IMG/VR virus record: IMGVR_UViG_3300035141_000033
Span: 2,401-66,400 of that record
Reading direction: 5' to 3' (one strand)
From: a virus
Taxonomy: Duplodnaviria > Caudoviricetes
Length of the DNA: 64,000 nt
In this document: positions 1 through 64,000 of the stretch, in pieces
Layout of the letters: each line of letters starts with the position of its first letter
How positions within the stretch are numbered: position 1 is the stretch's first letter
Made by a program: the position numbers and the translations under genes
Notes under the pieces: model-generated
Told to the model about the DNA's origin: nothing
What the model saw: the letters and a program-made list of their open reading frames with translations, nothing else
Database searches by the model: none

Positions 1-21
1 AGAATCTATAATATAAATCAT
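1..21 (-). CDS. 5' end of a CDS running off the left edge (MIYIIDS...)
   Basis: ATG at 21 preceded by AAGGAG on the minus strand, directly downstream of the QueD-like gene; only 7 codons visible. Confidence 0.4.
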
Positions 22-24
22 TAT

Positions 25-369
25 TTAAACTCCTTTCCTTATTAGGACAGCTCCGTTTTCGCCATCTTCTGAAATCTCACATTGAACACAATTCGCAAAT
101 TCAATACATAGCAACTCGCATAAATCTTCACAACTTTTTCTTCCAAATTGTTGATTAAATGTGTCTAAAAAAGCGAGTATTTCATTCTTCAAAGAAATAA
201 ATTCTATATCCCGATTGGTATGTCCGACTGGAAATAACATTTTTCCTCGAAAAACATGTCGATGTTTTTCTCGTAGATAAGAAGATTCTCCTGAAGCTTC
301 AGGCCAATTATGAAACCCTATAAAATCAAAAGTAATATAAATATATTTTTTTTCTATAAAGACACCCAT
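25..369 (-). CDS. QueD-like / 6-pyruvoyltetrahydropterin synthase-like (T-fold) protein
   Basis: Motifs HNWPEA, HRHVF, RDIEF, SCE and EDGENGA resemble a QueD-like family seen in phage 7-deazaguanine clusters; lies near folE/queE/queD. Confidence 0.6.
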   Translation of the reverse strand: MGVFIEKKYIYITFDFIGFHNWPEASGESSYLREKHRHVFRGKMLFPVGHTNRDIEFISLKNEILAFLDTFNQQFGRKSCEDLCELLCIEFANCVQCEISEDGENGAVLIRKGV

Positions 370-370
370 A

Positions 371-604
371 TTATTCCGTATAATCTATTAATTTTTTTAA
401 AGAAGAAACACCTTCTTTTTTTGCTTTTTCTATATCTACATGAATTTGTTTATACCAATCTGAATGAATATAACATTCGTAAGCTCTTATTATTTTATCC
501 AAATCTTCTTTATTTCCTTTTTTAAAATTTTTTGCAATTTTTAAAGCTTTTAAAATTTCACCATTTTTTAAAAAATTTTTTACTTGAATTGTTTTAGAAA
601 TCAT
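371..604 (-). CDS. hypothetical protein driven by its own class A promoter cassette
   Basis: 77-aa ORF with AAGGAG RBS inside the repeated cassette. Confidence 0.7.
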   Translation of the reverse strand: MISKTIQVKNFLKNGEILKALKIAKNFKKGNKEDLDKIIRAYECYIHSDWYKQIHVDIEKAKKEGVSSLKKLIDYTE

Positions 605-698
605 TTTGTTACTCCTTTATTATTTATTATTCATTAACCAAGTTAAATATAATAATAAAGGAATAAAAAGTCAAGTTTTTTTTTAAAAAAAATACTGA
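601..698 (-). promoter_or_regulatory. class A promoter/RBS cassette (TTGACT-17-TATATT, AAGGAG), identical to 54096-54193
   Basis: 98-bp identity with 54096-54193 by direct comparison; sigma70-like -35/-10 spacing. Confidence 0.85.
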
Positions 699-699
699 A

Positions 700-1638
700 T
701 TATTTAATTAAATTTAAAAATTCTTGTCTAGCACCCAAATCTTCTTTAAACACTCCACGAATTGCAGAACTAATCATCATCGATTTTTGCTTTTCTACAC
801 CTCTAGCAGTCATGCATAAATGTTGTGCTTCTGCAATAACCATAACACCTAATGGTCTTAAATGCTCTAACAAACTATCTGCAATTTGTGCCACTAATCT
901 TTCTTGAATTTGTAATCTTCTAGCAAATATTTCAACCAATCGTGCTAATTTAGAAACACCTACTACTTTTTGATTTGGAAGATACCCAATTGCTATTTTT
1001 CCAAAAAAAGGTAAAAAATGATGCTCGCAGGTAGAATAAAATTCTATATCTTTAAGAATAACCATTTCATCACAAGCACCTTCAGTAAATGTTTTTAAAA
1101 TAGCTTCAGGTGATTCATTATAACCGCCATATAATTTTTCCCAACTTCTAATAATTCTTATTGGTGTTTCTGCTAGTCCTTCTCTTGTAGGATTTTCTCC
1201 AATATATTCTAACATTCTAATAAGAGAATCTTCTATATCATTTTCTTTTTCCCACGGAAATTGAATCCAAATTCCTTTTTTAGGTCTTGCTAAATAATAA
1301 GTAACCTTATCTATATGATTATTCTTCACAAAAAGAACAGCTTTATCATAACCAACATATTTTTCCAATGTTCTACCAGAATCAACTAAATCATCTACAA
1401 TTAACACATCTTCCTTTCCATATGTTTCTATTTCTGCAAAATCACATTCTATAGGTATTCCTGAAAATTCAGATAATCTTTGAGCAACAAATAACCCGTT
1501 TTTTGGAATAGGATATATAACTTGATACTTTTTTCCACTTTGTTTTATTTCAGAAAGTAAATAACCACAATAATCATAAAATAAATGCCAACTTATTTTA
1601 TGTCTATTAATTTCTGGATTTGTATACTTAATCTCCAT
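700..1638 (-). CDS. folE: phosphoribosyltransferase-GTP cyclohydrolase I fusion
   Basis: N-terminal PRTase motif VLIVDDLVDSGRT and WIQFPWE; C-terminal FolE motifs REGLAETP, CEHH, GVSKLARL, QIQERL and HLCM. Confidence 0.92.
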   Translation of the reverse strand: MEIKYTNPEINRHKISWHLFYDYCGYLLSEIKQSGKKYQVIYPIPKNGLFVAQRLSEFSGIPIECDFAEIETYGKEDVLIVDDLVDSGRTLEKYVGYDKAVLFVKNNHIDKVTYYLARPKKGIWIQFPWEKENDIEDSLIRMLEYIGENPTREGLAETPIRIIRSWEKLYGGYNESPEAILKTFTEGACDEMVILKDIEFYSTCEHHFLPFFGKIAIGYLPNQKVVGVSKLARLVEIFARRLQIQERLVAQIADSLLEHLRPLGVMVIAEAQHLCMTARGVEKQKSMMISSAIRGVFKEDLGARQEFLNLIK

Positions 1639-2183
1639 TCAGGATTCTCCTTCACTTTTTGTATTGTTTCTTTTATATTCTTCATAGAACAAGGTTGAAG
1701 GTAAAATAAATTAGTTTTACTTTTAAATCTTCTTCTAAGTTCTCCTAAAAAAGAATCAGTTTTATCACCTTCATAAACAACCTTTACTTCATTTACTCGA
1801 TTTATCTTAATTTCAGAATCTATTTTAGGTGAAACCGTAATCCAATTAAAATAATAATCAATCTCGGATATATCAATAGTACCATTTGTTTCTAAATATA
1901 TTTGAAATAAAGAACCTTTTAATACTTCTAATAATGCTTCATCTATTTGAAGACAAGGTTCTCCTCCTGTTAAAATAATAAATGAAGTTTCATATTTATA
2001 ACATTCTTGTTGTATTTCTTCTTTTGTCATTTCTGTATAGGTTAGAAACTCAGTATCACAGAAGGAGCACTCCAAATTGCAGTTAGCAAATCTTATAAAA
2101 ATAGCAGGTAATCCAACATTAGCACCCTCTCCTTGAATGGAATAAAATATCTCATTTATTTTATACTTCATAAATAGCCTCAT
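1593..2183 (-). CDS. queE: 7-carboxy-7-deazaguanine synthase (radical SAM)
   Basis: EIFYSIQGEG, CNLECSFCDT (CX3CX2C), TGGEP, ETNG; likely start at 2171. Confidence 0.93.
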   Translation of the reverse strand: MRLFMKYKINEIFYSIQGEGANVGLPAIFIRFANCNLECSFCDTEFLTYTEMTKEEIQQECYKYETSFIILTGGEPCLQIDEALLEVLKGSLFQIYLETNGTIDISEIDYYFNWITVSPKIDSEIKINRVNEVKVVYEGDKTDSFLGELRRRFKSKTNLFYLQPCSMKNIKETIQKVKENPEWRLSIQIQKLIDIK

Positions 2184-2490
2184 TATTAAATGATTCTACA
2201 ACTTTTGCCTTGTAACAAAAAGGAACAGTATCAACAATCCACTTTGCTATATTTTCAGCAGTTGGATTAAATTCAAATACTTCATTTAAATCTTTATGAT
2301 CCATCTTTCCATGAACGTGCTCTTTGATTATCTTAAAATCAATAACCATACCATTATTATTTAATTCTTCACTTTTGCAATATATGGTAATATGCCAATT
2401 ATGCCCATGAGTTCTAGAACAAGGACTATCGTAATCTAACCATAAATGATGACTTGCTGATACTTCTAATGTCTTTTTTATTTTAAACAT
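2161..2490 (-). CDS. queD: 6-carboxy-5,6,7,8-tetrahydropterin synthase
   Basis: SASHHL, CSRTHGHN, MVIDF, DHKDLN and PTAENIA motifs. Confidence 0.93.
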   Translation of the reverse strand: MFKIKKTLEVSASHHLWLDYDSPCSRTHGHNWHITIYCKSEELNNNGMVIDFKIIKEHVHGKMDHKDLNEVFEFNPTAENIAKWIVDTVPFCYKAKVVESFNNEAIYEV

Positions 2491-2547
2491 TTTTTACTCC
2501 TATACTTATATTATATATGGTTTTAAGAAAAAGTGTTACTTTTTTTT
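2491..2547 (-). promoter_or_regulatory. class B promoter cassette (GTAACAC-N-TATAAT) for the queD-queE-folE genes
   Basis: Reverse complement AAAAAAAGTAACACTTTTTCTTAAAACCATATATAATATAAGTATAGGAGT nearly identical to 9147-9195 and 11484-11533. Confidence 0.75.
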
Positions 2548-3922
2548 AATCATACCCAATAACTTCTGATTTTTTTCTAGAATCTAAGTAAATTCTACCT
2601 ATCTCCCTATTTTCCAATACTATAATTTGCTCTCTAGATAATTTTCCATCTCTATTCAATAAAGGTTTAATCCTCATTATTCCTTTTTGAGCTTCCTCGT
2701 CATTTTGATTCAATGAAATCATTTTTGTAACATGAGCTAACTTTCTAACATCTTCTGCAACATCATCACCCTCAGCGTCTTTTTTTAAACCTTTCCGGGT
2801 GGTTTGACTGCCAGTAACCACTAAGCAATTTCTATCTTGAGCCCATCCTCTCAAAGGTGCCCATATGGAATTTAATTGATGTCTATAATCACCTCGACTT
2901 TCAGGCAGCAATATATCAGCATAATCTATAACTATAACATCAGGAATAAATCTATCATAATATTCTAAATTATCTAAACAAACCTTAATGGTGGATAATG
3001 AGGTAGAATAAGAAGGAAATATCTCCATTTTCATTTCACCAGTTCTTAATTCTTTTCTATACCTTTTTTGCTCTTTTTCTATATTATTTAAATTAACACC
3101 TTTCTTTTTTATTTTTCTATGATGAATCTCCCATAAACCTTCATCAGTTTCTATAAATTCAGGTAAGGTGATTGTAGTAGCTTTAATAGGTTCGCCTACA
3201 AAACTCTGCCAAGCTCTTCTAACCATTTGATGTCTTGTCATTTCCAAAGAAAAATGAATAACTTTGTAACCCATCAAAGCAGCACGCCTTCCAGTATACC
3301 ACATCCAATAAGATTTGCCTCTTTTCATTGCTCCTAATATAGCAAAAAAATCTCCTCTACAAAAAGAACCTAAAGCTCCACCTAAAGCTCCAGGAAAAGA
3401 AAATAGAAATTCCTCTTGATTTTCATATGCATCTCTAATTTCCGCCGTATCTTTAAATAAATCTACACCAGTACCATGCGGTTTTTCAACTCTGGTATAA
3501 TCAGCAATGATTTTTTCACCTATTTCTGAATTTTTATCTATAATAGCATTGGTTAATTTATCTCTAATTTGTTCCAACGACCTCAATTTAAAATAATGAA
3601 TAGCGTTTTTAACTGCATAAGTGATGTTATTCAATTCATATTCATTACTTAAATTTTTCAAAAAATTAGCAACAAGTTCTAAATCCTCTTCATCTGCTAT
3701 TTGAGTGCGATAACGTAAATATAAATCTTGTATATCTTTTCTAGGAGCTTGTTCTGTTTTATCCCAATACTCCCAAACCCAACCTGCTACAATTTTTGCG
3801 TAAGATGTTTGAAAAAATCCCGGAATAGCTATACCTTTTAATTGTCTAAGAAAAGATGTATTTGTAATCATATTAATTAGAATTTGTTTTTCTTCATTTA
3901 AATCAATTTTAGTTCTTTTCAT
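2546..3922 (-). CDS. DnaB-like replicative helicase
   Basis: Walker A GAMKRGKS, FSLEM, Walker B VIVIDYAD, VTGSQTTR. Confidence 0.85.
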   Translation of the reverse strand: MKRTKIDLNEEKQILINMITNTSFLRQLKGIAIPGFFQTSYAKIVAGWVWEYWDKTEQAPRKDIQDLYLRYRTQIADEEDLELVANFLKNLSNEYELNNITYAVKNAIHYFKLRSLEQIRDKLTNAIIDKNSEIGEKIIADYTRVEKPHGTGVDLFKDTAEIRDAYENQEEFLFSFPGALGGALGSFCRGDFFAILGAMKRGKSYWMWYTGRRAALMGYKVIHFSLEMTRHQMVRRAWQSFVGEPIKATTITLPEFIETDEGLWEIHHRKIKKKGVNLNNIEKEQKRYRKELRTGEMKMEIFPSYSTSLSTIKVCLDNLEYYDRFIPDVIVIDYADILLPESRGDYRHQLNSIWAPLRGWAQDRNCLVVTGSQTTRKGLKKDAEGDDVAEDVRKLAHVTKMISLNQNDEEAQKGIMRIKPLLNRDGKLSREQIIVLENREIGRIYLDSRKKSEVIGYD

Positions 3923-4194
3923 TTATTTTGTAATAGCCTTGTTTTTATTTTTTTAATAATTTTTTTAAAAGAAAAATCATCCTGTAATTCTAAAAGTAAA
4001 CAATCTAATATAATAGAAAAATCAAAAGGTGTGGTGCTTTCTAGCTTTTTTAACTTTTTAAAAATTTTTCTTACTTTTCTTTTACCAAATTTATTACATA
4101 ATAAATAATATAAATTTAAATATTTAAATTGTAAACTTTTACCACTACATCTAGAACCATAAAAAATAATATTTTTATTCCAATTATTTTTCAA
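3919..4194 (-). CDS. hypothetical protein
   Basis: 91-aa ORF overlapping both neighbours by ATGA. Confidence 0.55.
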   Translation of the reverse strand: MKNNWNKNIIFYGSRCSGKSLQFKYLNLYYLLCNKFGKRKVRKIFKKLKKLESTTPFDFSIILDCLLLELQDDFSFKKIIKKIKTRLLQNK

Positions 4195-4538
4195 AACAAT
4201 TCCTTATTTAAAATCATAACACAACAAGAAGCACAACGATTACATAAATCAACAAAATTATAAAACTTATCAACCTTGCAATTTAATTCTTCATCTGTTA
4301 AATGAGACAAATCCGGCATCTCATAAGGGCTATTGTGATTGTAGCCACGTCGCAACATTTCTTTCACTAGTTCATCATGCCGTTTTTTCATGTTTGCAGG
4401 CTCAATTTGTTTTAATTCTATGCGCTTTTTTATACTGTGTTTTTTTTCAAAATTATGTCTATGCTTATGTATTTCATTGTGTTCACCTAACAAATGTTTT
4501 CTACACATCATTTCAGGATCGATCATCCACATTCTCAT
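4191..4538 (-). CDS. pyrimidine dimer DNA glycosylase (DenV / endonuclease V family)
   Basis: MRMWM..P..MCRKHLLGEH.E.H and RHDELVKEMLRRGYNH motifs. Confidence 0.8.
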   Translation of the reverse strand: MRMWMIDPEMMCRKHLLGEHNEIHKHRHNFEKKHSIKKRIELKQIEPANMKKRHDELVKEMLRRGYNHNSPYEMPDLSHLTDEELNCKVDKFYNFVDLCNRCASCCVMILNKELF

Positions 4539-4687
4539 TTATTTTTTTCTCCACTTAAAATCTCTTTGCTTTCAAAAGCATCCAATCTATAAAAATCACA
4601 CCTAGGACAAAGCAGGTTAAACTTTATACGCCAATATTCAATATTTGTAATGATATACCCACATTTAGGACAAAATTTAACTTTCAT
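4535..4687 (-). CDS. small zinc-ribbon protein (50 aa, not in ORF track)
   Basis: MKVKFCPKCG...CPRCDF; stop overlaps the next start (ATGA). Confidence 0.6.
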   Translation of the reverse strand: MKVKFCPKCGYIITNIEYWRIKFNLLCPRCDFYRLDAFESKEILSGEKNK

Positions 4688-4839
4688 CTTTCATCACCTC
4701 TCAATTGTTTATTTGAATAAAAATATTATTGCAAAAATTTATAGGATCAGACGCAAAAGTAAGCTTACCAATATGATACTTTTTACATTTTGAACAGAAA
4801 TAAGGTTTTGCGACATAACCAAATACCATATTCTTTTTT

Positions 4840-6435
4840 TCAAACCAAATCCCCATCATTTATTACCTTTATATTATTTATTTTCTTAGAAACTTTTTCT
4901 GCAATTTCTTCTTCTTTTGTTCCTGCACATAAAATTATTTTTTGAATAGCTTTGCTTTTAGCTCCATTTCTATGTATTCTTCCAAAAACCTGAATTAAAT
5001 CGATTGCTGAATATGTAGGTGAAATTAAACTAATTCTATTATATTTGCCATTCATATCATGTAAAGAAATACCTACACCACCTGCTTTTATATTACAGAT
5101 AATTACCCTCTCTTTATCTTCCTGAAATGCATTTATATTCCTTTCCCTATCTTCACCGATATACGCTCCATCTATAATACATTTAGTTTTTAAACGTTTA
5201 GACAAAGCATTAATTGTCTCCCTAAAATTCACAAAAATAACAACGGAAGAACCTTCTTCTATAGCATCTTTTGTAAGTTCTATAAAAGTAGGTACTTTCA
5301 ATAATTCAATTCTTTGCCTCATTCTTAATATTTCAACTAATTCTGATTCTTTATCATGCTCTTCTTTTTCTTTTAATCGCTCTAACTCCACATACATTTC
5401 TTGTATTTCTTTTGTTCTATCACCCATATTGTATGTATCAGTGATAATTAAATTGTCTGGAAATTTATCACCTAAATCTTTTATAGCAATTCTACCACCT
5501 TTAGCAGGAAAAATTTCATTATGTATTTTTTGTAAATCAGAAGCTTCACCTGAAAATTGCATACCATAGAATCCTTTGCTAACTCCATGATCAAAAGCCC
5601 ATTTCCAATAACCATTTACTGATTTAAATAATTTTAAGATATGTCCGGTAGCATATAAATGTAATGGATTATCTGCAATAGTAGCAGACAAACCCATCTT
5701 TTTACAATTACTTTTCATAGAAGAAATCAGCATATTAGCATTAATCGTTTTATGATCTTTTGTTCTATGTATTTCATCAAAAATTAAAAGAGAATCTTCT
5801 GCAACATTCCAGGTAATCTCATGTTCATAAATAGGCTCACCTGTTTTTTTATCAATTTCAATAATAACTTTTTCTATATAAACATATGGAGTATTATTAA
5901 ACTTAAATTGTTCATAATTATTCACATAAATAGCTAAATCAAATAATTCAGCTATCTTTTTCCAACTTGAAATAACAGATAAAGGTGTTAGCACGATAGG
6001 TTTTAACTTTAAAAATTTTGCTATAGATAATGCCACAAAGGTTTTTCCTACTCCAGTATCGCTTGCATCAATTACTGCTCCAGTATGATTTAATCCATAT
6101 AATAATTGCTTCGCATGTTGTTTTTGATAATCATATAAAATATCACAATCAAAATTATACGTTTCAATTTCATTCTGAATCTTTTTTAATTTATTCCTAT
6201 CTTTTTCAATAATAAGTTTTTCCTGTTCTTCATCATTTTTTAAGTCAAAACCTAATTGTTGTAAAATCCTTCTAGTTTCATCATTAGCAGGAACGGTCCA
6301 TAATTTAGAACCAGATCTATAAACCCAACCTTTAATTTGTTTAATTTCATCTTTTATTTTAAACCAAGCGTCCTTATCTTGGGAAAACCATTTCAATCTA
6401 AAAACATTCCCTACTCTTTCACATTCGGTCTTCAT
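4840..6435 (-). CDS. SF2 (SNF2-like) helicase
   Basis: DTGVGKT, DEIH, LSAT, AGGVGISL and QVFGRIHR motifs. Confidence 0.9.
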   Translation of the reverse strand: MKTECERVGNVFRLKWFSQDKDAWFKIKDEIKQIKGWVYRSGSKLWTVPANDETRRILQQLGFDLKNDEEQEKLIIEKDRNKLKKIQNEIETYNFDCDILYDYQKQHAKQLLYGLNHTGAVIDASDTGVGKTFVALSIAKFLKLKPIVLTPLSVISSWKKIAELFDLAIYVNNYEQFKFNNTPYVYIEKVIIEIDKKTGEPIYEHEITWNVAEDSLLIFDEIHRTKDHKTINANMLISSMKSNCKKMGLSATIADNPLHLYATGHILKLFKSVNGYWKWAFDHGVSKGFYGMQFSGEASDLQKIHNEIFPAKGGRIAIKDLGDKFPDNLIITDTYNMGDRTKEIQEMYVELERLKEKEEHDKESELVEILRMRQRIELLKVPTFIELTKDAIEEGSSVVIFVNFRETINALSKRLKTKCIIDGAYIGEDRERNINAFQEDKERVIICNIKAGGVGISLHDMNGKYNRISLISPTYSAIDLIQVFGRIHRNGAKSKAIQKIILCAGTKEEEIAEKVSKKINNIKVINDGDLV

Positions 6436-6519
6436 TAAAACTCCTTTATATAATTTAGAATCAATTCTGGATTTTGATAAATATTCCTAATTATCTTTAT
6501 TGTACAATATTTCAATTCC

Positions 6520-8046
6520 TCATATTCTTAAATCTTCTATAGCATTCTGTCTCAATATCTCATAATCAGGTAAATCAATTCTATGTTCCTGAAACACCAT
6601 TGTCAATTCTTCTATTCTTTCATTTATTTTATTTTCATAATCCATTTCTCTCTTTTCTTTCAACCATTTCCTTTGTTTTTGTACATCTTTCTTATCCGGA
6701 TTTATATTTAATCCTCTTTCTTCTTCTGCCCATTCTGCAAAAATAGAATAAATGCGACCCGTATTATTCATAAAATTAGGTTTTGGATCAGGGAAAACAT
6801 CTTGTAAAAAATCACCTATTAGTTTTAAAAATTGTTCTGGTGTTCTCAAATAAGAACCATAATTATCATTCATTATTTTCCAAGCATCTATATTGTCTTC
6901 ATGCCATTCACACATTTTCCTAATGGTATTATTAAAAATAACCCAATTTTCATTATTCCATTTTTTTAGGGTACTATTATTATTATATATGATTTTTGGA
7001 AAAAGTGTTACTTTTATTTTATATTTTTTTTCTAAATATTCTTTTTGCTTATCTATTTTGTTTTTATCTGTAGCTGATTTTAATAATGTTGATTTATTAC
7101 ATAAACAATATAAGAACCAAGATTTCTTATTTATTTTATTATAAAAAAAATCAGCTACAGAAAGATTTTTTAAATATTTTTTATCAGCAGGCCAATATTC
7201 CTTATTTCCTTTCATTTTACCAAACCGAAATAAAGCTCTTTTTAACACCTTTTGTAAATCATCAATATTTTCGATTTCTTTAATTTTTTGGATAGCTTTC
7301 TTTATTTTATTTTTTTCAAACCATTCTTTATTAAAATCAGATCTGATAAAACGATGGGATTGTATTTGCTTAATATAATTTAGAACTCTATCCATAGTTT
7401 TGGTTTTTTTGTTTAATCTAGGTTTGAATAATCCTTTCAAAAGTAATTCTGGTAACCATTCTATTTCTTTATTATTACCATATGGAGATATTTCCAAATT
7501 AAAATTCTTTTGTGTTTCTTTAGAAACACTTATATTATTATTTATAATAATATCTTTTTTATTACTTAAAGCATTTATATTATTACTTAAAGCATTTATA
7601 CCTGTTTGAGCCATATCCGGTTCATTCCGTATACCGTTTAAACCGGGTACGGAATCGTCTTTATTCTGAGTAGATAAAGGGTCAGATGTAAGAATCTTGG
7701 TATATTTTTTAGTGAATTTACCTTTTTCTTTGCTTTGTTCACTAATTTCAATTAAATTAATTTCTTTTAATAATTTTTTAGCTTGTTTAATTCTTTCTTC
7801 CGTTAAAGATAATCCTTGAATTAAATAGGAATTATTTGCCCAAGGTTGGTTTGTATCTTGCATTATTCCAGTGAAAATCAAATGATTATATATCTGAAAA
7901 GCATCCCAGGCTATATTATATGTTCTTTTTTTATTTTCTTTTTTTTTGGAAAGATGTAAAAATAATAAATATTTATTAACGGTAATAGGGAAAGTTAAAC
8001 CTCCTTTTTCTAATTTTATTTTTGCTTGATCTTGTTTATTTATCAT
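6520..8046 (-). CDS. putative replication initiator / origin-binding protein
   Basis: N-terminal HTH-like segment (LSLTEERIKQAKKLLKEINLIEI..KGKF) followed by a low-complexity linker, typical of phage O-like initiators; position among replication genes. Confidence 0.5.
   Translation of the reverse strand: MINKQDQAKIKLEKGGLTFPITVNKYLLFLHLSKKKENKKRTYNIAWDAFQIYNHLIFTGIMQDTNQPWANNSYLIQGLSLTEERIKQAKKLLKEINLIEISEQSKEKGKFTKKYTKILTSDPLSTQNKDDSVPGLNGIRNEPDMAQTGINALSNNINALSNKKDIIINNNISVSKETQKNFNLEISPYGNNKEIEWLPELLLKGLFKPRLNKKTKTMDRVLNYIKQIQSHRFIRSDFNKEWFEKNKIKKAIQKIKEIENIDDLQKVLKRALFRFGKMKGNKEYWPADKKYLKNLSVADFFYNKINKKSWFLYCLCNKSTLLKSATDKNKIDKQKEYLEKKYKIKVTLFPKIIYNNNSTLKKWNNENWVIFNNTIRKMCEWHEDNIDAWKIMNDNYGSYLRTPEQFLKLIGDFLQDVFPDPKPNFMNNTGRIYSIFAEWAEEERGLNINPDKKDVQKQRKWLKEKREMDYENKINERIEELTMVFQEHRIDLPDYEILRQNAIEDLRI
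6982..7014 (-). promoter_or_regulatory. intragenic copy of the class B promoter core
   Basis: 33 bp identical to the reverse complement of 11487-11519. Confidence 0.6.
7560..7600. repeat. 21-bp-period tandem duplication (ATTACTTAAAGCATTTATA) inside the initiator-like gene
   Basis: Encodes INALSNN/INALSNK. Confidence 0.7.
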
Positions 8047-8068
8047 GTAAACCTCCCAGAATAATAAA

Positions 8069-8176
8069 AAAAACCTTTATCCCCATAGACACCCTCTAGA
8101 ATTACTTCTTTTAGGCCCACAAACATCTATGAAAATAAAGGTTTTTGCTTTTTTCAAAGCTCGTATATGTTTGTGG
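8069..8176 (-). ncRNA. candidate structured 5' leader with alternative helices
   Basis: Inverted repeats 8069-8090/8125-8146 (G-U pairs valid only on the minus strand) and 8117-8126/8167-8176. Confidence 0.5.
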
Positions 8177-8217
8177 CTTATACCAGACTTGAAAATTATT
8201 TTTTTTAATTATAAATT

Positions 8218-8256
8218 AAAAAGAGAGACTAGCATATGAGAACTAGCCTCTTTTTT
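8218..8256. terminator. intrinsic terminator-like hairpin, possibly bidirectional
   Basis: 8-bp stem 8225-8232/8243-8250 flanked by A- and T-tracts. Confidence 0.65.
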
Positions 8257-8335
8257 ATAAAGTTAATAAATAATAACGGAGTTTATCCATTAAAATAATA
8301 ATATAATAAGAAATTTTAAAATCGTAAAGTATTTT

Positions 8336-8569
8336 TTATAAATTTCTTATTTTTAATTCCTCTTGAAATTCTTCAAAAGGTATTCTATCTTTTTTTTCTG
8401 ATATCAAATTAAGATGTTTTCCTGTTGTTTTACCCCAAACATTTTCACTAATAAAGGTTTCATTTCTATCTATAAAACCAACAAGAGTTTCATAACTAAA
8501 ATATAATATTCTATCATCTATTGTTATTTCTATAAAATTATTTGCTAATTTTTTTAATTGTATACTCAT
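8336..8569 (-). CDS. hypothetical protein
   Basis: 77-aa ORF with AGGAG RBS. Confidence 0.75.
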   Translation of the reverse strand: MSIQLKKLANNFIEITIDDRILYFSYETLVGFIDRNETFISENVWGKTTGKHLNLISEKKDRIPFEEFQEELKIRNL

Positions 8570-8584
8570 TGTAAACTCCTTTTT

Positions 8585-9049
8585 TTATTCACAAAATTCT
8601 TTTCCTTTTTGTGCTCTTTTAAATTCTTTATAACCTATTTCAAAATCGTGTTTCCAATTGTCTTTACGATTTATAAAAAATTTTGCTGAAGTTTCTTTCT
8701 TTCTAGCTTCAATTCTACCTTTTAAATATTCAGCGTATCCTTTATCATTTTCATCCAATGCTTCGCCAATTAGTGTGTATAAAAAATCAATTTGTTTTTC
8801 TCTAAGAACTAAAGCCCACCTAATTTGTTTTTCTGTGCCTTCCAATTCTGGAAGTTTTTCTTTTTTAGCTTTTTCCAATGCTTTTTTTGCGGCATCATCT
8901 TTTTCTTTTTCTTGTTGTTTTTTAAAGCAGTCTGGACAAAGAAGGTTGTCTTCTGCCCATTCAACATAAGATTCTCTACTTGTTATTTTCCCATATAGTT
9001 GTTTACGAAAAGTGTGACCACAAGTTCCTGTTATACTATACCATGCCAT
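8585..9049 (-). CDS. hypothetical protein with N-terminal Cys motif
   Basis: CGH...CPDC and LPELEGTEKQIRWA; RBS GAGG. Confidence 0.75.
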   Translation of the reverse strand: MAWYSITGTCGHTFRKQLYGKITSRESYVEWAEDNLLCPDCFKKQQEKEKDDAAKKALEKAKKEKLPELEGTEKQIRWALVLREKQIDFLYTLIGEALDENDKGYAEYLKGRIEARKKETSAKFFINRKDNWKHDFEIGYKEFKRAQKGKEFCE

Positions 9050-9195
9050 TTTAATTACCTCTTTTATTACTTATTAACTAATTTAAATATAATAATAAAG
9101 TAATAAAAAGTCAAGTATTTTTTTAAAAAAAATACTGAAATACTAAAAAAAGTAACACTTTTTCTTAAAACCATATATAATATAAGTATAAGAGT
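9047..9195. promoter_or_regulatory. back-to-back class A (minus) and class B (plus) promoter cassette
   Basis: Near-identical to 11390-11533. Confidence 0.8.
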
Positions 9196-9290
9196 GTTTA
9201 TTTTTTTGATAGGGAGTAAACACAACCTTTATTAACTATTAACTTAAATATACGGTAGTAATTTAATTATTGCTGTATATTTTCTTTATA
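9194..9290 (+). ncRNA. candidate small RNA (two hairpins plus U-tract)
   Basis: Hairpins 9194-9223 and 9246-9282 with G-U pairs valid only on the plus strand, immediately downstream of a class B promoter. Confidence 0.45.
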
Positions 9291-9376
9291 TTTTTTAAAA
9301 AAAAACTTGACTTTTAAAAAATACTTTTATATTTTATAAAAAAGTTAATAAATAATAAATAATAAAGGAGTTTACA

Positions 9377-9892
9377 ATGAACACAAATCAATTATATTTA
9401 GATCATCAAAAATTCATAAAACAGCAAAGTTGGTACTATGCTAAAAAGTACAATATTGACTTTGAAATAGTGGAAGGAAAAGCATTAGAACTTTTCTGTA
9501 CTGCATGTCAAACTTGGAAAAAGAATAAAAGTAAATTTATCACTTATCTTTATTATAAATTTCAATTGTTAAATAATTTTTGCAAAAGTTTCAAAGAAAA
9601 AGAAATAAAATATATTTTGTTTTCTGAAATAATTGAAGAACTTTATTATTATGAACCCTCTATTAAATTTGAATTAGAAAACGCAATAAATACAGAATTA
9701 AGTTCAGATAGTGCTTTATTAGTTTATTCCATTCTACAAGGAAGGTTTACAGAAACAGTGGTATACCAAGGAACAGGATTTAGAAAAAAATTAATAAGAG
9801 AAAAATTTGGATGGTCTACAAAAAAAATAAGAAAATTATTTAATGAAATTAAAATATGGTGGAAAGTTTACGAAGAAAATTATATTTATTAG
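9377..9892 (+). CDS. sigma-factor-like transcription regulator
   Basis: Sigma70 region-2-like segment (YYAKKY..DFE..ALELF...KSKFITYLY) and C-terminal HTH-like segment. Confidence 0.5.
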   Translation: MNTNQLYLDHQKFIKQQSWYYAKKYNIDFEIVEGKALELFCTACQTWKKNKSKFITYLYYKFQLLNNFCKSFKEKEIKYILFSEIIEELYYYEPSIKFELENAINTELSSDSALLVYSILQGRFTETVVYQGTGFRKKLIREKFGWSTKKIRKLFNEIKIWWKVYEENYIY

Positions 9893-9903
9893 GAGGTTAA
9901 AAG

Positions 9904-10167
9904 ATGAATGAAGAAGAATATAAAAAACAAAAAGATTTATTTAAATATCATAATGAGCCTCATTTAGAAAAAGATTTTGAAGATGATATTCCAGAATTGA
10001 GATTTTATGATTATTATGGATATGAATTATATATAAAAGGAAATATTGTTGAATTTTACAATGATAGATTAGAAGAAGAAAGTTGCAAAATGGAGTTTAA
10101 TGAATTTTATCAATTATTAATAAAATATAAAAAAATCTGGGAGTCAAGAAGAATTGAAAATTTTTAG
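9904..10167 (+). CDS. hypothetical protein
   Basis: 87-aa ORF with AGGAGG RBS. Confidence 0.7.
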   Translation: MNEEEYKKQKDLFKYHNEPHLEKDFEDDIPELRFYDYYGYELYIKGNIVEFYNDRLEEESCKMEFNEFYQLLIKYKKIWESRRIENF

Positions 10168-10222
10168 GAGAGAAAAATGAAAAAGTATAAAATACAAATT
10201 GAATTGTTGGAATTGATCTTAA

Positions 10223-11119
10223 ATGTTTAATGCAGAAAGATTTTTAAAAGATTATGAAATACCTTATATCACCTCTGGCAGTCATTGTTCTACTGGATGG
10301 ATAAATATAAACTGTCCTATGTCTGGATGCTCTGATTCTAATTTTCATGGAGGGATAAATTTACAAGGAGGATATTACCATTGTTGGAAATGTGGCGGAT
10401 CCTCCTTAGTGAATATTATTAGAACTTTATTACTTCTTTCTTTTTCAGAAGCTTCTAATTTGATAAATGAATATAGTGTTAAAAATAAAATATTAAATTC
10501 TTTAAATAAGAAAATCAAACATGTTTCTAAAATAGAAATGCCAGGTGGTTCTTTTTCTAAGATACATAAAAAATATTTAAGGAAAAGAAACTTTGATCCC
10601 GATTATATTCAAAAGAAATATAAAGTAGATGGATGCATTGCTACTCCTAGAAATTTTAAATATAGACTTATGATTCCCATTTTCCATAACAACAAACTAA
10701 TTAGTTATCAAGGACGCGATGTGACTAATAAACAAACTCTTAGATATAAAGGTTGTAAATTAGATCAGTCGGTTATGAACTACAAATATACTCTATATGG
10801 ATTAGAGAATACTAATACAGAAAAAATAGCAGTAGTAGAAGGAATATTTGATCAATGGAGAATGGGTGATGGTTTTGTTGCTACTTTTGGAACCGCTTTA
10901 ACCAATTACCAAATCAAATTGTTAAGTAATTTTAAAAAAGTGTATTTTTTGTTTGATTCTGAACCCCATACGCAAGCTAAAGCTGCACGATTCGGGGCTG
11001 AGCTTAACGCTATCGGGTGTGAAACGGAAATCATAGACTTGGAGTTGGGAAATCGTGATTGTGGCGATTTAACGCCAAAAGAAGCCCAATGCATAAGAAA
11101 AGAATTGGGCTTTGTTTAA
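10223..11119 (+). CDS. DNA primase (Zn-finger plus TOPRIM)
   Basis: CP..GC..S..H and CWKCG Zn motif; VVEGIFD, FGT and LFDSE TOPRIM motifs. Confidence 0.88.
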   Translation: MFNAERFLKDYEIPYITSGSHCSTGWININCPMSGCSDSNFHGGINLQGGYYHCWKCGGSSLVNIIRTLLLLSFSEASNLINEYSVKNKILNSLNKKIKHVSKIEMPGGSFSKIHKKYLRKRNFDPDYIQKKYKVDGCIATPRNFKYRLMIPIFHNNKLISYQGRDVTNKQTLRYKGCKLDQSVMNYKYTLYGLENTNTEKIAVVEGIFDQWRMGDGFVATFGTALTNYQIKLLSNFKKVYFLFDSEPHTQAKAARFGAELNAIGCETEIIDLELGNRDCGDLTPKEAQCIRKELGFV

Positions 11120-11131
11120 AATCTGTTTATT

Positions 11132-11392
11132 CTAATTTATTTTAAATTTAACATACCAATGAGAACTATTAGCAACAGAAGCACCGCCTTTGAAAGACTT
11201 CCAAATTTCTCCATAGTCAATAATTTCTATAAAAAGATTTAAGTCTAATAGTTTATTTTCTATTTCATTTTTGAACATTTCTGGTGTTCTTCCGCTGGTA
11301 TAAAAAAATCCTTTTCTTGCAGTATAAACACCTTCTCTTTTTGAAAGGGTATCCGCATTTAATAACCTTTTTAATTTTGCTATTTTACTCAT
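11132..11392 (-). CDS. hypothetical protein driven by a class A cassette
   Basis: 86-aa ORF with the cassette RBS AAGGAGTAACAAAATG. Confidence 0.7.
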   Translation of the reverse strand: MSKIAKLKRLLNADTLSKREGVYTARKGFFYTSGRTPEMFKNEIENKLLDLNLFIEIIDYGEIWKSFKGGASVANSSHWYVKFKIN

Positions 11393-11540
11393 TTTGTTAC
11401 TCCTTTATTATTTATTAATTTAAATATAATAATAAAGGAATAAAAAGTCAAGCAATTTTTTAAAAAAAATACTGAAATACTAAAAAAAGTAACACTTTTT
11501 CCAAAAATCATATATAATATAAGTATAAGAGTAAAAAATG
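11390..11540. promoter_or_regulatory. back-to-back class A (minus) and class B (plus) promoter cassette
   Basis: Near-identical to 9047-9195; class A half matches 601-698. Confidence 0.8.
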
Positions 11541-11633
11541 TTTAAAAAAGGATATGCTTTTATTTTAATTAAGGAATATAAGGAATATAAGGAATATAAG
11601 GAATATAAGGAATATAAGGAATATAAGGAATAA
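11538..11633 (+). CDS. 31-aa leader ORF MFKKGYAFILI(KEY)6KE
   Basis: Read directly from sequence; stop lies 2 nt before the SbcC-like ATG. Confidence 0.45.
   Translation: MFKKGYAFILIKEYKEYKEYKEYKEYKEYKE
11571..11633 (+). repeat. 9-bp tandem repeat (AAGGAATAT) x6 plus AAGGAATAA
   Basis: Seven SD-like AAGGA units directly upstream of the ATG at 11636. Confidence 0.95.
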
Positions 11634-11635
11634 AA

Positions 11636-12709
11636 ATGATAACTAAAATTAAAATTAAAAATTTTCAATCTCATCCTGATACTGAATTAGAATTAGATCC
11701 AGGTATAAATATAATCACCGGTAGTAGTGACAATGGAAAAACTTCTATTTTTCGGGCATTGCATTGGACTATCTATAATCGACCTTCAGGTGATTCATTT
11801 ATTTCTAATTGGATTAAAGATGAAAAAGGTAATATTAAAAAAGAAGAACAAACTAGGATTGAGATTAATAAAAAAAATAAAAGTTTAGTTCGTTTTAAAA
11901 CAAAAAACAAAAACGGATATTTCATAAATGAAAAGGAATTAAACGCAATTGGAAAAGATGTTCCAGGAGAAGTTTCTACTTTCTTTAATTTAAATGAAGT
12001 TAATTTTCAACGTCAATTAGATGGTCCTTTTCTTTTCAACGATACACCAGGGCAGGTTGCTAAATTCTTAAACCAACTGGTAGATCTATCTGAAATTGAT
12101 AAATATTTATTTGCTATAGATTTAAAGAAAAGAAAAAATAATAACCAAATTAAAACATTAACTAAAAATGCTGAAGATTTAAGAAATAAATTATATGATT
12201 TGGATTGGGTGGATGATGCTAAAAAACTTTTAATTAAAGCTGAAGAAAACAATGAACTTATACACACTACATATAGGGACGAGTTGTCGCTTGAAAAATT
12301 ATTACAAAAATATAAAAAACAAAAAGAAATAATAAAGCAATTAAAATGGATAGATAAGGCAGTTTATCTTTTATCTTGTTTTTATGAAAACAATGAATTA
12401 TATACTGTCACATTTCAAAGAAAACAAAAAATAGATAAATTATTGAAAGAGTGTAAAGAAAATATTTCATTATTAGAAAATAATTTAGATATAGAAAAAA
12501 TAAATTGTTTAATAAAAAAATTAGAAAAATATCAAAATAAAATAAAGGATTTTAAAACTGAAAAAGAAATTTTAGATAAATGTATTTCATACCATAATAG
12601 CTTTTCTAATATGAAAAAAATAGCAAAAGAAGTAATAAAAACAGAAACAGAAAAATTACCGGATATATGCCCTACATGTGGCAGTACATTGGAGAATAAA
12701 AATGAGTAA
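11636..12709 (+). CDS. SbcC/Rad50-like ATPase, N-terminal half (Walker A, coiled coil, Zn hook)
   Basis: IKIKNFQSH, GSSDNGKTS, ends with CPTCG. Confidence 0.88.
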   Translation: MITKIKIKNFQSHPDTELELDPGINIITGSSDNGKTSIFRALHWTIYNRPSGDSFISNWIKDEKGNIKKEEQTRIEINKKNKSLVRFKTKNKNGYFINEKELNAIGKDVPGEVSTFFNLNEVNFQRQLDGPFLFNDTPGQVAKFLNQLVDLSEIDKYLFAIDLKKRKNNNQIKTLTKNAEDLRNKLYDLDWVDDAKKLLIKAEENNELIHTTYRDELSLEKLLQKYKKQKEIIKQLKWIDKAVYLLSCFYENNELYTVTFQRKQKIDKLLKECKENISLLENNLDIEKINCLIKKLEKYQNKIKDFKTEKEILDKCISYHNSFSNMKKIAKEVIKTETEKLPDICPTCGSTLENKNE

Positions 12710-13586
12710 ATATATCGTTACTGCAGATTGGCATTTAAGAAAAACTCCTCCTAGGTGTAGATTGGAAAAAGAGAAAGAATGGTTGGAATTCCAGTTTTCT
12801 TTACTTCTTTTTATTTTAGAAAATTGTGTTAGGTATAAAGCAGATCTTATTATTGCTGGTGATATCTTTGATAAAGCACAACCTGGTATTGAATTAATAA
12901 ATCTTTGTTCAGATTTACTTAGAACTTTTTTTAAAGAGCAAGGATATAAAAATAAAATTATTGCTTGTGCTGGAAATCACGATTTACCTTATCATAATTT
13001 TGATAATTTTTGGAATTCTGGTTTTGGTACCTTATTAGTACACGAAAGTATTCAAGATAAAAATGATAAAATAGATATAGAACATTTTAATACCAATAAA
13101 AATAATACCAAAAATATGGTTATATGTCATCATTTGGTATATGAAAAAGAAGTTCCTCTATATATAGAAGGAATGACAGCAAAAGAAACATTAGAAATGT
13201 ATGCTAACGCAAATTGGATATTTTGTGGAGATAATCATTCTGGTTTTCATCATGAACAAAATGGAAGGCATGTTATTGTTCCAGGTTCTATTTATATCGA
13301 TAGTGCTGATAGAAAAAAGTATAAACCTTGTGTTTGGTTTGTTGATACTGAAACTGAAGAAATAAAACAAATATTTTTACCAAATCCAATTGAAATGATA
13401 ACTGATAATTATTTAAAAAAAGAAAAAGAACGAAATGAAAGACTAGATTCTTTTGTTGAAATTATAAAATCTAAAGGAGCTGTCTCTCTATCTTTTATAG
13501 AAAATTTAAAAAAGAAATTAACACTTTTAAGTTTTAATAATGAAGTTAAAAATTTAATAACGGAGATTCAAAATGAACTTGAATGA
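12678..13586 (+). CDS. SbcD/Mre11-like metallophosphoesterase nuclease
   Basis: ADWH, AGDIFD, GNHD, HH and GDNH motifs; likely start at 12702. Confidence 0.9.
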   Translation: MAVHWRIKMSKYIVTADWHLRKTPPRCRLEKEKEWLEFQFSLLLFILENCVRYKADLIIAGDIFDKAQPGIELINLCSDLLRTFFKEQGYKNKIIACAGNHDLPYHNFDNFWNSGFGTLLVHESIQDKNDKIDIEHFNTNKNNTKNMVICHHLVYEKEVPLYIEGMTAKETLEMYANANWIFCGDNHSGFHHEQNGRHVIVPGSIYIDSADRKKYKPCVWFVDTETEEIKQIFLPNPIEMITDNYLKKEKERNERLDSFVEIIKSKGAVSLSFIENLKKKLTLLSFNNEVKNLITEIQNELE

Positions 13587-13812
13587 ATTTAATGAAATAA
13601 AACGTAAAATAGAAGATGCTAAAAATCAAAAAGTGGTAGCTGAAGCTAAAATAAAAGATATTGAAAAAGAATTAAAAGAAGAATTTGATATTGATAATAT
13701 TGAAGATGCTGAAAAATTACAGAATGAATTATCAAGTATGATGGCAAATTTAACAGAAAAAGAACAAGATTTAATACAACAATTAGATACATTATTAGAA
13801 GGTCAAATATGA
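13573..13812 (+). CDS. small coiled-coil protein
   Basis: Heptad-rich 79-aa ORF coupled to both neighbours. Confidence 0.7.
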   Translation: MNLNEFNEIKRKIEDAKNQKVVAEAKIKDIEKELKEEFDIDNIEDAEKLQNELSSMMANLTEKEQDLIQQLDTLLEGQI

Positions 13813-14423
13813 TTACTTTATTTGAAGCACAAGAAAAAATAAATCAACTAATTGGAAAACAAAAAGAAATACAAAGTAATTATTCCACCATTAAGGCGGA
13901 ATTAAAAGAACAAAAAAAACTATCTTCTGTTATAGAAGAAACTCAAGTCCTCTTACAACAAACAGCACAGGAAACTCAAAATCAATTAAGATTTCATTTA
14001 GAGGATATTATGCAAACTGGTTTAGAATTATGTTTTCCTGATATGTATACTGCTTGTGTTAGGTTTGAAAATAAAAGAGGAAAGACTGAATGTGATATCT
14101 TCTTAGAAAATAATGAAGGTTGTCGAATTAATCCAATTACTGATAATGGAGGTGGAGTTGTTGATATACTTTCTTTTTCTTTAAGGATGGCTTGTTGGGC
14201 TATTAGTAGCACGGATAATCTTATTATATTAGATGAACCATTTAAATTTTTATCTATTGAATTGAGACCTTTAGCTGGTGAATTATTACAAACATTATCA
14301 GAAAAATTAAAATTACAAATTATTATGATTACTCACGATGAGGACATGAAAGAAATTGCTGATAAAACTTTTATAGTGAAAAAGAATATTAAAACGGAAA
14401 AATCTAATATTTTTTTAAAATAA
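13809..14423 (+). CDS. SbcC/Rad50-like ATPase, C-terminal half
   Basis: Degenerate ABC signature NGGGVVD, Walker B ILDEP, H-loop MITHD. Confidence 0.88.
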   Translation: MITLFEAQEKINQLIGKQKEIQSNYSTIKAELKEQKKLSSVIEETQVLLQQTAQETQNQLRFHLEDIMQTGLELCFPDMYTACVRFENKRGKTECDIFLENNEGCRINPITDNGGGVVDILSFSLRMACWAISSTDNLIILDEPFKFLSIELRPLAGELLQTLSEKLKLQIIMITHDEDMKEIADKTFIVKKNIKTEKSNIFLK

Positions 14424-14429
14424 TCCAAT

Positions 14430-14532
14430 AAATCAGTATTTTTTTTAAAAAATTACTTGACTTTTTATTCCTTTATTATTATATTTAAATTAATAAATAA
14501 TAAATAATAAGTAATAAAGGAGTAACAAAATG
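14430..14532 (+). promoter_or_regulatory. class A promoter/RBS cassette
   Basis: TTGACT at 14457, 17-bp spacer, TATATT at 14480; AAGGAGTAACAAAATG. Confidence 0.85.
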
Positions 14533-14910
14533 ACAACATTAAAAGAAGATGTGAAAAAAATATTGGATAAAGTTGATTGGATAAGTATCCATTCAGAATA
14601 TGTTTTTGGAAATTATAATGATACGATAAATATATTTGATGATGGAACTTATGAAGTTTTAAGTTCAAATACAACTTATCAAAGTTATGAAAGAGTGATT
14701 GGAATTATTCAAATTCAAGGATTTGGTAATATTGACTATTTTGATTACCTGGACGGATGGGGAGAATGGAATGAAGAAAAGGAAATATTTATAACTAACG
14801 ATGGTCGTGAATTAACTCGAGAAGCAGCAATTCAAGAATGCATAGAAGACGGTGACTGGTCTTCTTATATCGAAGAATGGAAAAGAGAAATATTGGAAGA
14901 TGTTTGTTAG
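14530..14910 (+). CDS. hypothetical protein (early region)
   Basis: Acidic 126-aa ORF with strong RBS. Confidence 0.8.
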   Translation: MTTLKEDVKKILDKVDWISIHSEYVFGNYNDTINIFDDGTYEVLSSNTTYQSYERVIGIIQIQGFGNIDYFDYLDGWGEWNEEKEIFITNDGRELTREAAIQECIEDGDWSSYIEEWKREILEDVC

Positions 14911-15020
14911 ATATTTAGATTTTATAGAATTTGAAAATTTCATGAAAGAAAATAATGTGGAATGGGTTAAATATGCCAAAAATATAAGAGCTATGAAGAA
15001 ATAATATTGAATTTAATAAT

Positions 15021-15041
15021 TAAGCCCCCTCTCGGGGCTTA
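15021..15041. other. GC-rich hairpin (TAAGCCCC-N5-GGGGCTTA)
   Basis: 8-bp perfect inverted repeat in an intergenic region. Confidence 0.55.
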
Positions 15042-15071
15042 AAAAAGGAAATAATAAAGGAGTGTAACAGA

Positions 15072-15674
15072 ATGAAAAAAGAAGATGTGAAAAAAATAAA
15101 GTTAAGAAATTATGCTGATTATTTTGATACAGAGAAGAAGGAAGAGCAGGTTTATGAAATACCATCGTCTTTCTTTGAAAAAAGTGGTATTTATAAAGAA
15201 AAAAACGAAGAGTTTTTTTCTATCGTAAAGAATGAAAATTGTTTTTTCATTCCAAATGATGAAGATGAAGAGAATCTGTACTATGCACTCATGGCTGCGC
15301 AAAGAGCAGATGGAACTTGGAATTATATTCCTTTTCCAATTTTTGTAGAGGCTTTAAATGTGCCTTTGCTTGCAGATTATAGCTCTACGCAACTCACTTA
15401 TATTTTTAGTGGTTCCGAAATTCTTAATAAATGGGAATATCTGGAAGATATAATAACAGAAGAGCCAATAGATGAAACTAAATCTTCAAATGGGGGGGAT
15501 TACTATAGTGGATATAGAATAGAATACAATGAGCAGCGCTCATTGTATAGAGTAAGCTTTAATCATCTGCTCTATTCTGATTTTGCTTATCAAGGTTGGA
15601 CAGACTATGAATATATGAATGACCAGGAGTACTTAAACTGGAGAGCTGAGGTAATAAATGAATTAACTGAATGA
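15072..15674 (+). CDS. hypothetical protein
   Basis: 200-aa ORF; RBS block AATAATAAAGGAGTGTAACAGAATGAAAAA shared with the 15782 ORF. Confidence 0.8.
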   Translation: MKKEDVKKIKLRNYADYFDTEKKEEQVYEIPSSFFEKSGIYKEKNEEFFSIVKNENCFFIPNDEDEENLYYALMAAQRADGTWNYIPFPIFVEALNVPLLADYSSTQLTYIFSGSEILNKWEYLEDIITEEPIDETKSSNGGDYYSGYRIEYNEQRSLYRVSFNHLLYSDFAYQGWTDYEYMNDQEYLNWRAEVINELTE

Positions 15675-15781
15675 ACGATTTTTAACAATTTTGAAACGCC
15701 TTCGGGCGTCCGTCGGATGGTGGTTGAGCCAGAATTTTTTAATTACAGGATACAAAATAAATAATAAAGGAGTGTAACAGA

Positions 15782-16018
15782 ATGAAAAACAAAGAAAGAT
15801 GTATGGCAGAAGATTTATTGTCAAAGAAAAATTTTGAAGTTTTGTTAGAAGCTGTGCTAGATGTAAGATGGATTTCTGAGACTTATGAGAAAAAGTGGAT
15901 ATATGTTTCTTCTGTTGAACAACTTAAAAATGGACATATTTTATTTATGTCAAATGAAAGTTATGTGACATATATTGTGCCTAAGGGTGTTTTGGTTTTG
16001 TGTAAAGGTTTAAACTAA
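15782..16018 (+). CDS. hypothetical protein
   Basis: 78-aa ORF with the duplicated RBS block. Confidence 0.75.
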   Translation: MKNKERCMAEDLLSKKNFEVLLEAVLDVRWISETYEKKWIYVSSVEQLKNGHILFMSNESYVTYIVPKGVLVLCKGLN

Positions 16019-16067
16019 AATTGTGATTTAATATTTTCGTTATGATAAAATATTAAAAGGAGGTAAA

Positions 16068-16120
16068 TTAGATATTCCATTCTTTGTCTCGTGCGGATAT
16101 TTGCACGAGGGAATATCTAA
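16068..16120. ncRNA. bulged stem-loop in an intergenic region
   Basis: TTAGATATTCC/GGAATATCTAA (11 bp) plus CTCGTGC/GCACGAG (7 bp). Confidence 0.4.
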
Positions 16121-16208
16121 AAAATAAAGATGTACTGTTGCTTAATTGCACTAGTATAAAGCGAAAAAAAGGTAACTGATTTTAATAATACTTTATAAAA
16201 GGAGACAT

Positions 16209-16730
16209 ATGATGAAAAAATTAATATTGATATTACTTTTTTTAACAAATTGCATAGGGCAAAACGATGATTTTACAAACGAAACAATACAAGATCCTCC
16301 AGTAGATCCTACATCACCTTATGCTACATTGCAATCAGTTCCAATTATAACAGATTGTTCTATAGAAAATATCTGGGCTGAATATTTTACATTTACTTTG
16401 GATTTTTCTGAAACTGTAATCAATGAACCAGTATATGATAATTATTATTTAGGTGATATTTATGGAGATTATTTTATATTTGATGACCCTTCCAAATTTA
16501 ACGATCCATATAATATAGAAAATGATCCAATTAAATCAGGAGGATTTTTATTTGATTCTACAGACAAGACAGTTTCTCCAAATGTACCTAATGAGTATTT
16601 GGGGCAAACTGTTTATGTAGGTTTTGTTTTAAGATCTAGTATAAATGAAATTAGGGAAGGTGAAATTATTGGTTTGGGTAGAATTCCCTATAGTGAATGG
16701 TCCGTAATATATGAATGGAAGGTGGAGTAA
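16209..16730 (+). CDS. putative lipoprotein
   Basis: Signal peptide MMKKLILILLFLTNC ending in Cys, followed by a Pro/Asp/Thr-rich tether. Confidence 0.65.
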   Translation: MMKKLILILLFLTNCIGQNDDFTNETIQDPPVDPTSPYATLQSVPIITDCSIENIWAEYFTFTLDFSETVINEPVYDNYYLGDIYGDYFIFDDPSKFNDPYNIENDPIKSGGFLFDSTDKTVSPNVPNEYLGQTVYVGFVLRSSINEIREGEIIGLGRIPYSEWSVIYEWKVE

Positions 16731-16849
16731 TGAAAAAATTAGATAAACTTATTTTGGAATAGATTTAAATAAAGAACAAATATATATATATTTCGTGATG
16801 ATATAAAAACAAGAAAAACAAGAAAAAAAAGAACTATTGGAGGAATAAA

Positions 16850-17542
16850 ATGGGAAGAGAACTAAAAAGAGTTCCACTTGATTTTAAATGGCCACTTAAA
16901 CAAGTTTGGAAAGGTTATATTATTCCATATAGAAATCAAAAATGTAAAGCGTGTGATGGTACTGGATTAAATAAAGAAACTAAAAAATTATATGATGACT
17001 GGTATTCGTTTGATAAAGTAGAATATATAGAATTTGAAAATGGCAGACGTTATAATAATTTAGCTTGGTGTAATCATATTACGGAAGTAGAAGTGAAAGC
17101 ACTAGTAGAAGAAGGTAGATTAAAAGATTTTGATAATCCTACACCAAAAGAAGTCAATGAATGGAATAGAAAAAAAAGGCGAGGTCATGATGCTATAAAT
17201 CGTTGGATTTGTGTAAAAGCTAGAGCAAAACATTTAGGGGTTTATGGTCATTGTGACTATTGTAACGGTGAAGGTATTTTTTGGCATAATGATGAAATAA
17301 AAAAGTTAGCTGATGTATGGGAATCTTATGACCCCCCTGAAGGTGAAGGTTTTCAATTATGGGAAACTACATCTGAAGGAAGTCCTTCCTCTCCAGTTTT
17401 TAAAACATTAGAAGAATTATGCGAATGGTGTGAAAAAAACGCAACTGTAGTTGGCATAAAAAAGGTTACAAAAGAGAAATGGTTGGAAATGTTAAGCGAG
17501 GATTTTGTTGTATATAAAGAAGGGAATGTTCTTTTTTTATAA
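16850..17542 (+). CDS. conserved phage hypothetical protein with DnaJ-like Cys motifs
   Basis: CKACDGTG, CDYCNGEG and PPEGEGFQLWETTSEGSP. Confidence 0.75.
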   Translation: MGRELKRVPLDFKWPLKQVWKGYIIPYRNQKCKACDGTGLNKETKKLYDDWYSFDKVEYIEFENGRRYNNLAWCNHITEVEVKALVEEGRLKDFDNPTPKEVNEWNRKKRRGHDAINRWICVKARAKHLGVYGHCDYCNGEGIFWHNDEIKKLADVWESYDPPEGEGFQLWETTSEGSPSSPVFKTLEELCEWCEKNATVVGIKKVTKEKWLEMLSEDFVVYKEGNVLFL

Positions 17543-17678
17543 TAGAGGAATTATGAACGATAAATTAAAAGATTTACTTCTGTTAAAGAATATCAAAATA
17601 AACTCCGAATTGAAAAAAAACCACCAGGTATAATTGTTGGGAAGGATTTGATTGGAGAAGAAATTAAAATAAGAAAAT

Positions 17679-18062
17679 TTAAAAAGAAAAATGATAAGTA
17701 ATTCCTATATTTACCTGCCGAACATCATAATTATAGAATACGGTACCACTAAAAGAATTATTTATTCTATAATTATACCCAACCATTTTATGTAGGTTTT
17801 GATTGGTATACATAGAAATTGAATGATGATATAGTAATTTATATCTATTTATTTCTGTGGTGATTTGTCCTTTATCCTTTGCAACTGTTTTAATCCTTAT
17901 TCTATCTCTATATCTAACTACTTCTTTTACTTGTATTTTATCAGTATCGCCCTTAACTACATAATCAATATTAGGTTTCATTTCTTCTTTATTTATATCA
18001 TGTAATTTATACCCTCCAAATAATAAAAAACAAGAATATACAATAAATAAAAATACTTTCAT
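17679..18062 (-). CDS. membrane-anchored lysis-region protein (spanin-like candidate)
   Basis: N-terminal TM helix; amphipathic C-terminal strands ending in Phe; last gene of the lysis cassette. Confidence 0.4.
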   Translation of the reverse strand: MKVFLFIVYSCFLLFGGYKLHDINKEEMKPNIDYVVKGDTDKIQVKEVVRYRDRIRIKTVAKDKGQITTEINRYKLLYHHSISMYTNQNLHKMVGYNYRINNSFSGTVFYNYDVRQVNIGITYHFSF

Positions 18063-18065
18063 AAA

Positions 18066-18323
18066 TTACTTATCCTTAAAGAAATTTTTACTAAATCTTA
18101 AACCAAATAAAGCAGCAAAAATTAATCCTTGAAAGTGTATCACTTTAAACATAAATTCAAACTTTTCATAAACTGAACCTTTGCAAAATAAAAAAATAAT
18201 ACCTACTTCTATAATGATAAAAGAGAACAAACCCATCCATTTACTCATCTTAAAATTTCTTAATTCTAATAATAAAGGGTGTTTTTTCTTTTTCTTATCT
18301 TTTTTTGAATTCATATATTCCAT
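18066..18323 (-). CDS. putative holin (2 TM)
   Basis: Two hydrophobic segments, basic termini, adjacent to the endolysin. Confidence 0.5.
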   Translation of the reverse strand: MEYMNSKKDKKKKKHPLLLELRNFKMSKWMGLFSFIIIEVGIIFLFCKGSVYEKFEFMFKVIHFQGLIFAALFGLRFSKNFFKDK

Positions 18324-18873
18324 CCTCTAATGTAAAATCGTATTCATATGTATCTAAAACAGTCTCTAACCATTTCCAATTAAAATTACCAGGACATCTT
18401 TTAGTACCTCGTCCATATTTTTGTTTAAATACCCCATGTCCTGCTATTCTTTTTATAGGGTATTTCTTACATAATTCTTCAAATATCAAATCCAATATAG
18501 CACAATATTGTTCAGTGGTATATTCATCTCTATTAGTTCTATCATTGTTAATTAGCTCAATACCAATAGTTCTTTTGTCATGTCTTCCAGTGCTACTATG
18601 GTATACCCATCTATCTGGATTAATAATTTCAAAAATTTCTCCTTTTTTATTTATAATAAAATGAAATAAAGCAATACCTTTTTTATATTGTTCTGCTCTA
18701 TATATCCTTTTTCCATTTTTATCTTTACCCATATAACCGCCCTCTAACATCCATTTAATAATGTCTCCACCACCAGCAGTTCCATGAATAATAGCAGTAT
18801 CAATTTTTTTAATATTTCTTTTAAATCCTTTATGATATTTTAATCTAATTCCACTTTCAACTATATATTTCAT
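18295..18873 (-). CDS. endolysin, N-acetylmuramoyl-L-alanine amidase (Amidase_2)
   Basis: IIHGT, FHFII, IGIELI, GHG and CPG Zn-amidase motifs. Confidence 0.88.
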   Translation of the reverse strand: MKYIVESGIRLKYHKGFKRNIKKIDTAIIHGTAGGGDIIKWMLEGGYMGKDKNGKRIYRAEQYKKGIALFHFIINKKGEIFEIINPDRWVYHSSTGRHDKRTIGIELINNDRTNRDEYTTEQYCAILDLIFEELCKKYPIKRIAGHGVFKQKYGRGTKRCPGNFNWKWLETVLDTYEYDFTLEDGIYEFKKR

Positions 18874-18912
18874 TATACCCTATCCTTTATAAGAAGCAAT
18901 AGTCCATCAAAA

Positions 18913-19224
18913 TCAATCGCTATTGTTTTCATGAACACTTTCCTTTAAATTTAATTTTGTTGATAAAACTTTCACATCACCTGTTAATTTCCAAATATTA
19001 TCATTTAATTCTTTAATGTTTACATTCATATCTTTTAGAATATTTTTAATTTCATTTCGATGTCTGCTATATTCTTCAGAATGCATTTTGCAATTTTGAT
19101 TTGAAAATTCTATTTCTTTTTTATTGTCTCTAGTCATATCAGTTAGCCACAATATTCGTTTTGTTGTCCATACCAAAAAACCAACAAATAAACCTAATAT
19201 TATTCTAATTATTATCTGTTCCAT
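18913..19224 (-). CDS. holin-like membrane protein (1 TM plus coiled coil)
   Basis: N-terminal TM helix, directly upstream of the endolysin. Confidence 0.5.
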   Translation of the reverse strand: MEQIIIRIILGLFVGFLVWTTKRILWLTDMTRDNKKEIEFSNQNCKMHSEEYSRHRNEIKNILKDMNVNIKELNDNIWKLTGDVKVLSTKLNLKESVHENNSD

Positions 19225-19438
19225 TTTCTTTTACTTCCGTGTTTTTTTCTTTTACTTCCGTGTTAATTGCCGTAAGTATAGATTCAGTTACTCTTTTATA
19301 CCGATCTATTGTTAAATATTGTCCAGTAACATTCCCGTTGTTAATGTCAATTAATAGATTATTTAAAATTCCTATTACTTGATTGGTACAATTTTCACTT
19401 AAAATAATTTGTTTTTCCTTATTTTGCATATTTTGCAT
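19205..19438 (-). CDS. hypothetical protein after the tail fibre
   Basis: 77-aa ORF containing a 21-bp-period duplication (NTEVKEK). Confidence 0.6.
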   Translation of the reverse strand: MQNMQNKEKQIILSENCTNQVIGILNNLLIDINNGNVTGQYLTIDRYKRVTESILTAINTEVKEKNTEVKENGTDNN

Positions 19439-20840
19439 ATTTTATCTCCAATTTATTAATTTTATTATTTAATTCTTTAAAAGCTTCAGTAAGTAAAGCA
19501 GTTACTCTACCGTAGAACATTGTATGGTCTTTTCCATCTGCTGTTAATCCTGTAGCTTCAGGAATTATTTTAAAAACATCATCTGCAATAAATCCAATTT
19601 CTGTTTTTTCGCTTCTTTTATCTTTCCAATCAAAATACACGCCTTGCAGTTGAGTTACAATGTCAAGCGCGTTTTTAATTGGTTTTATATTTTCTTTTAA
19701 TTTTCTCGCTGAACTTATATAAAATCCTGATCCAGCGGTGTGATATACGTCACCAGTGCCGAGTCCAGTTATTTCCACTAATCCATTTTTTTTAATATGA
19801 AATCTAGGCGACCATGATATAGTATTCCCAGCTGTTCCAGATACCGCATTCCATCCAATAATTTGTCCATCTGTTAAAGTTAATAAAGAAGCAACATCAG
19901 TTGAAATATATTTCCACGTACTAGTTGAATTAAAATAACCATTAACTACGAGTCCAAACTTAGCACCAGCACCCTTTGTTGTTGAGCTGTATAATGTTGC
20001 ATTTCCACCCACTTTCAATGTTGAAAAAGTTGAAATCCAACTTTCTAAATTAGCGCATCCAACGCCTGCGTCATTTGATCCATTTATTATAAGTCTTGTC
20101 GTTCCGCCTGTGACAAGCTCTAATTTATCTGTACCATCCTGTCCGATTCCTGTGTCAGCATCACCTAACGCAAAAAATGGACCAGATGTTACAGTGTTAT
20201 CTATTTCTTTATCAGTAATTAAACCAGCGTTTCCTTCTTTTGATATTTGAAAAAATTCAGTATTTGCAATTCCGAAACGCATATCACTCGTTTCATAATT
20301 CCATAAAACAGCTTTTTCATTTTCATCAATTCCAATGTGAAAACCATTATTTTCAGATGACTCAGTATCAGAATTTGTAAAAGCAATTTGAACAGCATCA
20401 CTACTTTCATCATGAAGATGTAATTTTGTTAAAGGTGAATTTATACCGATACCTACATCTCCATTATTGTCTATAACTGCACGTTGTGCATTATTTGTCC
20501 AAAAATCTAAATTTGAATTTACTTGGTTTTTTAAAGAAACACTTTCATCAGCATTTAAACCAATTATAAAACCATTGTTTGATGCAGTTCCTGTAGTTGT
20601 ATTAGTGAATTGAGCTCTTGCTGCACTTGAACTGGTTTCATGTACATGTAATAATTCTGTTACTGCTCCAATATTTATTCCTAAATCATTTGTCACATTC
20701 ACATCAGTATTTATATATGTTTTCAATAAACTCATGGCAACTTGATAATCTCTATCAGAAGCAATACCCGCCATTAACCAAAGTACATCTGTGTCGTTTA
20801 TACTACTTGCTACTGGAAAATCTATTGGGGAAATTGACAT
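19419..20840 (-). CDS. tail fibre with C-terminal intramolecular chaperone (peptidase S74-like)
   Basis: GDVGIG repeats; SARKLKENIKPI...GVYFDWK...IGFIA; C-terminal coiled coil. Confidence 0.85.
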   Translation of the reverse strand: MSISPIDFPVASSINDTDVLWLMAGIASDRDYQVAMSLLKTYINTDVNVTNDLGINIGAVTELLHVHETSSSAARAQFTNTTTGTASNNGFIIGLNADESVSLKNQVNSNLDFWTNNAQRAVIDNNGDVGIGINSPLTKLHLHDESSDAVQIAFTNSDTESSENNGFHIGIDENEKAVLWNYETSDMRFGIANTEFFQISKEGNAGLITDKEIDNTVTSGPFFALGDADTGIGQDGTDKLELVTGGTTRLIINGSNDAGVGCANLESWISTFSTLKVGGNATLYSSTTKGAGAKFGLVVNGYFNSTSTWKYISTDVASLLTLTDGQIIGWNAVSGTAGNTISWSPRFHIKKNGLVEITGLGTGDVYHTAGSGFYISSARKLKENIKPIKNALDIVTQLQGVYFDWKDKRSEKTEIGFIADDVFKIIPEATGLTADGKDHTMFYGRVTALLTEAFKELNNKINKLEIKYAKYAK

Positions 20841-20841
20841 T

Positions 20842-23800
20842 TTAACCTCCTCTTAAACTTCGACCTAGACCATCAATCACTTGACGTCCTTGTCCGTCTA
20901 CTATATAATTTTCTGTCATTTCTGCTGTTACATCATTTGTAACAATTTGCTTTATATTATAATCTTCCACTTTCACAGGAAATGGAAATTCACTCCCTGC
21001 ATCAGCACTATTAATCCATAACATTTCATTATATTGGTTATAATAAATATACAAATATTTTCTCATACTTATACTTAAATTTGTAAAAGAAATTGTAGTT
21101 CCTATCCAATTTTTTATCATATTATGAATATCTTCTTCACCAACACCACCCCACACTACAACCGGAGGATAAGGATTTCCATCTTTAAAAAAAGCATAGC
21201 TTGTTAATAAACCCGTATTATAATCAAATCCAAATTCTTTTGTTTTATCTTTATATGCCGCTTCATAACTAACCATATCCAAAGGTTTAGTTGCTATTGC
21301 TGCAACATTTGTTGAATCAGGTAAAGTTATAGGTTCAGTTCTTTTCATATAAAATTTTTCTGCTATAGAAGCCGTGCTTTTTAAACCACCTAAAATTTCA
21401 TTAATAGGAATATCATTTTCAGTAAGAACATTTGTATCATAACAATAAACAATACCCACATATCCAACACCAACATCTTCTGCTACATCAATACCTCTAG
21501 GTAATGATATTTTAATGAAAGCATCTTCATTATCTACTTCTAAAATAGGTGTGTTGTATACTGCGTTTGGTTCTGCAGATTCAACTCTAGGCACAAAAAT
21601 TGCTTTCCAACCGTCACTATCATCATTATATAGACCACAATATGTTCCTGTATGGTCAATTGTAGGTTTAACCCAGAAAGTGAAAGTAACAATATTGGTT
21701 TGAAAATTATTTGAATTTACCATATGACCATAATAAACATAATCTGTATCTGCAATTCTTAGCCATAACCAATCATCAAATTGGGCACTTATGGTTTGTT
21801 CTAATTCAATTATACATCCCACGGCAAATCGTCCTATAAAATCAGTTCTAGTTATTGTTCCAGAATATTGTGCTAAAGAAGAACCCACATTACGTAAATC
21901 ATTAGGTGAAGGAGTATCATCTACATTTAAAATAATACTATTTCCATTCTCACTCTTTTCTATTTCAGTAACTTTAAATTCCCAAACAGGTAACTTTCTT
22001 AATTTAGGAATAATTCCACCCTCGCCTTTGGAGGTTTGATAAAAGGTGCTTGTTGCCTCATCCCAGGTAGAAAACAAAAATGAAGGAAAAGCCCAACCAG
22101 ACATACTAGGATCAGGCGGAGTTCCTCCATATACAGCTAAATTAGCTGTATATATTAAATTATCACCACCTGTAGCTTGACCTTGAAATCCAAAATCATA
22201 TTTACTTATTTCTGAAATCAAAGAAAAACCTCTAAAACCTTCCCATTCTCCTGATTTTTGTAAAGCACCTTCTCCTTCAATCCATTCTGGTATTTGAAAA
22301 TAAAAATATTGTATTTCACCAATGGTTAATTGTTGGCTTAATAATGGACTTAATACCATCTCAGAACCATTGTAACTTTCATACATATAATTTTTACTTT
22401 GTCTATTACCTAAATAAGTGATAGAAGGAACAAAACCACTTGTCGCCCAAGAATTTAATCTATGCCATATAATAGAATCTTCTTTCAATATAACAATATT
22501 GTCTAATCCAAGTTTTTCATATTTTTCCCATTCTGAATCAAGAATTTCAGTATCATAGCTTCTTATATATAATTTGGATTCTTGTAATATCTCATTATCA
22601 TCCGATCTATATTTATCACTGCGAGGTATATAATTTAAATAACTACCACCTTGCTCCCATTCGTTAAAAATAGGATATTTATTAATTGATAAATCTACAT
22701 CATAAGAATCAGTAATTCCATCTACTGTATTATCAAATATTCGTAAATCAATTCCTAAATCTTCATTAAATTTAGTGGTTCCATTTTCATCTAAAAATAT
22801 ATTAGCATCATTATCAGCTAAATAACTATAATCAAAACCACCATAATATAAAGTCCCAAAGATATGTGTTAAATCGGTAGGAATAATTTGACCTGTTCCT
22901 TCTAAATCAGCACCCCTATTTAATAAAGAATCACCAATTGGAACATTACCTCCATACCAAACAAAAGCACCAGCTCCATACCTTTTATCAATTATCATAG
23001 TACTTTGATTTTTAAATTCTCTTAAAAAATTATAATCAACTTCATCTAACCAACTACAATATTGAATATCACCAGAAGGAGAGCTACTTGATCCTTCTAA
23101 AAAATTATCCATAATAATCACAACATCAAAATCACCTAACGCTTCAGTATATGAAGAATAACCTTGTGCTGTTAAATACCCTTGAATACTTCCCCAAGCA
23201 CCATCAGCATTACCCGGGGTTTCTATTCCGTCATAGTACCCTGTGATTACCACAGTATCATACAAAATATCTAAAGACTCAGCAATTTGATTTTCACTAC
23301 GCCATTTATCATAAACCCTACTAGCAATAGCAATAGTATCAAAATTATCATCTCTAGGAGTTTTTGTAAAACCATATATTAATATTTTAGGTTTTGTTAT
23401 TGTTTTTGAAGTGAATGAAGGTTTCCAACCATTAACGGCATTATCCTTAGAATTACTAGCAGGATCAATTAATATAAGATTTTCAGGATTTAAATCACCC
23501 CATTGTATTCCTTGAATCTTAGGTAAATCATTTCTTTTTATAATATCTTTTGTATTTATAGAATATGTTCCAGAAAAAGCATCTGAAAAATAAACTCTAT
23601 ATCTATAATCCCATTTCCATCTGATTATTTCAGGTATTATAAAATAATCAGTTCCAAAAACTAAATCTGTAGTACAATCAACCTGATTAATACCCCCAGT
23701 TTTTAATTTAAATCCAGAATTTTCTCTATATAAAATTCCATGCTCTATCCTATCATATCCTCCGTTAGGGTAACCGTCATCTTTACCCTGTTCATAATAA

Positions 23801-26800
23801 TATACCGTTAAACTATGTCCGTTAGCTGTATCGTCATCAAAATAAATACTGGTATTCCAAGTACCTTTACCAGCAGGACTATCATCACTAGCATGATATT
23901 CAATTCTATATACTGTTCCCATTACTAACCAATCAGTATCATCATTATCATAAACACCAACCACTGCATAAATGGTATCTGATGTTAATATCACACTACC
24001 GCCTGTAGCTTGACCTGTTATTCCTTCAATTAATGGATCATAAGAATGACTTTCAGCATTAACCTCGGTAGTGGAACCATCTCCTGCATGAAATAATTTA
24101 TTTATTGTTCCAGTTGGAATTGTAGCACTTCCATCTAACACAATACGTTTATAAGAACTGTGCCCGTTTTCTATCCAAACCGAATTAGTACCTATTGCTG
24201 CTTTTCCGGCAGCAGTAAAAACAATCCAACCGGCATTACTATCTATATACGAAAAAGGTAAATAGGTAGATAAAAAATCGCTTGCATCTTTACCAATAGC
24301 ACTTCGTCTAAAAAAAATGTTAGGAGAACGTGGCAATAAAAAGCTAATATCTTGTACACCAGCATCAGCGATATTTCCTGTATGATAATCGGTTGCATTC
24401 TCAGGGAAAGTATATGAAGATATTTGTATTTTTCTATGTGGATTATAAAAAATAATTGCACCAGTTAATCTTCTAATACAAATAGCATAAGGATCATAAT
24501 CACTAGAAATATAAGATGTTTCATAACCACTATCAGGTATACCTAAAGTCATTCTTGTATTCTTATTCATTGCTTGAAGCATATCATAATATAATTCTGT
24601 TAATACAATATTCCCACCTTGTCCTATATCTTCAATTTGATCTGAATATTTAGAAAGCATTACAGTGCCGATTAATAAAGATAAATACATTTGATGGGTG
24701 TGTGGATAACCTAATACCATTAATTTACAATATCCGGCAGGTCCTTGCTTTTTCATATTTTCCCATCTTTCAATGGTATGTTGCCAATCATAAACGTAAA
24801 ATTGTTTTGTAACTTCATTAGACATATCCCAACTAGACTGCAATGCTTCAAACATTATATAATGTTGATATCTGGCACAAACAGAATTTACATAAGTCGA
24901 ATATACATTAAAATCATCACACCATGTGTTTATTATTATATTTCCACTTTCAGCTTTTACCCAATTATCATTATAATCATAGGAACGGTTTTCCACATGT
25001 GTTCTTAATAAATCAAGAAAACTTGCCATCGCAACGCCATAAGTAAAACCATTATCAACATAAAATTTATTCCGTATAACATAACTTTTATTTAAACCAG
25101 TATCTGGGTTTGCATCAAACCACAATTCATCAGCGTCATTTCCGGTGATTAAAATCCAAGAACCACTTTCAATTTTCACATAATAGCCTTCCCACTGATC
25201 TGTTTCCCAACTTTTATCCGTATCTTGTAACCATGTATCACCAACATCTTCACCTATACCTGAATCAGTTTGAGATTGATTTATTTCATTTCTATATAAA
25301 GAATCCCAGACATCATCAACTAAAACACCGTCAAATCCTTGATATGGTACATCATTTATTATATACTTGCCATTATACAAAAAATCGGAAGGTACTACAA
25401 TAGTTAAAGTTGTTGCTGTATTACTAGAAATTTTATACCATTTTTGTATTTCAGTTGTATTCACTAATTTCACATAATAGCCTTCCCACTGATCTACATT
25501 CCAATTTTGATTTGTATCTGTCATAATTCCAAGACTACTTACTGAACAAAAACCATGATCGAAAATACCCATAGTTTTATCAATTTTCCAGACCTTAAAC
25601 CATTCATTACAATCATCATTTGCAATATCCATCATATAACCAGTGCCAAACCAATAAGTCATATAATTTCCATTTCCATCTGTAACCATCCAATCTTCCG
25701 AACCTGGTATATCCGCACCAGCTGCATAAGTTGTTCCATTTATAGTTAATTTAACAGACATTGAATTTTTAATTCTAGGAGTTGGACTAGAATTAAATTC
25801 AGGCAAATAATCACTAGTTCCTGCACCATCAATATATCCTAAACTTCTATGTTCCAATGCTTCATTAGCTCCAATAAATTCTACGGCCCATCCTTGAGTT
25901 ACATCTTCAGTGGTTTTACTTTGAGATCTATCTAAGGTAGTTAATCTTGATTTAGATAAAAATTTTATATCTGCTGCATTTACATTTTTATAAGTTAAAA
26001 TATAATAAAACTTTTCTAACAAACCCCATTTAGCATAATGCTCCCAATAAGGACCATCTGTTGCATCAATATATCCTAAACCTTGCACCAATGGATCCAA
26101 TTGTAAAATATTACTACCTTCACCTTCAGTCCCTATGGTATTTACTGCGGTAACTTGAAAATAATATTTAGCCCATCTATAGATATTACTAATAGTTACT
26201 GAATTTGTTTGTGAAACAGTAGAAAATAATAAATTACTTTCCGATGTACCCACATATATTCGATAATAAGAAACACCACTAACCGAATCCCACCACAAAT
26301 TAGCACTTCCATTAATTTCACGATATCCTTCTAGGTTTTCTGGAGTACCTGGTAATGTTAATTCCCAATCTTCTAAAATAGGATATAAAATCCTATCACT
26401 AATAGTTATTTGAATTATAGACAATTCAATATCAATATCAACTTGATCTATAACAAAAGGAACCGCTACAATCCCTTCATTTTGCAAAGTAAGAGTTACA
26501 ATATTACCAGGTCTAAGAAACATAAATAATTCACTTAAAGTTAACTGCATAGTTAACTTTTGTCCTATTTGATTAGTTAAAATACTTGTACCAACTGCGG
26601 CAATTCCAGAAGTTAATTTTATCGGGTATGCTGAATAATCTTTAGAATATATTTGATTATCATTTAATATTAAATAAGTTTGTGGACTTGATAAAGTACA
26701 ATTTTCAAAAAATAAAGTGTTCTTATTATTTCCATTAATATATAATATTTCTTTACTTCCACCAGTACCTACTTCTACATATTTTCCTCTATGTTCATTA

Positions 26801-27651
26801 GCACTCCATAAATTATCCCCACCTAATGTATTATCTTGTAAATAAGTAGAGGTTAAATCAGTTGTTGTACCAGTAGCTCCAATAGATCCTTCAGCAGTAG
26901 TAGGTGTTCCTAAATTATCCCATTCTATACTATAACGTGAATATACATTTTGCTGATTTGTTTTCTTTATATTACTTGTTTTGAGTATTCTTTGATTAGG
27001 TATTTGATAACCATAATCTCCTGAAAATTCTTGAAAAGATTTAAGAAAAATTTTATTTTCAATTATATAGATTTCTGAAATACCTAAACATAAGTTTTTT
27101 AAAAAATCTATAGGTTTTAAATCATCAGTATTAGAAACACTACAATCTACCTGTATGCTATCACCAGTTTGTATTTCTTTAACTTGTAAAAAAGAACCTA
27201 CATCAATAATAGTATCGTCAACATATCTTCTTAGGAAAGCTAATTGATGTTCTGCTGGAGTAGCCGTAGCTCCTGCAAAAGCTTGATTATTAGTATAACC
27301 ATCGCCAGTTTTATAAACAAAACTCTTTGCTTCAAGTAAATTAATAATACTTTCGGTAGTTTCAATTAAAACAGTTCCATTTATATCCCTAGTTATATTA
27401 TCAATAACACCATACCACGAAATAGCATCATTTTCATCAACTATAGTAACGGTTGCTTCTCTATAATTTCCACGATAAGGATATAATAAAGAACTTGTAT
27501 TTTCAGGAGAAAATAAATTATCATTATTTTCCACCCGTAGAGTGGCTTTACTTGCTGAAAAATTAGCAATACGTCCCATTTTCATTTTTATTTTAGGACG
27601 CTCAATCACATAAGAAGTTATATCAATATTATTTAATTTGTAATAATTCAT
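20842..27651 (-). CDS. giant multidomain tail protein (baseplate hub/Tal position, FN3, putative glycoside hydrolase)
   Basis: 2269 aa; FN3 motif (PGTPENL...LWWDSV...YRIY...YYFQVTAVN..GEG); TIM-barrel GH-like FDGVLVDD; repeated W..Q/E..G.YV modules. Confidence 0.7.
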   Translation of the reverse strand: MNYYKLNNIDITSYVIERPKIKMKMGRIANFSASKATLRVENNDNLFSPENTSSLLYPYRGNYREATVTIVDENDAISWYGVIDNITRDINGTVLIETTESIINLLEAKSFVYKTGDGYTNNQAFAGATATPAEHQLAFLRRYVDDTIIDVGSFLQVKEIQTGDSIQVDCSVSNTDDLKPIDFLKNLCLGISEIYIIENKIFLKSFQEFSGDYGYQIPNQRILKTSNIKKTNQQNVYSRYSIEWDNLGTPTTAEGSIGATGTTTDLTSTYLQDNTLGGDNLWSANEHRGKYVEVGTGGSKEILYINGNNKNTLFFENCTLSSPQTYLILNDNQIYSKDYSAYPIKLTSGIAAVGTSILTNQIGQKLTMQLTLSELFMFLRPGNIVTLTLQNEGIVAVPFVIDQVDIDIELSIIQITISDRILYPILEDWELTLPGTPENLEGYREINGSANLWWDSVSGVSYYRIYVGTSESNLLFSTVSQTNSVTISNIYRWAKYYFQVTAVNTIGTEGEGSNILQLDPLVQGLGYIDATDGPYWEHYAKWGLLEKFYYILTYKNVNAADIKFLSKSRLTTLDRSQSKTTEDVTQGWAVEFIGANEALEHRSLGYIDGAGTSDYLPEFNSSPTPRIKNSMSVKLTINGTTYAAGADIPGSEDWMVTDGNGNYMTYWFGTGYMMDIANDDCNEWFKVWKIDKTMGIFDHGFCSVSSLGIMTDTNQNWNVDQWEGYYVKLVNTTEIQKWYKISSNTATTLTIVVPSDFLYNGKYIINDVPYQGFDGVLVDDVWDSLYRNEINQSQTDSGIGEDVGDTWLQDTDKSWETDQWEGYYVKIESGSWILITGNDADELWFDANPDTGLNKSYVIRNKFYVDNGFTYGVAMASFLDLLRTHVENRSYDYNDNWVKAESGNIIINTWCDDFNVYSTYVNSVCARYQHYIMFEALQSSWDMSNEVTKQFYVYDWQHTIERWENMKKQGPAGYCKLMVLGYPHTHQMYLSLLIGTVMLSKYSDQIEDIGQGGNIVLTELYYDMLQAMNKNTRMTLGIPDSGYETSYISSDYDPYAICIRRLTGAIIFYNPHRKIQISSYTFPENATDYHTGNIADAGVQDISFLLPRSPNIFFRRSAIGKDASDFLSTYLPFSYIDSNAGWIVFTAAGKAAIGTNSVWIENGHSSYKRIVLDGSATIPTGTINKLFHAGDGSTTEVNAESHSYDPLIEGITGQATGGSVILTSDTIYAVVGVYDNDDTDWLVMGTVYRIEYHASDDSPAGKGTWNTSIYFDDDTANGHSLTVYYYEQGKDDGYPNGGYDRIEHGILYRENSGFKLKTGGINQVDCTTDLVFGTDYFIIPEIIRWKWDYRYRVYFSDAFSGTYSINTKDIIKRNDLPKIQGIQWGDLNPENLILIDPASNSKDNAVNGWKPSFTSKTITKPKILIYGFTKTPRDDNFDTIAIASRVYDKWRSENQIAESLDILYDTVVITGYYDGIETPGNADGAWGSIQGYLTAQGYSSYTEALGDFDVVIIMDNFLEGSSSSPSGDIQYCSWLDEVDYNFLREFKNQSTMIIDKRYGAGAFVWYGGNVPIGDSLLNRGADLEGTGQIIPTDLTHIFGTLYYGGFDYSYLADNDANIFLDENGTTKFNEDLGIDLRIFDNTVDGITDSYDVDLSINKYPIFNEWEQGGSYLNYIPRSDKYRSDDNEILQESKLYIRSYDTEILDSEWEKYEKLGLDNIVILKEDSIIWHRLNSWATSGFVPSITYLGNRQSKNYMYESYNGSEMVLSPLLSQQLTIGEIQYFYFQIPEWIEGEGALQKSGEWEGFRGFSLISEISKYDFGFQGQATGGDNLIYTANLAVYGGTPPDPSMSGWAFPSFLFSTWDEATSTFYQTSKGEGGIIPKLRKLPVWEFKVTEIEKSENGNSIILNVDDTPSPNDLRNVGSSLAQYSGTITRTDFIGRFAVGCIIELEQTISAQFDDWLWLRIADTDYVYYGHMVNSNNFQTNIVTFTFWVKPTIDHTGTYCGLYNDDSDGWKAIFVPRVESAEPNAVYNTPILEVDNEDAFIKISLPRGIDVAEDVGVGYVGIVYCYDTNVLTENDIPINEILGGLKSTASIAEKFYMKRTEPITLPDSTNVAAIATKPLDMVSYEAAYKDKTKEFGFDYNTGLLTSYAFFKDGNPYPPVVVWGGVGEEDIHNMIKNWIGTTISFTNLSISMRKYLYIYYNQYNEMLWINSADAGSEFPFPVKVEDYNIKQIVTNDVTAEMTENYIVDGQGRQVIDGLGRSLRGG

Positions 27652-29081
27652 AATTTAATTAACACCAATTGTATATTTTTCCATAAATCCATATCTTCTT
27701 TATCTAATGGTTTGGTCCTTCGCATTCCTTTTGTTCTATCTACAAAATATACAGAAAAAGTGATCCCGTCATTTTCTGATAAATAAACATTTGTTTGCCT
27801 ATTATACATATTTAAAAGATTATTAAATTCTGTTTCTGTTACTATATTCCAACCAATTGTTAAAGTATCCACTTCACCTTTTGCTACAATTTTTGGATGT
27901 AATGTGTTTGTATAATACAATTTACCTTCAACAAGCATAGTACCTAACACATAATTATCTGATCTTTCAGTATCAAATTCAATATAATTTTCAGTACTAA
28001 CAGTCCTTTCCATTAGATAACAACCTAAATCTTTCCCTTCAGAAGAAACGCCATAAACAGGACTTGAAAAATTAGCATCGGCATATCCATTGTATACGGT
28101 TCTAAGTCTATAATCACCACTACCAACAAAAAACGGATTAAACCTAATCTGGGTGTTCGATAATGTAGGAGCACCATTTATTGAACCTACACAAATATAA
28201 CTCAAAGTTCCGCTTGTATAATAATAATCATAAATAGTATTTTCATACAAAATACTATCTTGAAAATTAACACTTAAATTGGTTGAATTATGCCCATACA
28301 AACCATATTGGTTTCCTGCAATAGTAACATAATCTCCATCTATTGTTTTACTGGTTGAACCAGTTGAATAAATACCTGCTCTATCACAATCAACGATTAA
28401 TGTACGGTCAATATCTAATTGTCCTTCAACAATTCTAATTCCATTTCCATCAGTAGTTCCGTCATTTATTATATTTTTTATAATACATTTATTTACAACT
28501 ACACTAGAAGAAGTTGCAGGCATTGATATTCCATCTCTGGTTGCTGTCTCTATGGTCACATTTTGAAAAGTACCACTGTATAATCGAACACATGTAACTT
28601 GTGATCCATATCCATCAGGTACGGTCATTTTCACATTTTTTAATTTTGCAGAATAAGTCAGATCGATCATATATTCCTGACTTGCTACTCCAGTATCAAT
28701 TGTTAATGTTGGAGTTTGGCCATTTAAACCTTGTAAGGTAACACCTGCCAACGGTAATGTTAATTGTCCAGATTTACCCGTATAATATTCATTACTATCT
28801 AATATAGTGATAATTGTTTGATTAGAATCAAGATTATCTAAAGCATGTAAAACAGTACGATATGGATTTGCATAAGTACCATCTCCAGTACTATCACTTC
28901 CTGCATATGAAACATAAGCACAATTGCTGTCATTATGTCCATCTAAATCAGAAGCTAAAGTATTAACAGTACATCCAATCGGAATTGATTCTGATTCAGT
29001 ATAAGTTCCAGCAACATCATATCTCCATTTTAATTTACTCATATCATTCACCCTGTTGTCTGAACAAAGTTGTTCCTTCAA
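27648..29081 (-). CDS. tail protein at Dit position with right-handed beta-helix
   Basis: YVSYAGSDSTGDGT..NPYRTV and parallel beta-helix repeats; directly follows the tape measure gene; likely start ~29042. Confidence 0.65.
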   Translation of the reverse strand: MKEQLCSDNRVNDMSKLKWRYDVAGTYTESESIPIGCTVNTLASDLDGHNDSNCAYVSYAGSDSTGDGTYANPYRTVLHALDNLDSNQTIITILDSNEYYTGKSGQLTLPLAGVTLQGLNGQTPTLTIDTGVASQEYMIDLTYSAKLKNVKMTVPDGYGSQVTCVRLYSGTFQNVTIETATRDGISMPATSSSVVVNKCIIKNIINDGTTDGNGIRIVEGQLDIDRTLIVDCDRAGIYSTGSTSKTIDGDYVTIAGNQYGLYGHNSTNLSVNFQDSILYENTIYDYYYTSGTLSYICVGSINGAPTLSNTQIRFNPFFVGSGDYRLRTVYNGYADANFSSPVYGVSSEGKDLGCYLMERTVSTENYIEFDTERSDNYVLGTMLVEGKLYYTNTLHPKIVAKGEVDTLTIGWNIVTETEFNNLLNMYNRQTNVYLSENDGITFSVYFVDRTKGMRRTKPLDKEDMDLWKNIQLVLIKL

Positions 29082-31086
29082 ACCTTGCTCTTTCTTCTAA
29101 TAAATCTACAATTTTATCACCTGCATCTTGGTCTAAAAAAGAACTTTCTCTAAAATCATAATTATTAATTACAGTTCCACCCGTAGCTACTGGTGCACCA
29201 TTTGGACTTGCATTTATTGCTCTTAATAAATCTATATTATTTTTTGTTGACCTTGCATTTATAATTGCTTCATCACTTCCAACCAATGCTGGAAAATGAT
29301 TTTTCGGAACAGTACCATTTTGAAAACTAGGTATTCTCCCTTTTTCATAGCTAGGCATTTCTTGATTTTTTACTTTATCAGCCTGTATAGCTCCAGCAGC
29401 TATTATTATTCCAGAATAAATTCCGCCAAGTGGAAAACCCCATTGTGCCCATACTTTTGTAACAGCTTGTGCAGTGTTCATTGCAATTTGCGCTAAAGCT
29501 AAAGCTTTTCCTAATCTAAACAAAGTTTTATTGCTACTTTGCATTAAAGTTGCTCCATACATAGACATTTCTTTAAAGGCTTGCCATTCCGCACTCATTA
29601 ATCCCATTTTAGCTTGAGAATAAGCAACTTCTAAATCCATTCTCTTTTTACGACCTTTAGCCGCCGCTATTTCTCTGCGTTTTTCAAAAGCTTTTTCTAA
29701 TTTTTCAGAATCTAAATTAAATTTATTTTGCATTGCTAATAATTGATTATATTTTTCTTGTTCTTGTAATAATTCAGCAGTTTCAGTTTCACCTACATAT
29801 TCAGCAAATTGTATTTGTGCTTTAAGTTCTTCTAACTGTCTTTTTGAGGCAATTTCCTGATTAGTAGCATTTATTCTATTTCCAGTATTTTTAATTATTT
29901 TTCCTGTATAATCATCAGATTCTTTCTTACCATCACTCCAAATTTCTTTTAATCGATGCATTGTTGCAGCGTCTTCTCTACCAGCATTCATATATTCTCT
30001 AGAAACTTTTGTAAAATTATCTTCAGCATTTTTTGCATAATCTTCTATTATTTTTTTTGATTCTCCAAATTGTTCTTTGGAAATTGGTGTGAAAAATTGT
30101 AATACCGAAAACATAGCTTCAGCCTGTTTCATTATATCTGCTAAAGAGGTAGCTACAACCCATTTCATTTGAGCAAAAGAATATTCTATTGTTACAGGAA
30201 TATTATTCAAAGATTTAATTGCTATTGAAGCAAATAAAACAAAAGAACTTATAATTCTACCTAAAGTTCTAGCTACCTTAAAAATAACGCTATCTGTATT
30301 TTCAAAAGCACCTACTAATTCTTCTACTGCTGGACGAAAATCACTACCTACAGTTTCAGCAAAATCTGCAAGTCTATTCTTAATTTGAACCATTTTACCT
30401 GCAAAAGTAGTTGCTTGTTCTCTTGCTATTCCACCAAATTCATTACCTAATTCATCTAAAATAACTTTTTGAGCTCCTGCAATATCATTAGTTGCTACAA
30501 AGTTTTTAATCATTCTTTCTTGTTCTGCATTAAAAGAAACACCAATACGTCTTAATCGTCCTACACCTTTAATCGGATCATTTAACGCAGTTCCAAGTTG
30601 GATAGCTGATTGTTTCATATCTTGTCCAAAAGCAGTGGACATATCTAATACTGCTTCTGTAGCACGAGGAAAAGTTTCTTTCCCTATTTTGGTAAACGTC
30701 AATAAAAGAGCTTGCCCTTCAAGTATAACTTCATCGCCAAACTTAGTAACTTGTTGTAATCCTTTTGCCATATTTTCAAGTTCTATTTGAGTTAATCCTG
30801 CGGCATGCCCAGTAGCTTTCAAAGTAGCAGCAACTCTATTTTCAGCATCTTCTTGTTTAGCATAAGCAGACATAAGTTTTTTAATACCATAAACCAAGCC
30901 AGTAATTGCCAATCCAAAACCAAGCACTTTTCTTTTTACATTAGAAAAGCCTTTAGCCATTCCTTTATTGCCCTTATTAGCTTTTTTCTCTAAAGATCCA
31001 ATTCTTTTTTCTGATTCTTCTATCTTTGCTTTTAAACCTTTATTTTCTGCTTTTAATTTTAATAACAATTCATTAGCTGCTGCCAT
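29044..31086 (-). CDS. tape measure protein
   Basis: Ala/Gln-rich helical protein with QLGTALNDPIKGVGRLRRIGV and FAGKMVQIKN; position after the tail chaperone. Confidence 0.88.
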   Translation of the reverse strand: MAAANELLLKLKAENKGLKAKIEESEKRIGSLEKKANKGNKGMAKGFSNVKRKVLGFGLAITGLVYGIKKLMSAYAKQEDAENRVAATLKATGHAAGLTQIELENMAKGLQQVTKFGDEVILEGQALLLTFTKIGKETFPRATEAVLDMSTAFGQDMKQSAIQLGTALNDPIKGVGRLRRIGVSFNAEQERMIKNFVATNDIAGAQKVILDELGNEFGGIAREQATTFAGKMVQIKNRLADFAETVGSDFRPAVEELVGAFENTDSVIFKVARTLGRIISSFVLFASIAIKSLNNIPVTIEYSFAQMKWVVATSLADIMKQAEAMFSVLQFFTPISKEQFGESKKIIEDYAKNAEDNFTKVSREYMNAGREDAATMHRLKEIWSDGKKESDDYTGKIIKNTGNRINATNQEIASKRQLEELKAQIQFAEYVGETETAELLQEQEKYNQLLAMQNKFNLDSEKLEKAFEKRREIAAAKGRKKRMDLEVAYSQAKMGLMSAEWQAFKEMSMYGATLMQSSNKTLFRLGKALALAQIAMNTAQAVTKVWAQWGFPLGGIYSGIIIAAGAIQADKVKNQEMPSYEKGRIPSFQNGTVPKNHFPALVGSDEAIINARSTKNNIDLLRAINASPNGAPVATGGTVINNYDFRESSFLDQDAGDKIVDLLEERARFEGTTLFRQQGE

Positions 31087-31138
31087 ATATTTTACCTCCT
31101 TTTACTAGGTGGTATCTTCTTATTTATTTCTTTCAATT

Positions 31139-31795
31139 CTAATTCATTCTGCTCTGTTCTTCTAACAATTTCAAGATCGATTTGCTGAAAGGTTTTTCCG
31201 AATATTTCGGCATCTGTACTACCTTGTCTTTTGAGCCAGTCAACTGTATGTCCTGTTTTGAATTCATCACGCCTTCGCTTTGGAACATTTTCAAAAATTC
31301 TATTGTGTTTTTTTTTACAATGTCAAAGTTGAATACAAAAATCAAAAATAAAATATAAATAAATTCTGAAGGTTCAATTATTTTAAGAAATTTTTTACAT
31401 AGTCTCTTATCATGTTTTAATTCTATTACTTTCTTTTCTTTAGAAATAAAAGCCCATTTACAAATAAATTTACTTGCATCTTTTTTAAATTTACTATATT
31501 TCTTTGTAGCTGTATAAATAGCCATTTTATTAATCAATATTTTTATTGCTTCATTTGCTTTATAATTATAAGCTGTTAATTCATCCACAGTATTAAAAAT
31601 CTCAAAATATCTAATTAATAATTGCGCCATATCTTTTAATAATTTATCATGTTCAATAAAACCCACCGGTTTTATTACTAAAATAATTTCACCATTCTTA
31701 AAAGTCATAGGTTTTTCTCTATAAATATCAAGATCCGTGAAATTATCTTGTAATAATTCAGTTAATTGAATTCGTTTTTTATTAGTTAATATCAT
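31139..31795 (-). CDS. putative tail assembly chaperone
   Basis: Between the major tail and tape measure genes; ATG at 31795 follows the tail tube stop codon (track start 31846 is probably too long). Confidence 0.55.
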   Translation of the reverse strand: MILTNKKRIQLTELLQDNFTDLDIYREKPMTFKNGEIILVIKPVGFIEHDKLLKDMAQLLIRYFEIFNTVDELTAYNYKANEAIKILINKMAIYTATKKYSKFKKDASKFICKWAFISKEKKVIELKHDKRLCKKFLKIIEPSEFIYILFLIFVFNFDIVKKNTIEFLKMFQSEGVMNSKQDIQLTGSKDKVVQMPKYSEKPFSKSILKLLEEQSRMN

Positions 31796-31797
31796 AA

Positions 31798-32421
31798 TTA
31801 AAAACTCAAATCTCCTGATGAAGTTCCTTCTTTTGCCCAAGCCCAAAATGCTATATTGTCATTTGTTGCTTCAGCTGGATTATAAGGCCATGTTGGATTA
31901 GTGATTAAAGGTGTTTCATCTATTTGAGCAGTTCCTTTAAATGGAACACTGGAATAATCATCTCCTCCAAGAATAACTTCAAAATCTTCCGATGTAATTT
32001 GTAAACGCCTAATATACAATCTTAATTCTCTAGCATTTACATTTTGCCCAATCAAAACACATGAAGGAAAAACAGGAGATGGTACATCTGAACCTATAAT
32101 AACCCTATTAAAGTTTTCATCTGTATCATCATATTTTCTTTGAGTAACTAACGCTATTGTTTCTGGTTGTAATTGTTTTAATGTCGCTTCAATTTCAAAG
32201 GTCTGATCAATAACATCACGTCTTACTTCAGATTTTGGAATACCAGTTTTGAAGACTGCATATTCTACTGTTTGTCTCCATGTTTTTTCAGCTTCTAAAT
32301 ACCCTAGAGATAAAAAACCATTTCCATCATGAAAATCCACATATAAAGCTGGATCATATAGAAAAAATAAATCACTATTTCTTCCATAATTACTTGTTGT
32401 AATATTTAAATTATTTGGCAT
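31798..32421 (-). CDS. major tail (tube) protein
   Basis: 207 aa, beta-rich (SLGYLE, FEIEATLKQLQPETIAL); canonical position. Confidence 0.65.
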   Translation of the reverse strand: MPNNLNITTSNYGRNSDLFFLYDPALYVDFHDGNGFLSLGYLEAEKTWRQTVEYAVFKTGIPKSEVRRDVIDQTFEIEATLKQLQPETIALVTQRKYDDTDENFNRVIIGSDVPSPVFPSCVLIGQNVNARELRLYIRRLQITSEDFEVILGGDDYSSVPFKGTAQIDETPLITNPTWPYNPAEATNDNIAFWAWAKEGTSSGDLSF

Positions 32422-32731
32422 TTTTTAACACCTCCTCTAAAAATTCTTCAGGTTTAACACCCTTATCATTTATATAATAATCTCCTACTGGTTTTCCACA
32501 TACTAATGTAGTATATTTCACACCATATTCGGATAATTGTTTTTTTGTTTTTTCTAACAAGAGCCAATGCCTTGCGGTATAAATAATTATTGTATTTCCT
32601 TCGTCATACAATTTATTTATTGCATTAATTAGGTCTTCATTTATATCTACTATTCCATAATCAGTATAATTTACCATTGGAACAGGTTCGGTTATAAAAA
32701 TAGTATCATCTATATCAACAACATATCTCAT
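32411..32731 (-). CDS. HAD-family phosphatase (capsule-biosynthesis type)
   Basis: VDIDDTI, IYTAR, GKP and INDK HAD motifs. Confidence 0.85.
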   Translation of the reverse strand: MRYVVDIDDTIFITEPVPMVNYTDYGIVDINEDLINAINKLYDEGNTIIIYTARHWLLLEKTKKQLSEYGVKYTTLVCGKPVGDYYINDKGVKPEEFLEEVLKNAK

Positions 32732-33555
32732 TTTCTAAGAACCTTCCTTTTTTCAATTTCTGAATTAAAAACTTTACGCTCTTCATACCCTGAATTTAAA
32801 GCTTTTTCTATATCTCTAATTCCTTTAACTAATTTAAATAAACCAACTGGTTCAACAGAACTAGATTGATCAGAACCCCACATACTTCTGTTTAATGTTA
32901 TATGTTTCTCAATCCAAGTTACCCCTGCTCCTGCTGCTGCAAAAGTAGTTGCTAAACCAAATTCATGTGAACTAAAACCTATCTGTTTTGTCGGATATTT
33001 TTCTTGTAACCATTTTATATATCCAAAATTTAATTCATTTACATCAGTTGGGTAACTAGAATTACAATGCATTATCACATCAGGATTCCCTACTTTTATT
33101 GCTTGTTCAATCTCTTCTTCGGTACTCATTCCAGTACTAATTAAAATCTTAGGATAAAAAGCACGACAACATTCCAATAATTTTAAATCAGTAATTAACG
33201 CACTAGGTATTTTTACCATGTTTGTAAAAAACCTCATTTCATCTGCACTATCTATATCCCATACGGAAGGGAACCATTTAATACCTGCTTCAGAGCAATA
33301 ATCATCTATCTTATCATATTCTTCACAAGTAAATTCAATTCTATGTTTATATTCTAAATAAGTGACTTCAGTTCCATCTTCTAAAATTTTAATTTTATTT
33401 TTTTGATCTTCTGGAACACAAATATCAGGATTTCTTTTTTGGAATTTTACATAATCAAATCCTGCAAGTGCTGCTACATTTATTAATTTCCTTGCAACAT
33501 TTAAATCACCATTATGGTTAATCCCTATTTCAGCTATTAAATTTATTTTATGCAT
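32728..33555 (-). CDS. neuB: NeuB/SpsE-family nonulosonate synthase (short, no C-terminal SAF domain)
   Basis: IAEIGINHNGD, VKFQKR, KIPSA, ISTGMS, MHCNSSYP, GFSSHE and IEKHITL. Confidence 0.92.
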   Translation of the reverse strand: MHKINLIAEIGINHNGDLNVARKLINVAALAGFDYVKFQKRNPDICVPEDQKNKIKILEDGTEVTYLEYKHRIEFTCEEYDKIDDYCSEAGIKWFPSVWDIDSADEMRFFTNMVKIPSALITDLKLLECCRAFYPKILISTGMSTEEEIEQAIKVGNPDVIMHCNSSYPTDVNELNFGYIKWLQEKYPTKQIGFSSHEFGLATTFAAAGAGVTWIEKHITLNRSMWGSDQSSSVEPVGLFKLVKGIRDIEKALNSGYEERKVFNSEIEKRKVLRK

Positions 33556-33557
33556 AT

Positions 33558-33782
33558 TTATAACTCCTTAATATTCCAAATATATATATATTCATCATTA
33601 TTAGGTAAATCAGGAAACTGTTTAAATAAAGAAATATGTTCTCCAAAATTAAATGGAGGTTTTTGTAATTTGCGTAAATACAATTCATTCCATTGTTCTT
33701 CTAAGGTTAAGTCTTTTACTTTATTATACCATGCTTTTTCCATAAATAATCTCCTATTTTTGTATAACCTTTCCAGATACAA
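33558..33782 (-). CDS. hypothetical protein
   Basis: 74-aa ORF coupled within the glycosylation operon. Confidence 0.5.
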   Translation of the reverse strand: MYLERLYKNRRLFMEKAWYNKVKDLTLEEQWNELYLRKLQKPPFNFGEHISLFKQFPDLPNNDEYIYIWNIKEL

Positions 33783-34485
33783 TATTTTTCATTAATTCAT
33801 ATATAAAATCATCAGTTTTTAAATTATCATATTTTTTAAATAAATCGTAAATATATTTTGTATTTTCTAATATATTATGTCCATCTTCTGTTTTACCTTT
33901 ATTTATTATATTTCCCTGTCTTCTAATTTTATCAGGTAAATACCCATCTAAATATTCGCTATAATCATCATGTTTAAATACTTTATTTTTACTAATAAAA
34001 AAATCAATTCCAGTGAGATATAATTCTTTTGGATTTGCTTTTATTAAATCAGTTATAATAAAAGCACCCATTAAAGCACCATATACCTGAGAATGTACGT
34101 CTTTTATAACACGACGTAAAGATCTAACATTAATATATTTGGAATAAGTCTCGTCATCTTTTTTATCTAATGTTTTCATACATAACCATTTAACACCTTT
34201 TTTAACAAAAGTTTTACAAGGAAAAGGTCTCATTTCCCTAGCAAATTGAACGTTGGTATATAAAACATCAATACGTCTTCCATAATCTTTATAATATTTG
34301 TCTTTATCAAAAAACACAGAACCATTGGTTTTAACAACAATATCAAAATTATCTATTTCTTTCCCTTTACCCATTCCTTGAATATTAGGACATGCTCCAA
34401 CAAAACAAACTCGTTTCCCTTTAATATACTCTTTAAAAAAATTATCCACTGATTGACCCCATTTATTTAATTCTTTTAAACTCAT
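33754..34485 (-). CDS. GT29 (sialyltransferase)-like glycosyltransferase
   Basis: RVCFVG..P.....GKGKEIDNFDIVVKTN...YG.RIDV resembles sialylmotif L; ELYLTGIDFF and H resemble motifs S/VS. Confidence 0.65.
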   Translation of the reverse strand: MSLKELNKWGQSVDNFFKEYIKGKRVCFVGACPNIQGMGKGKEIDNFDIVVKTNGSVFFDKDKYYKDYGRRIDVLYTNVQFAREMRPFPCKTFVKKGVKWLCMKTLDKKDDETYSKYINVRSLRRVIKDVHSQVYGALMGAFIITDLIKANPKELYLTGIDFFISKNKVFKHDDYSEYLDGYLPDKIRRQGNIINKGKTEDGHNILENTKYIYDLFKKYDNLKTDDFIYELMKNIVSGKVIQK

Positions 34486-34895
34486 TTAATTAACCTATAT
34501 ATTTTATTTTCTAAAGTATTAATTATTCTATGTATCTCATCATCTACTTCCCTAGATGAAACATATATTTCTTTTTGATTAGCAAAATCACGCATTCTAG
34601 TTAATAATAATTCTAAGATTTCATGAAAACATGTTTTAGATATATCATCTTTTGTTATATCAGATTCTATCCATTTTTTACCATAAGTAATGGTTGCCCT
34701 AAAACCACACCCAACACCTTGCTCATAAAAAGGGTTGGTCCAACAGGAAGCTTCATATTTATCAGTTTCATATTGTTTTATAGATAAATCCCAAAAATGC
34801 AATCCAAAAAAATCATAAAATCGTTTTACCTCCGATTCAAAATATTTTATTTTTTCAATTTTAGTCATCATTTCTCCAAATATATATATATCCAA
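34482..34895 (-). CDS. hypothetical protein, zincin-like HEXXE motif
   Basis: CFHEILE in a 137-aa ORF. Confidence 0.55.
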   Translation of the reverse strand: MDIYIFGEMMTKIEKIKYFESEVKRFYDFFGLHFWDLSIKQYETDKYEASCWTNPFYEQGVGCGFRATITYGKKWIESDITKDDISKTCFHEILELLLTRMRDFANQKEIYVSSREVDDEIHRIINTLENKIYRLIK

Positions 34896-35488
34896 TTTTC
34901 ATCTGCTAAAAATAACCAATCTTTAATATTTTTAGTTTTAACAAAATCAATAAATATTCTTTTCCATTCTTTAACAGATTTTAAATTACAATGAACTTTA
35001 TTATTGCCTTTCTTTTTCTGATCTCTTTTAATTTCATGTATAGCAATGGTCATATAAATATATTTATTAGAAACTCGATATATTTCATCCATTACATCTT
35101 TTTCTAATTCAACAAGAATATGTTCCATTCCATCCTGATGAATTACAACATCAAAAGAATTATCTTTAAAAGGCATTTTATCAGCACTACAACAATGAGT
35201 TATAATTTCTTTGGTAACATGCTTTAAAGCTTCTTTAGAAATATCAATTCCTGTTCCTTCAATATGTTTATAATTATTTTTAAAAAAGTCTATCATAAAA
35301 CCTTTACCACAACCAATATCTAATAAAGTTTTAGAATTTAACAATGCTTGTTTTATTCGCATATGTAATTTATCATTTGCTTTTTTAAATGCTTTTGCTC
35401 TGCCAGTTTTTCCTCCATATTTAAGTTCCTCTTTATGAAGTTTATTATATTTAGCTCGTTCTTTCTTTAGTAATTCATTTTTATTCAT
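34868..35488 (-). CDS. class I SAM-dependent methyltransferase
   Basis: LLDIGCGKG, GIDIS, MPFKDNSFDVV and MEHI. Confidence 0.88.
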   Translation of the reverse strand: MNKNELLKKERAKYNKLHKEELKYGGKTGRAKAFKKANDKLHMRIKQALLNSKTLLDIGCGKGFMIDFFKNNYKHIEGTGIDISKEALKHVTKEIITHCCSADKMPFKDNSFDVVIHQDGMEHILVELEKDVMDEIYRVSNKYIYMTIAIHEIKRDQKKKGNNKVHCNLKSVKEWKRIFIDFVKTKNIKDWLFLADENWIYIYLEK

Positions 35489-36966
35489 TACGGTTTCTCC
35501 ATAATAGTTTTTCTTTCTGAAGGATCAGATTTCAATATAGCAGTATCGGTATAAAAAGAATCGCCTCTTATATGTGTTGTGCTGATTTCTTCAAATATAA
35601 CCCCTTCTATCGTTGTGAAACTATGTTTTCTATATCTTTCAACTAGAAATAAATCACCTTTTTTTAATTCATAAGTTTTTCCTTCAACTATCAATTTCAT
35701 ATCACCCCATAATATTTGGAATGTTTCTTCTTTATTTTTATGAAAATGTTCAGGATGTTCTTGTTTAGGTGATTGAATTATTAGTTTTTTACAATATTCT
35801 CTATTAATTAAATCAATTATAATAGCGCCGTATTCTTTAAATTTATCAAATCCATAATGATGTGATAATTGTATTTCATAAGTTTTTCCTATATCAATAC
35901 CTGCTTCAGTAAGCATTCCTTTAACTTTATGAATATATCTTCTTGCTTGATCAATTTTATTTTCTTGTATAATTTTTTCACATACAGCACTATCCTTTTG
36001 ATAATCTTTTGTAGCAATTGTGGTAACTCTGTATCTATTAAAATCACCACTTGTTGTTTGATTAACAAAACAAGGCATTGCATAATATACATCTTCTTTT
36101 CTTATAATTTCGCCATTTTTAATTTCTTTATTAACATATACGCCTCTTTGTAATCCTCTAATATTTTCTCTTTCTTCCACCAAAATTGGTTTTTGAGCAC
36201 AACCACATATTTCAAAAGCATTAAGAATAGACTCAACCCATGGTTTAGCATCATTTGGACTTATAGAATAAGAATTTAAATTTTCTATTCCAATATGTCT
36301 TTCAAACATCACAGCTCCTTTAGCAACAGCAATTGCAGAAACAAACCAATTTGTTGCTTTTTCATGTCCAGAATAACCTATATCTACATCCACATACCTC
36401 TTTTTCATTTTATCAATAAAATTCATATGAAGATATTCGTTTTCAGTTGGGTATAAAGAAACACAATGAAATAAAGAAAAAGGAATATCTTTATGTTTAA
36501 AAAAACTAACCACACTATCAATTTCTTCTATTGCATGTCCGCCAGTTGAAATTATAAGCTCTTTATTAGTTTTAGAAATCCTATCCAATAAACTCCAATC
36601 AGTCATGGAACACGAAGCTACTTTAATAAAATCTACATTTGCTTTTTCACACAAGGTAACGGAATTTTCATCAAAGGGAGTTGCACCAACTAATAAATCC
36701 TTATTTCTTGCATAATCGGCTAACATTAAAAATACATCTTTAGATAGCTTAGTTGATTCAAATCTTTTAATATGTTTAATCTTTTCATTGCCTCTATAAT
36801 CTTTATGTATAAAAGTTTCAAGATCTCTATATTGGAATTTTATAGCACTTAAAATACTATATTTTTCAGATATTTCAGACACCATATCAATTATCTGTTT
36901 AGCAAAATCAACTTTACCATTATGATTATTTGCCATTTCCCAAATGAATAAAGGTTCAGTTCTCAT
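35488..36966 (-). CDS. neuB: NeuB-family synthase with SAF domain and C-terminal cupin
   Basis: EMANNHNG, IKFQYR, TPFDE, KVASC, ISTGG, HCVSLYP, GYSGHE, FERH; C-terminal HPEHFHKNKEETF...RKHSF cupin. Confidence 0.9.
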   Translation of the reverse strand: MRTEPLFIWEMANNHNGKVDFAKQIIDMVSEISEKYSILSAIKFQYRDLETFIHKDYRGNEKIKHIKRFESTKLSKDVFLMLADYARNKDLLVGATPFDENSVTLCEKANVDFIKVASCSMTDWSLLDRISKTNKELIISTGGHAIEEIDSVVSFFKHKDIPFSLFHCVSLYPTENEYLHMNFIDKMKKRYVDVDIGYSGHEKATNWFVSAIAVAKGAVMFERHIGIENLNSYSISPNDAKPWVESILNAFEICGCAQKPILVEERENIRGLQRGVYVNKEIKNGEIIRKEDVYYAMPCFVNQTTSGDFNRYRVTTIATKDYQKDSAVCEKIIQENKIDQARRYIHKVKGMLTEAGIDIGKTYEIQLSHHYGFDKFKEYGAIIIDLINREYCKKLIIQSPKQEHPEHFHKNKEETFQILWGDMKLIVEGKTYELKKGDLFLVERYRKHSFTTIEGVIFEEISTTHIRGDSFYTDTAILKSDPSERKTIMEKP

Positions 36967-38039
36967 AAATTCAAACTCCTATTTAATTCTTTAATTCTAA
37001 GTTCATACCTACAAATTTTAACAGGAGTAAGCTCATTAACTCCTAAATAATTATGATGAATATAAAAATAAATAGACTTTCCTTCTCTAACAATTCCATT
37101 TATTGCTTGTTCTTGATTTTTTGGTTTTTTATTTAACAATGAAACTTTCTTTTTAAATATTTCATCAGTTACTTCCCAATTTATACCATCATAGGATTTC
37201 ATAATCTTAATACAACCATTTCCTCCTTTTTCAGGAAAGAAGGGAACCATTCCAATAAATAATTTATCATTATCAGGATGTTTCATAAATACCGGAGAAT
37301 AATAATTATCACTTTCTGGATCATGCCCATCAACATTTATAGATTTAAATTCAGACCAGTTAATTAAATCTTTAGAGGTTGCATACTGTACAAACCTTAT
37401 ACCCCATCTTATATTTTTTCTTACCCATAAAATATAACGTTTTATTTGACTATCATATAAACATGTCAAATGCCCATCAAACTCTGTGGATTTTCCCCAT
37501 TCCAGAGCTGACCAGAATCCCGGATGTTTAGGTAAAATTGCTTTTATAATAGGTTCTTTTTCAACCAAATCCCATTTTATACCATCTTTAGATTTTAATA
37601 AATACAGGCCGTCAACATGATTTAAAGTTCCTTTTGCTAATAGTTTTTCTCTAGTTCCTTCCCATCTTACAGAATCTTTTATATAAGGTGTATTAAATCT
37701 TTCAAGGAAAGCTTTTTTAAACTCTTCAAAATCTGTAATATCACGCCATCGTTGTTGATGTTTCCAGCTGTCAACACCACCTATTGCAAATAAACATTTT
37801 TTATCTTTATCATGAAACGGATAAAAATTATGAGATATTCCACTTCCCTTAATAACAAGTTTAGGTTTTAAATTAAAAGTTTTTCCATTATCATGGCTTT
37901 CATAAAAAATAGTTTGGTTTTTTCTATTCCATTCATTAACATACATCCGGACTATACCATCAAGACATTTTATAACAGAATGATAGAGAACTGTTCTATT
38001 TTCAGCTTTGTATATAATATTTTCTTTTACAAAATTCAT
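36963..38039 (-). CDS. Asp-box beta-propeller glycoside hydrolase (sialidase or GH32/43-like)
   Basis: Four Asp-box-like motifs: SHDNGKTF, SKDGIKW, SKDLINW, SYDGINW. Confidence 0.6.
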   Translation of the reverse strand: MNFVKENIIYKAENRTVLYHSVIKCLDGIVRMYVNEWNRKNQTIFYESHDNGKTFNLKPKLVIKGSGISHNFYPFHDKDKKCLFAIGGVDSWKHQQRWRDITDFEEFKKAFLERFNTPYIKDSVRWEGTREKLLAKGTLNHVDGLYLLKSKDGIKWDLVEKEPIIKAILPKHPGFWSALEWGKSTEFDGHLTCLYDSQIKRYILWVRKNIRWGIRFVQYATSKDLINWSEFKSINVDGHDPESDNYYSPVFMKHPDNDKLFIGMVPFFPEKGGNGCIKIMKSYDGINWEVTDEIFKKKVSLLNKKPKNQEQAINGIVREGKSIYFYIHHNYLGVNELTPVKICRYELRIKELNRSLNL

Positions 38040-38041
38040 TT

Positions 38042-38656
38042 TTACCTCTTAAATATTAAAAAGCCATCATTATTTTTAAATAATAATGTTAAACCATAAC
38101 TTATAAATTTTTTAATCCAACTATTTATTGACATTACAGTTAAATGTAAATTTTTAATTTTTGGAAAATCTTCTCTATAAAATTCTTTTGCTTTTTGTAA
38201 ATGAGAAATATTCCCTTCTACATGATCACAAACTTTTATAAAAAATAAATTTTTACAAACTCTTATCATTTCTTTAATGCCTTTATCTAAATCATCAGGA
38301 TGTAAATGCTCAAACATATCACATGTGAAAATAGAATCAAAAAATTTATCTTTAAAAGGTATATCTAAAATACTGCCCTCTACACAATTTATAATTCCAA
38401 AAACATCACATGCATATCTAATCGCAATTTTAGAAACATCTATTCCAAAACCACTTTTACCATTTTTTTGAAAAACCTGTAAAGCTAAACCATTACTACA
38501 TCCTATTTCAAGAACACTATTAAATTCATTCCGATATTTTTTTACTGCCTTAGTTGCATAGTCAACACCATGATTTTTTGCTTTATCGTGATACCCTATT
38601 TGATACAACTTATCATATATATTATAATAATCTACACTCATAATTTTATTAACCAA
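38042..38656 (-). CDS. class I SAM-dependent methyltransferase
   Basis: VLEIGCSNG, GIDVS, IPFKDKFFDSI and DMFEHL. Confidence 0.88.
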   Translation of the reverse strand: MVNKIMSVDYYNIYDKLYQIGYHDKAKNHGVDYATKAVKKYRNEFNSVLEIGCSNGLALQVFQKNGKSGFGIDVSKIAIRYACDVFGIINCVEGSILDIPFKDKFFDSIFTCDMFEHLHPDDLDKGIKEMIRVCKNLFFIKVCDHVEGNISHLQKAKEFYREDFPKIKNLHLTVMSINSWIKKFISYGLTLLFKNNDGFLIFKR

Positions 38657-39171
38657 CTTGTATCCCTAAATATAAAATCAGGTTTTTTAAATTCATCAAC
38701 AGCAGGCTGCACTCCTGGATGATGTTTGTTTTTATAATCATGTCCTCCAATAAAACCACCTTTTTTAATTTTTGGTAACCATAATTCAATGTCTTCTTTT
38801 ACACCTTCACAAGTATGTAATCCATCAATGTACACAAAATCTAAAGAATTATCATCAAACAACTTGACTGCCTTCTTGCTGGACATTTTATTCTTAATAA
38901 TATTACCTTGTTTTATAGCAAGTTCCTCAAATTGAGACTCAACAATAGACATTGGTGTTTGAAAACTTGCAGCATCTTTGTCATCATATCCATTTTCCCA
39001 CGGATCTACAGCATAAACAACTTCAAAATTATTTGAAAATATTTCAGTTGAATCACCAACATAGCAACCTATTTCAACCATTCGTTTTCGTTGTTCTTTT
39101 GGTATTTTGTTAATCAAATCTTGCAATCCTATTTTTGCAAACTTAGCATTTCTAATAGAAATTTTATTCAT
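38638..39171 (-). CDS. class I SAM-dependent methyltransferase (Methyltransf_24-like)
   Basis: VEIGCYVG, AVDPW, FVYIDGLH and GGFIGGHDY. Confidence 0.85.
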   Translation of the reverse strand: MNKISIRNAKFAKIGLQDLINKIPKEQRKRMVEIGCYVGDSTEIFSNNFEVVYAVDPWENGYDDKDAASFQTPMSIVESQFEELAIKQGNIIKNKMSSKKAVKLFDDNSLDFVYIDGLHTCEGVKEDIELWLPKIKKGGFIGGHDYKNKHHPGVQPAVDEFKKPDFIFRDTSWLIKL

Positions 39172-39284
39172 AATGATTTTCCTTTATTTTCTTTTCTAAT
39201 TTTATAATCTAAATAAACAAAAACAATCAAACCAAACATTAATACAAAACTATTAGCTATTATTAAATCTATAAAGCCTTTCAT
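39168..39284 (-). CDS. small single-TM protein (38 aa, not in ORF track)
   Basis: MKGFIDLIIANSFVLMFGLIVFVYLDYKIRKENKGKSL; AGGA RBS; ATGA overlap with the next gene. Confidence 0.45.
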   Translation of the reverse strand: MKGFIDLIIANSFVLMFGLIVFVYLDYKIRKENKGKSL

Positions 39285-39331
39285 TATTAAATTCCTTTTC
39301 TTTTATTATTTATCATTATAAATATATCCTT

Positions 39332-40072
39332 TCATTTTTTATAATACCATTCCCACCAGATTTTTTCTAATTCTTCATAACCCTTTTCATTTTTAGAAAT
39401 TCTATTATGCTCTTGCCATGGCTTTAATCCTACATAATGAATAATTGCAGGATTATTAATAATATGTTTATATCGTTTGGTACCTAACATCCTTTTTTCT
39501 ACATTATACCTTTTATTAACATAATCGTATTTATTATAAAAATACAAATTCATGGTCTTCTGTTCTGGCATGGAATAACCTACTTGTGCTAATTGAACTA
39601 AAGTATTGTACGTTTGTTTATTTAGATATTCTGAACCAACAATAAATAATCCAGAATTTATTTGATTACCTAATCTATCTTTTCGTCTATTATAACCTTT
39701 TACACCAGTAATACCATTACTTGTTTTATAAAATAAATCTTTTAAATTATCCAATACCACCATATCCACATCTATAGAAAGAATTTTATCATATTCATAT
39801 AAAGAAAAGACATCTAAAAAATAATAAGTATTTCTTAATTTTGGATGAGTGGCATTAAAATTTACATCTTTATATTTATCATAATTAGGTTTTCTAAAAA
39901 TTACCTTATTGTACATTTTTTTACATGCATTTTTTATATTAGGAGACAAACCCAAATCCAAAATCACAAAATCCAAATCAAACCATTTGTTATGATATAA
40001 AAAAGATTTCATAAAAGTACGAAAACCAATATAAAAATCATCAGATAGTATTGTGAACATTGCTATTTTCAT
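39332..40072 (-). CDS. GT8-family glycosyltransferase
   Basis: SIDVDMVV (DxD), INSGLF, EQKTMN, YNV and IIHYVG.KPW. Confidence 0.88.
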   Translation of the reverse strand: MKIAMFTILSDDFYIGFRTFMKSFLYHNKWFDLDFVILDLGLSPNIKNACKKMYNKVIFRKPNYDKYKDVNFNATHPKLRNTYYFLDVFSLYEYDKILSIDVDMVVLDNLKDLFYKTSNGITGVKGYNRRKDRLGNQINSGLFIVGSEYLNKQTYNTLVQLAQVGYSMPEQKTMNLYFYNKYDYVNKRYNVEKRMLGTKRYKHIINNPAIIHYVGLKPWQEHNRISKNEKGYEELEKIWWEWYYKK

Positions 40073-40704
40073 ATTTGATTATTCTCCAAATCTTTTTTAT
40101 AATCCACATCAATAGGTTTTTCAATTGGAAAAAATATTGTGTTTTCATTATAGAGATTTTTATTTAAATTTTTTAATTCATCAACATAAGAAATAAAAAC
40201 ATAATGACTAATCATAAAAACTTTTTTGTAATCTTGTCTTCTATACAAATTATGCTGAAATATTTGACTACCTTTATTATCTTTTTCTTCATACATCATT
40301 AAATAAGGAGTTTCATCAGTTTCATATTTACATAACAAACTTTTTGCATGAGATAAGGTGAAAAAAGAATATACTTTTGAAATATCACTCCAAGTTCTAA
40401 ATGGATAAGTTAAGTATAATAAAATAATAATATCTTTTTTATTAATATCAAATTGATTTACCACATCTAATAAAACATCTTTGGTGGAAGCATGATCATC
40501 TGCTAATTTATCATCTCTACACAAAACATTATAGCCGCATTGCATTGCTTCTTCCATAATAATTTCATCATCTGTAGAAACAATTACATTCTTCATACCC
40601 ATAGGAATGCTATCAAAGGTACAATTCATTAATTTCTGATTCTTTAAAGGAAAACCTTTACTACCTTTGCGTGCCGGAATAACGAAATAAATATTATTTT
40701 TCAT
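40069..40704 (-). CDS. neuA: CMP-nonulosonate synthetase (acylneuraminate cytidylyltransferase)
   Basis: IPARKGSKG..KN, VSTDD, R...LADD, L..T.PFR and IDVDY..DL. Confidence 0.9.
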   Translation of the reverse strand: MKNNIYFVIPARKGSKGFPLKNQKLMNCTFDSIPMGMKNVIVSTDDEIIMEEAMQCGYNVLCRDDKLADDHASTKDVLLDVVNQFDINKKDIIILLYLTYPFRTWSDISKVYSFFTLSHAKSLLCKYETDETPYLMMYEEKDNKGSQIFQHNLYRRQDYKKVFMISHYVFISYVDELKNLNKNLYNENTIFFPIEKPIDVDYKKDLENNQI

Positions 40705-41500
40705 TTAATACCTCTTTTATATCTCTATAATCAAAAGTAGAAATTCGACTTATTGAACTGCAATTAAATACTCTATTTTTATATTGTTTAAATTTTTCAA
40801 AATGCACAACACATTTATTCATTTTTCTTTCATCATATTTTTTATTTTTAGTAAAGTCATCTTTAAAAAAATAATTTTCTTTTTCTGGATTTAAATCAAA
40901 TCCAAGTAAAAATATTCTTTTAGCGTTCATAATTATACCTAAATTTAATCCAGCTAATCCAGCCAATTCTCCACAAAATAAACCCATCACTATATCGTTT
41001 TGTGGTTTAATCCTGTGAATTGGAAAAGTATAAAATTTATTTTTTGTACCAATTGAAGGAGCGTACCCTGTTCTATAAGAAGCAAAAATAATACCTTTAA
41101 ATTTGTCAATATCATCCTTGCATTCAGTAACAAATTTTTTATCTAAAAATAATAAATAATCTGCATCAGAATAATAACGTAAACTATGATTTAAGACCAT
41201 AGTTTTTTTATTTTTTAATTTATTAAAATCAAAACCTTTTAAACTTGGACCGCTCCCTATAATAAACAAATCTTGGTTTTGTAACAAATTTTTTATCTCT
41301 TTAGTTTTATACACTTTTAACCTCTTCATTGTAGTAGCTGTCTGTTCAGTAGGTAAAAAAACTTCAGTATTTTGAATCAATTCAATACATTTCTGCAAAG
41401 GTAATTTAACGGGTTTATTTCCTTCTACCCTTATATGTTTTCCTTTAAAAAAAACATCATAAGGTTTATCTCCTTGATATGTTACTTCTCCATATTGCAT
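40694..41500 (-). CDS. Maf/DUF115-like glycosyltransferase (candidate nonulosonate transferase) with extra N-terminal domain
   Basis: FIIGSGPSL, LN, A..LGI.M.AKRIFLLGFD and FNCS motifs. Confidence 0.7.
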   Translation of the reverse strand: MQYGEVTYQGDKPYDVFFKGKHIRVEGNKPVKLPLQKCIELIQNTEVFLPTEQTATTMKRLKVYKTKEIKNLLQNQDLFIIGSGPSLKGFDFNKLKNKKTMVLNHSLRYYSDADYLLFLDKKFVTECKDDIDKFKGIIFASYRTGYAPSIGTKNKFYTFPIHRIKPQNDIVMGLFCGELAGLAGLNLGIIMNAKRIFLLGFDLNPEKENYFFKDDFTKNKKYDERKMNKCVVHFEKFKQYKNRVFNCSSISRISTFDYRDIKEVLNEK

Positions 41501-41697
41501 TATAAATCCTGTATATCTACCGTTTCTGTATCAATATAAGTTCCATTATGCGGAAATGTAGCATCACCAAGTCTCATATCTTTTTGTTACACCACACTGC
41601 CTAGAAATTCTGCATTTCCACTTGCAACTTATATATCATCACCATCAAATGTATAATTGCTTTCATCATCAAAAGGATATGTAATTGTTAAACTCAT
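41500..41697 (-). pseudogene. 66-codon frame with two internal TAA stops, coupled to both neighbours
   Basis: MSLTITYPFDDESNYTFDGDDI*VASGNAEFLGSVV*QKDMRLGDATFPHNGTYIDTETVDIQDL*. Confidence 0.5.
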
Positions 41698-42174
41698 CTA
41701 TTCCACCTCTACATCTTTATAGAATTCAATACTCATTTCAGCACCTGCAACAAAACCTATTGATCTATGCGCTTCATCTTCCAATTCTAATACATCTATT
41801 AAAATGTCATATCCTGGAATAATACCATTAACAACATCACCCAAAGTTCTATCTGAAATAATACCAGTCCATAAATCTTTCTGAAATTCCATTATACCTT
41901 TATGATCTTCATTTCCCATAACTGCTATATTTTGCTCTATTGCTTTGGTTGCAAATTGTATTGAAATTGCATATATTCTACGTTCCATCTGTTTAAACGG
42001 AATATTATCTACCTGTTCAATTCTAATACTTGTTGGTGCTAAATTGTAAAAAGGAAAATTATCTATTTTCACTAAAGTATAAGGATCATTTGCAATATAT
42101 CCAGAATTGGATGCATAATATAATGTGTCATAATTTTTTAATTGATTTGCCAATGCTTCTAATACATCTTTCAT
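41698..42174 (-). CDS. putative tail terminator / tail completion protein
   Basis: 158 aa, typical size and pattern (PFYNL, I.I.F, LWT.I..DRTLG); follows the neck gene. Confidence 0.6.
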   Translation of the reverse strand: MKDVLEALANQLKNYDTLYYASNSGYIANDPYTLVKIDNFPFYNLAPTSIRIEQVDNIPFKQMERRIYAISIQFATKAIEQNIAVMGNEDHKGIMEFQKDLWTGIISDRTLGDVVNGIIPGYDILIDVLELEDEAHRSIGFVAGAEMSIEFYKDVEVE

Positions 42175-42362
42175 ATTATTATCTCATACTTAAATTCTTT
42201 ATTTTTATCATAAGGTATGTATCTAAATGACATATCTGAATTAGTTGATTTTTCATAATAATAATTAATCACTAAATTTCTTTTTATAAAATAATCATAA
42301 ACTGTCATTTTTATACCTCTTAATACCTTATAGTATTTATAGCAGGTAAAGTACAATGACAA
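42171..42362 (-). CDS. hypothetical protein
   Basis: Short ORF coupled to the terminator gene. Confidence 0.4.
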   Translation of the reverse strand: MSLYFTCYKYYKVLRGIKMTVYDYFIKRNLVINYYYEKSTNSDMSFRYIPYDKNKEFKYEIII

Positions 42363-42523
42363 AAACTCCTTTCCTTATTAGGACAATACTCACATGGATT
42401 TTTCTCTATTGAAGTTTCAGTCATATCACTTACAACATAATATTCATATTCAGAAACTGGTTTTATTTCAAAATTAACAATACTCATTTTTTTACTCCTT
42501 TTGTTAAAGCATTTCTTAACCAT
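42320..42523 (-). CDS. hypothetical protein, Cys-rich C-terminus
   Basis: PCEYCPN...CHC; likely start ~42487. Confidence 0.45.
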   Translation of the reverse strand: MVKKCFNKRSKKMSIVNFEIKPVSEYEYYVVSDMTETSIEKNPCEYCPNKERSFCHCTLPAINTIRY

Positions 42524-42993
42524 ATATAAGTGAAACTATTATAAGATCCACTTTTAAATTGCTTTACATCAAAACTTAAAAAACTATTTACTCTAAATGC
42601 TACATTTTTATAAATAGGTCGTACTTTATTAAAATATCTAGCATACTTCTGACCTTTTTTATTCCTAACATAACTTTCATTTACTCGCCAAAATAAAATT
42701 TTTCTGGTATATTTTTTCTTAGCTGAAGTTCCAGATCCTTCTCTTAATTTTCCAGTCATAACACCTATACCGCTAGAAAAACCCTTTTTTATTTTCCACG
42801 CTTTATAACTAGGCTTTAACTTTTTCCATCTTTTAGCTACATCACTTTCACTTCTAAATTGCCAATCTACAAATTCAGTTATTTTTGGAGTCATTGCTTT
42901 CCATAATGGTTTAGCATTTCCTGATCCTTTTTTAATTCGTTCTAACCAAGCAATAACTGCATCTTTATTTTCTAAATCAATTCTTATCTTCAT
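42484..42993 (-). CDS. neck / virion morphogenesis protein (Mu gpG-like)
   Basis: F.SE....WKKLKPSY..WK..KG...G...TG.LR pattern. Confidence 0.7.
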   Translation of the reverse strand: MKIRIDLENKDAVIAWLERIKKGSGNAKPLWKAMTPKITEFVDWQFRSESDVAKRWKKLKPSYKAWKIKKGFSSGIGVMTGKLREGSGTSAKKKYTRKILFWRVNESYVRNKKGQKYARYFNKVRPIYKNVAFRVNSFLSFDVKQFKSGSYNSFTYIWLRNALTKGVKK

Positions 42994-43031
42994 TTATTCC
43001 AATGCCTGTCCAAAATTCATAAATTACCCCT

Positions 43032-43505
43032 TTAACTTGTTTCCGTTATTCTATCATCTAATAAATAATCTTCTTCATCTTCAAACTTAGGTATTCCTTT
43101 ACCCGGATATAATTTAATATTACTTGCTGTTCTAGCAGGATAATCTTTCGGTTGTATTGTTGTTTCTTCAGTTAGAACTATATCTCCCTTTAATATTTTA
43201 TTTATCAGTTTATCATATTTTTTTCTGTAATAATCAATATCAGAAATCTCATCCACTTTTCTCTGAACACTAAAAACTTTAATTAAAGTTAATTCCATAG
43301 ATTTATATATCGCTAATAAATAAACCACCTTTGAAGTTGAAGAGATTGAATCTAAATCAGCTTCACTTATAATAGAACTCAAATCAACTTTAATTTCATT
43401 TTCAGCTTCAGTAATTCTGCCTTCAATCTCTTCATCACTAAGATCAATTTCCTTTTTGATTGCGTTATTAAATCCTCTTACTTCTCCTGCTGTACAATAA
43501 GCCAT
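43032..43505 (-). CDS. head-tail adaptor (Mu gp36 / DUF1320-like)
   Basis: MAYCT..EV, EAENEI...L, Y...YD.LI..I..G.I.L; follows the capsid gene. Confidence 0.7.
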   Translation of the reverse strand: MAYCTAGEVRGFNNAIKKEIDLSDEEIEGRITEAENEIKVDLSSIISEADLDSISSTSKVVYLLAIYKSMELTLIKVFSVQRKVDEISDIDYYRKKYDKLINKILKGDIVLTEETTIQPKDYPARTASNIKLYPGKGIPKFEDEEDYLLDDRITETS

Positions 43506-43522
43506 TATAAACCTCTTATAAT

Positions 43523-43554
43523 TTTACTTTACGTCTTTTTAGACGTAAAGTAAA
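43523..43554. terminator. 14-bp perfect hairpin downstream of the major capsid gene
   Basis: TTTACTTTACGTCT-TTTT-AGACGTAAAGTAAA. Confidence 0.6.
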
Positions 43555-43563
43555 TATAAATTT

Positions 43564-44508
43564 TTAACTTATCACATCTTGTAATAAATACCAATTTTTT
43601 AATTCTGCTTCTAATAAATCATAATCCCATTCTACAAGTATTTTAGTACCATTTGGGTCTTTAACTTTTTCTTTAGAAACTTTTAATGAATCATATTCCA
43701 TAGTTAAGATACCAAATTGATCTTCAACATTTGTTGATACAGGAACATAACCAATTAAACAATCTTTTCCCCAAGCTGCTTCAACTGATTTAGTCTGCCC
43801 TTTATTTGAATTATTAATACGCCCAGAACTAATTACAACTTTCAGTCCTTTAATATATGGTGGAAGTCCTACAAGTTTCATCACTTGTTGTTGGAACTGA
43901 GAAGTAATTACTTCCATGCCATATTGATATTGCAAAGTATCTTTAATAAAAGTCATATTTGCTGCGTATAAAGCTGCTTGAAAAGGAATTACTATAGTAT
44001 TGGCCATAGAACCAGTATTAGCATAAATAGCATTAACTGCTGTAATAATACTAGCTTCTAAATCAGGTGCAGTTGAATCCCATCTTGCAGTTCCTGTTAA
44101 TGCTGTTGTTTGAGTTACTTTGGTTGGATCAGTTAGTACATCAGCAGTCCTTTTCTCATGTTTAAGTTTTAATCTATGAGTTAGTTTTATAGTTTCTCTT
44201 TTTTCTGCTTTTACGATTTTTTCAGCATTATTTGCTTCTTTATCAGATATTACAGAATTAAGAGCTTTTCTGGTGGTTCTGTAGCTGTAAGGATCACCCA
44301 CTCCAAAATCTACACCATTTGATGCAGTTTCTTCCGCTTCATCATTTACTTGATTTATAGCATCGTCTGCATCTACAAAAACTTTATCCGAATAATTATC
44401 CACTGATTTTATAGGGGCTACAACTTCACCAATCATATTACCTACTGGATACGCAAGAGCTAAATCAGTTAAATATCTATCATATCTTGTTTTTCCGTAT
44501 GTCGCCAT
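43564..44508 (-). CDS. major capsid protein (HK97 fold, lambda gpE-like)
   Basis: D.YLT.LA.AY, AP...V, L..E.R.A..LT, W..S..DL; position after scaffold and decoration genes. Confidence 0.8.
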   Translation of the reverse strand: MATYGKTRYDRYLTDLALAYPVGNMIGEVVAPIKSVDNYSDKVFVDADDAINQVNDEAEETASNGVDFGVGDPYSYRTTRKALNSVISDKEANNAEKIVKAEKRETIKLTHRLKLKHEKRTADVLTDPTKVTQTTALTGTARWDSTAPDLEASIITAVNAIYANTGSMANTIVIPFQAALYAANMTFIKDTLQYQYGMEVITSQFQQQVMKLVGLPPYIKGLKVVISSGRINNSNKGQTKSVEAAWGKDCLIGYVPVSTNVEDQFGILTMEYDSLKVSKEKVKDPNGTKILVEWDYDLLEAELKNWYLLQDVIS

Positions 44509-44525
44509 TTTTATTCCTCCTTATT

Positions 44526-44951
44526 TTATGATGATGTATGGTCGCCAACAAAGAAGCGATCAATAATAACTGGAATAACATCACCGTCAGCCCACGCTTT
44601 TGTTGCAAAACCTAATACATACACACCATCAGTACCGTCATGACGAATACCCTCTCCACTAGCATTAGACATAACTCTATCACCCCTAACACCAGCACCT
44701 GCCATTTTTACAAAAACTATACCACTGTATTTTACCGCCATTTGCTTATTTGTAGTTGAATAACCATCCGCTCCATTTTCAGAACCATTACCAGCTACAC
44801 CTAATGGAAAAACAGTACCACCCGCTGCATTTATAATACCATCAGTTGCTGTTCCATTAGATACAATCGTATATTTAGCAATTGTTGCTTCTGCTACACC
44901 ATTTAAGGTCTTAACATCTCTTTCTTCACCTTGTCCACCTGTCCAAGCCAT
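44526..44951 (-). CDS. capsid decoration/cement protein (DUF2190-like)
   Basis: Gly/Ala-rich, GIVFVKMAGA...GD.V.S...G pattern; directly upstream of the MCP. Confidence 0.7.
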   Translation of the reverse strand: MAWTGGQGEERDVKTLNGVAEATIAKYTIVSNGTATDGIINAAGGTVFPLGVAGNGSENGADGYSTTNKQMAVKYSGIVFVKMAGAGVRGDRVMSNASGEGIRHDGTDGVYVLGFATKAWADGDVIPVIIDRFFVGDHTSS

Positions 44952-44961
44952 AATTTACCTC

Positions 44962-46182
44962 CTATATTCCTACAACTTCGCCAGCTTTACTTAAAGCCTC
45001 AAACCGCGACATACCTTCAGCCATGTACTCTTTTACAAGTTTTTGAACTTTCTTGTATCTATCGTCTGAAGGTGCTGATTGTCTTGTTTTAGTTCTTTCA
45101 GCAAAATCAACTTTGTTAGGATAATTTTTGAAGAAATTTTCAATCACACTAACTAAAGGTTTTTCAGCAGTTACAATTTCACCATCAACTTCTTCTGAAA
45201 ACATAATTGTGTTTTCACTAAGTTCTGATAAAAGAACTGGTTTAAAATGATTAATCACTGCAGAAGGAACACCTTCTAATAAAGCACTTTTACAAATAGA
45301 TTCAACTTTCTTTTCACGAGCATCATCGTTAATTTTTTTAATCTGCTCACTAAAAGTTTTAGTTTCTTGCTCTTTTGTAATAAGCTGTCCTTTCAGTTCA
45401 TTAATCTGTGCTTCAAAACTTTTTTTAATGCCTTCCATTTCCGACATTGTAACCACTTGCTCATTTTGTGTAGTTGCTACTTTTTGCTCTGGTTTTAATG
45501 TCTCTTCTTTTTTTCCAAAAATATCAGAAAATTTAGCAACAACTCTATCCACGATACCAGTAGTTGTTTCTTCACTAAGTTGTACATCTTTTACTTGTAC
45601 CTCAGTATCTTGTTTTTTCTTAGGATCCATAATGGGTTCTCCTTCGTATATAAAATTTCCACCAAAACCAGGAGCCTCGCTCATGTGCACATCCGAGATG
45701 TGTTTAAGAGATGGATTGTTTGTTAGACTAATTGCTTTAATAAATTTCTTTCCAGTATTTTTATAATTAAAAACTATTTCTGGAGATATGGTTTTAAAAA
45801 ACTTACCACCAAATAACATTTCTTTCAATACAGTAGGAATTTTCTTTATGTCCGCAAATATACTTTTTCCTTTCTTTCTTAAATTATGTATATATCCTAA
45901 ATTAGGTAATTCTTCACCTAATGGAATATTCTTTGCTTGGAATAATTCTTTTAATAATAATTGCTGTCCTGAATGACTTAACTTTACATTAGGTTCGTCT
46001 ACCTCATTATATTCTGCATACATTTCCAACATTTCATCTAAATCATCTTCAGTAAATTTAATTTTATGGCTGTTGGGTAAAAGATTAAATATTTCTATTC
46101 CTTCTATATCAGAATAATCGCCATTAAATAATTCCGCTATTTCAGTAAACTCTTTTGTATTTTTACTTTTTTCAGCAAACAT
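44962..46182 (-). CDS. prohead protease/scaffold (Mu gpI-like)
   Basis: N-terminal H, G.I..L, ISPEI and AISLTNNP; C-terminal coiled-coil scaffold. Confidence 0.75.
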   Translation of the reverse strand: MFAEKSKNTKEFTEIAELFNGDYSDIEGIEIFNLLPNSHKIKFTEDDLDEMLEMYAEYNEVDEPNVKLSHSGQQLLLKELFQAKNIPLGEELPNLGYIHNLRKKGKSIFADIKKIPTVLKEMLFGGKFFKTISPEIVFNYKNTGKKFIKAISLTNNPSLKHISDVHMSEAPGFGGNFIYEGEPIMDPKKKQDTEVQVKDVQLSEETTTGIVDRVVAKFSDIFGKKEETLKPEQKVATTQNEQVVTMSEMEGIKKSFEAQINELKGQLITKEQETKTFSEQIKKINDDAREKKVESICKSALLEGVPSAVINHFKPVLLSELSENTIMFSEEVDGEIVTAEKPLVSVIENFFKNYPNKVDFAERTKTRQSAPSDDRYKKVQKLVKEYMAEGMSRFEALSKAGEVVGI

Positions 46183-46184
46183 AA

Positions 46185-48434
46185 TTAACCTCCTATTTCA
46201 CTAAATGTTTTACCTTGTATCTTATTACCTAATTTTGCAGTAACGGCTTGTACTGTTATAGGTCTATTATTTTTCATTGTTAAATCTGTTTGTTCAAAAG
46301 CTGGACTATCAATTTCCTCTTTAGTTATAGGCAACCAAACCGACCTACAATTGTAATGTATTGGTGTTGCGTATTCACTAAGTATAGGTGATCCTTCTTC
46401 AACTATTAATCCACCCTCACCATATTGTGTATATAACGCAGTGCATATCTCACTAGTACGTCTATCCAATATAGCTGAAAACTGAAATCGTTGTATTTCT
46501 TTTTCTGGTTTTAATACACCTTGTTTTATTAATTTTTTATTTAATAATAAATAATCTGCATTACTTTTATTCAAAGTAAAACCCATTTCAGTTCCAGCTA
46601 ATGTTGTTAATTTGGCAGATATAAAATTCCTAAATACTTGAGTAACACTATTTAATAATTCAGGTTTAGATAACTGTGAAGAGATATCACGTGCTATTTG
46701 ATACCTAATAGCAGTTTCTAAATCATTACTTAATTTAATACTTAAAAGATCCGCTCTAAAATTTATAAATTGATTAGGAGTTTCAGTAACCGCAAAATTC
46801 TTTTTCTTTTCTACACCTTGTTTAAAATTATCAAATGAAAAATTATAAATATTATTTAAATAATTTTTCATTATTTTTTTTATCTTGCCTTTGCTAATCA
46901 CAATACCATTAGCAACATTAATAAATTTATCAGTGATATAATTCTTATCTAAATATTTTTTTATTCTATCTGCTTGCGCTAATAATTCTTCAGTTAAACT
47001 TATTTGAAACTTTTCCGATTCCTCATTTAAAAAAGAATCTAATTCAGATAGATTAAATTGTTTTTCCCTTTTACTTAAAACAAGTTCTCTTGCTGCAAAC
47101 TTTTCTTCTTCACTTTTTTCTTTGGCTTTCTTAACCTCTTCAATTCCTTCTCCTTCTCCTTGCTCCTCGGTTTGGGTTTCTTTTTCGGTCTGTAACCTAT
47201 CATCCACAACCTCCATTTCTTCAAGTTCTTTTCTTTCCTCTAAAGGAATACCTGTTTTATCAATTAGCCATTGTTGTTCTGGGAATTCTTTACCTTGTTC
47301 AACTAATTTTTCTACAATCTTATTTGCTGTATATTTACTATCATCATCTAATTTTCCTGATCTAACATGACCTTCTACACTATCACCCCAATTTAATTTA
47401 ATAAAAGGTTGTACCAAATATTTATCGATAGTATCTACGATATGATCATATAAATCTTGCTTACGCATAATAAACAAACCTTGAAATGCTTCTATACTAG
47501 AACGTGCTCCAACTTCACCTTGTGTTAGTGCTTTTTCTGGAATAACAAAACCTCTTAAAATAGTTTCATCTAAATATTGTGCTCTACTTAAAAATGGATC
47601 TGTGTGATCAGCGCCTTCTAATATTTTTATATCCCATTGATAATTTCCATTTGCATCTCTACCAGACGGTAAAGCTATATGAGTTCCTTCCATAACACCG
47701 TCCAATAAATCTAACATAATATCTTGATTATCTATATCAACTCCGTTTTCATTTGATTTACCTATTGGGTAACGTCCTTCAAATAAACCTGTTCCTTTTC
47801 TTTCTAACCATCTCATATGGAATTGTCTGTTTATATTTGCATCGTACCAAAATGGATAAATAGGTTCTTGTGCTGATATTCCATAAAAATTACCTGATTC
47901 TAAATTATGGGTAAAAACTAAAGCTTTTTTATCTTCTGCTAAACATTTCCTAGCTTCTTCTGAATCTTGAATAAATCCTCTAAATCTACCAGTATCAGGT
48001 GTAATTAATATTTCTATAGTTTCCCCATCCAATCCTTTAGGTTGTTTTAATAATACACCTTCGTATGTTTTTTCTGTTTCATTCTTATCTTTATATTTTA
48101 TTACTCCAGGTTCCCACCTAACTTCCATTGCTTTAAAACCAAAATCTACACTCTCGGTTGCTTCTTTTATAAGTTTTCGCCAAATCTTTCCAAAAACTTT
48201 TTCAGTAATAATTCTAATATCTTCATCTTCAAATTCATATGTAGGTGGAATATCCGCTAATCCTAATTTAAGGAAGTTCAATCCCATCCAACACATAGGA
48301 TACATTCTCATCTTTTTATATTGTTCTACAGTTCTTTCAGAACTGTAGAATAGGATATCTGATAATGTGTGATATCTATCACCGTATCTTGTTAATTCTT
48401 TTGTTAATATTGATTTAGGCATTTTGATCACCAA
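46185..48434 (-). CDS. portal protein (Mu gp29 / DUF935-like) fused to a MuF/SPP1 gp7 head morphogenesis domain
   Basis: Portal N-terminus (GFKAMEVRW, HNLESGNFYG, GKY-like GRYP); C-terminal FSAILDRRTSEIC...PIHYNCRS. Confidence 0.8.
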   Translation of the reverse strand: MVIKMPKSILTKELTRYGDRYHTLSDILFYSSERTVEQYKKMRMYPMCWMGLNFLKLGLADIPPTYEFEDEDIRIITEKVFGKIWRKLIKEATESVDFGFKAMEVRWEPGVIKYKDKNETEKTYEGVLLKQPKGLDGETIEILITPDTGRFRGFIQDSEEARKCLAEDKKALVFTHNLESGNFYGISAQEPIYPFWYDANINRQFHMRWLERKGTGLFEGRYPIGKSNENGVDIDNQDIMLDLLDGVMEGTHIALPSGRDANGNYQWDIKILEGADHTDPFLSRAQYLDETILRGFVIPEKALTQGEVGARSSIEAFQGLFIMRKQDLYDHIVDTIDKYLVQPFIKLNWGDSVEGHVRSGKLDDDSKYTANKIVEKLVEQGKEFPEQQWLIDKTGIPLEERKELEEMEVVDDRLQTEKETQTEEQGEGEGIEEVKKAKEKSEEEKFAARELVLSKREKQFNLSELDSFLNEESEKFQISLTEELLAQADRIKKYLDKNYITDKFINVANGIVISKGKIKKIMKNYLNNIYNFSFDNFKQGVEKKKNFAVTETPNQFINFRADLLSIKLSNDLETAIRYQIARDISSQLSKPELLNSVTQVFRNFISAKLTTLAGTEMGFTLNKSNADYLLLNKKLIKQGVLKPEKEIQRFQFSAILDRRTSEICTALYTQYGEGGLIVEEGSPILSEYATPIHYNCRSVWLPITKEEIDSPAFEQTDLTMKNNRPITVQAVTAKLGNKIQGKTFSEIGG

Positions 48435-48609
48435 TTGTTTTCATCATTCTTGTAGTACAATCTGAACATTCGTAATAATAATTAAATATTTTAAATATAG
48501 CACCCCCACATGTAGGACACACTTGTTTATATCTGGGTTCTATCTTTTTCTCTTTTTGTAGTTCTTTTGTTGTTTCCTTTATATCTATTTCCATTTCGGG
48601 CATCCCCAT
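48415..48609 (-). CDS. small zinc-finger protein
   Basis: CPTCGG...CSDC. Confidence 0.6.
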   Translation of the reverse strand: MGMPEMEIDIKETTKELQKEKKIEPRYKQVCPTCGGAIFKIFNYYYECSDCTTRMMKTIGDQNA

Positions 48610-48675
48610 TCACATTTTATTGTATTTTTCATATCATCAAAATCTTTTATAAAATCAGGATCCATTATCACTTCT

Positions 48676-49932
48676 TCAAGTAGGCAAATTACTTACCTTG
48701 CTTCTACTTCTTATTCTTCTATGTTGCTTTATTGTACTAGGCGCTGGAACTACAATTCTTTTCTTACAATGTGTATATATACCGTACCTCTTACCATCCA
48801 TTAAATGGTCGTTCAACTTAACTGGTTCATCTAAATCATTTCCATCTTTATCCGTTTTCCAACAATAACTTCCTGCTTCTTTTTTTAAATTATCAGAATC
48901 TGAATGATAATATATCTCTAATTCTTTCACAAATAATATACCATCTTTTACATTTTTATCTGCCGGCTTAGCGTTAAACCCTGCGTTACAAATGTCTTGA
49001 ATTCTATCAGGTTCTGCGTTATCGCAGTAAATTGGATCATTAGAACTTATTTTAAATGTTTTTATCTTTTCTATCAGTTGTGAGTTTGTAAGATGTGTTT
49101 CATATATCAATTCTTTAACTAAAAATCTATTATCTTTTATTTTAATTTCAACCAAAGCGGAAGGAACATTATACCCAAAATCCAAACCGTATATTGTTTC
49201 ATCTGGGTATTTAAAGAAATCTAAAATAGTTTGATCTGCTATTGTATAATTATCATAACAAACACCTTTTAAAGAACCCCAATTTCCTAAACAATAAACA
49301 TTATATAAACTCATATTAGAATCTTTTAAAGACTCTAAATCTCTTACATATTCGGGATCTTTTTTTATTAAATATTCATTGTCATAAATATTGGTTTTAA
49401 TTTTTCTAACATCATTAACGTTTCTAATAAAAAAACGATCATATAACCAACTAGTAGTTCCTACTGGATTAAAGGAACATATTATTTGCGATAATCCTCC
49501 TTTGCCTCCTCTAAGTCTTCTTTTTAATTCTTCATATGATTCTTCTATTATTTCATGTGCTTCTTCTATCCATATTACATCAACATTTGTTAATGATTTT
49601 ACTTTTTCTATATCTTTAATATTATTTATGGATATGAAAATAAATTGAGAATCAAAAGGTAAATGCATCACCGATTCGGATTTATTTAATTTTATAGGAA
49701 TATTAAATAAAGAAGCTCTTTCACTTATTATAGGAATGCATGTTTTTTTAATAGAAGGTAAGGTTTTTCTAACAATAACTGTTTTTGTAGCTTTTTTCCA
49801 TCTAATGCTATTTAATAACAATTTATCAGACACGGAGTATGATTTTCCAGCACCAGCGCCACCATAAAACAATAGCTCCCGGCTATTATCTTTGAAAAAT
49901 TGTTGATGTTTTTTGTTTAAATATCTCTGCAT
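48676..49932 (-). CDS. terminase large subunit (PBSX family)
   Basis: YGGAGAGKS, WIEEA, SFNP, GLDFGY and DHLMDG; likely start 49932 (MQRYL). Confidence 0.93.
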   Translation of the reverse strand: MQRYLNKKHQQFFKDNSRELLFYGGAGAGKSYSVSDKLLLNSIRWKKATKTVIVRKTLPSIKKTCIPIISERASLFNIPIKLNKSESVMHLPFDSQFIFISINNIKDIEKVKSLTNVDVIWIEEAHEIIEESYEELKRRLRGGKGGLSQIICSFNPVGTTSWLYDRFFIRNVNDVRKIKTNIYDNEYLIKKDPEYVRDLESLKDSNMSLYNVYCLGNWGSLKGVCYDNYTIADQTILDFFKYPDETIYGLDFGYNVPSALVEIKIKDNRFLVKELIYETHLTNSQLIEKIKTFKISSNDPIYCDNAEPDRIQDICNAGFNAKPADKNVKDGILFVKELEIYYHSDSDNLKKEAGSYCWKTDKDGNDLDEPVKLNDHLMDGKRYGIYTHCKKRIVVPAPSTIKQHRRIRSRSKVSNLPT

Positions 49933-49933
49933 A

Positions 49934-50497
49934 CTATTCTGATTCCACGGTATCGTCGTCCATATCGTGGTTAGGGTCAGGCAGAAAATCATTTTGTATA
50001 TTAAGCTCAAGGTGAAAAATACCTCCCTCACTGTGCTTATCATCTATCAATTTATTTATTTTAGATAGTAATTCTAATGCTTTTGTTTTGTTATGTAATT
50101 TAAATTTAGTAACTTTTCCACTATCTAAATCAATAGATTCTATTCCACTAGTATCTACTTCAGAAAGGTCTTTAAATTGGAGTTTCTTTTCTTGTTTATT
50201 ATTAGTAGGATTTTTCTTTTCTACAGTTTCTATATATTCGCCTATATCATTAAATGCTATTTTTTCTATTTCTTTTATAGTTTTAACAGCTGATTCTTTT
50301 CTATCTCCAAGTATTTTGTTTAGTTCTTTTCTAATAGCTTTTAAAATAGTAGGTTTACGTAAGTTTTGTCTTCCAGTCACATCAGCTGTTTTTTTACTAT
50401 AGCCTGCATTTCTTGCTGCTTGTGCTGCATTAAATAATTTTAAATATTCATATATAAAAAGTTGTTGCTTTACTGTAAGCTTTATTTCCTGCTCCAT
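49934..50497 (-). CDS. terminase small subunit
   Basis: LTVKQQLFIYEYL..FNAAQAARNAGYS HTH; KLHNKTKALELL. Confidence 0.9.
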   Translation of the reverse strand: MEQEIKLTVKQQLFIYEYLKLFNAAQAARNAGYSKKTADVTGRQNLRKPTILKAIRKELNKILGDRKESAVKTIKEIEKIAFNDIGEYIETVEKKNPTNNKQEKKLQFKDLSEVDTSGIESIDLDSGKVTKFKLHNKTKALELLSKINKLIDDKHSEGGIFHLELNIQNDFLPDPNHDMDDDTVESE

Positions 50498-50520
50498 ATT
50501 TTATATAAACCTTCCTTATC

Positions 50521-50655
50521 AAAACTAATATAATAATAATATTATTATTAGTAAAGTATTTTTTTCTCTCAATTATTAGTTAAAACCAACTATATTAGTT
50601 TTTAAGAAAGGAAGAGTAAGGTGGGTAGGATAAAGGAAACACCTTACTCTTTTTA
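50521..50655 (-). promoter_or_regulatory. terS upstream control region (promoter, palindromes, hairpin)
   Basis: TTTACT-17-TATATT on the minus strand; 20-bp palindrome 50531-50550; 12-bp IRs 50521-50532/50591-50602 and 50612-50623/50640-50651. Confidence 0.55.
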
Positions 50656-50704
50656 TGTAAGACTATATGAAAAAAGAAATTATATAGTATAATAATTGTT
50701 ATTA

Positions 50705-50944
50705 TCAGTCAATAATTTCTTTCTTTGCTTCTTGCCAGTAAAATTCTTTGCATTTCACTATTTTAGGATGATATATTTCGTGTTTTAATATTTGATTGTA
50801 TTTATTACAAACATGCATGTTTTCAGAATCTTTTAATAACTTCTGATCTTTTTCCTTTGGTTCTAAATAAAAACAATTATCAGGACAAAATTTTTCCATT
50901 ATTACTTCCTTTTTTTTTACCACATTCAAGACATTTAAAATCAT
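50705..50944 (-). CDS. hypothetical Cys-rich protein
   Basis: CPDNC...C..Y...C; likely start at MEKFC. Confidence 0.55.
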   Translation of the reverse strand: MILNVLNVVKKKEVIMEKFCPDNCFYLEPKEKDQKLLKDSENMHVCNKYNQILKHEIYHPKIVKCKEFYWQEAKKEIID

Positions 50945-51156
50945 ACATTCATTTTACTCCTTATCATTCGTAATAACTTAACCAAAATAATAATACCAAT
51001 AAAAACTTTCCAATCATATTGAAGTACAAACCAAGAAAATAAAATAGAAATAAGCAATATAAATATAAATATCAACATCCCTTTTTGGATAAAAACATCC
51101 CTTTTTGGATATTTTTCTATTGTATTCTTTTCTATTGTATTCTTTTCATTTTTCAT
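50941..51156 (-). CDS. small 2-TM membrane protein
   Basis: Two hydrophobic segments. Confidence 0.55.
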   Translation of the reverse strand: MKNEKNTIEKNTIEKYPKRDVFIQKGMLIFIFILLISILFSWFVLQYDWKVFIGIIILVKLLRMIRSKMNV

Positions 51157-51464
51157 TCATCGCCATCGCCAGAACCATCGCCATCGCCAGAACCATATCC
51201 AGAACCATAGCCAGAACCATCGCCATCGCCAGAACCAGCGCCAAAGCCATTGCCAAAGCCATTGCCAAAGCCAGAACCATCGCCAAAGCCAAAGCCAGAA
51301 CCATCGCCAGAACCATCGCCATCGCCAGAACCATATCCAGAACCATAGCCAGAACCATAGCCAGAACCATAGCCAGAACCATATCCAGAACCATAGCCAG
51401 AACCATCGCCAGAACCATTGCCAGAACCATCGCCAGAACCATTGCCATAATTATTTAGTTCCAT
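51153..51464 (-). CDS. glycine-rich (GxGxG) repeat protein
   Basis: GSGDGSGYG repeats; GGAG RBS; ATGA coupling. Confidence 0.65.
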   Translation of the reverse strand: MELNNYGNGSGDGSGNGSGDGSGYGSGYGSGYGSGYGSGYGSGYGSGDGDGSGDGSGFGFGDGSGFGNGFGNGFGAGSGDGDGSGYGSGYGSGDGDGSGDGDE

Positions 51465-51475
51465 TTTTTTCTCCG

Positions 51476-51742
51476 CTATAATTTTTTCTTAAAACCAGAA
51501 CCAGCGCCAGAACCATAGCCAAAACCAGAACCAGCGCCAGAACCAAAGCCATCGCCAGAACCATAGCCAGAACCATTGCCATCGCCAGAACCATTGCCAG
51601 AACCATCGCCATAGCCAAAGCCATTGCTATTGCCATAGCCAGAACCATAGCCAAAACCAGAACCATCGCCATAGCCATCGCCAGAACCATTGCCAGAACC
51701 ATCGCCATCGCCAGAACCATTGCCGTCTATTCTACCCATATT
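51476..51742 (-). CDS. glycine-rich (GxGxG) repeat protein
   Basis: MGRIDGNGSGDG...; GGAG RBS before 51742. Confidence 0.65.
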   Translation of the reverse strand, partial: NMGRIDGNGSGDGDGSGNGSGDGYGDGSGFGYGSGYGNSNGFGYGDGSGNGSGDGNGSGYGSGDGFGSGAGSGFGYGSGAGSGFKKKL

Positions 51743-52113
51743 TTCACTCCTTTGATAGATTGTTGTGCTACTATTGTACAAGGAATAATTTCTATTGCTT
51801 CAGTCAATATGATAGAATTAACTTCGCAAGGGAACTTACACTCATCAGGTTTGCTTGTCCCTTCCTGCGAAAGCTGTGAAAGACTAGCAGCGCCTTCCCA
51901 CCACCATATTCTTCTAGCATCAAACAACTCGACTTCTTTTCCATCTCTACGGTTAAGATACCCAGCAAATACCCCAGCTGAATAAGTTCTCACTATAACA
52001 TACTGCAAACCATTTAATCTTTCAGCCTCTTCAAAATTAGACTCTGCAACACTGGCCTTTGGTACATACTGCACTCCATTTACTTCAATTTCGTTAATCT
52101 TTGTTTTATCCAT
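51727..52113 (-). CDS. conserved phage protein (DUF6948-like, Sm-like fold)
   Basis: YVIVRTYSAGVFAG...L.DARRIWWWEGAASLSQL..EG. Confidence 0.75.
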   Translation of the reverse strand: MDKTKINEIEVNGVQYVPKASVAESNFEEAERLNGLQYVIVRTYSAGVFAGYLNRRDGKEVELFDARRIWWWEGAASLSQLSQEGTSKPDECKFPCEVNSIILTEAIEIIPCTIVAQQSIKGVKIWVE

Positions 52114-52282
52114 TATCTTTTAACCTCCTTTACTTATTTACTTATTTATTAACTAATTTAATACTGAAACAACTAACAGTGCATTCTATTAATCGCATCT
52201 TCTATTATAAAAATTTCATTTACATAATAAAGTATTTGTTCTTTAATCTTTTCAATCACTTTATCTTGTTCTTGAATAATCC

Positions 52283-52738
52283 TCATTCCAATAACTCCTT
52301 ATCTTCTTTATATAAAGCATATACTAAATTTACATTCTCTTTAAATTCAGAAAATAAAGCACCCGATCTATTTAACTCTTCTTGAAACAATTGACCAAAT
52401 TTTTCAGAATATACATGCATCTTCAACAATTTACTTTTATAAATACGACGCATTCTTTTTGCTTCTCTATTTTCTTTTTCTAAAATTGAAACCCTATGCT
52501 CATTAAATTTAATAATAGAATTCAACAATTTCAATTTTTCTTCATATTCAAAAACAACATCATCCAATTCATATTTAAAAGTTCTTTTACATTCTTTAAT
52601 TGTGTCTTTACGTTCTTTTTGTACTTCAATTGCTACTCTTTTATTTTCCTGTTTTTTTATTTCTTGTTTAAATTTCCTAACTAACCAAACTATTATTCTC
52701 ATAATTAAACCTCTCAGTACAGTTTTCACAAAGTTCAA
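52283..52738 (-). CDS. coiled-coil hypothetical protein
   Basis: 151-aa ORF rich in K/E. Confidence 0.65.
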   Translation of the reverse strand: MNFVKTVLRGLIMRIIVWLVRKFKQEIKKQENKRVAIEVQKERKDTIKECKRTFKYELDDVVFEYEEKLKLLNSIIKFNEHRVSILEKENREAKRMRRIYKSKLLKMHVYSEKFGQLFQEELNRSGALFSEFKENVNLVYALYKEDKELLE

Positions 52739-52822
52739 TTATATAATATTCTTTACCATCTTGAACACAAATATCATATTTAACAGGACTATAGCACATC
52801 TGACAAAGAATCACCTGTTCCA

Positions 52823-53473
52823 TTACTCATTCTCCAATACTTTTTTTATATAACAATCCAATTTTTCTTTTATTTTAGTAGGTAAACTTTTTTTAATCTT
52901 TGGAAAATTTAAATAAGCGTCTTTAAACTCATCAAATTTTGATGCTAAATAACGGACAGCACTATCATACAAATAAGCTCCTTCAACAGCAGAAAAAAAA
53001 CATCCTAAATAAATACTAGTTTTACGAAAATAAATTTGAGTTTTCCATTCACTACACGAGAAATTCATATGATGATAAACACCTTTATATTGATTCTGTC
53101 CATAATGATTCTTTCTACATCGTTGCACATGATTATACACAACAATATTATTTTCACGACAATCTAAACAATTTCCGTTCTTATGAGTCCATTGATGCTT
53201 AAAATCCTTTTTTATAAAAGAACGCAATCTAACAAATTTTTTATTGATATAGCCTAAAACAACACTACTAGAATAAGTTCTCACTAAATACCAAACATAT
53301 TTAGAAACTTCATCAAAATACTGACTATCAATCAAAGCATATTGATTATTACCGCAATCAATATAACCAATATCTCCTTCAATATAATTCTTTCTTTTCA
53401 TAATATAGTTAATTCCATTTAATATATTCATCAATATGATGATTTGAATTTTCTTTCCAATCTTCTTTTCCAT
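52823..53473 (-). CDS. HNH-AP2 homing endonuclease-like protein (degenerate HNH)
   Basis: THKNGNCLDCRENNI; AP2 domain YKGV...W..QI......YLG.F.SAVE.A..YD; likely start ~53401. Confidence 0.75.
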   Translation of the reverse strand: MEKKIGKKIQIIILMNILNGINYIMKRKNYIEGDIGYIDCGNNQYALIDSQYFDEVSKYVWYLVRTYSSSVVLGYINKKFVRLRSFIKKDFKHQWTHKNGNCLDCRENNIVVYNHVQRCRKNHYGQNQYKGVYHHMNFSCSEWKTQIYFRKTSIYLGCFFSAVEGAYLYDSAVRYLASKFDEFKDAYLNFPKIKKSLPTKIKEKLDCYIKKVLENE

Positions 53474-53512
53474 ATGTTTCTGGAAATAAAAATATTAAAT
53501 CATTTTTATCTT

Positions 53513-53905
53513 TTATTGATAATGAACCAAATCTAATGCTACTAAAATTTCCTGTTCTTCAATAGATAATTCTTCAAAACCAGACTCTTCTATTATTTCT
53601 TTTTGTTCAAAAAAACAAGTAAGATATAAATTTTTGGCATTTAAAGAAAGAGACTCCCAATAAGAAGCTATTTTTATTGCTTTATTTTTTTCTATTGGAA
53701 TATATACAAAAATAAAAGGTAATTTTTCAATAGGAAACATACCATTCCATTTATCTATTCGGACATTCCAGATTAGTAATTCACCATTTTCCATTTTCTC
53801 TCTAAGTTGTTTTTTCTTTATTCGATATTCCTTAATATTTTTACATTTAGCTGTCATAAGTTTATCCGATTTTATAGAACTATATTGAATATAATATATT
53901 TTCAT
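53513..53905 (-). CDS. hypothetical protein
   Basis: 130-aa ORF with AGGAG RBS. Confidence 0.7.
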   Translation of the reverse strand: MKIYYIQYSSIKSDKLMTAKCKNIKEYRIKKKQLREKMENGELLIWNVRIDKWNGMFPIEKLPFIFVYIPIEKNKAIKIASYWESLSLNAKNLYLTCFFEQKEIIEESGFEELSIEEQEILVALDLVHYQ

Positions 53906-53952
53906 AACATACTCCTTAAATATAATTCTCTCCTTATATTAAATTTTTAATA

Positions 53953-54099
53953 TTAATCTGTTTCTTCAAGATAAACCTCATCTATATCATAACCAAATTC
54001 ATAAGCTTCTTCCAATGCAGTTTTTTGTGCTTCCTGTAAGTCTTCTGCTTCTATTATCCATTCTACATTCTCATAATTAACTTTTACCAAATATTTCAT
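53953..54099 (-). CDS. small acidic protein (48 aa) driven by a class A cassette
   Basis: MKYLVKVNYENVEWIIEAEDLQEAQKTALEEAYEFGYDIDEVYLEETD; cassette RBS. Confidence 0.7.
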   Translation of the reverse strand: MKYLVKVNYENVEWIIEAEDLQEAQKTALEEAYEFGYDIDEVYLEETD

Positions 54100-54193
54100 T
54101 TTGTTACTCCTTTATTATTTATTATTCATTAACCAAGTTAAATATAATAATAAAGGAATAAAAAGTCAAGTTTTTTTTTAAAAAAAATACTGA
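54096..54193 (-). promoter_or_regulatory. class A promoter/RBS cassette identical to 601-698
   Basis: 98-bp direct repeat. Confidence 0.85.
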
Positions 54194-54207
54194 TTTATTG
54201 GATTATT

Positions 54208-54366
54208 TTAAAAAAATATTAGATTTTTCCTATGATAAAATTCTTCAATCTTACCTCTATTCCATTGTTCTACTGGTCTAAAATAACCAACTACTCTACT
54301 ATAACATTCCACTGGTACTTTCTTTTGCACTTCCATTCTCTTCTTGTTTATTACTTTTTTCTGCAT
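54208..54366 (-). CDS. stand-alone NrdD C-terminal-like miniprotein (52 aa)
   Basis: ECYSRVVGYFRPVEQWNRGKIEEF matches the C-terminal loop of class III ribonucleotide reductase. Confidence 0.75.
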   Translation of the reverse strand: MQKKVINKKRMEVQKKVPVECYSRVVGYFRPVEQWNRGKIEEFYHRKNLIFF

Positions 54367-54429
54367 AAAACCCTCTATTAAATTTGAATTAGAAAAATTA
54401 CAATCTAATGCATTTATTTTATTAACACT

Positions 54430-54981
54430 TCATATATTATTTCTCCTTGCCCATTCTGCTATGAGTAAACCGTCTGCGTCTTTTTGTTTTATTATTTCAT
54501 CAGCTAACATAGGAAATAAACGTATCCCTATATCTTTACTTGCTTTTTTTAATTCTGATTTTCCTTTAATTCCTTTTGGTAGTAATTCCCTTTGCCACTG
54601 CTTACTATCTATATAAATATGAGGGACATTTAACCATTCTAAACAAATCAATTGAGCTTCCAAACAACGAACAGCACTAATTGACGCCTTAAATCCTTTT
54701 GTGTTAACATAAGGTCTTTCTATTACCGCAATGGTCCTGGTGCAATCAACATGACATTCGAGTAAATCCATAAAAATATTTGTTTGTAGTCTACTAATTC
54801 CTTGTTTTGTTTTTGTATAACTCTGTTCAGTTCTAATAGGAGTAGGAAAGAAAATGCTTTCTCTATCACTTATAATACCAATACTTCCCGACACACCATT
54901 ATCAATACCAACCCAATATTTTCTATAATTCATTTGAGGTCTCCACAAATTCTTTGGTAATTGTGTGTAAACCAATAACAA
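54430..54981 (-). CDS. RuvC-like Holliday junction resolvase
   Basis: VGIDNG, VIERP, WQREL and DADGLLIAEW; likely start ~54933. Confidence 0.82.
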   Translation of the reverse strand: MLLVYTQLPKNLWRPQMNYRKYWVGIDNGVSGSIGIISDRESIFFPTPIRTEQSYTKTKQGISRLQTNIFMDLLECHVDCTRTIAVIERPYVNTKGFKASISAVRCLEAQLICLEWLNVPHIYIDSKQWQRELLPKGIKGKSELKKASKDIGIRLFPMLADEIIKQKDADGLLIAEWARRNNI

Positions 54982-55150
54982 TCAAAATATCAGCAATGGC
55001 TTCAGTTAATATATCTTTTTTTAAAGAAGTAATTATCTCCCTAGAATCCGTCTGTAAATCTTTAAATTTTTTAATGGTCTGAAATGTCTGCCAAACGGCA
55101 TACACTTCTTTAACTTCTTTTTTAGATAAAAGATTTTCAATTTCTTTCAT
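54923..55150 (-). CDS. hypothetical protein
   Basis: 75-aa ORF coupled to the RecA-like gene. Confidence 0.55.
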   Translation of the reverse strand: MKEIENLLSKKEVKEVYAVWQTFQTIKKFKDLQTDSREIITSLKKDILTEAIADILIVIGLHTITKEFVETSNEL

Positions 55151-56382
55151 TAATATTTGCTCCGTCTATCAGATTTTATTGCATCTTCCATTTCCTCCCA
55201 CTTTGCTATGGTTCTAATTTCTAATTCCTTTTCCATTTTAGGATTTTCTTCTATCATTTTTATTAACGCATCCCTACTGTAAGAATCGCCAAAATGCTCT
55301 TCAGTTTTCTTTTTTCGCACCTCTTGTTTATCTAACCATTCGCATAACCATTCTACAGACAAATTAGCTTTTCCGGTTTCATCCTTTTTTTCCTTCTTAG
55401 CTAATTCATACCACTCATTCTTTTCTAAAAACTCTTTCAAATTTTTTAAATTCTTTTCTTTTCCAGACCACTGGATGGATTTAGAGGCACTCAACAATTC
55501 ACCTTTCTCACTTCGCAAATTAAATAAATAATCTAAATTACTACCAATGTTATCTATTCCATAATCAAAGTATAAAGAAAAGGAACATTCCCTAAAAGGA
55601 CGTGGAGTTTTACTTTTATCCAATTTAGCTTTTACAACCAAACCCACAATCTTAGTTTCACCTTTAACAACTTTTTTAATTTTCTGTAAATTTGCCAACC
55701 ACAAAACACTATGGCAAAAATGATCTAATGCTTTACCTCCACTTCTGGTATATTTTTTAAAGGAAAAAGGATCTATATTTGAACGAACTTGAGAAATAAA
55801 AACCAAAGCACCTTTCTTTTTCCAAACTTCTCCGGCCTTCGTCCTAAAAAATTCTTGAGATAAAAATTTAGGAGTTTTCATCCCATAGGTTCCTTTTTCT
55901 TTTTTCTCTCTTCCTTTTTCTGCATTTTTAAAACGTTCTTCACTACGTTCATTTAATTCTTCATTACTCAAACCATCCAAAGAATCTATAATATAAACAC
56001 CACAATCATCTTTTTTTAATTTCTTTAAAAATCGATTTATATTTACATCTAAATTTTCAATTGTTTCTGATTTTAAAGTATCTTCATCCATAATTTCAAA
56101 ATTATACAGATGTTTTGAATTAAAAGTATATCCATCCTCACAATCATCATAATTCCATTTAAATTTTCCATTCATATCATGGTAATTTTTAGCAAGCACT
56201 TCATTTGCACAAAACGTCTTCCCAGAAGATTTATCACCCACAAAATTGATAATGCGTCCTTGCGGAAACCCTAAACCTTCACCGCCGCCAATTGATAAAT
56301 CTAAAAGAGTGCATCCCGTACGAAAAAAACCTTCATTATTTTTTAACATTTTTTTTGCTTTTTCTACAAAACTCAATTGCAC
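55150..56382 (-). CDS. RecA/UvsX-like recombinase
   Basis: TGC..LD..IGG..GFP.GRI, GDKSSGKT, IIDSL, FISQVR and SGGKALDHF. Confidence 0.9.
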   Translation of the reverse strand: MQLSFVEKAKKMLKNNEGFFRTGCTLLDLSIGGGEGLGFPQGRIINFVGDKSSGKTFCANEVLAKNYHDMNGKFKWNYDDCEDGYTFNSKHLYNFEIMDEDTLKSETIENLDVNINRFLKKLKKDDCGVYIIDSLDGLSNEELNERSEERFKNAEKGREKKEKGTYGMKTPKFLSQEFFRTKAGEVWKKKGALVFISQVRSNIDPFSFKKYTRSGGKALDHFCHSVLWLANLQKIKKVVKGETKIVGLVVKAKLDKSKTPRPFRECSFSLYFDYGIDNIGSNLDYLFNLRSEKGELLSASKSIQWSGKEKNLKNLKEFLEKNEWYELAKKEKKDETGKANLSVEWLCEWLDKQEVRKKKTEEHFGDSYSRDALIKMIEENPKMEKELEIRTIAKWEEMEDAIKSDRRSKY

Positions 56383-56722
56383 GTTCTAAATCCTCCTTAT
56401 TTTTAAACATATATCTACCTGCATGTTTTTCCAAAGAAATCCCTAATTTCAAACAAGCATAGTATAATTGATGATAAGTATAACCACTAATTCTAGCTTG
56501 TTCAGCTAGAACTAAAGGTGATGTTAAAAGTTCTCCAATTTTTTTCACATCAGGTTCTCTTATATAAAAATGATAACCATCAATTGAAAACAAAAGGTTC
56601 TCTTTTTTTAAAAATAAGCGTAGATGTTCCAAATGCATATCAATTCCAAAAGATTCTTTAAGATAAGATAAAGCTTCTTTTATGGTTAAATCTGTCATTA
56701 ATCCTCCTGGTCTTCCATACAA
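56336..56722 (-). CDS. putative HTH DNA-binding protein
   Basis: LTIKEA...GI.M..E.LR..L excisionase-like pattern; likely start ~56698. Confidence 0.5.
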   Translation of the reverse strand: MYGRPGGLMTDLTIKEALSYLKESFGIDMHLEHLRLFLKKENLLFSIDGYHFYIREPDVKKIGELLTSPLVLAEQARISGYTYHQLYYACLKLGISLEKHAGRYMFKNKEDLERAIEFCRKSKKNVKK

Positions 56723-57711
56723 TCATCCCACAATTTACATTTACGACATTCTTTCTTCTTATCGCAATCAGCACCCCATTCATGATCATATGGACACTCT
56801 TTTACTTTATTCTTTTTCTTACTAGAAACAACTTTTTCTTCCTCATCCTCATCCTCATCAATTTCAATTTCATCTTCTGTCTCATTCTCATCATCAACTC
56901 TAGAATTTTTATTACTTTTCTTTCTCTTCGACGGTTCAACCTCATTCTCATCATCATCGTCTTCATCATCTCCAAGTAAATATATTTTTTCTATTTCTTC
57001 ATAAGAATGAATTATAAGCAAATCATCAAAACTAACCGTTTCCTCTACCAAATCCTCATCCAATTCTTCTTCTCTATCTAAAAAATCAAATGATTTAAAT
57101 TCATAAAATTCATTTCCATTCATTGATTTAGACCGAGCACTAAATTTAATAACGGATCCTTCTTCAAGATCGGCAAAAGGTATAATATCTTCACCATTAG
57201 CACATTCTCTAGCTTCCTGAATTAATTCTTTTTCAAAAAGAAAATGACTAATTTCCCAAATATGTAAAGATTGAGCTTCTCCTCTTATAATAGGTTGAAC
57301 ATTGTACAATACCCTTCTTTGTGCCTTATCCGCACTAGCATTTTTCTTATCACCTTCATCATATAATTTTTGAACATTCTCGCAAATTGGACAAGGTTTG
57401 CCATATGTCTTTTTCGGACATAATATATCCGCATTATTAGGTCCAACATACCTATGAATCCAAATATCTAAAACATAATCCAAATCACCTTTTTCTAAAA
57501 CTCCAGATTTAACAAGTGGATGTTTTTTTGAAGTAACTTCAAATGGAATAATATTTATTTTATTAATCCCTGATGTCGGTGAAAAAAATTGAGGACTTTC
57601 TTCTAATTTTTTAAAATCTAATATACCTATACGTGAAGAACCTCCCTTATCTTTGCTTCTATAAGATTCTTGATATCTACTTTTAGATAATCTTCTTTTC
57701 TTTTTTGCCAT
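56698..57711 (-). CDS. single-stranded DNA-binding protein-like with acidic tail and C-terminal Cys4 domain
   Basis: H.YVG....LCPKKTYGKPCPICE; long acidic tract; CPYDH...C...C..C..WDDC. Confidence 0.7.
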   Translation of the reverse strand: MAKKKRRLSKSRYQESYRSKDKGGSSRIGILDFKKLEESPQFFSPTSGINKINIIPFEVTSKKHPLVKSGVLEKGDLDYVLDIWIHRYVGPNNADILCPKKTYGKPCPICENVQKLYDEGDKKNASADKAQRRVLYNVQPIIRGEAQSLHIWEISHFLFEKELIQEARECANGEDIIPFADLEEGSVIKFSARSKSMNGNEFYEFKSFDFLDREEELDEDLVEETVSFDDLLIIHSYEEIEKIYLLGDDEDDDDENEVEPSKRKKSNKNSRVDDENETEDEIEIDEDEDEEEKVVSSKKKNKVKECPYDHEWGADCDKKKECRKCKLWDDCMEDQED

Positions 57712-57715
57712 TATT

Positions 57716-58180
57716 TTAAACTCCTTTGTTTAAATTTTTTCTTAAATTATTACTAGCTAAATCATTTCCATCATTTCTTTCTTTAGGTGCAGAATAATAT
57801 TCCTTTATATATAATTGAATCAAATGATCTAACATACTTTTTCTTTGTCTCATACTTTCTTCATTTGCTGCTAATAAATTCATTTCATACTCAGCTTCAA
57901 TTAATTCTTTTCTAGCTTTTTCAACCTCAGCATTATCAACAACGATTGCTGCAATTGAATTTTCAGTTTTTTTCACATCAGGTTCTATTTCCCCTGATCT
58001 GACTTTCAATTGTATTTTTGCTTCAACTCTTTTTAAATTATCTTTAGCTTCGTCTTTAATTTTTTTAGCCATTGCTAATTTTTCAGCATGGTAATGGTAC
58101 AAATCAGGTTGCTGCTCGCATTCTATTTCCAATTTAAATCGATTAATTTTTAAATCTTCTTTTATATTTCTTTCACTCAT
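57716..58180 (-). CDS. UvsY-like recombination mediator candidate
   Basis: Helical EDLKINRFKLE.E...QP.LY..Y/H pattern; adjacent to SSB and RecA-like genes. Confidence 0.5.
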   Translation of the reverse strand: MSERNIKEDLKINRFKLEIECEQQPDLYHYHAEKLAMAKKIKDEAKDNLKRVEAKIQLKVRSGEIEPDVKKTENSIAAIVVDNAEVEKARKELIEAEYEMNLLAANEESMRQRKSMLDHLIQLYIKEYYSAPKERNDGNDLASNNLRKNLNKGV

Positions 58181-59095
58181 TTATTCCTCCATTAAACTTT
58201 GATATGCAGCCAAAATAATACCATTTCTACCGGTATTATATGTAGGTTCAGAAAAACATTCTAAAATATTGGCTGCTTTATAATTATCAGTTTTTAATAA
58301 AACCGCGGACATATAACCCATAACCGCATATCTTATTTTCTCAGAATCAACTTTTTCTAAATTTCGTAAAACTTTAGCAACTGCATTCCAACTATTTGAT
58401 TTAAGCAAAATTCTACAAAATTCAATCACTGCAAGTTCCGTATCTTCGCCTGCTTCTAATACATCCAACATCTTTTCTTCATCTTCTAAATTCATTATTT
58501 TTTCTAATAAAACTAATGCTTTTCTAGGACTTCCACCTGAATTAGCAGCTAATTTTTTTAGAACCAAAGAATCAATTTGTGTTTTTTCCTTTTTAGATAT
58601 TCTACGGACGTGTCTGTATAATTCTTCTTCAGCAATTGGTTCCACCTTAATATGTGTTGTTCTCGTTCTAATTGTAGGTAATAATTTTTGTGGGTCAGTG
58701 GTGCACAAAAAGAAATAAACATGTGCCGGTGTATCTTCTAATGGTTTCAACATTGCTTGTTGCCAATCTTTAGTAGTGGAATGAACTTCATCAATTATAA
58801 AAATCTTAGGATTGCCGTTCATAGTTAAAAATTGCATTCTTTCTATAATATCACGAGCAGTATCAATTCCTCTATTATTAGCGGTATTCACTTCTTCAAT
58901 ACTTAATTCATCAGCACCTAATTCCTTTGCACATATCCTTGCTAAAGTAGTTTTTCCGCAGCCACTAGGTCCAGATAACAAATAAACATGAGAACTATTT
59001 TCTTTCTTTAAACTATTTTGTAACATTTCAATAATAGCTTCATTTCCTAGCATATCCTCGAATGAATCTGGTCTATATTTTCTATATAAATTCAA
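58181..59095 (-). CDS. clamp loader AAA+ subunit (DnaX gamma/tau-like)
   Basis: LYRKYRP.SF, GPSGCGKTT, IIDEVH, MLKPLED, FFLCTT and IRTR. Confidence 0.9.
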   Translation of the reverse strand: MNLYRKYRPDSFEDMLGNEAIIEMLQNSLKKENSSHVYLLSGPSGCGKTTLARICAKELGADELSIEEVNTANNRGIDTARDIIERMQFLTMNGNPKIFIIDEVHSTTKDWQQAMLKPLEDTPAHVYFFLCTTDPQKLLPTIRTRTTHIKVEPIAEEELYRHVRRISKKEKTQIDSLVLKKLAANSGGSPRKALVLLEKIMNLEDEEKMLDVLEAGEDTELAVIEFCRILLKSNSWNAVAKVLRNLEKVDSEKIRYAVMGYMSAVLLKTDNYKAANILECFSEPTYNTGRNGIILAAYQSLMEE

Positions 59096-59106
59096 ATTAA
59101 CCTCCG

Positions 59107-59303
59107 TTATTTTAATTCAATTAAATTAAACTCCTCTATTTGACCTTCAAATTCTTCTTCAGAATATTGAAACGCCCATTTCTGTCCAAAAGTTTCAAAC
59201 ATAATATCTCTTGTTTCTTCTTTAGATCCTTCTAAAACAACATATCTATTAACATAAATAGAACCAAAACCAAAAGTAAAAAACCAATAATTTCACCTTC
59301 CAT
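59107..59303 (-). pseudogene. frameshifted small gene (one base short of a 65-aa ORF)
   Basis: ATG with AAGGAG RBS at 59303 reads 23 aa; the -1 frame gives YWFFTFGFGSIY...MFETFGQKWAFQY to the stop at 59107. Confidence 0.55.
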
Positions 59304-59319
59304 TTTTAAAACACTCCTT

Positions 59320-61851
59320 TTAATATAATTCACATTCTTCTAATGTAGTCCAATCGCCGTCAATTGTTCCTGCTTCTTTCTCTAAAGTTAAAGGAACATT
59401 AATCCAATCCCAGTGTTCTTTAATATATTCAGTCCCATGCTTATTTATCAATTTATCAAATTGAATTTCTTCTGCTGGATGAACATCTGCTACAATAGCA
59501 TCATGAATCTGACCTATAATTTTACTTCTAGCACATAAACCACTTTCTAAATCTCTTTGTAATTTATCTAAAGTGTAAAGTAAACAATGAAAAGCACTAC
59601 CTTGAATTGGATAATTGCCGACTTTCTTAAAATCCATAGGTGGTTGACATATAAACCCAGTTTTCAATTCTACACATTCTTTTTCTTGATACCTTTTCCA
59701 AGTTCTTCTTTTCCAACTTGCATATCCAGGAAAACGTTTATTCCAAAAAATTTCTTCAACTTTTTCTATATGTCTTTGAAATTTATTAAAAGTTATTATT
59801 CCTTTATTTCTTAAATGTTCCTTAATTTCAATATTTGCAGAAATAGTTTCCCAAATCGCCGGTGCTATATTATATGCAGTTGATCCATAGAATGCAGGAA
59901 ACACAAAACCATTTTTACCTATCTGCCTTAAATCTTTTGTTATTTCTGATTTAGCCATTAAAAATATATCAGCAGCTGTATCTCTATGCATATCATTCTT
60001 AGGATTCTTAATATAATTTATCATATTCTCATCCTTATGGTAACATGCTGAAATACAAACCTCAATCCCTTTATAATCATATTCAATTAGTTTATTCCCT
60101 TTTCTAGGAATTATTAAACTTCTAATTCTTTGCTTTGCTTCCTTATCTCTTTTAGGAATATTTTGAAAATTTGGAGCATCAGAACTTGATCTGAATGAAC
60201 GTGCAATATGTAAATTAAAAAAAGGTCTAACAATATCATCTACCTGCTCCCTTTTAAATTGTCCTATATAAGTATCTCTCATTTTTAAATATCTACGATA
60301 ATTAATAATATTTAAAGTAAATTCAGTTCCAATTCTTTGTAATTGTTCTGCATCCACTAATCCGCCTTTTACTGGCTTTTTGTTTCCTAAAATATCATAA
60401 AGCATTGTTGTTAGCTGTTTATCCGAATTTGGGTTAAAGCTGTCTTTATATTGCCATAATTTTACTTCTTTAGAATTCATAATTTCTTCATAAACTCTTT
60501 CAATCTTTCTGGTTAAAATACGATGTTGTTTCTCTAAATTACTCATATTTAAACGCATACCGTTTCCTTCAATATGACTTAAAGAAACCATACTTTTCAT
60601 AAAAAAATCAAAACCAATCTTAATTTTATCAGACATTTTCTTTTTTTGATATTGATATAAATGATGACCATAAAAAGCATCCAAAGCATCATAATATAAT
60701 AAATCACCTAAATCACATCTTTCAATTAAATTTTTAGCATTAGAGCCATACTCTTCTTTTTCAAAAGATTTAGTAATAAATTGATCCACACCACTATCAT
60801 AAGGTAAAATTCCAAATTTGATAAACATTAAAAATTTTAAACCTGTTTTCTTTTGATTATTTAAACAATGAGCTCCAATCAAAGTATCCCAATACCAACC
60901 CTTTACTATAGCATCACATTTGAAATAAGACCAATTATCTTCAAAATCTAATTTATGCGCTATTTTTTTAATATTAGAATTTTCTAAAAAAGTTTTCCAT
61001 TCTTTTTGAAAAACTGGATGATCAAACATTGGAAAAGCAAAAGAAGTTATTCCATCACTTATTGCTACCGTTTTAATTTCATGAACATCTCTATGTGGTT
61101 TTATTCCAGTTGTTTCATAATCAAAACAAATAGGATTTTTTCCATTGGTATATTCTTCAGATTTCAACACACCAATAGCAGATTTCACATTATGAATCGT
61201 ACAAACATTCTTGGTATCAATTTGCTTAGGTAATTCTTTATCTATTAAAAAAACAGCTTTCCTAATATGTTTAAAAAACAACTTCTCATAAACAATATCT
61301 CTTTCTTTCTTATCTCTAATAAACCAAGTTGAATATGTAGGACAAACCCAATACCCTTCTTCATGCATAGGTATTTGTTCTCCTATAAATTCACTCATTT
61401 TTATACCAGTCAACCTTCCAGTAATCTTCTGGCCTATTAATGAACGTAAAGCTTTATCGCCTAATGTAATAATTACTTTAGGTTTTATTTCTGCTATAGT
61501 TTTATTTAACTTTTTTCTACATTCTTGGATAAATAATGGATTATTTTTTGTCGTATGACACCGAATAGCATATACAAAAGCAAAATCTTCTAAAATATTT
61601 CCAGTATTCTTTATAATATTTTTTAAATAGGAACCGGTTGGAGATGATAAAATACCTAATTCATCTTCCCTAGCACTAGGATTTTCTCCAATAAGTAAAA
61701 CATCACTTTTTATATTGCCATATACTTCCATCTTAGGTGAATTACATTTTTTATATAACTGACATGCTTCACAACCAATCCTTCTTTTTGTACTTATTTC
61801 TTTAGTTGCAACAACACCGCCATCACCTAAATCAAAAAACCCTTGATTCAT
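59320..61851 (-). CDS. family A DNA polymerase with N-terminal UDG-like domain and 3'-5' exonuclease
   Basis: CEACQL...IGENP (UDG family 4-like); FDYETTG, AHKLDFE, YDALDA (exonuclease); PNFQNIP, DYKGIE, QIHDAI (polymerase). Confidence 0.92.
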   Translation of the reverse strand: MNQGFFDLGDGGVVATKEISTKRRIGCEACQLYKKCNSPKMEVYGNIKSDVLLIGENPSAREDELGILSSPTGSYLKNIIKNTGNILEDFAFVYAIRCHTTKNNPLFIQECRKKLNKTIAEIKPKVIITLGDKALRSLIGQKITGRLTGIKMSEFIGEQIPMHEEGYWVCPTYSTWFIRDKKERDIVYEKLFFKHIRKAVFLIDKELPKQIDTKNVCTIHNVKSAIGVLKSEEYTNGKNPICFDYETTGIKPHRDVHEIKTVAISDGITSFAFPMFDHPVFQKEWKTFLENSNIKKIAHKLDFEDNWSYFKCDAIVKGWYWDTLIGAHCLNNQKKTGLKFLMFIKFGILPYDSGVDQFITKSFEKEEYGSNAKNLIERCDLGDLLYYDALDAFYGHHLYQYQKKKMSDKIKIGFDFFMKSMVSLSHIEGNGMRLNMSNLEKQHRILTRKIERVYEEIMNSKEVKLWQYKDSFNPNSDKQLTTMLYDILGNKKPVKGGLVDAEQLQRIGTEFTLNIINYRRYLKMRDTYIGQFKREQVDDIVRPFFNLHIARSFRSSSDAPNFQNIPKRDKEAKQRIRSLIIPRKGNKLIEYDYKGIEVCISACYHKDENMINYIKNPKNDMHRDTAADIFLMAKSEITKDLRQIGKNGFVFPAFYGSTAYNIAPAIWETISANIEIKEHLRNKGIITFNKFQRHIEKVEEIFWNKRFPGYASWKRRTWKRYQEKECVELKTGFICQPPMDFKKVGNYPIQGSAFHCLLYTLDKLQRDLESGLCARSKIIGQIHDAIVADVHPAEEIQFDKLINKHGTEYIKEHWDWINVPLTLEKEAGTIDGDWTTLEECELY

Positions 61852-62913
61852 TTATCCCTCTGTAATTGTTGATAATATTTGAATAAAAAATTCATTCTCA
61901 AACGTAAGCACATTTTTAGTTTTATCTACTTTAATTTTTTTAATTGCAATATTTGGACATTTATCAATCGCTTCCATAAGAAAAGAAACATCAGCCATTA
62001 TTGATAAACCAATATCTTTATCAAAAGGTGTAGGTAATTCAATAATTTCAGTAATATCCCCTATATCTTTCTTAGAAAATAATTTTATTTTCTCTTTTTC
62101 TAAAGTTAGAGTAACAACTTCAAATCCTCTAATATTATCAGACATTATACTGATTCTATCAATAGCTTCCTTTATATTTGAAGGGAACACAGTTGCTAAA
62201 TAAGGTTCTTCATTTTGTACTAAATTTTTATATTCCATGAGTTTATCAAAAGGATATTCTTTATCTGCGTTTCTTTTACAAGAAAAAATACTACCATTTT
62301 CTCCTTTAAAATGAACCCATGCGTCACTTATAGCAAAATAAAACATTTTCTCTTTTAATTTTAATAACTCAGTAATACCAAGATCATCTATCCAAAATTG
62401 AGGTAATTCCCTATTTAAACGAAAAGTATTAATTCTAATACGATCAGTAGACACTAAATAAGCGTCTTTAATAAAAAATCCTCTTAAATTATTAGATGAA
62501 TTAGCAATCTTACATAATTTTATTCCTTCATAAAAATTATCAGGTAAAGAAATCCATTCTAAAGAAGAAACCTTCAACTGTGAAATATACTTCAATATAT
62601 CGGTTTCTAACAACTTCAAACGTGCATTGGTGTTTCCTGAAATAATATGCCAATGTTCACCCTCTACATTTATTTCAATTTCTTCAGTTTTTAATTTTTC
62701 AATTAGTTTATAAAATTCTTTTGCTTTTACAACACCTTTTAATTCTGTTAAATAAGGAACAGAAACAGAAACAATCTCATTATATGAATGAATTGCATCT
62801 TCAGTAAAAATAAAAGAATCGGAGCCTTCCAATAAAACAAAACCCGAATCAACTCCACTCATTAATTTTTGTAATTGTTGTAATAATTCTTGTCTATCTA
62901 TCTTCATTTTCAC
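61852..62913 (-). CDS. sliding clamp (DnaN beta-clamp-like)
   Basis: 353 aa, LVSTDRIRI, YPF; adjacent to polymerase and clamp loader. Confidence 0.75.
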   Translation of the reverse strand: MKMKIDRQELLQQLQKLMSGVDSGFVLLEGSDSFIFTEDAIHSYNEIVSVSVPYLTELKGVVKAKEFYKLIEKLKTEEIEINVEGEHWHIISGNTNARLKLLETDILKYISQLKVSSLEWISLPDNFYEGIKLCKIANSSNNLRGFFIKDAYLVSTDRIRINTFRLNRELPQFWIDDLGITELLKLKEKMFYFAISDAWVHFKGENGSIFSCKRNADKEYPFDKLMEYKNLVQNEEPYLATVFPSNIKEAIDRISIMSDNIRGFEVVTLTLEKEKIKLFSKKDIGDITEIIELPTPFDKDIGLSIMADVSFLMEAIDKCPNIAIKKIKVDKTKNVLTFENEFFIQILSTITEG

Positions 62914-63073
62914 CTCGTTTCAAACAAGCATATTTTTCTAAATTATCCTTTTTAACATAAAAAAACGAATCAAAATTATATTTCACTTTTTCAATCACAC
63001 TTATAGTTTTTTCCTGATTTTCAGGATGTTTGGTCGTTTCTCTATATTTAGTATTGGCTAAAAATAATTTCAT
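62894..63073 (-). CDS. 59-aa ORF resembling an N-terminal fragment of TGT-like proteins
   Basis: MKLFLAN...FDSFFY; ATGA-coupled to the DpdA-like gene. Confidence 0.4.
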   Translation of the reverse strand: MKLFLANTKYRETTKHPENQEKTISVIEKVKYNFDSFFYVKKDNLEKYACLKRGENEDR

Positions 63074-63921
63074 AATAAAAAAAACCTCCTATCATTAAAT
63101 CGAGATTTCCAAAAAACGGAAATATCTAATTTATTCAATTCTTCGTTTAATTTTTGATAATATCTAATATTAACAATATGTCTCATATAATTTCCTTTTT
63201 CAAAAAAATCAGATATGGCTATATTAAAATAAGATAAATAAATTTCTAATAATTCTCTTTTATATTCTGTATATGGTCTGAATTTATGTAAATCACCAAC
63301 AGCTAAAATACTTGGTTGTTCCAACCATAAAAAAGAACCGTTTCTATATTTAGGAATGAGAATTTTACCATAGGAACTATATTTCACCCAAGAAGTAGAA
63401 TCAACAGAAAACCAAGGATACCTTTTCATTAATGTTAAAGACGTCACTGCCAAACCATGTACTTTTATTTTAGGATCGCCGGAATCATTTAATAAATATT
63501 TTGTCCATAAATCATCCAATATAGGTACAACAGTAGAAGTTGGGTTTGGAACAATTCCGCCTAAACAAAGAAAACCATCTCCTTCTTCTATATATTTTTC
63601 CAACCATATAGGATCACCTCCTATATGAAAAACAGGTAATGGTTTTAATCCTCTATTTCTTAAATATTTCCACGATTCATAAGAAGCTTTATCATTATTA
63701 ATTATATCTAAAGAAATATATTCAAATAACATATCTGAATTCTTTTTAACAAAATCAATATACTCCTCTCTAAAATTAAAATAAATATCCGTTTCATAAA
63801 AGGAAAAATCTAAAGAATGTCTGTCTTGAAAATAATCACCCATAACATTTCCTTCTTTATTCTTGCGCACATATTTATTATACAAAGAAACTGCGCCGGA
63901 ATCCAAAAATAATTTATTCAT
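63070..63921 (-). CDS. tRNA-guanine transglycosylase-like DNA-modification enzyme (DpdA-like)
   Basis: LFLDSGA.S, LDII, PLPVFH.G, LGG, KVHGL and RYPWFSVDSTSW. Confidence 0.75.
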   Translation of the reverse strand: MNKLFLDSGAVSLYNKYVRKNKEGNVMGDYFQDRHSLDFSFYETDIYFNFREEYIDFVKKNSDMLFEYISLDIINNDKASYESWKYLRNRGLKPLPVFHIGGDPIWLEKYIEEGDGFLCLGGIVPNPTSTVVPILDDLWTKYLLNDSGDPKIKVHGLAVTSLTLMKRYPWFSVDSTSWVKYSSYGKILIPKYRNGSFLWLEQPSILAVGDLHKFRPYTEYKRELLEIYLSYFNIAISDFFEKGNYMRHIVNIRYYQKLNEELNKLDISVFWKSRFNDRRFFLL

Positions 63922-64000
63922 TCAATTCCTCTATTAATCTTTTTTTAGAATTTCTAAAAAATTCACAAAATAAATGATACTGAGAATCTATTAGAGTTTG

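Follow-up and report, generated by a model that had tools for sequence, protein, structure and literature searches.

A putative nonulosonate glycosylation island between the tail-terminator and tail-tube genes of an uncultivated phage

We describe a gene island of ~9 kb, located between the tail-terminator and tail-tube genes of an uncultivated tailed phage, whose most likely role is to make an activated sialic-acid-like sugar and put a methylated glycan on the Ser/Thr-rich end of the tail-tube protein; the island is exchangeable. Gene content, gene order and comparison with relatives favor, with a probability of about 0.6, a modular island for virion glycosylation that is co-transcribed with the late structural genes. 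An earlier sequence-only reading had proposed that the phage makes its own activated nonulosonic acid and builds a methylated virion glycan, and every sequence-level test run fits that proposal. We found no paper on a virion coat of this kind.

The window (64,000 nucleotides; positions 2,401 to 66,400 of IMG/VR record IMGVR_UViG_3300035141_000033) comes from a 66-kb genome with direct terminal repeats and a CheckV completeness of 100%, which carries its own replication genes. A complete phage genome with terminal repeats indicates that the cluster is not a host island; it lies inside a 32-kb late operon on a single strand, relatives keep an island in the slot beside the tube gene, and the Ser/Thr tail of the tube protein is missing only where the slot is empty, all of which fit virion glycosylation. 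ORF reading and family searches confirmed a cluster of nonulosonic-acid synthesis and glycosylation genes at 32411-41500 on the minus strand (Table 1), with two NeuB synthases, a CMP-sugar synthetase, a minimal HAD phosphatase, three methyltransferases, a five-bladed propeller and Maf/Cst-II-like, GT29-like and GT8 transferases. The 14 tightly coupled ORFs first described stand as 13 ORFs and one 38-aa ORF, most of which overlap or abut (junctions of -29 to +2 nt); the two exceptions are gaps of 197 nt, following the terminator gene, and 160 nt, containing the 38-aa hydrophobic ORF. No minus-strand terminator-like site is predicted within the cluster, and the island enzymes have no transmembrane segments.

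Table 1. Features of the island and its borders (window coordinates)
Feature	Position	Strand	Evidence
Tail tube (major tail) protein, 207 aa; downstream border of slot	31798..32421	-	AlphaFold2 + Foldseek
Codons of disordered Ser/Thr-rich C-terminal tail of tube protein	31801..31842	-	pLDDT; homologue comparison
Minimal capless HAD phosphatase, 106 aa, coupled to NeuB1	32411..32731	-	phrog_1238 E 1e-24; readable DxDxT motif
NeuB1, short NeuB-type nonulosonate synthase without SAF domain, 275 aa	32728..33555	-	PF03102 201.9 bits
74-aa ORF, probable methyltransferase-gene relic	33558..33782	-	likeness to L006 methyltransferase
GT29-like (sialyltransferase-like) protein, 243 aa	33754..34485	-	PF00777 21.4 bits
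137-aa protein	34482..34895	-	no family match
Class I SAM methyltransferase (Methyltransf_11), 206 aa	34868..35488	-	PF08241 57.6 bits
NeuB2-SAF-cupin: second NeuB-type synthase, SAF-like region, fused metal-binding cupin (sugar-isomerase-like), 492 aa	35488..36966	-	PF03102 144 bits + Cupin_2
Five-bladed beta-propeller, four Asp-box-like motifs, 358 aa; putative carbohydrate-active enzyme	36963..38039	-	AlphaFold2 pLDDT 93.3
Class I SAM methyltransferase (Methyltransf_25/11), 204 aa	38042..38656	-	PF13649 55.7 bits
Class I SAM methyltransferase (Methyltransf_24), 177 aa	38638..39171	-	PF13578 59.4 bits
38-aa hydrophobic ORF, stop overlapping next start (ATGA)	39168..39284	-	sequence reading
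GT8 retaining glycosyltransferase, 246 aa	39332..40072	-	PF01501 55.2 bits; readable DVD motif
CMP-nonulosonate synthetase (NeuA/PseF-like), CTP_transf_3, 211 aa	40069..40704	-	PF02348 36.7 bits, over cut-off
Maf/Cst-II-like (MptE/Maf-like; DUF115/GT42 superfamily) transferase, 268 aa	40694..41500	-	phrog_4603 E 3.5e-19; PF01973 27.2 bits
Probable relic, 5' end of gene like 610-aa LamG-like protein of L006, stop-interrupted	41605..41695	-	tblastn, weak
Tail terminator, 158 aa; upstream border of slot	41698..42174	-	ESM Atlas neighbors; gene context

Both synthases align with TIGR03569, NeuB1 at 206 bits (under the equivalog cut-off) and NeuB2 over positions 3-328 of 329. The closest PDB match of NeuB1 is 6NCS, a short NeuB of 290 aa; NeuB2 matches 3G8R at E 3.6e-69, and its cupin resembles Man-6-P isomerases and D-lyxose/D-mannose isomerases. 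NeuB1 is immediately followed by the HAD gene in nearly all islands, and the HAD protein, which matches the capsule-biosynthesis phosphatase TIGR01689 (E 4.5e-6), is proposed to be a nonulosonate-9-phosphate phosphatase, although its nearest relatives are PNKP and EcbF-type phosphatases and not those of the KdsC/KDN-9-P type. The NeuA-like protein has a readable IPARxGSKG motif at its N-terminus and PseF as its top NCBIfam match (62.8 bits, under the equivalog cut-off). Searches of the whole genome returned no NeuC, PseC/LegC or PseB/LegB. Of the pathway, the phage encodes only the last steps, namely condensation, dephosphorylation and activation, so the host must supply the sugar precursor.

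Family annotation bore out the expected PF03102, PF02348 and GT8 assignments, while the GT29-like protein falls just short of the PF00777 cut-off (21.4 against 23 bits) and the Maf-like protein stays under that of PF01973 (27.2 against 34.6 bits; E 3.9e-6). The best solved relative of the Maf-like family is the GT42 sialyltransferase Cst-II of Campylobacter jejuni (PDB 1RO7, 2WQQ), aligned over its whole catalytic domain (profile 77-258 to 2-220) at an E of only about 1e-3, and the two have in common an N-terminal G-x-G-P/S-S-L nucleotide-binding motif and a central LLG-x-D segment. In relatives with a fully covered, occupied slot the Maf-like gene is the first island gene or follows only a methyltransferase or small-ORF gene, and in the smallest islands its product is the only transferase. 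Cst-II sialylates LOS galactose; unlike its setting, the smallest phage islands have no other transferase to build an LOS-type acceptor. We propose that the Maf-like protein is the initiating transferase and uses the CMP-sugar; because its profile lies nearer the glycan-directed Cst-II than any solved Maf, transfer onto protein is something we infer. The GT29-like protein is a candidate for a second CMP-sugar-dependent transferase. The best seven PDB matches of its family profile are all GT29 enzymes, with an alignment covering sialylmotif L, and its ESM Atlas neighbors form 29 mainly viral clusters, of which the first three listed carry PF00777 on 65-73% of their members, together with one cluster of GT29+GT8 fusions. 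In one relative (L016) the domain is fused to NeuA and scores over the cut-off (30.8 bits), which ties it to the CMP-sugar.

The flanks had been read as tail terminator and major tail gene, and structural evidence upholds both. The tube-protein model (AlphaFold2 pLDDT 85.2) finds siphophage tail tubes as its top Foldseek matches (9N71, 8ZDJ_S, 9JGH, 6XGR; E 9e-9 to 1e-5), and the start of its gene shares 11 nt with the HAD gene. ESM Atlas neighbors of the 158-aa protein, by features and structure, include tail-terminator clusters (PF23840, PF06141, PF23818; TM 0.72-0.79); its gene comes after a Neck1/tail-completion gene (phrog_26), and its homologues border the slot in relatives. Residues 203-207 of the tube protein have a pLDDT < 50, and a short C-terminal tail containing Ser/Thr, most commonly with 4-5 such residues, is present in 67 of 68 tail-tube homologues, counts that are not independent because the sequences are related. 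The sole exception (P0076) is encoded on a 14,550-bp contig with an empty slot (L035). The Ser/Thr tail is thus linked to island presence, a link that rests on this one clear empty-slot relative, and we propose it as the O-glycosylation site. In a second, distant relative with an empty slot (L059), the tube protein carries an insertion of 65 aa and the gene upstream is unrelated.

The search for the same cluster and insertion point in other phages was productive. The slot is fixed and its content variable: an island occupies it in about 20 distinct relatives, graded from the empty slot of L035 through a Maf-like gene alone, a methyltransferase with Maf (L021), tandem Maf with a methyltransferase (L019, L029, L036, L053) and Maf, NeuA, NeuB and HAD together (L018), to larger sets that add GT8, GT29-like enzymes, sulfotransferases, GT2 and radical SAM proteins, the fullest having sulfotransferases or the NeuA-GT29 fusion. 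The same cassette, in collinear order, also lies between the adaptor and Hc1 (head-closure) genes of a phage whose capsid belongs to an unrelated family, and the NeuB of this second lineage is nested within the clade of the window lineage (support 97/89); the cassette has been exchanged between phage lineages. Tube proteins of the second lineage (L003, L006) have no Ser/Thr tail, so the acceptor there must differ.

Working from these families, we infer the identity of the sugar, its acceptor, the order of steps (including any "capped" glycan) and the benefit as follows. NeuB1 would condense PEP with a host sugar phosphate, most economically mannose-6-P to give KDN-9-P, or alternatively ManNAc-6-P; the coupled HAD phosphatase would take off the 9-phosphate and the NeuA-like enzyme would yield the CMP-sugar. 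In the cytoplasm, the Maf/Cst-II-like enzyme would put the sugar on Ser/Thr residues, the likeliest acceptor being the short disordered tail of the tube protein encoded next door. GT8 may add a hexose and the GT29-like enzyme a second CMP-sugar-dependent residue, with the three methyltransferases decorating the glycan and the propeller and NeuB2-SAF-cupin proteins possibly extending or varying it. The result would probably be an acidic coat of variable composition, shielding the tail or changing its target.

Alternatively, the island might act during infection on a glycan of the host surface (capsule, LPS/LOS or S-layer), remodeling it to block superinfection or to keep progeny from sticking to debris, which we regard as unlikely. 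Prophages offer a precedent in phage enzymes converting capsular Pse in Acinetobacter (PMC12053666), GT8 enzymes often act on LOS, and the best solved relative of the Maf-like profile is itself an LOS sialyltransferase. However, the genome has no integrase and has its own replication genes, making lysogenic conversion unlikely; it contains no export genes, flippase, polymerase or polyprenyl-phosphate transferase and the island no transmembrane enzyme; and the genes sit in a late operon, close to lysis, their position among the virion genes being constant in two unrelated lineages. Glycosylation of flagellin, pilin or a similar host protein, the class of target natural to Maf enzymes, is a distinctly doubtful reading. 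A contig of a MAG from Spirochaetota, a phylum with glycosylated flagella, carries a distant relative of the tube gene. The only known role of DUF115/Maf enzymes is flagellin glycosylation (PMC13130089, PMC7591256); the phage protein, however, has only 268 aa, without the large flagellin-binding domains, and a 75-aa N-terminal extension specific to the window lineage and missing in the second. Late expression would bring little benefit for such a target, and the Ser/Thr tail tracks island presence.

Hypermodification of phage DNA with a sugar acid, comparable to the Kdo-like appendages reported on 5hmC in other viruses, appears very improbable. Phage gene clusters reported to install sugar acids on cytosine derivatives also encode sugar-acid activation, a HAD-like enzyme, a cytidylyltransferase and glycosyltransferases (bioRxiv 10.1101/2023.12.21.572611), and this phage does modify its own DNA (FolE, QueD and QueE genes). 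Yet no thymidylate-synthase-type hydroxymethylase was detected in the whole genome, nor was a 5-hydroxymethylpyrimidine route, and the 25 families listed out of 55 matched include no cytosine methyltransferase or TET/JBP enzyme; a dedicated TET search gave no match, its control being uninformative. The DUF115/GT42-like, GT29-like and GT8 enzymes differ from the DNA transferases of those clusters, and the island lies in the tail module, far from DNA-metabolism genes. Both host-surface and DNA modification, raised as alternatives by the sequence-only reading, are weakened by the lack of hydroxymethylase, integrase, export machinery and transmembrane segments; together with the missing NeuC and Pse/Leg precursor enzymes, this favors cytoplasmic virion glycosylation.

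Among known systems, the Maf-dependent flagellin O-glycosylation islands of Campylobacter, Helicobacter, Aeromonas and Magnetospirillum likewise rely on soluble cytoplasmic enzymes, namely a NeuB-type synthase, a CMP-sugar synthetase, one or more DUF115/Maf-type transferases and methyltransferases, encoded in a hypervariable locus adjoining the gene for a subunit that polymerizes into a helical filament or tube, and their acceptors are Ser/Thr residues, as proposed for the phage. The phage differs in its transferase (a catalytic core of 200-280 aa that lacks flagellin-binding domains, its profile nearer Cst-II), in lacking PseB/C/H/G or LegB/C/H/G precursor enzymes, in adding GT29-like, GT8 and, in relatives, sulfotransferase genes, and in its presumed acceptor, the tail tube. 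The phosphorylated KDN/Neu5Ac route (Bacteroides thetaiotaomicron KDN-9-P synthase and phosphatase; animal NANS/NANP; PMC6200933, PMC8208679) also couples a NeuB-family synthase directly with a HAD phosphatase and a CMP synthetase and does without the NeuC epimerase, so that the pathway can start from a central sugar phosphate; the phage differs in its capless HAD protein, its second, cupin-fused NeuB and a substrate that is putative. In mycobacteriophage virion glycosylation (Freeman et al. 2023, cited in PMC12619734), glycosyltransferase genes are found among structural genes, as here, and capsid and tail-tube subunits are reported to carry glycans at their C-termini, a position matching the Ser/Thr tail; that system has been shown experimentally, whereas the phage island is putative. 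Host phylum and phage lineage differ as well. We know of no report of a nonulosonate pathway, or of Maf- or GT29-like enzymes, in mycobacteriophage virion glycosylation.

The 206-aa methyltransferase weakly matches the pseudaminic-acid-associated methylase TIGR03587, and the 177-aa enzyme is kept in most larger islands of relatives. The protein first described as an Asp-box propeller is indeed a propeller, but five-bladed and of GH43/GH130 type, with no specific support for a sialidase: its model ties (VIA Z 20-21.5) among the GalNAc deacetylase 6N1A, GH130 mannoside phosphorylases/synthase, BT_0996 and GH43/62/32, its profile weakly matches the mannoside synthase 9EQQ (E 0.03), and 7 of 18 homologues have weak GH43 matches. 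The 74-aa ORF, formerly a small unknown, is probably a relic, with 60% identity over residues 14-38 to the N-terminus of the L006 methyltransferase, and the likely relic beside the terminator gene matches weakly by tblastn: 28 residues align at 50% identity through a stop, with E 0.23 against a small database. The 137-aa protein, with no match in Pfam, PHROG or NCBIfam, has a weak homologue in L009, directly after NeuB.

The source IMG/VR record is a 66,400-bp genome that carries direct terminal repeats and that CheckV rates as 100% complete; the window covers its bases 2401-66400 and has a GC content of about 28%. Because the genome is complete, encodes structural and replication proteins and contains no tyrosine integrase anywhere along its length, its gene content marks the source as a probably virulent phage and not as a host-derived island, one of the outcomes that the sequence-only reading had named as refuting it. 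On the minus strand, a single long block of structural and lysis genes begins at about 50.5 kb and ends at 18.3 kb, and the sugar-synthesis and glycosylation cluster analyzed here is embedded within it. Outside this block are found DNA polymerase A, helicase and RecA genes together with 7-deazaguanine genes; modification of the DNA with 7-deazaguanine is suggested by the genes for GTP cyclohydrolase I, PTPS (QueD-like) and radical SAM proteins, and genes for a UDG-superfamily protein and a pyrimidine-dimer glycosylase are also found in the window.

All genes claimed by the sequence-only reading were recovered where it had placed them, and its assertion that the cluster lies exactly between the tail terminator and the major tail gene proved correct for both flanking proteins. 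A model of the 207-aa protein, built from 23 homologues (pLDDT 85.2), has its best structural matches among siphophage tail tubes (Acinetobacter phage Mystique, 9N71, E 9e-9), with further tail-tube matches to mycobacteriophage Douge (8ZDJ_S), 9JGH and YSD1 (6XGR), and the ESM Atlas neighbours of the 158-aa protein are tail-terminator families (TM 0.72-0.79). Gene junctions in the cluster range from -29 to +2 nt, the exceptions being a gap of 197 nt that follows the 158-aa gene and one of 160 nt containing a 38-aa hydrophobic ORF, and no terminator-like site was found on the minus strand within the cluster. The single strong hairpin of the region, located directly after the major head gene, has a perfect 14-bp stem with T/A-rich flanks and may act as an attenuator setting the capsid-to-tail expression ratio.

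Coordinates and gene content of the window and of the loci compared with it (L-numbers)
Source	Position	Feature	Details
Window	25-2490; 9377-17542 (+ strand block)	GTP cyclohydrolase I, PTPS (QueD-like), radical SAM genes	
Window	minus strand, start of block	Small and large terminase, Mu-type portal	
Window	minus strand, next	Protease, scaffold, major head protein, Neck1/tail-completion protein	head protein phrog_1005
Window	minus strand, next	158-aa protein, cluster, 207-aa and 235-aa proteins, tape measure	in this order
Window	minus strand, end of block	Beta-helix protein, 2269-aa protein, fibre with Peptidase_S74 chaperone domain, amidase	2269-aa tail protein has an fn3 domain and adjoins the fibre
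Window	19419-20840	Tail fibre	C-terminal Peptidase_S74 intramolecular chaperone domain (endosialidase-chaperone type)
Window	31798-32421	Tail tube	207 aa
Window	32411-32731	HAD phosphatase	
Window	32728-33555	NeuB1	
Window	33754-34485	GT29-like	243 aa
Window	35488-36966	NeuB2	
Window	36963-38039	Asp-box protein	358 aa
Window	40694-41500	Maf-like	
Window	41605-41688	Possible LamG-like relic	
Window	41698-42174	Tail terminator	158 aa
Window	43523-43554	Hairpin	
L035 (sequence identical to L051)	9893-10001	Empty slot	108 bp between terminator and tube genes
L035	624-1037	Homologue of island Peptidase_M23 gene	outside the slot
L031, L048	1770-2204 (L031)	Peptidase_M23 gene	within island
L021		Methyltransferase, Maf-like gene	
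L019, L029, L036, L053	L019: 3111-4646; L029: 870-2336; L036: 7025-8572	Tandem double Maf-like protein, methyltransferase	double protein 488-515 aa
L018		Maf, NeuA, NeuB, HAD	
L038, L054, L055		Maf, divergent NeuB, HAD	
L030, L037		Maf, NeuA, GT8, methyltransferase, NeuB, HAD	
L017, L027		Maf, GT8, methyltransferase, GT29-like, NeuB	
L016		NeuA-GT29-like fusion; PGA_cap, radical SAM, GT2 genes	
L016	2966-4303	NeuA-GT29-like fusion	445 aa; PF02348 and PF00777 (30.8 bits, above cut-off)
L031, L048, L049, L014		Near-full sets resembling the window's	
L014	1330-2771	Two sulfotransferase genes (PF03567)	inside island
L006	7585-8184	Sulfotransferase gene (PF03567)	inside island
L006	2718-4550	LamG/ConA-like protein	
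L059	97360-117959	Spirochaetota MAG locus	contig DAIUCD010000006.1

Relatives were sought with the tube protein in IMG/VR, JGI metagenomes and GTDB genomes, and the window proteins were then mapped onto the resulting loci; the tube-protein search succeeded where a capsid-based search of IMG/VR found nothing, and a 15-kb megablast query had no match in 50,697 phage records. About 20 distinct relatives were obtained, with identities to the window of 51-63% for the capsid and 53-73% for the tube, and in all of them the same slot is framed by the terminator and tube genes, confirming that the insertion point recurs in other phages. The slot content forms a graded series across these relatives. Every occupied slot with full coverage has a Maf-like gene at its terminator end, and NeuB-HAD, where present, adjoins the tube gene. 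Three of the tandem-Maf islands (L019, L029 and L036) consist of the double Maf, a single methyltransferase and no more than one small ORF lacking annotation; since these islands contain no sugar-synthesis genes, their phages would need CMP-nonulosonate from the host. The sulfotransferase genes suggest that the glycans of some relatives are sulfated as well as methylated. On the GTDB side, there were two matches in Spirochaetota MAGs and a third in an Alphaproteobacteria MAG, with GC contents of 40-51% versus 28% in the window.

Profile annotation of the cluster placed the PF03102, PF02348 and GT8 assignments above their cut-offs and the PF01973 and PF00777 matches below them. Both synthases exceed the PF03102 gathering cut-off of 22.1 bits (NeuB1, 201.9 bits; NeuB2, 144.4 bits) and were refound in a whole-genome search; neither reaches the equivalog level of TIGR03569 (Neu5Ac synthase; 206 and 153 bits, cut-off 399.65) or TIGR03586 (pseudaminic acid synthase; 134 and 135 bits, cut-off 340.25). 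The alignment of NeuB1 (275 aa) stops at model position 278 of 329, leaving it without the C-terminal SAF (antifreeze-like) domain, which is not obligatory because short solved NeuBs exist (6NCS, 290 aa). NeuB2 (492 aa) aligns up to position 328, SAF region included, has 3G8R as its closest PDB match (E 3.6e-69) and ends in a Cupin_2 domain in which an HxHxxxE metal motif can be read; the resemblance of this cupin to mannose-6-phosphate and D-lyxose/D-mannose isomerases suggests a fused isomerase feeding the second synthase. The CMP-sugar synthetase NeuA scores 36.7 bits against PF02348 (cut-off 22.6) and displays an N-terminal IPARxGSKG motif, and its best NCBIfam match, PseF, stays at 62.8 bits, under the equivalog cut-off of 205.7. 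The 106-aa HAD phosphatase has a DxDxT motif and no cap domain, and its nearest counterparts are PNKP and EcbF-type phosphatases, not those of the KdsC type.

No UDP-GlcNAc 2-epimerase, DegT-type aminotransferase or PseB/LegB-type dehydratase is encoded in the complete genome, so the phage's own share of the pathway is limited to condensation, dephosphorylation and activation. The HAD gene directly follows NeuB in nearly every island, which suggests that the NeuB product is phosphorylated. If the pathway resembles the routes through KDN-9-P and Neu5Ac-9-P (PMC6200933, PMC8208679), the simplest substrate would be mannose-6-phosphate and the product KDN.

The Maf-like protein scores 27.2 bits (E 3.9e-6) against PF01973, below the gathering cut-off of 34.6, and is assigned to this family by the precomputed annotation of the sequence collection; it also matches phrog_4603 (E 3.5e-19). 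A profile built from eleven phage Maf-like proteins matches Campylobacter Cst-II (GT42) across the whole catalytic domain (E 1e-3). Full-length Mafs are much longer, their catalytic core being flanked at both termini by large substrate-binding domains. Unlike these Maf/DUF115 flagellin transferases, the phage protein (268 aa, and 198-228 aa in a second phage lineage) lacks large flanking domains, its sole addition to the core being a 75-aa N-terminal extension specific to the window lineage. We infer that this enzyme transfers CMP-nonulosonate onto protein Ser/Thr; transfer onto protein is predicted because the Maf-like protein is the sole transferase in the islands of L019 and L021.

The GT29-like protein scores 21.4 bits against PF00777 (cut-off 23). 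In the ESM Atlas it falls among 29 mainly viral clusters, with PF00777 on 65-73% of members in the best three, and one further cluster consists of GT29+GT8 fusions. The seven best PDB matches of a profile derived from ten GT29-like proteins are all animal GT29 sialyltransferases (E 1e-3 to 2e-2), the alignment covering sialylmotif L of ST6Gal1, ST8Sia3 and ST3Gal1; an invariant G-H pair near the C-terminus may correspond to motif VS. The NeuA-GT29 fusion of L016 ties this domain to a CMP-sugar. The GT8 protein scores 55.2 bits against PF01501 (cut-off 24.3) and has a readable DVD (DxD) motif.

A second phage lineage (L003, L004 and L006) carries a collinear core of Maf-NeuA-GT8-methyltransferases-(propeller)-GT29-like-NeuB-HAD, with 35-62% identity to the window proteins. 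The core of L006 sits between the head-tail adaptor and Hc1 head-closure genes, and its capsid belongs to a different family (phrog_247). In the NeuB tree, the sequences of the second lineage and one from a 425-kb phage nest within the clade of the window lineage (support 97/89). The different capsid family and the nested clade indicate that the cassette moved between unrelated phages and still lies among virion genes. A search for further members of the second lineage gave distant matches only.

Members of the tube family carry a short terminal tail past a conserved aromatic motif. The window protein closes with the nine residues GTSSGDLSF, and its model shows disorder at residues 203-207. 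Ser/Thr residues, most often four or five, occur in the tail of 67 of the 68 homologues with the anchor motif; the sole exception (P0076) ends in VEQQ and derives from a 14,550-bp contig, the contig of empty-slot L035 being likewise 14,550 bp long. Tail type parallels island type, all four tandem-Maf islands going with SFSSTS, a correspondence confounded by relatedness. The tubes of the second lineage lack a Ser/Thr tail and their Maf-like proteins lack the N-terminal extension, which fits a different acceptor in those phages. A passage in PMC12619734, citing Freeman 2023, reports glycans at the C-termini of mycobacteriophage capsid and tail-tube subunits. As in those phages, glycosyltransferase genes lie inside the structural operon of the window, and the counterpart of the C-terminal acceptor would be the tube Ser/Thr tail, the likely acceptor of the glycan. 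The L059 locus, on a 218-kb contig, has a tube homologue with 46% identity, a 65-aa insertion and an end free of Ser/Thr, no island genes within 10 kb upstream, and a GC content of 51% versus 28% in the window. It counts little as a second empty slot, given this insertion and an upstream 154-aa gene not detectably related to the window terminator; it may be a prophage and, as such, a weak hint to the host phylum.

We put forward, with a probability of roughly one in three (0.35), that tailed phages own a 'serotype locus', a tube-adjacent hot spot where cassettes of anything between one Maf-like gene and about 10 kb (nonulosonate synthesis, transferases, methyl- and sulfotransferases) are gained, lost and swapped between unrelated phages, so that each tube subunit would bear, on its C-terminal Ser/Thr tail, an acidic glycan of variable make-up. 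Such a locus would correspond, on the phage side, to the flagellin-glycosylation and O-antigen loci of bacteria, and may be driven by escape from tail recognition or by adhesion to sialylated or sulfated matrices, sludge EPS for example. Remodelling of the host surface by the island is unlikely in a genome devoid of export machinery and integrase, and would fit poorly with late expression. The transferases might also find their acceptor in a host protein, which we judge quite unlikely. Glycosylation of the phage DNA itself has a published sugar-acid precedent (bioRxiv 10.1101/2023.12.21.572611) and is nonetheless very improbable here, as the genome encodes no thymidylate-synthase-type hydroxymethylase and no cytosine methyltransferase appears among the families listed (25 of the 55 matched).

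If a serotype locus of this kind exists, many environmental phages would wear a variable acidic coat, with a bearing on how defences, grazers or immune systems recognize phages, on attachment to matrices in which sialic and sulfated glycans abound, and on phage engineering. The cluster would provide a compact, soluble and self-contained set (NeuB, HAD and NeuA plus a transferase of 200-280 aa) predicted to make and attach nonulosonates, and would add a bacteriophage branch to the otherwise mainly eukaryotic GT29 family. Among the 50,697 deposited phage records, relatives of NeuB1 occur in three, those of the Maf-like protein are all distant and come from seven jumbo or uncultured phages, and the GT29-like protein has none. 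To our knowledge, virion glycosylation has so far been documented experimentally for only a few mycobacteriophages, and our literature search found no report of sialic-acid-like sugars (nonulosonates) on phage particles or of Maf- or GT29-type enzymes acting on virions. With a short C-terminal tag on a known protein as candidate acceptor, the hypothesis is directly testable without phage culture.

The cluster also encodes three class I methyltransferases, and a 74-aa ORF is probably the relic of a methyltransferase gene. No transmembrane segments were found in any cluster enzyme. The Asp-box protein is modelled as a five-bladed propeller (pLDDT 93.3) that matches a GalNAc deacetylase, GH130 mannoside phosphorylases/synthase and GH43/62/32 enzymes equally well (Z 20-21.5); its precomputed PF22847 label gave no match in our own search. 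A reading as a sialidase (GH33, six-bladed) finds no specific support, sialidases appearing only lower in the Foldseek list with rmsd of 8-12 Å. In L006, a 610-aa protein with a weak LamG/ConA-like domain is encoded immediately ahead of the cassette, in the interval from the capsid gene to the adaptor gene, and the stretch upstream of the window cluster may be a 28-residue N-terminal relic of such a gene.
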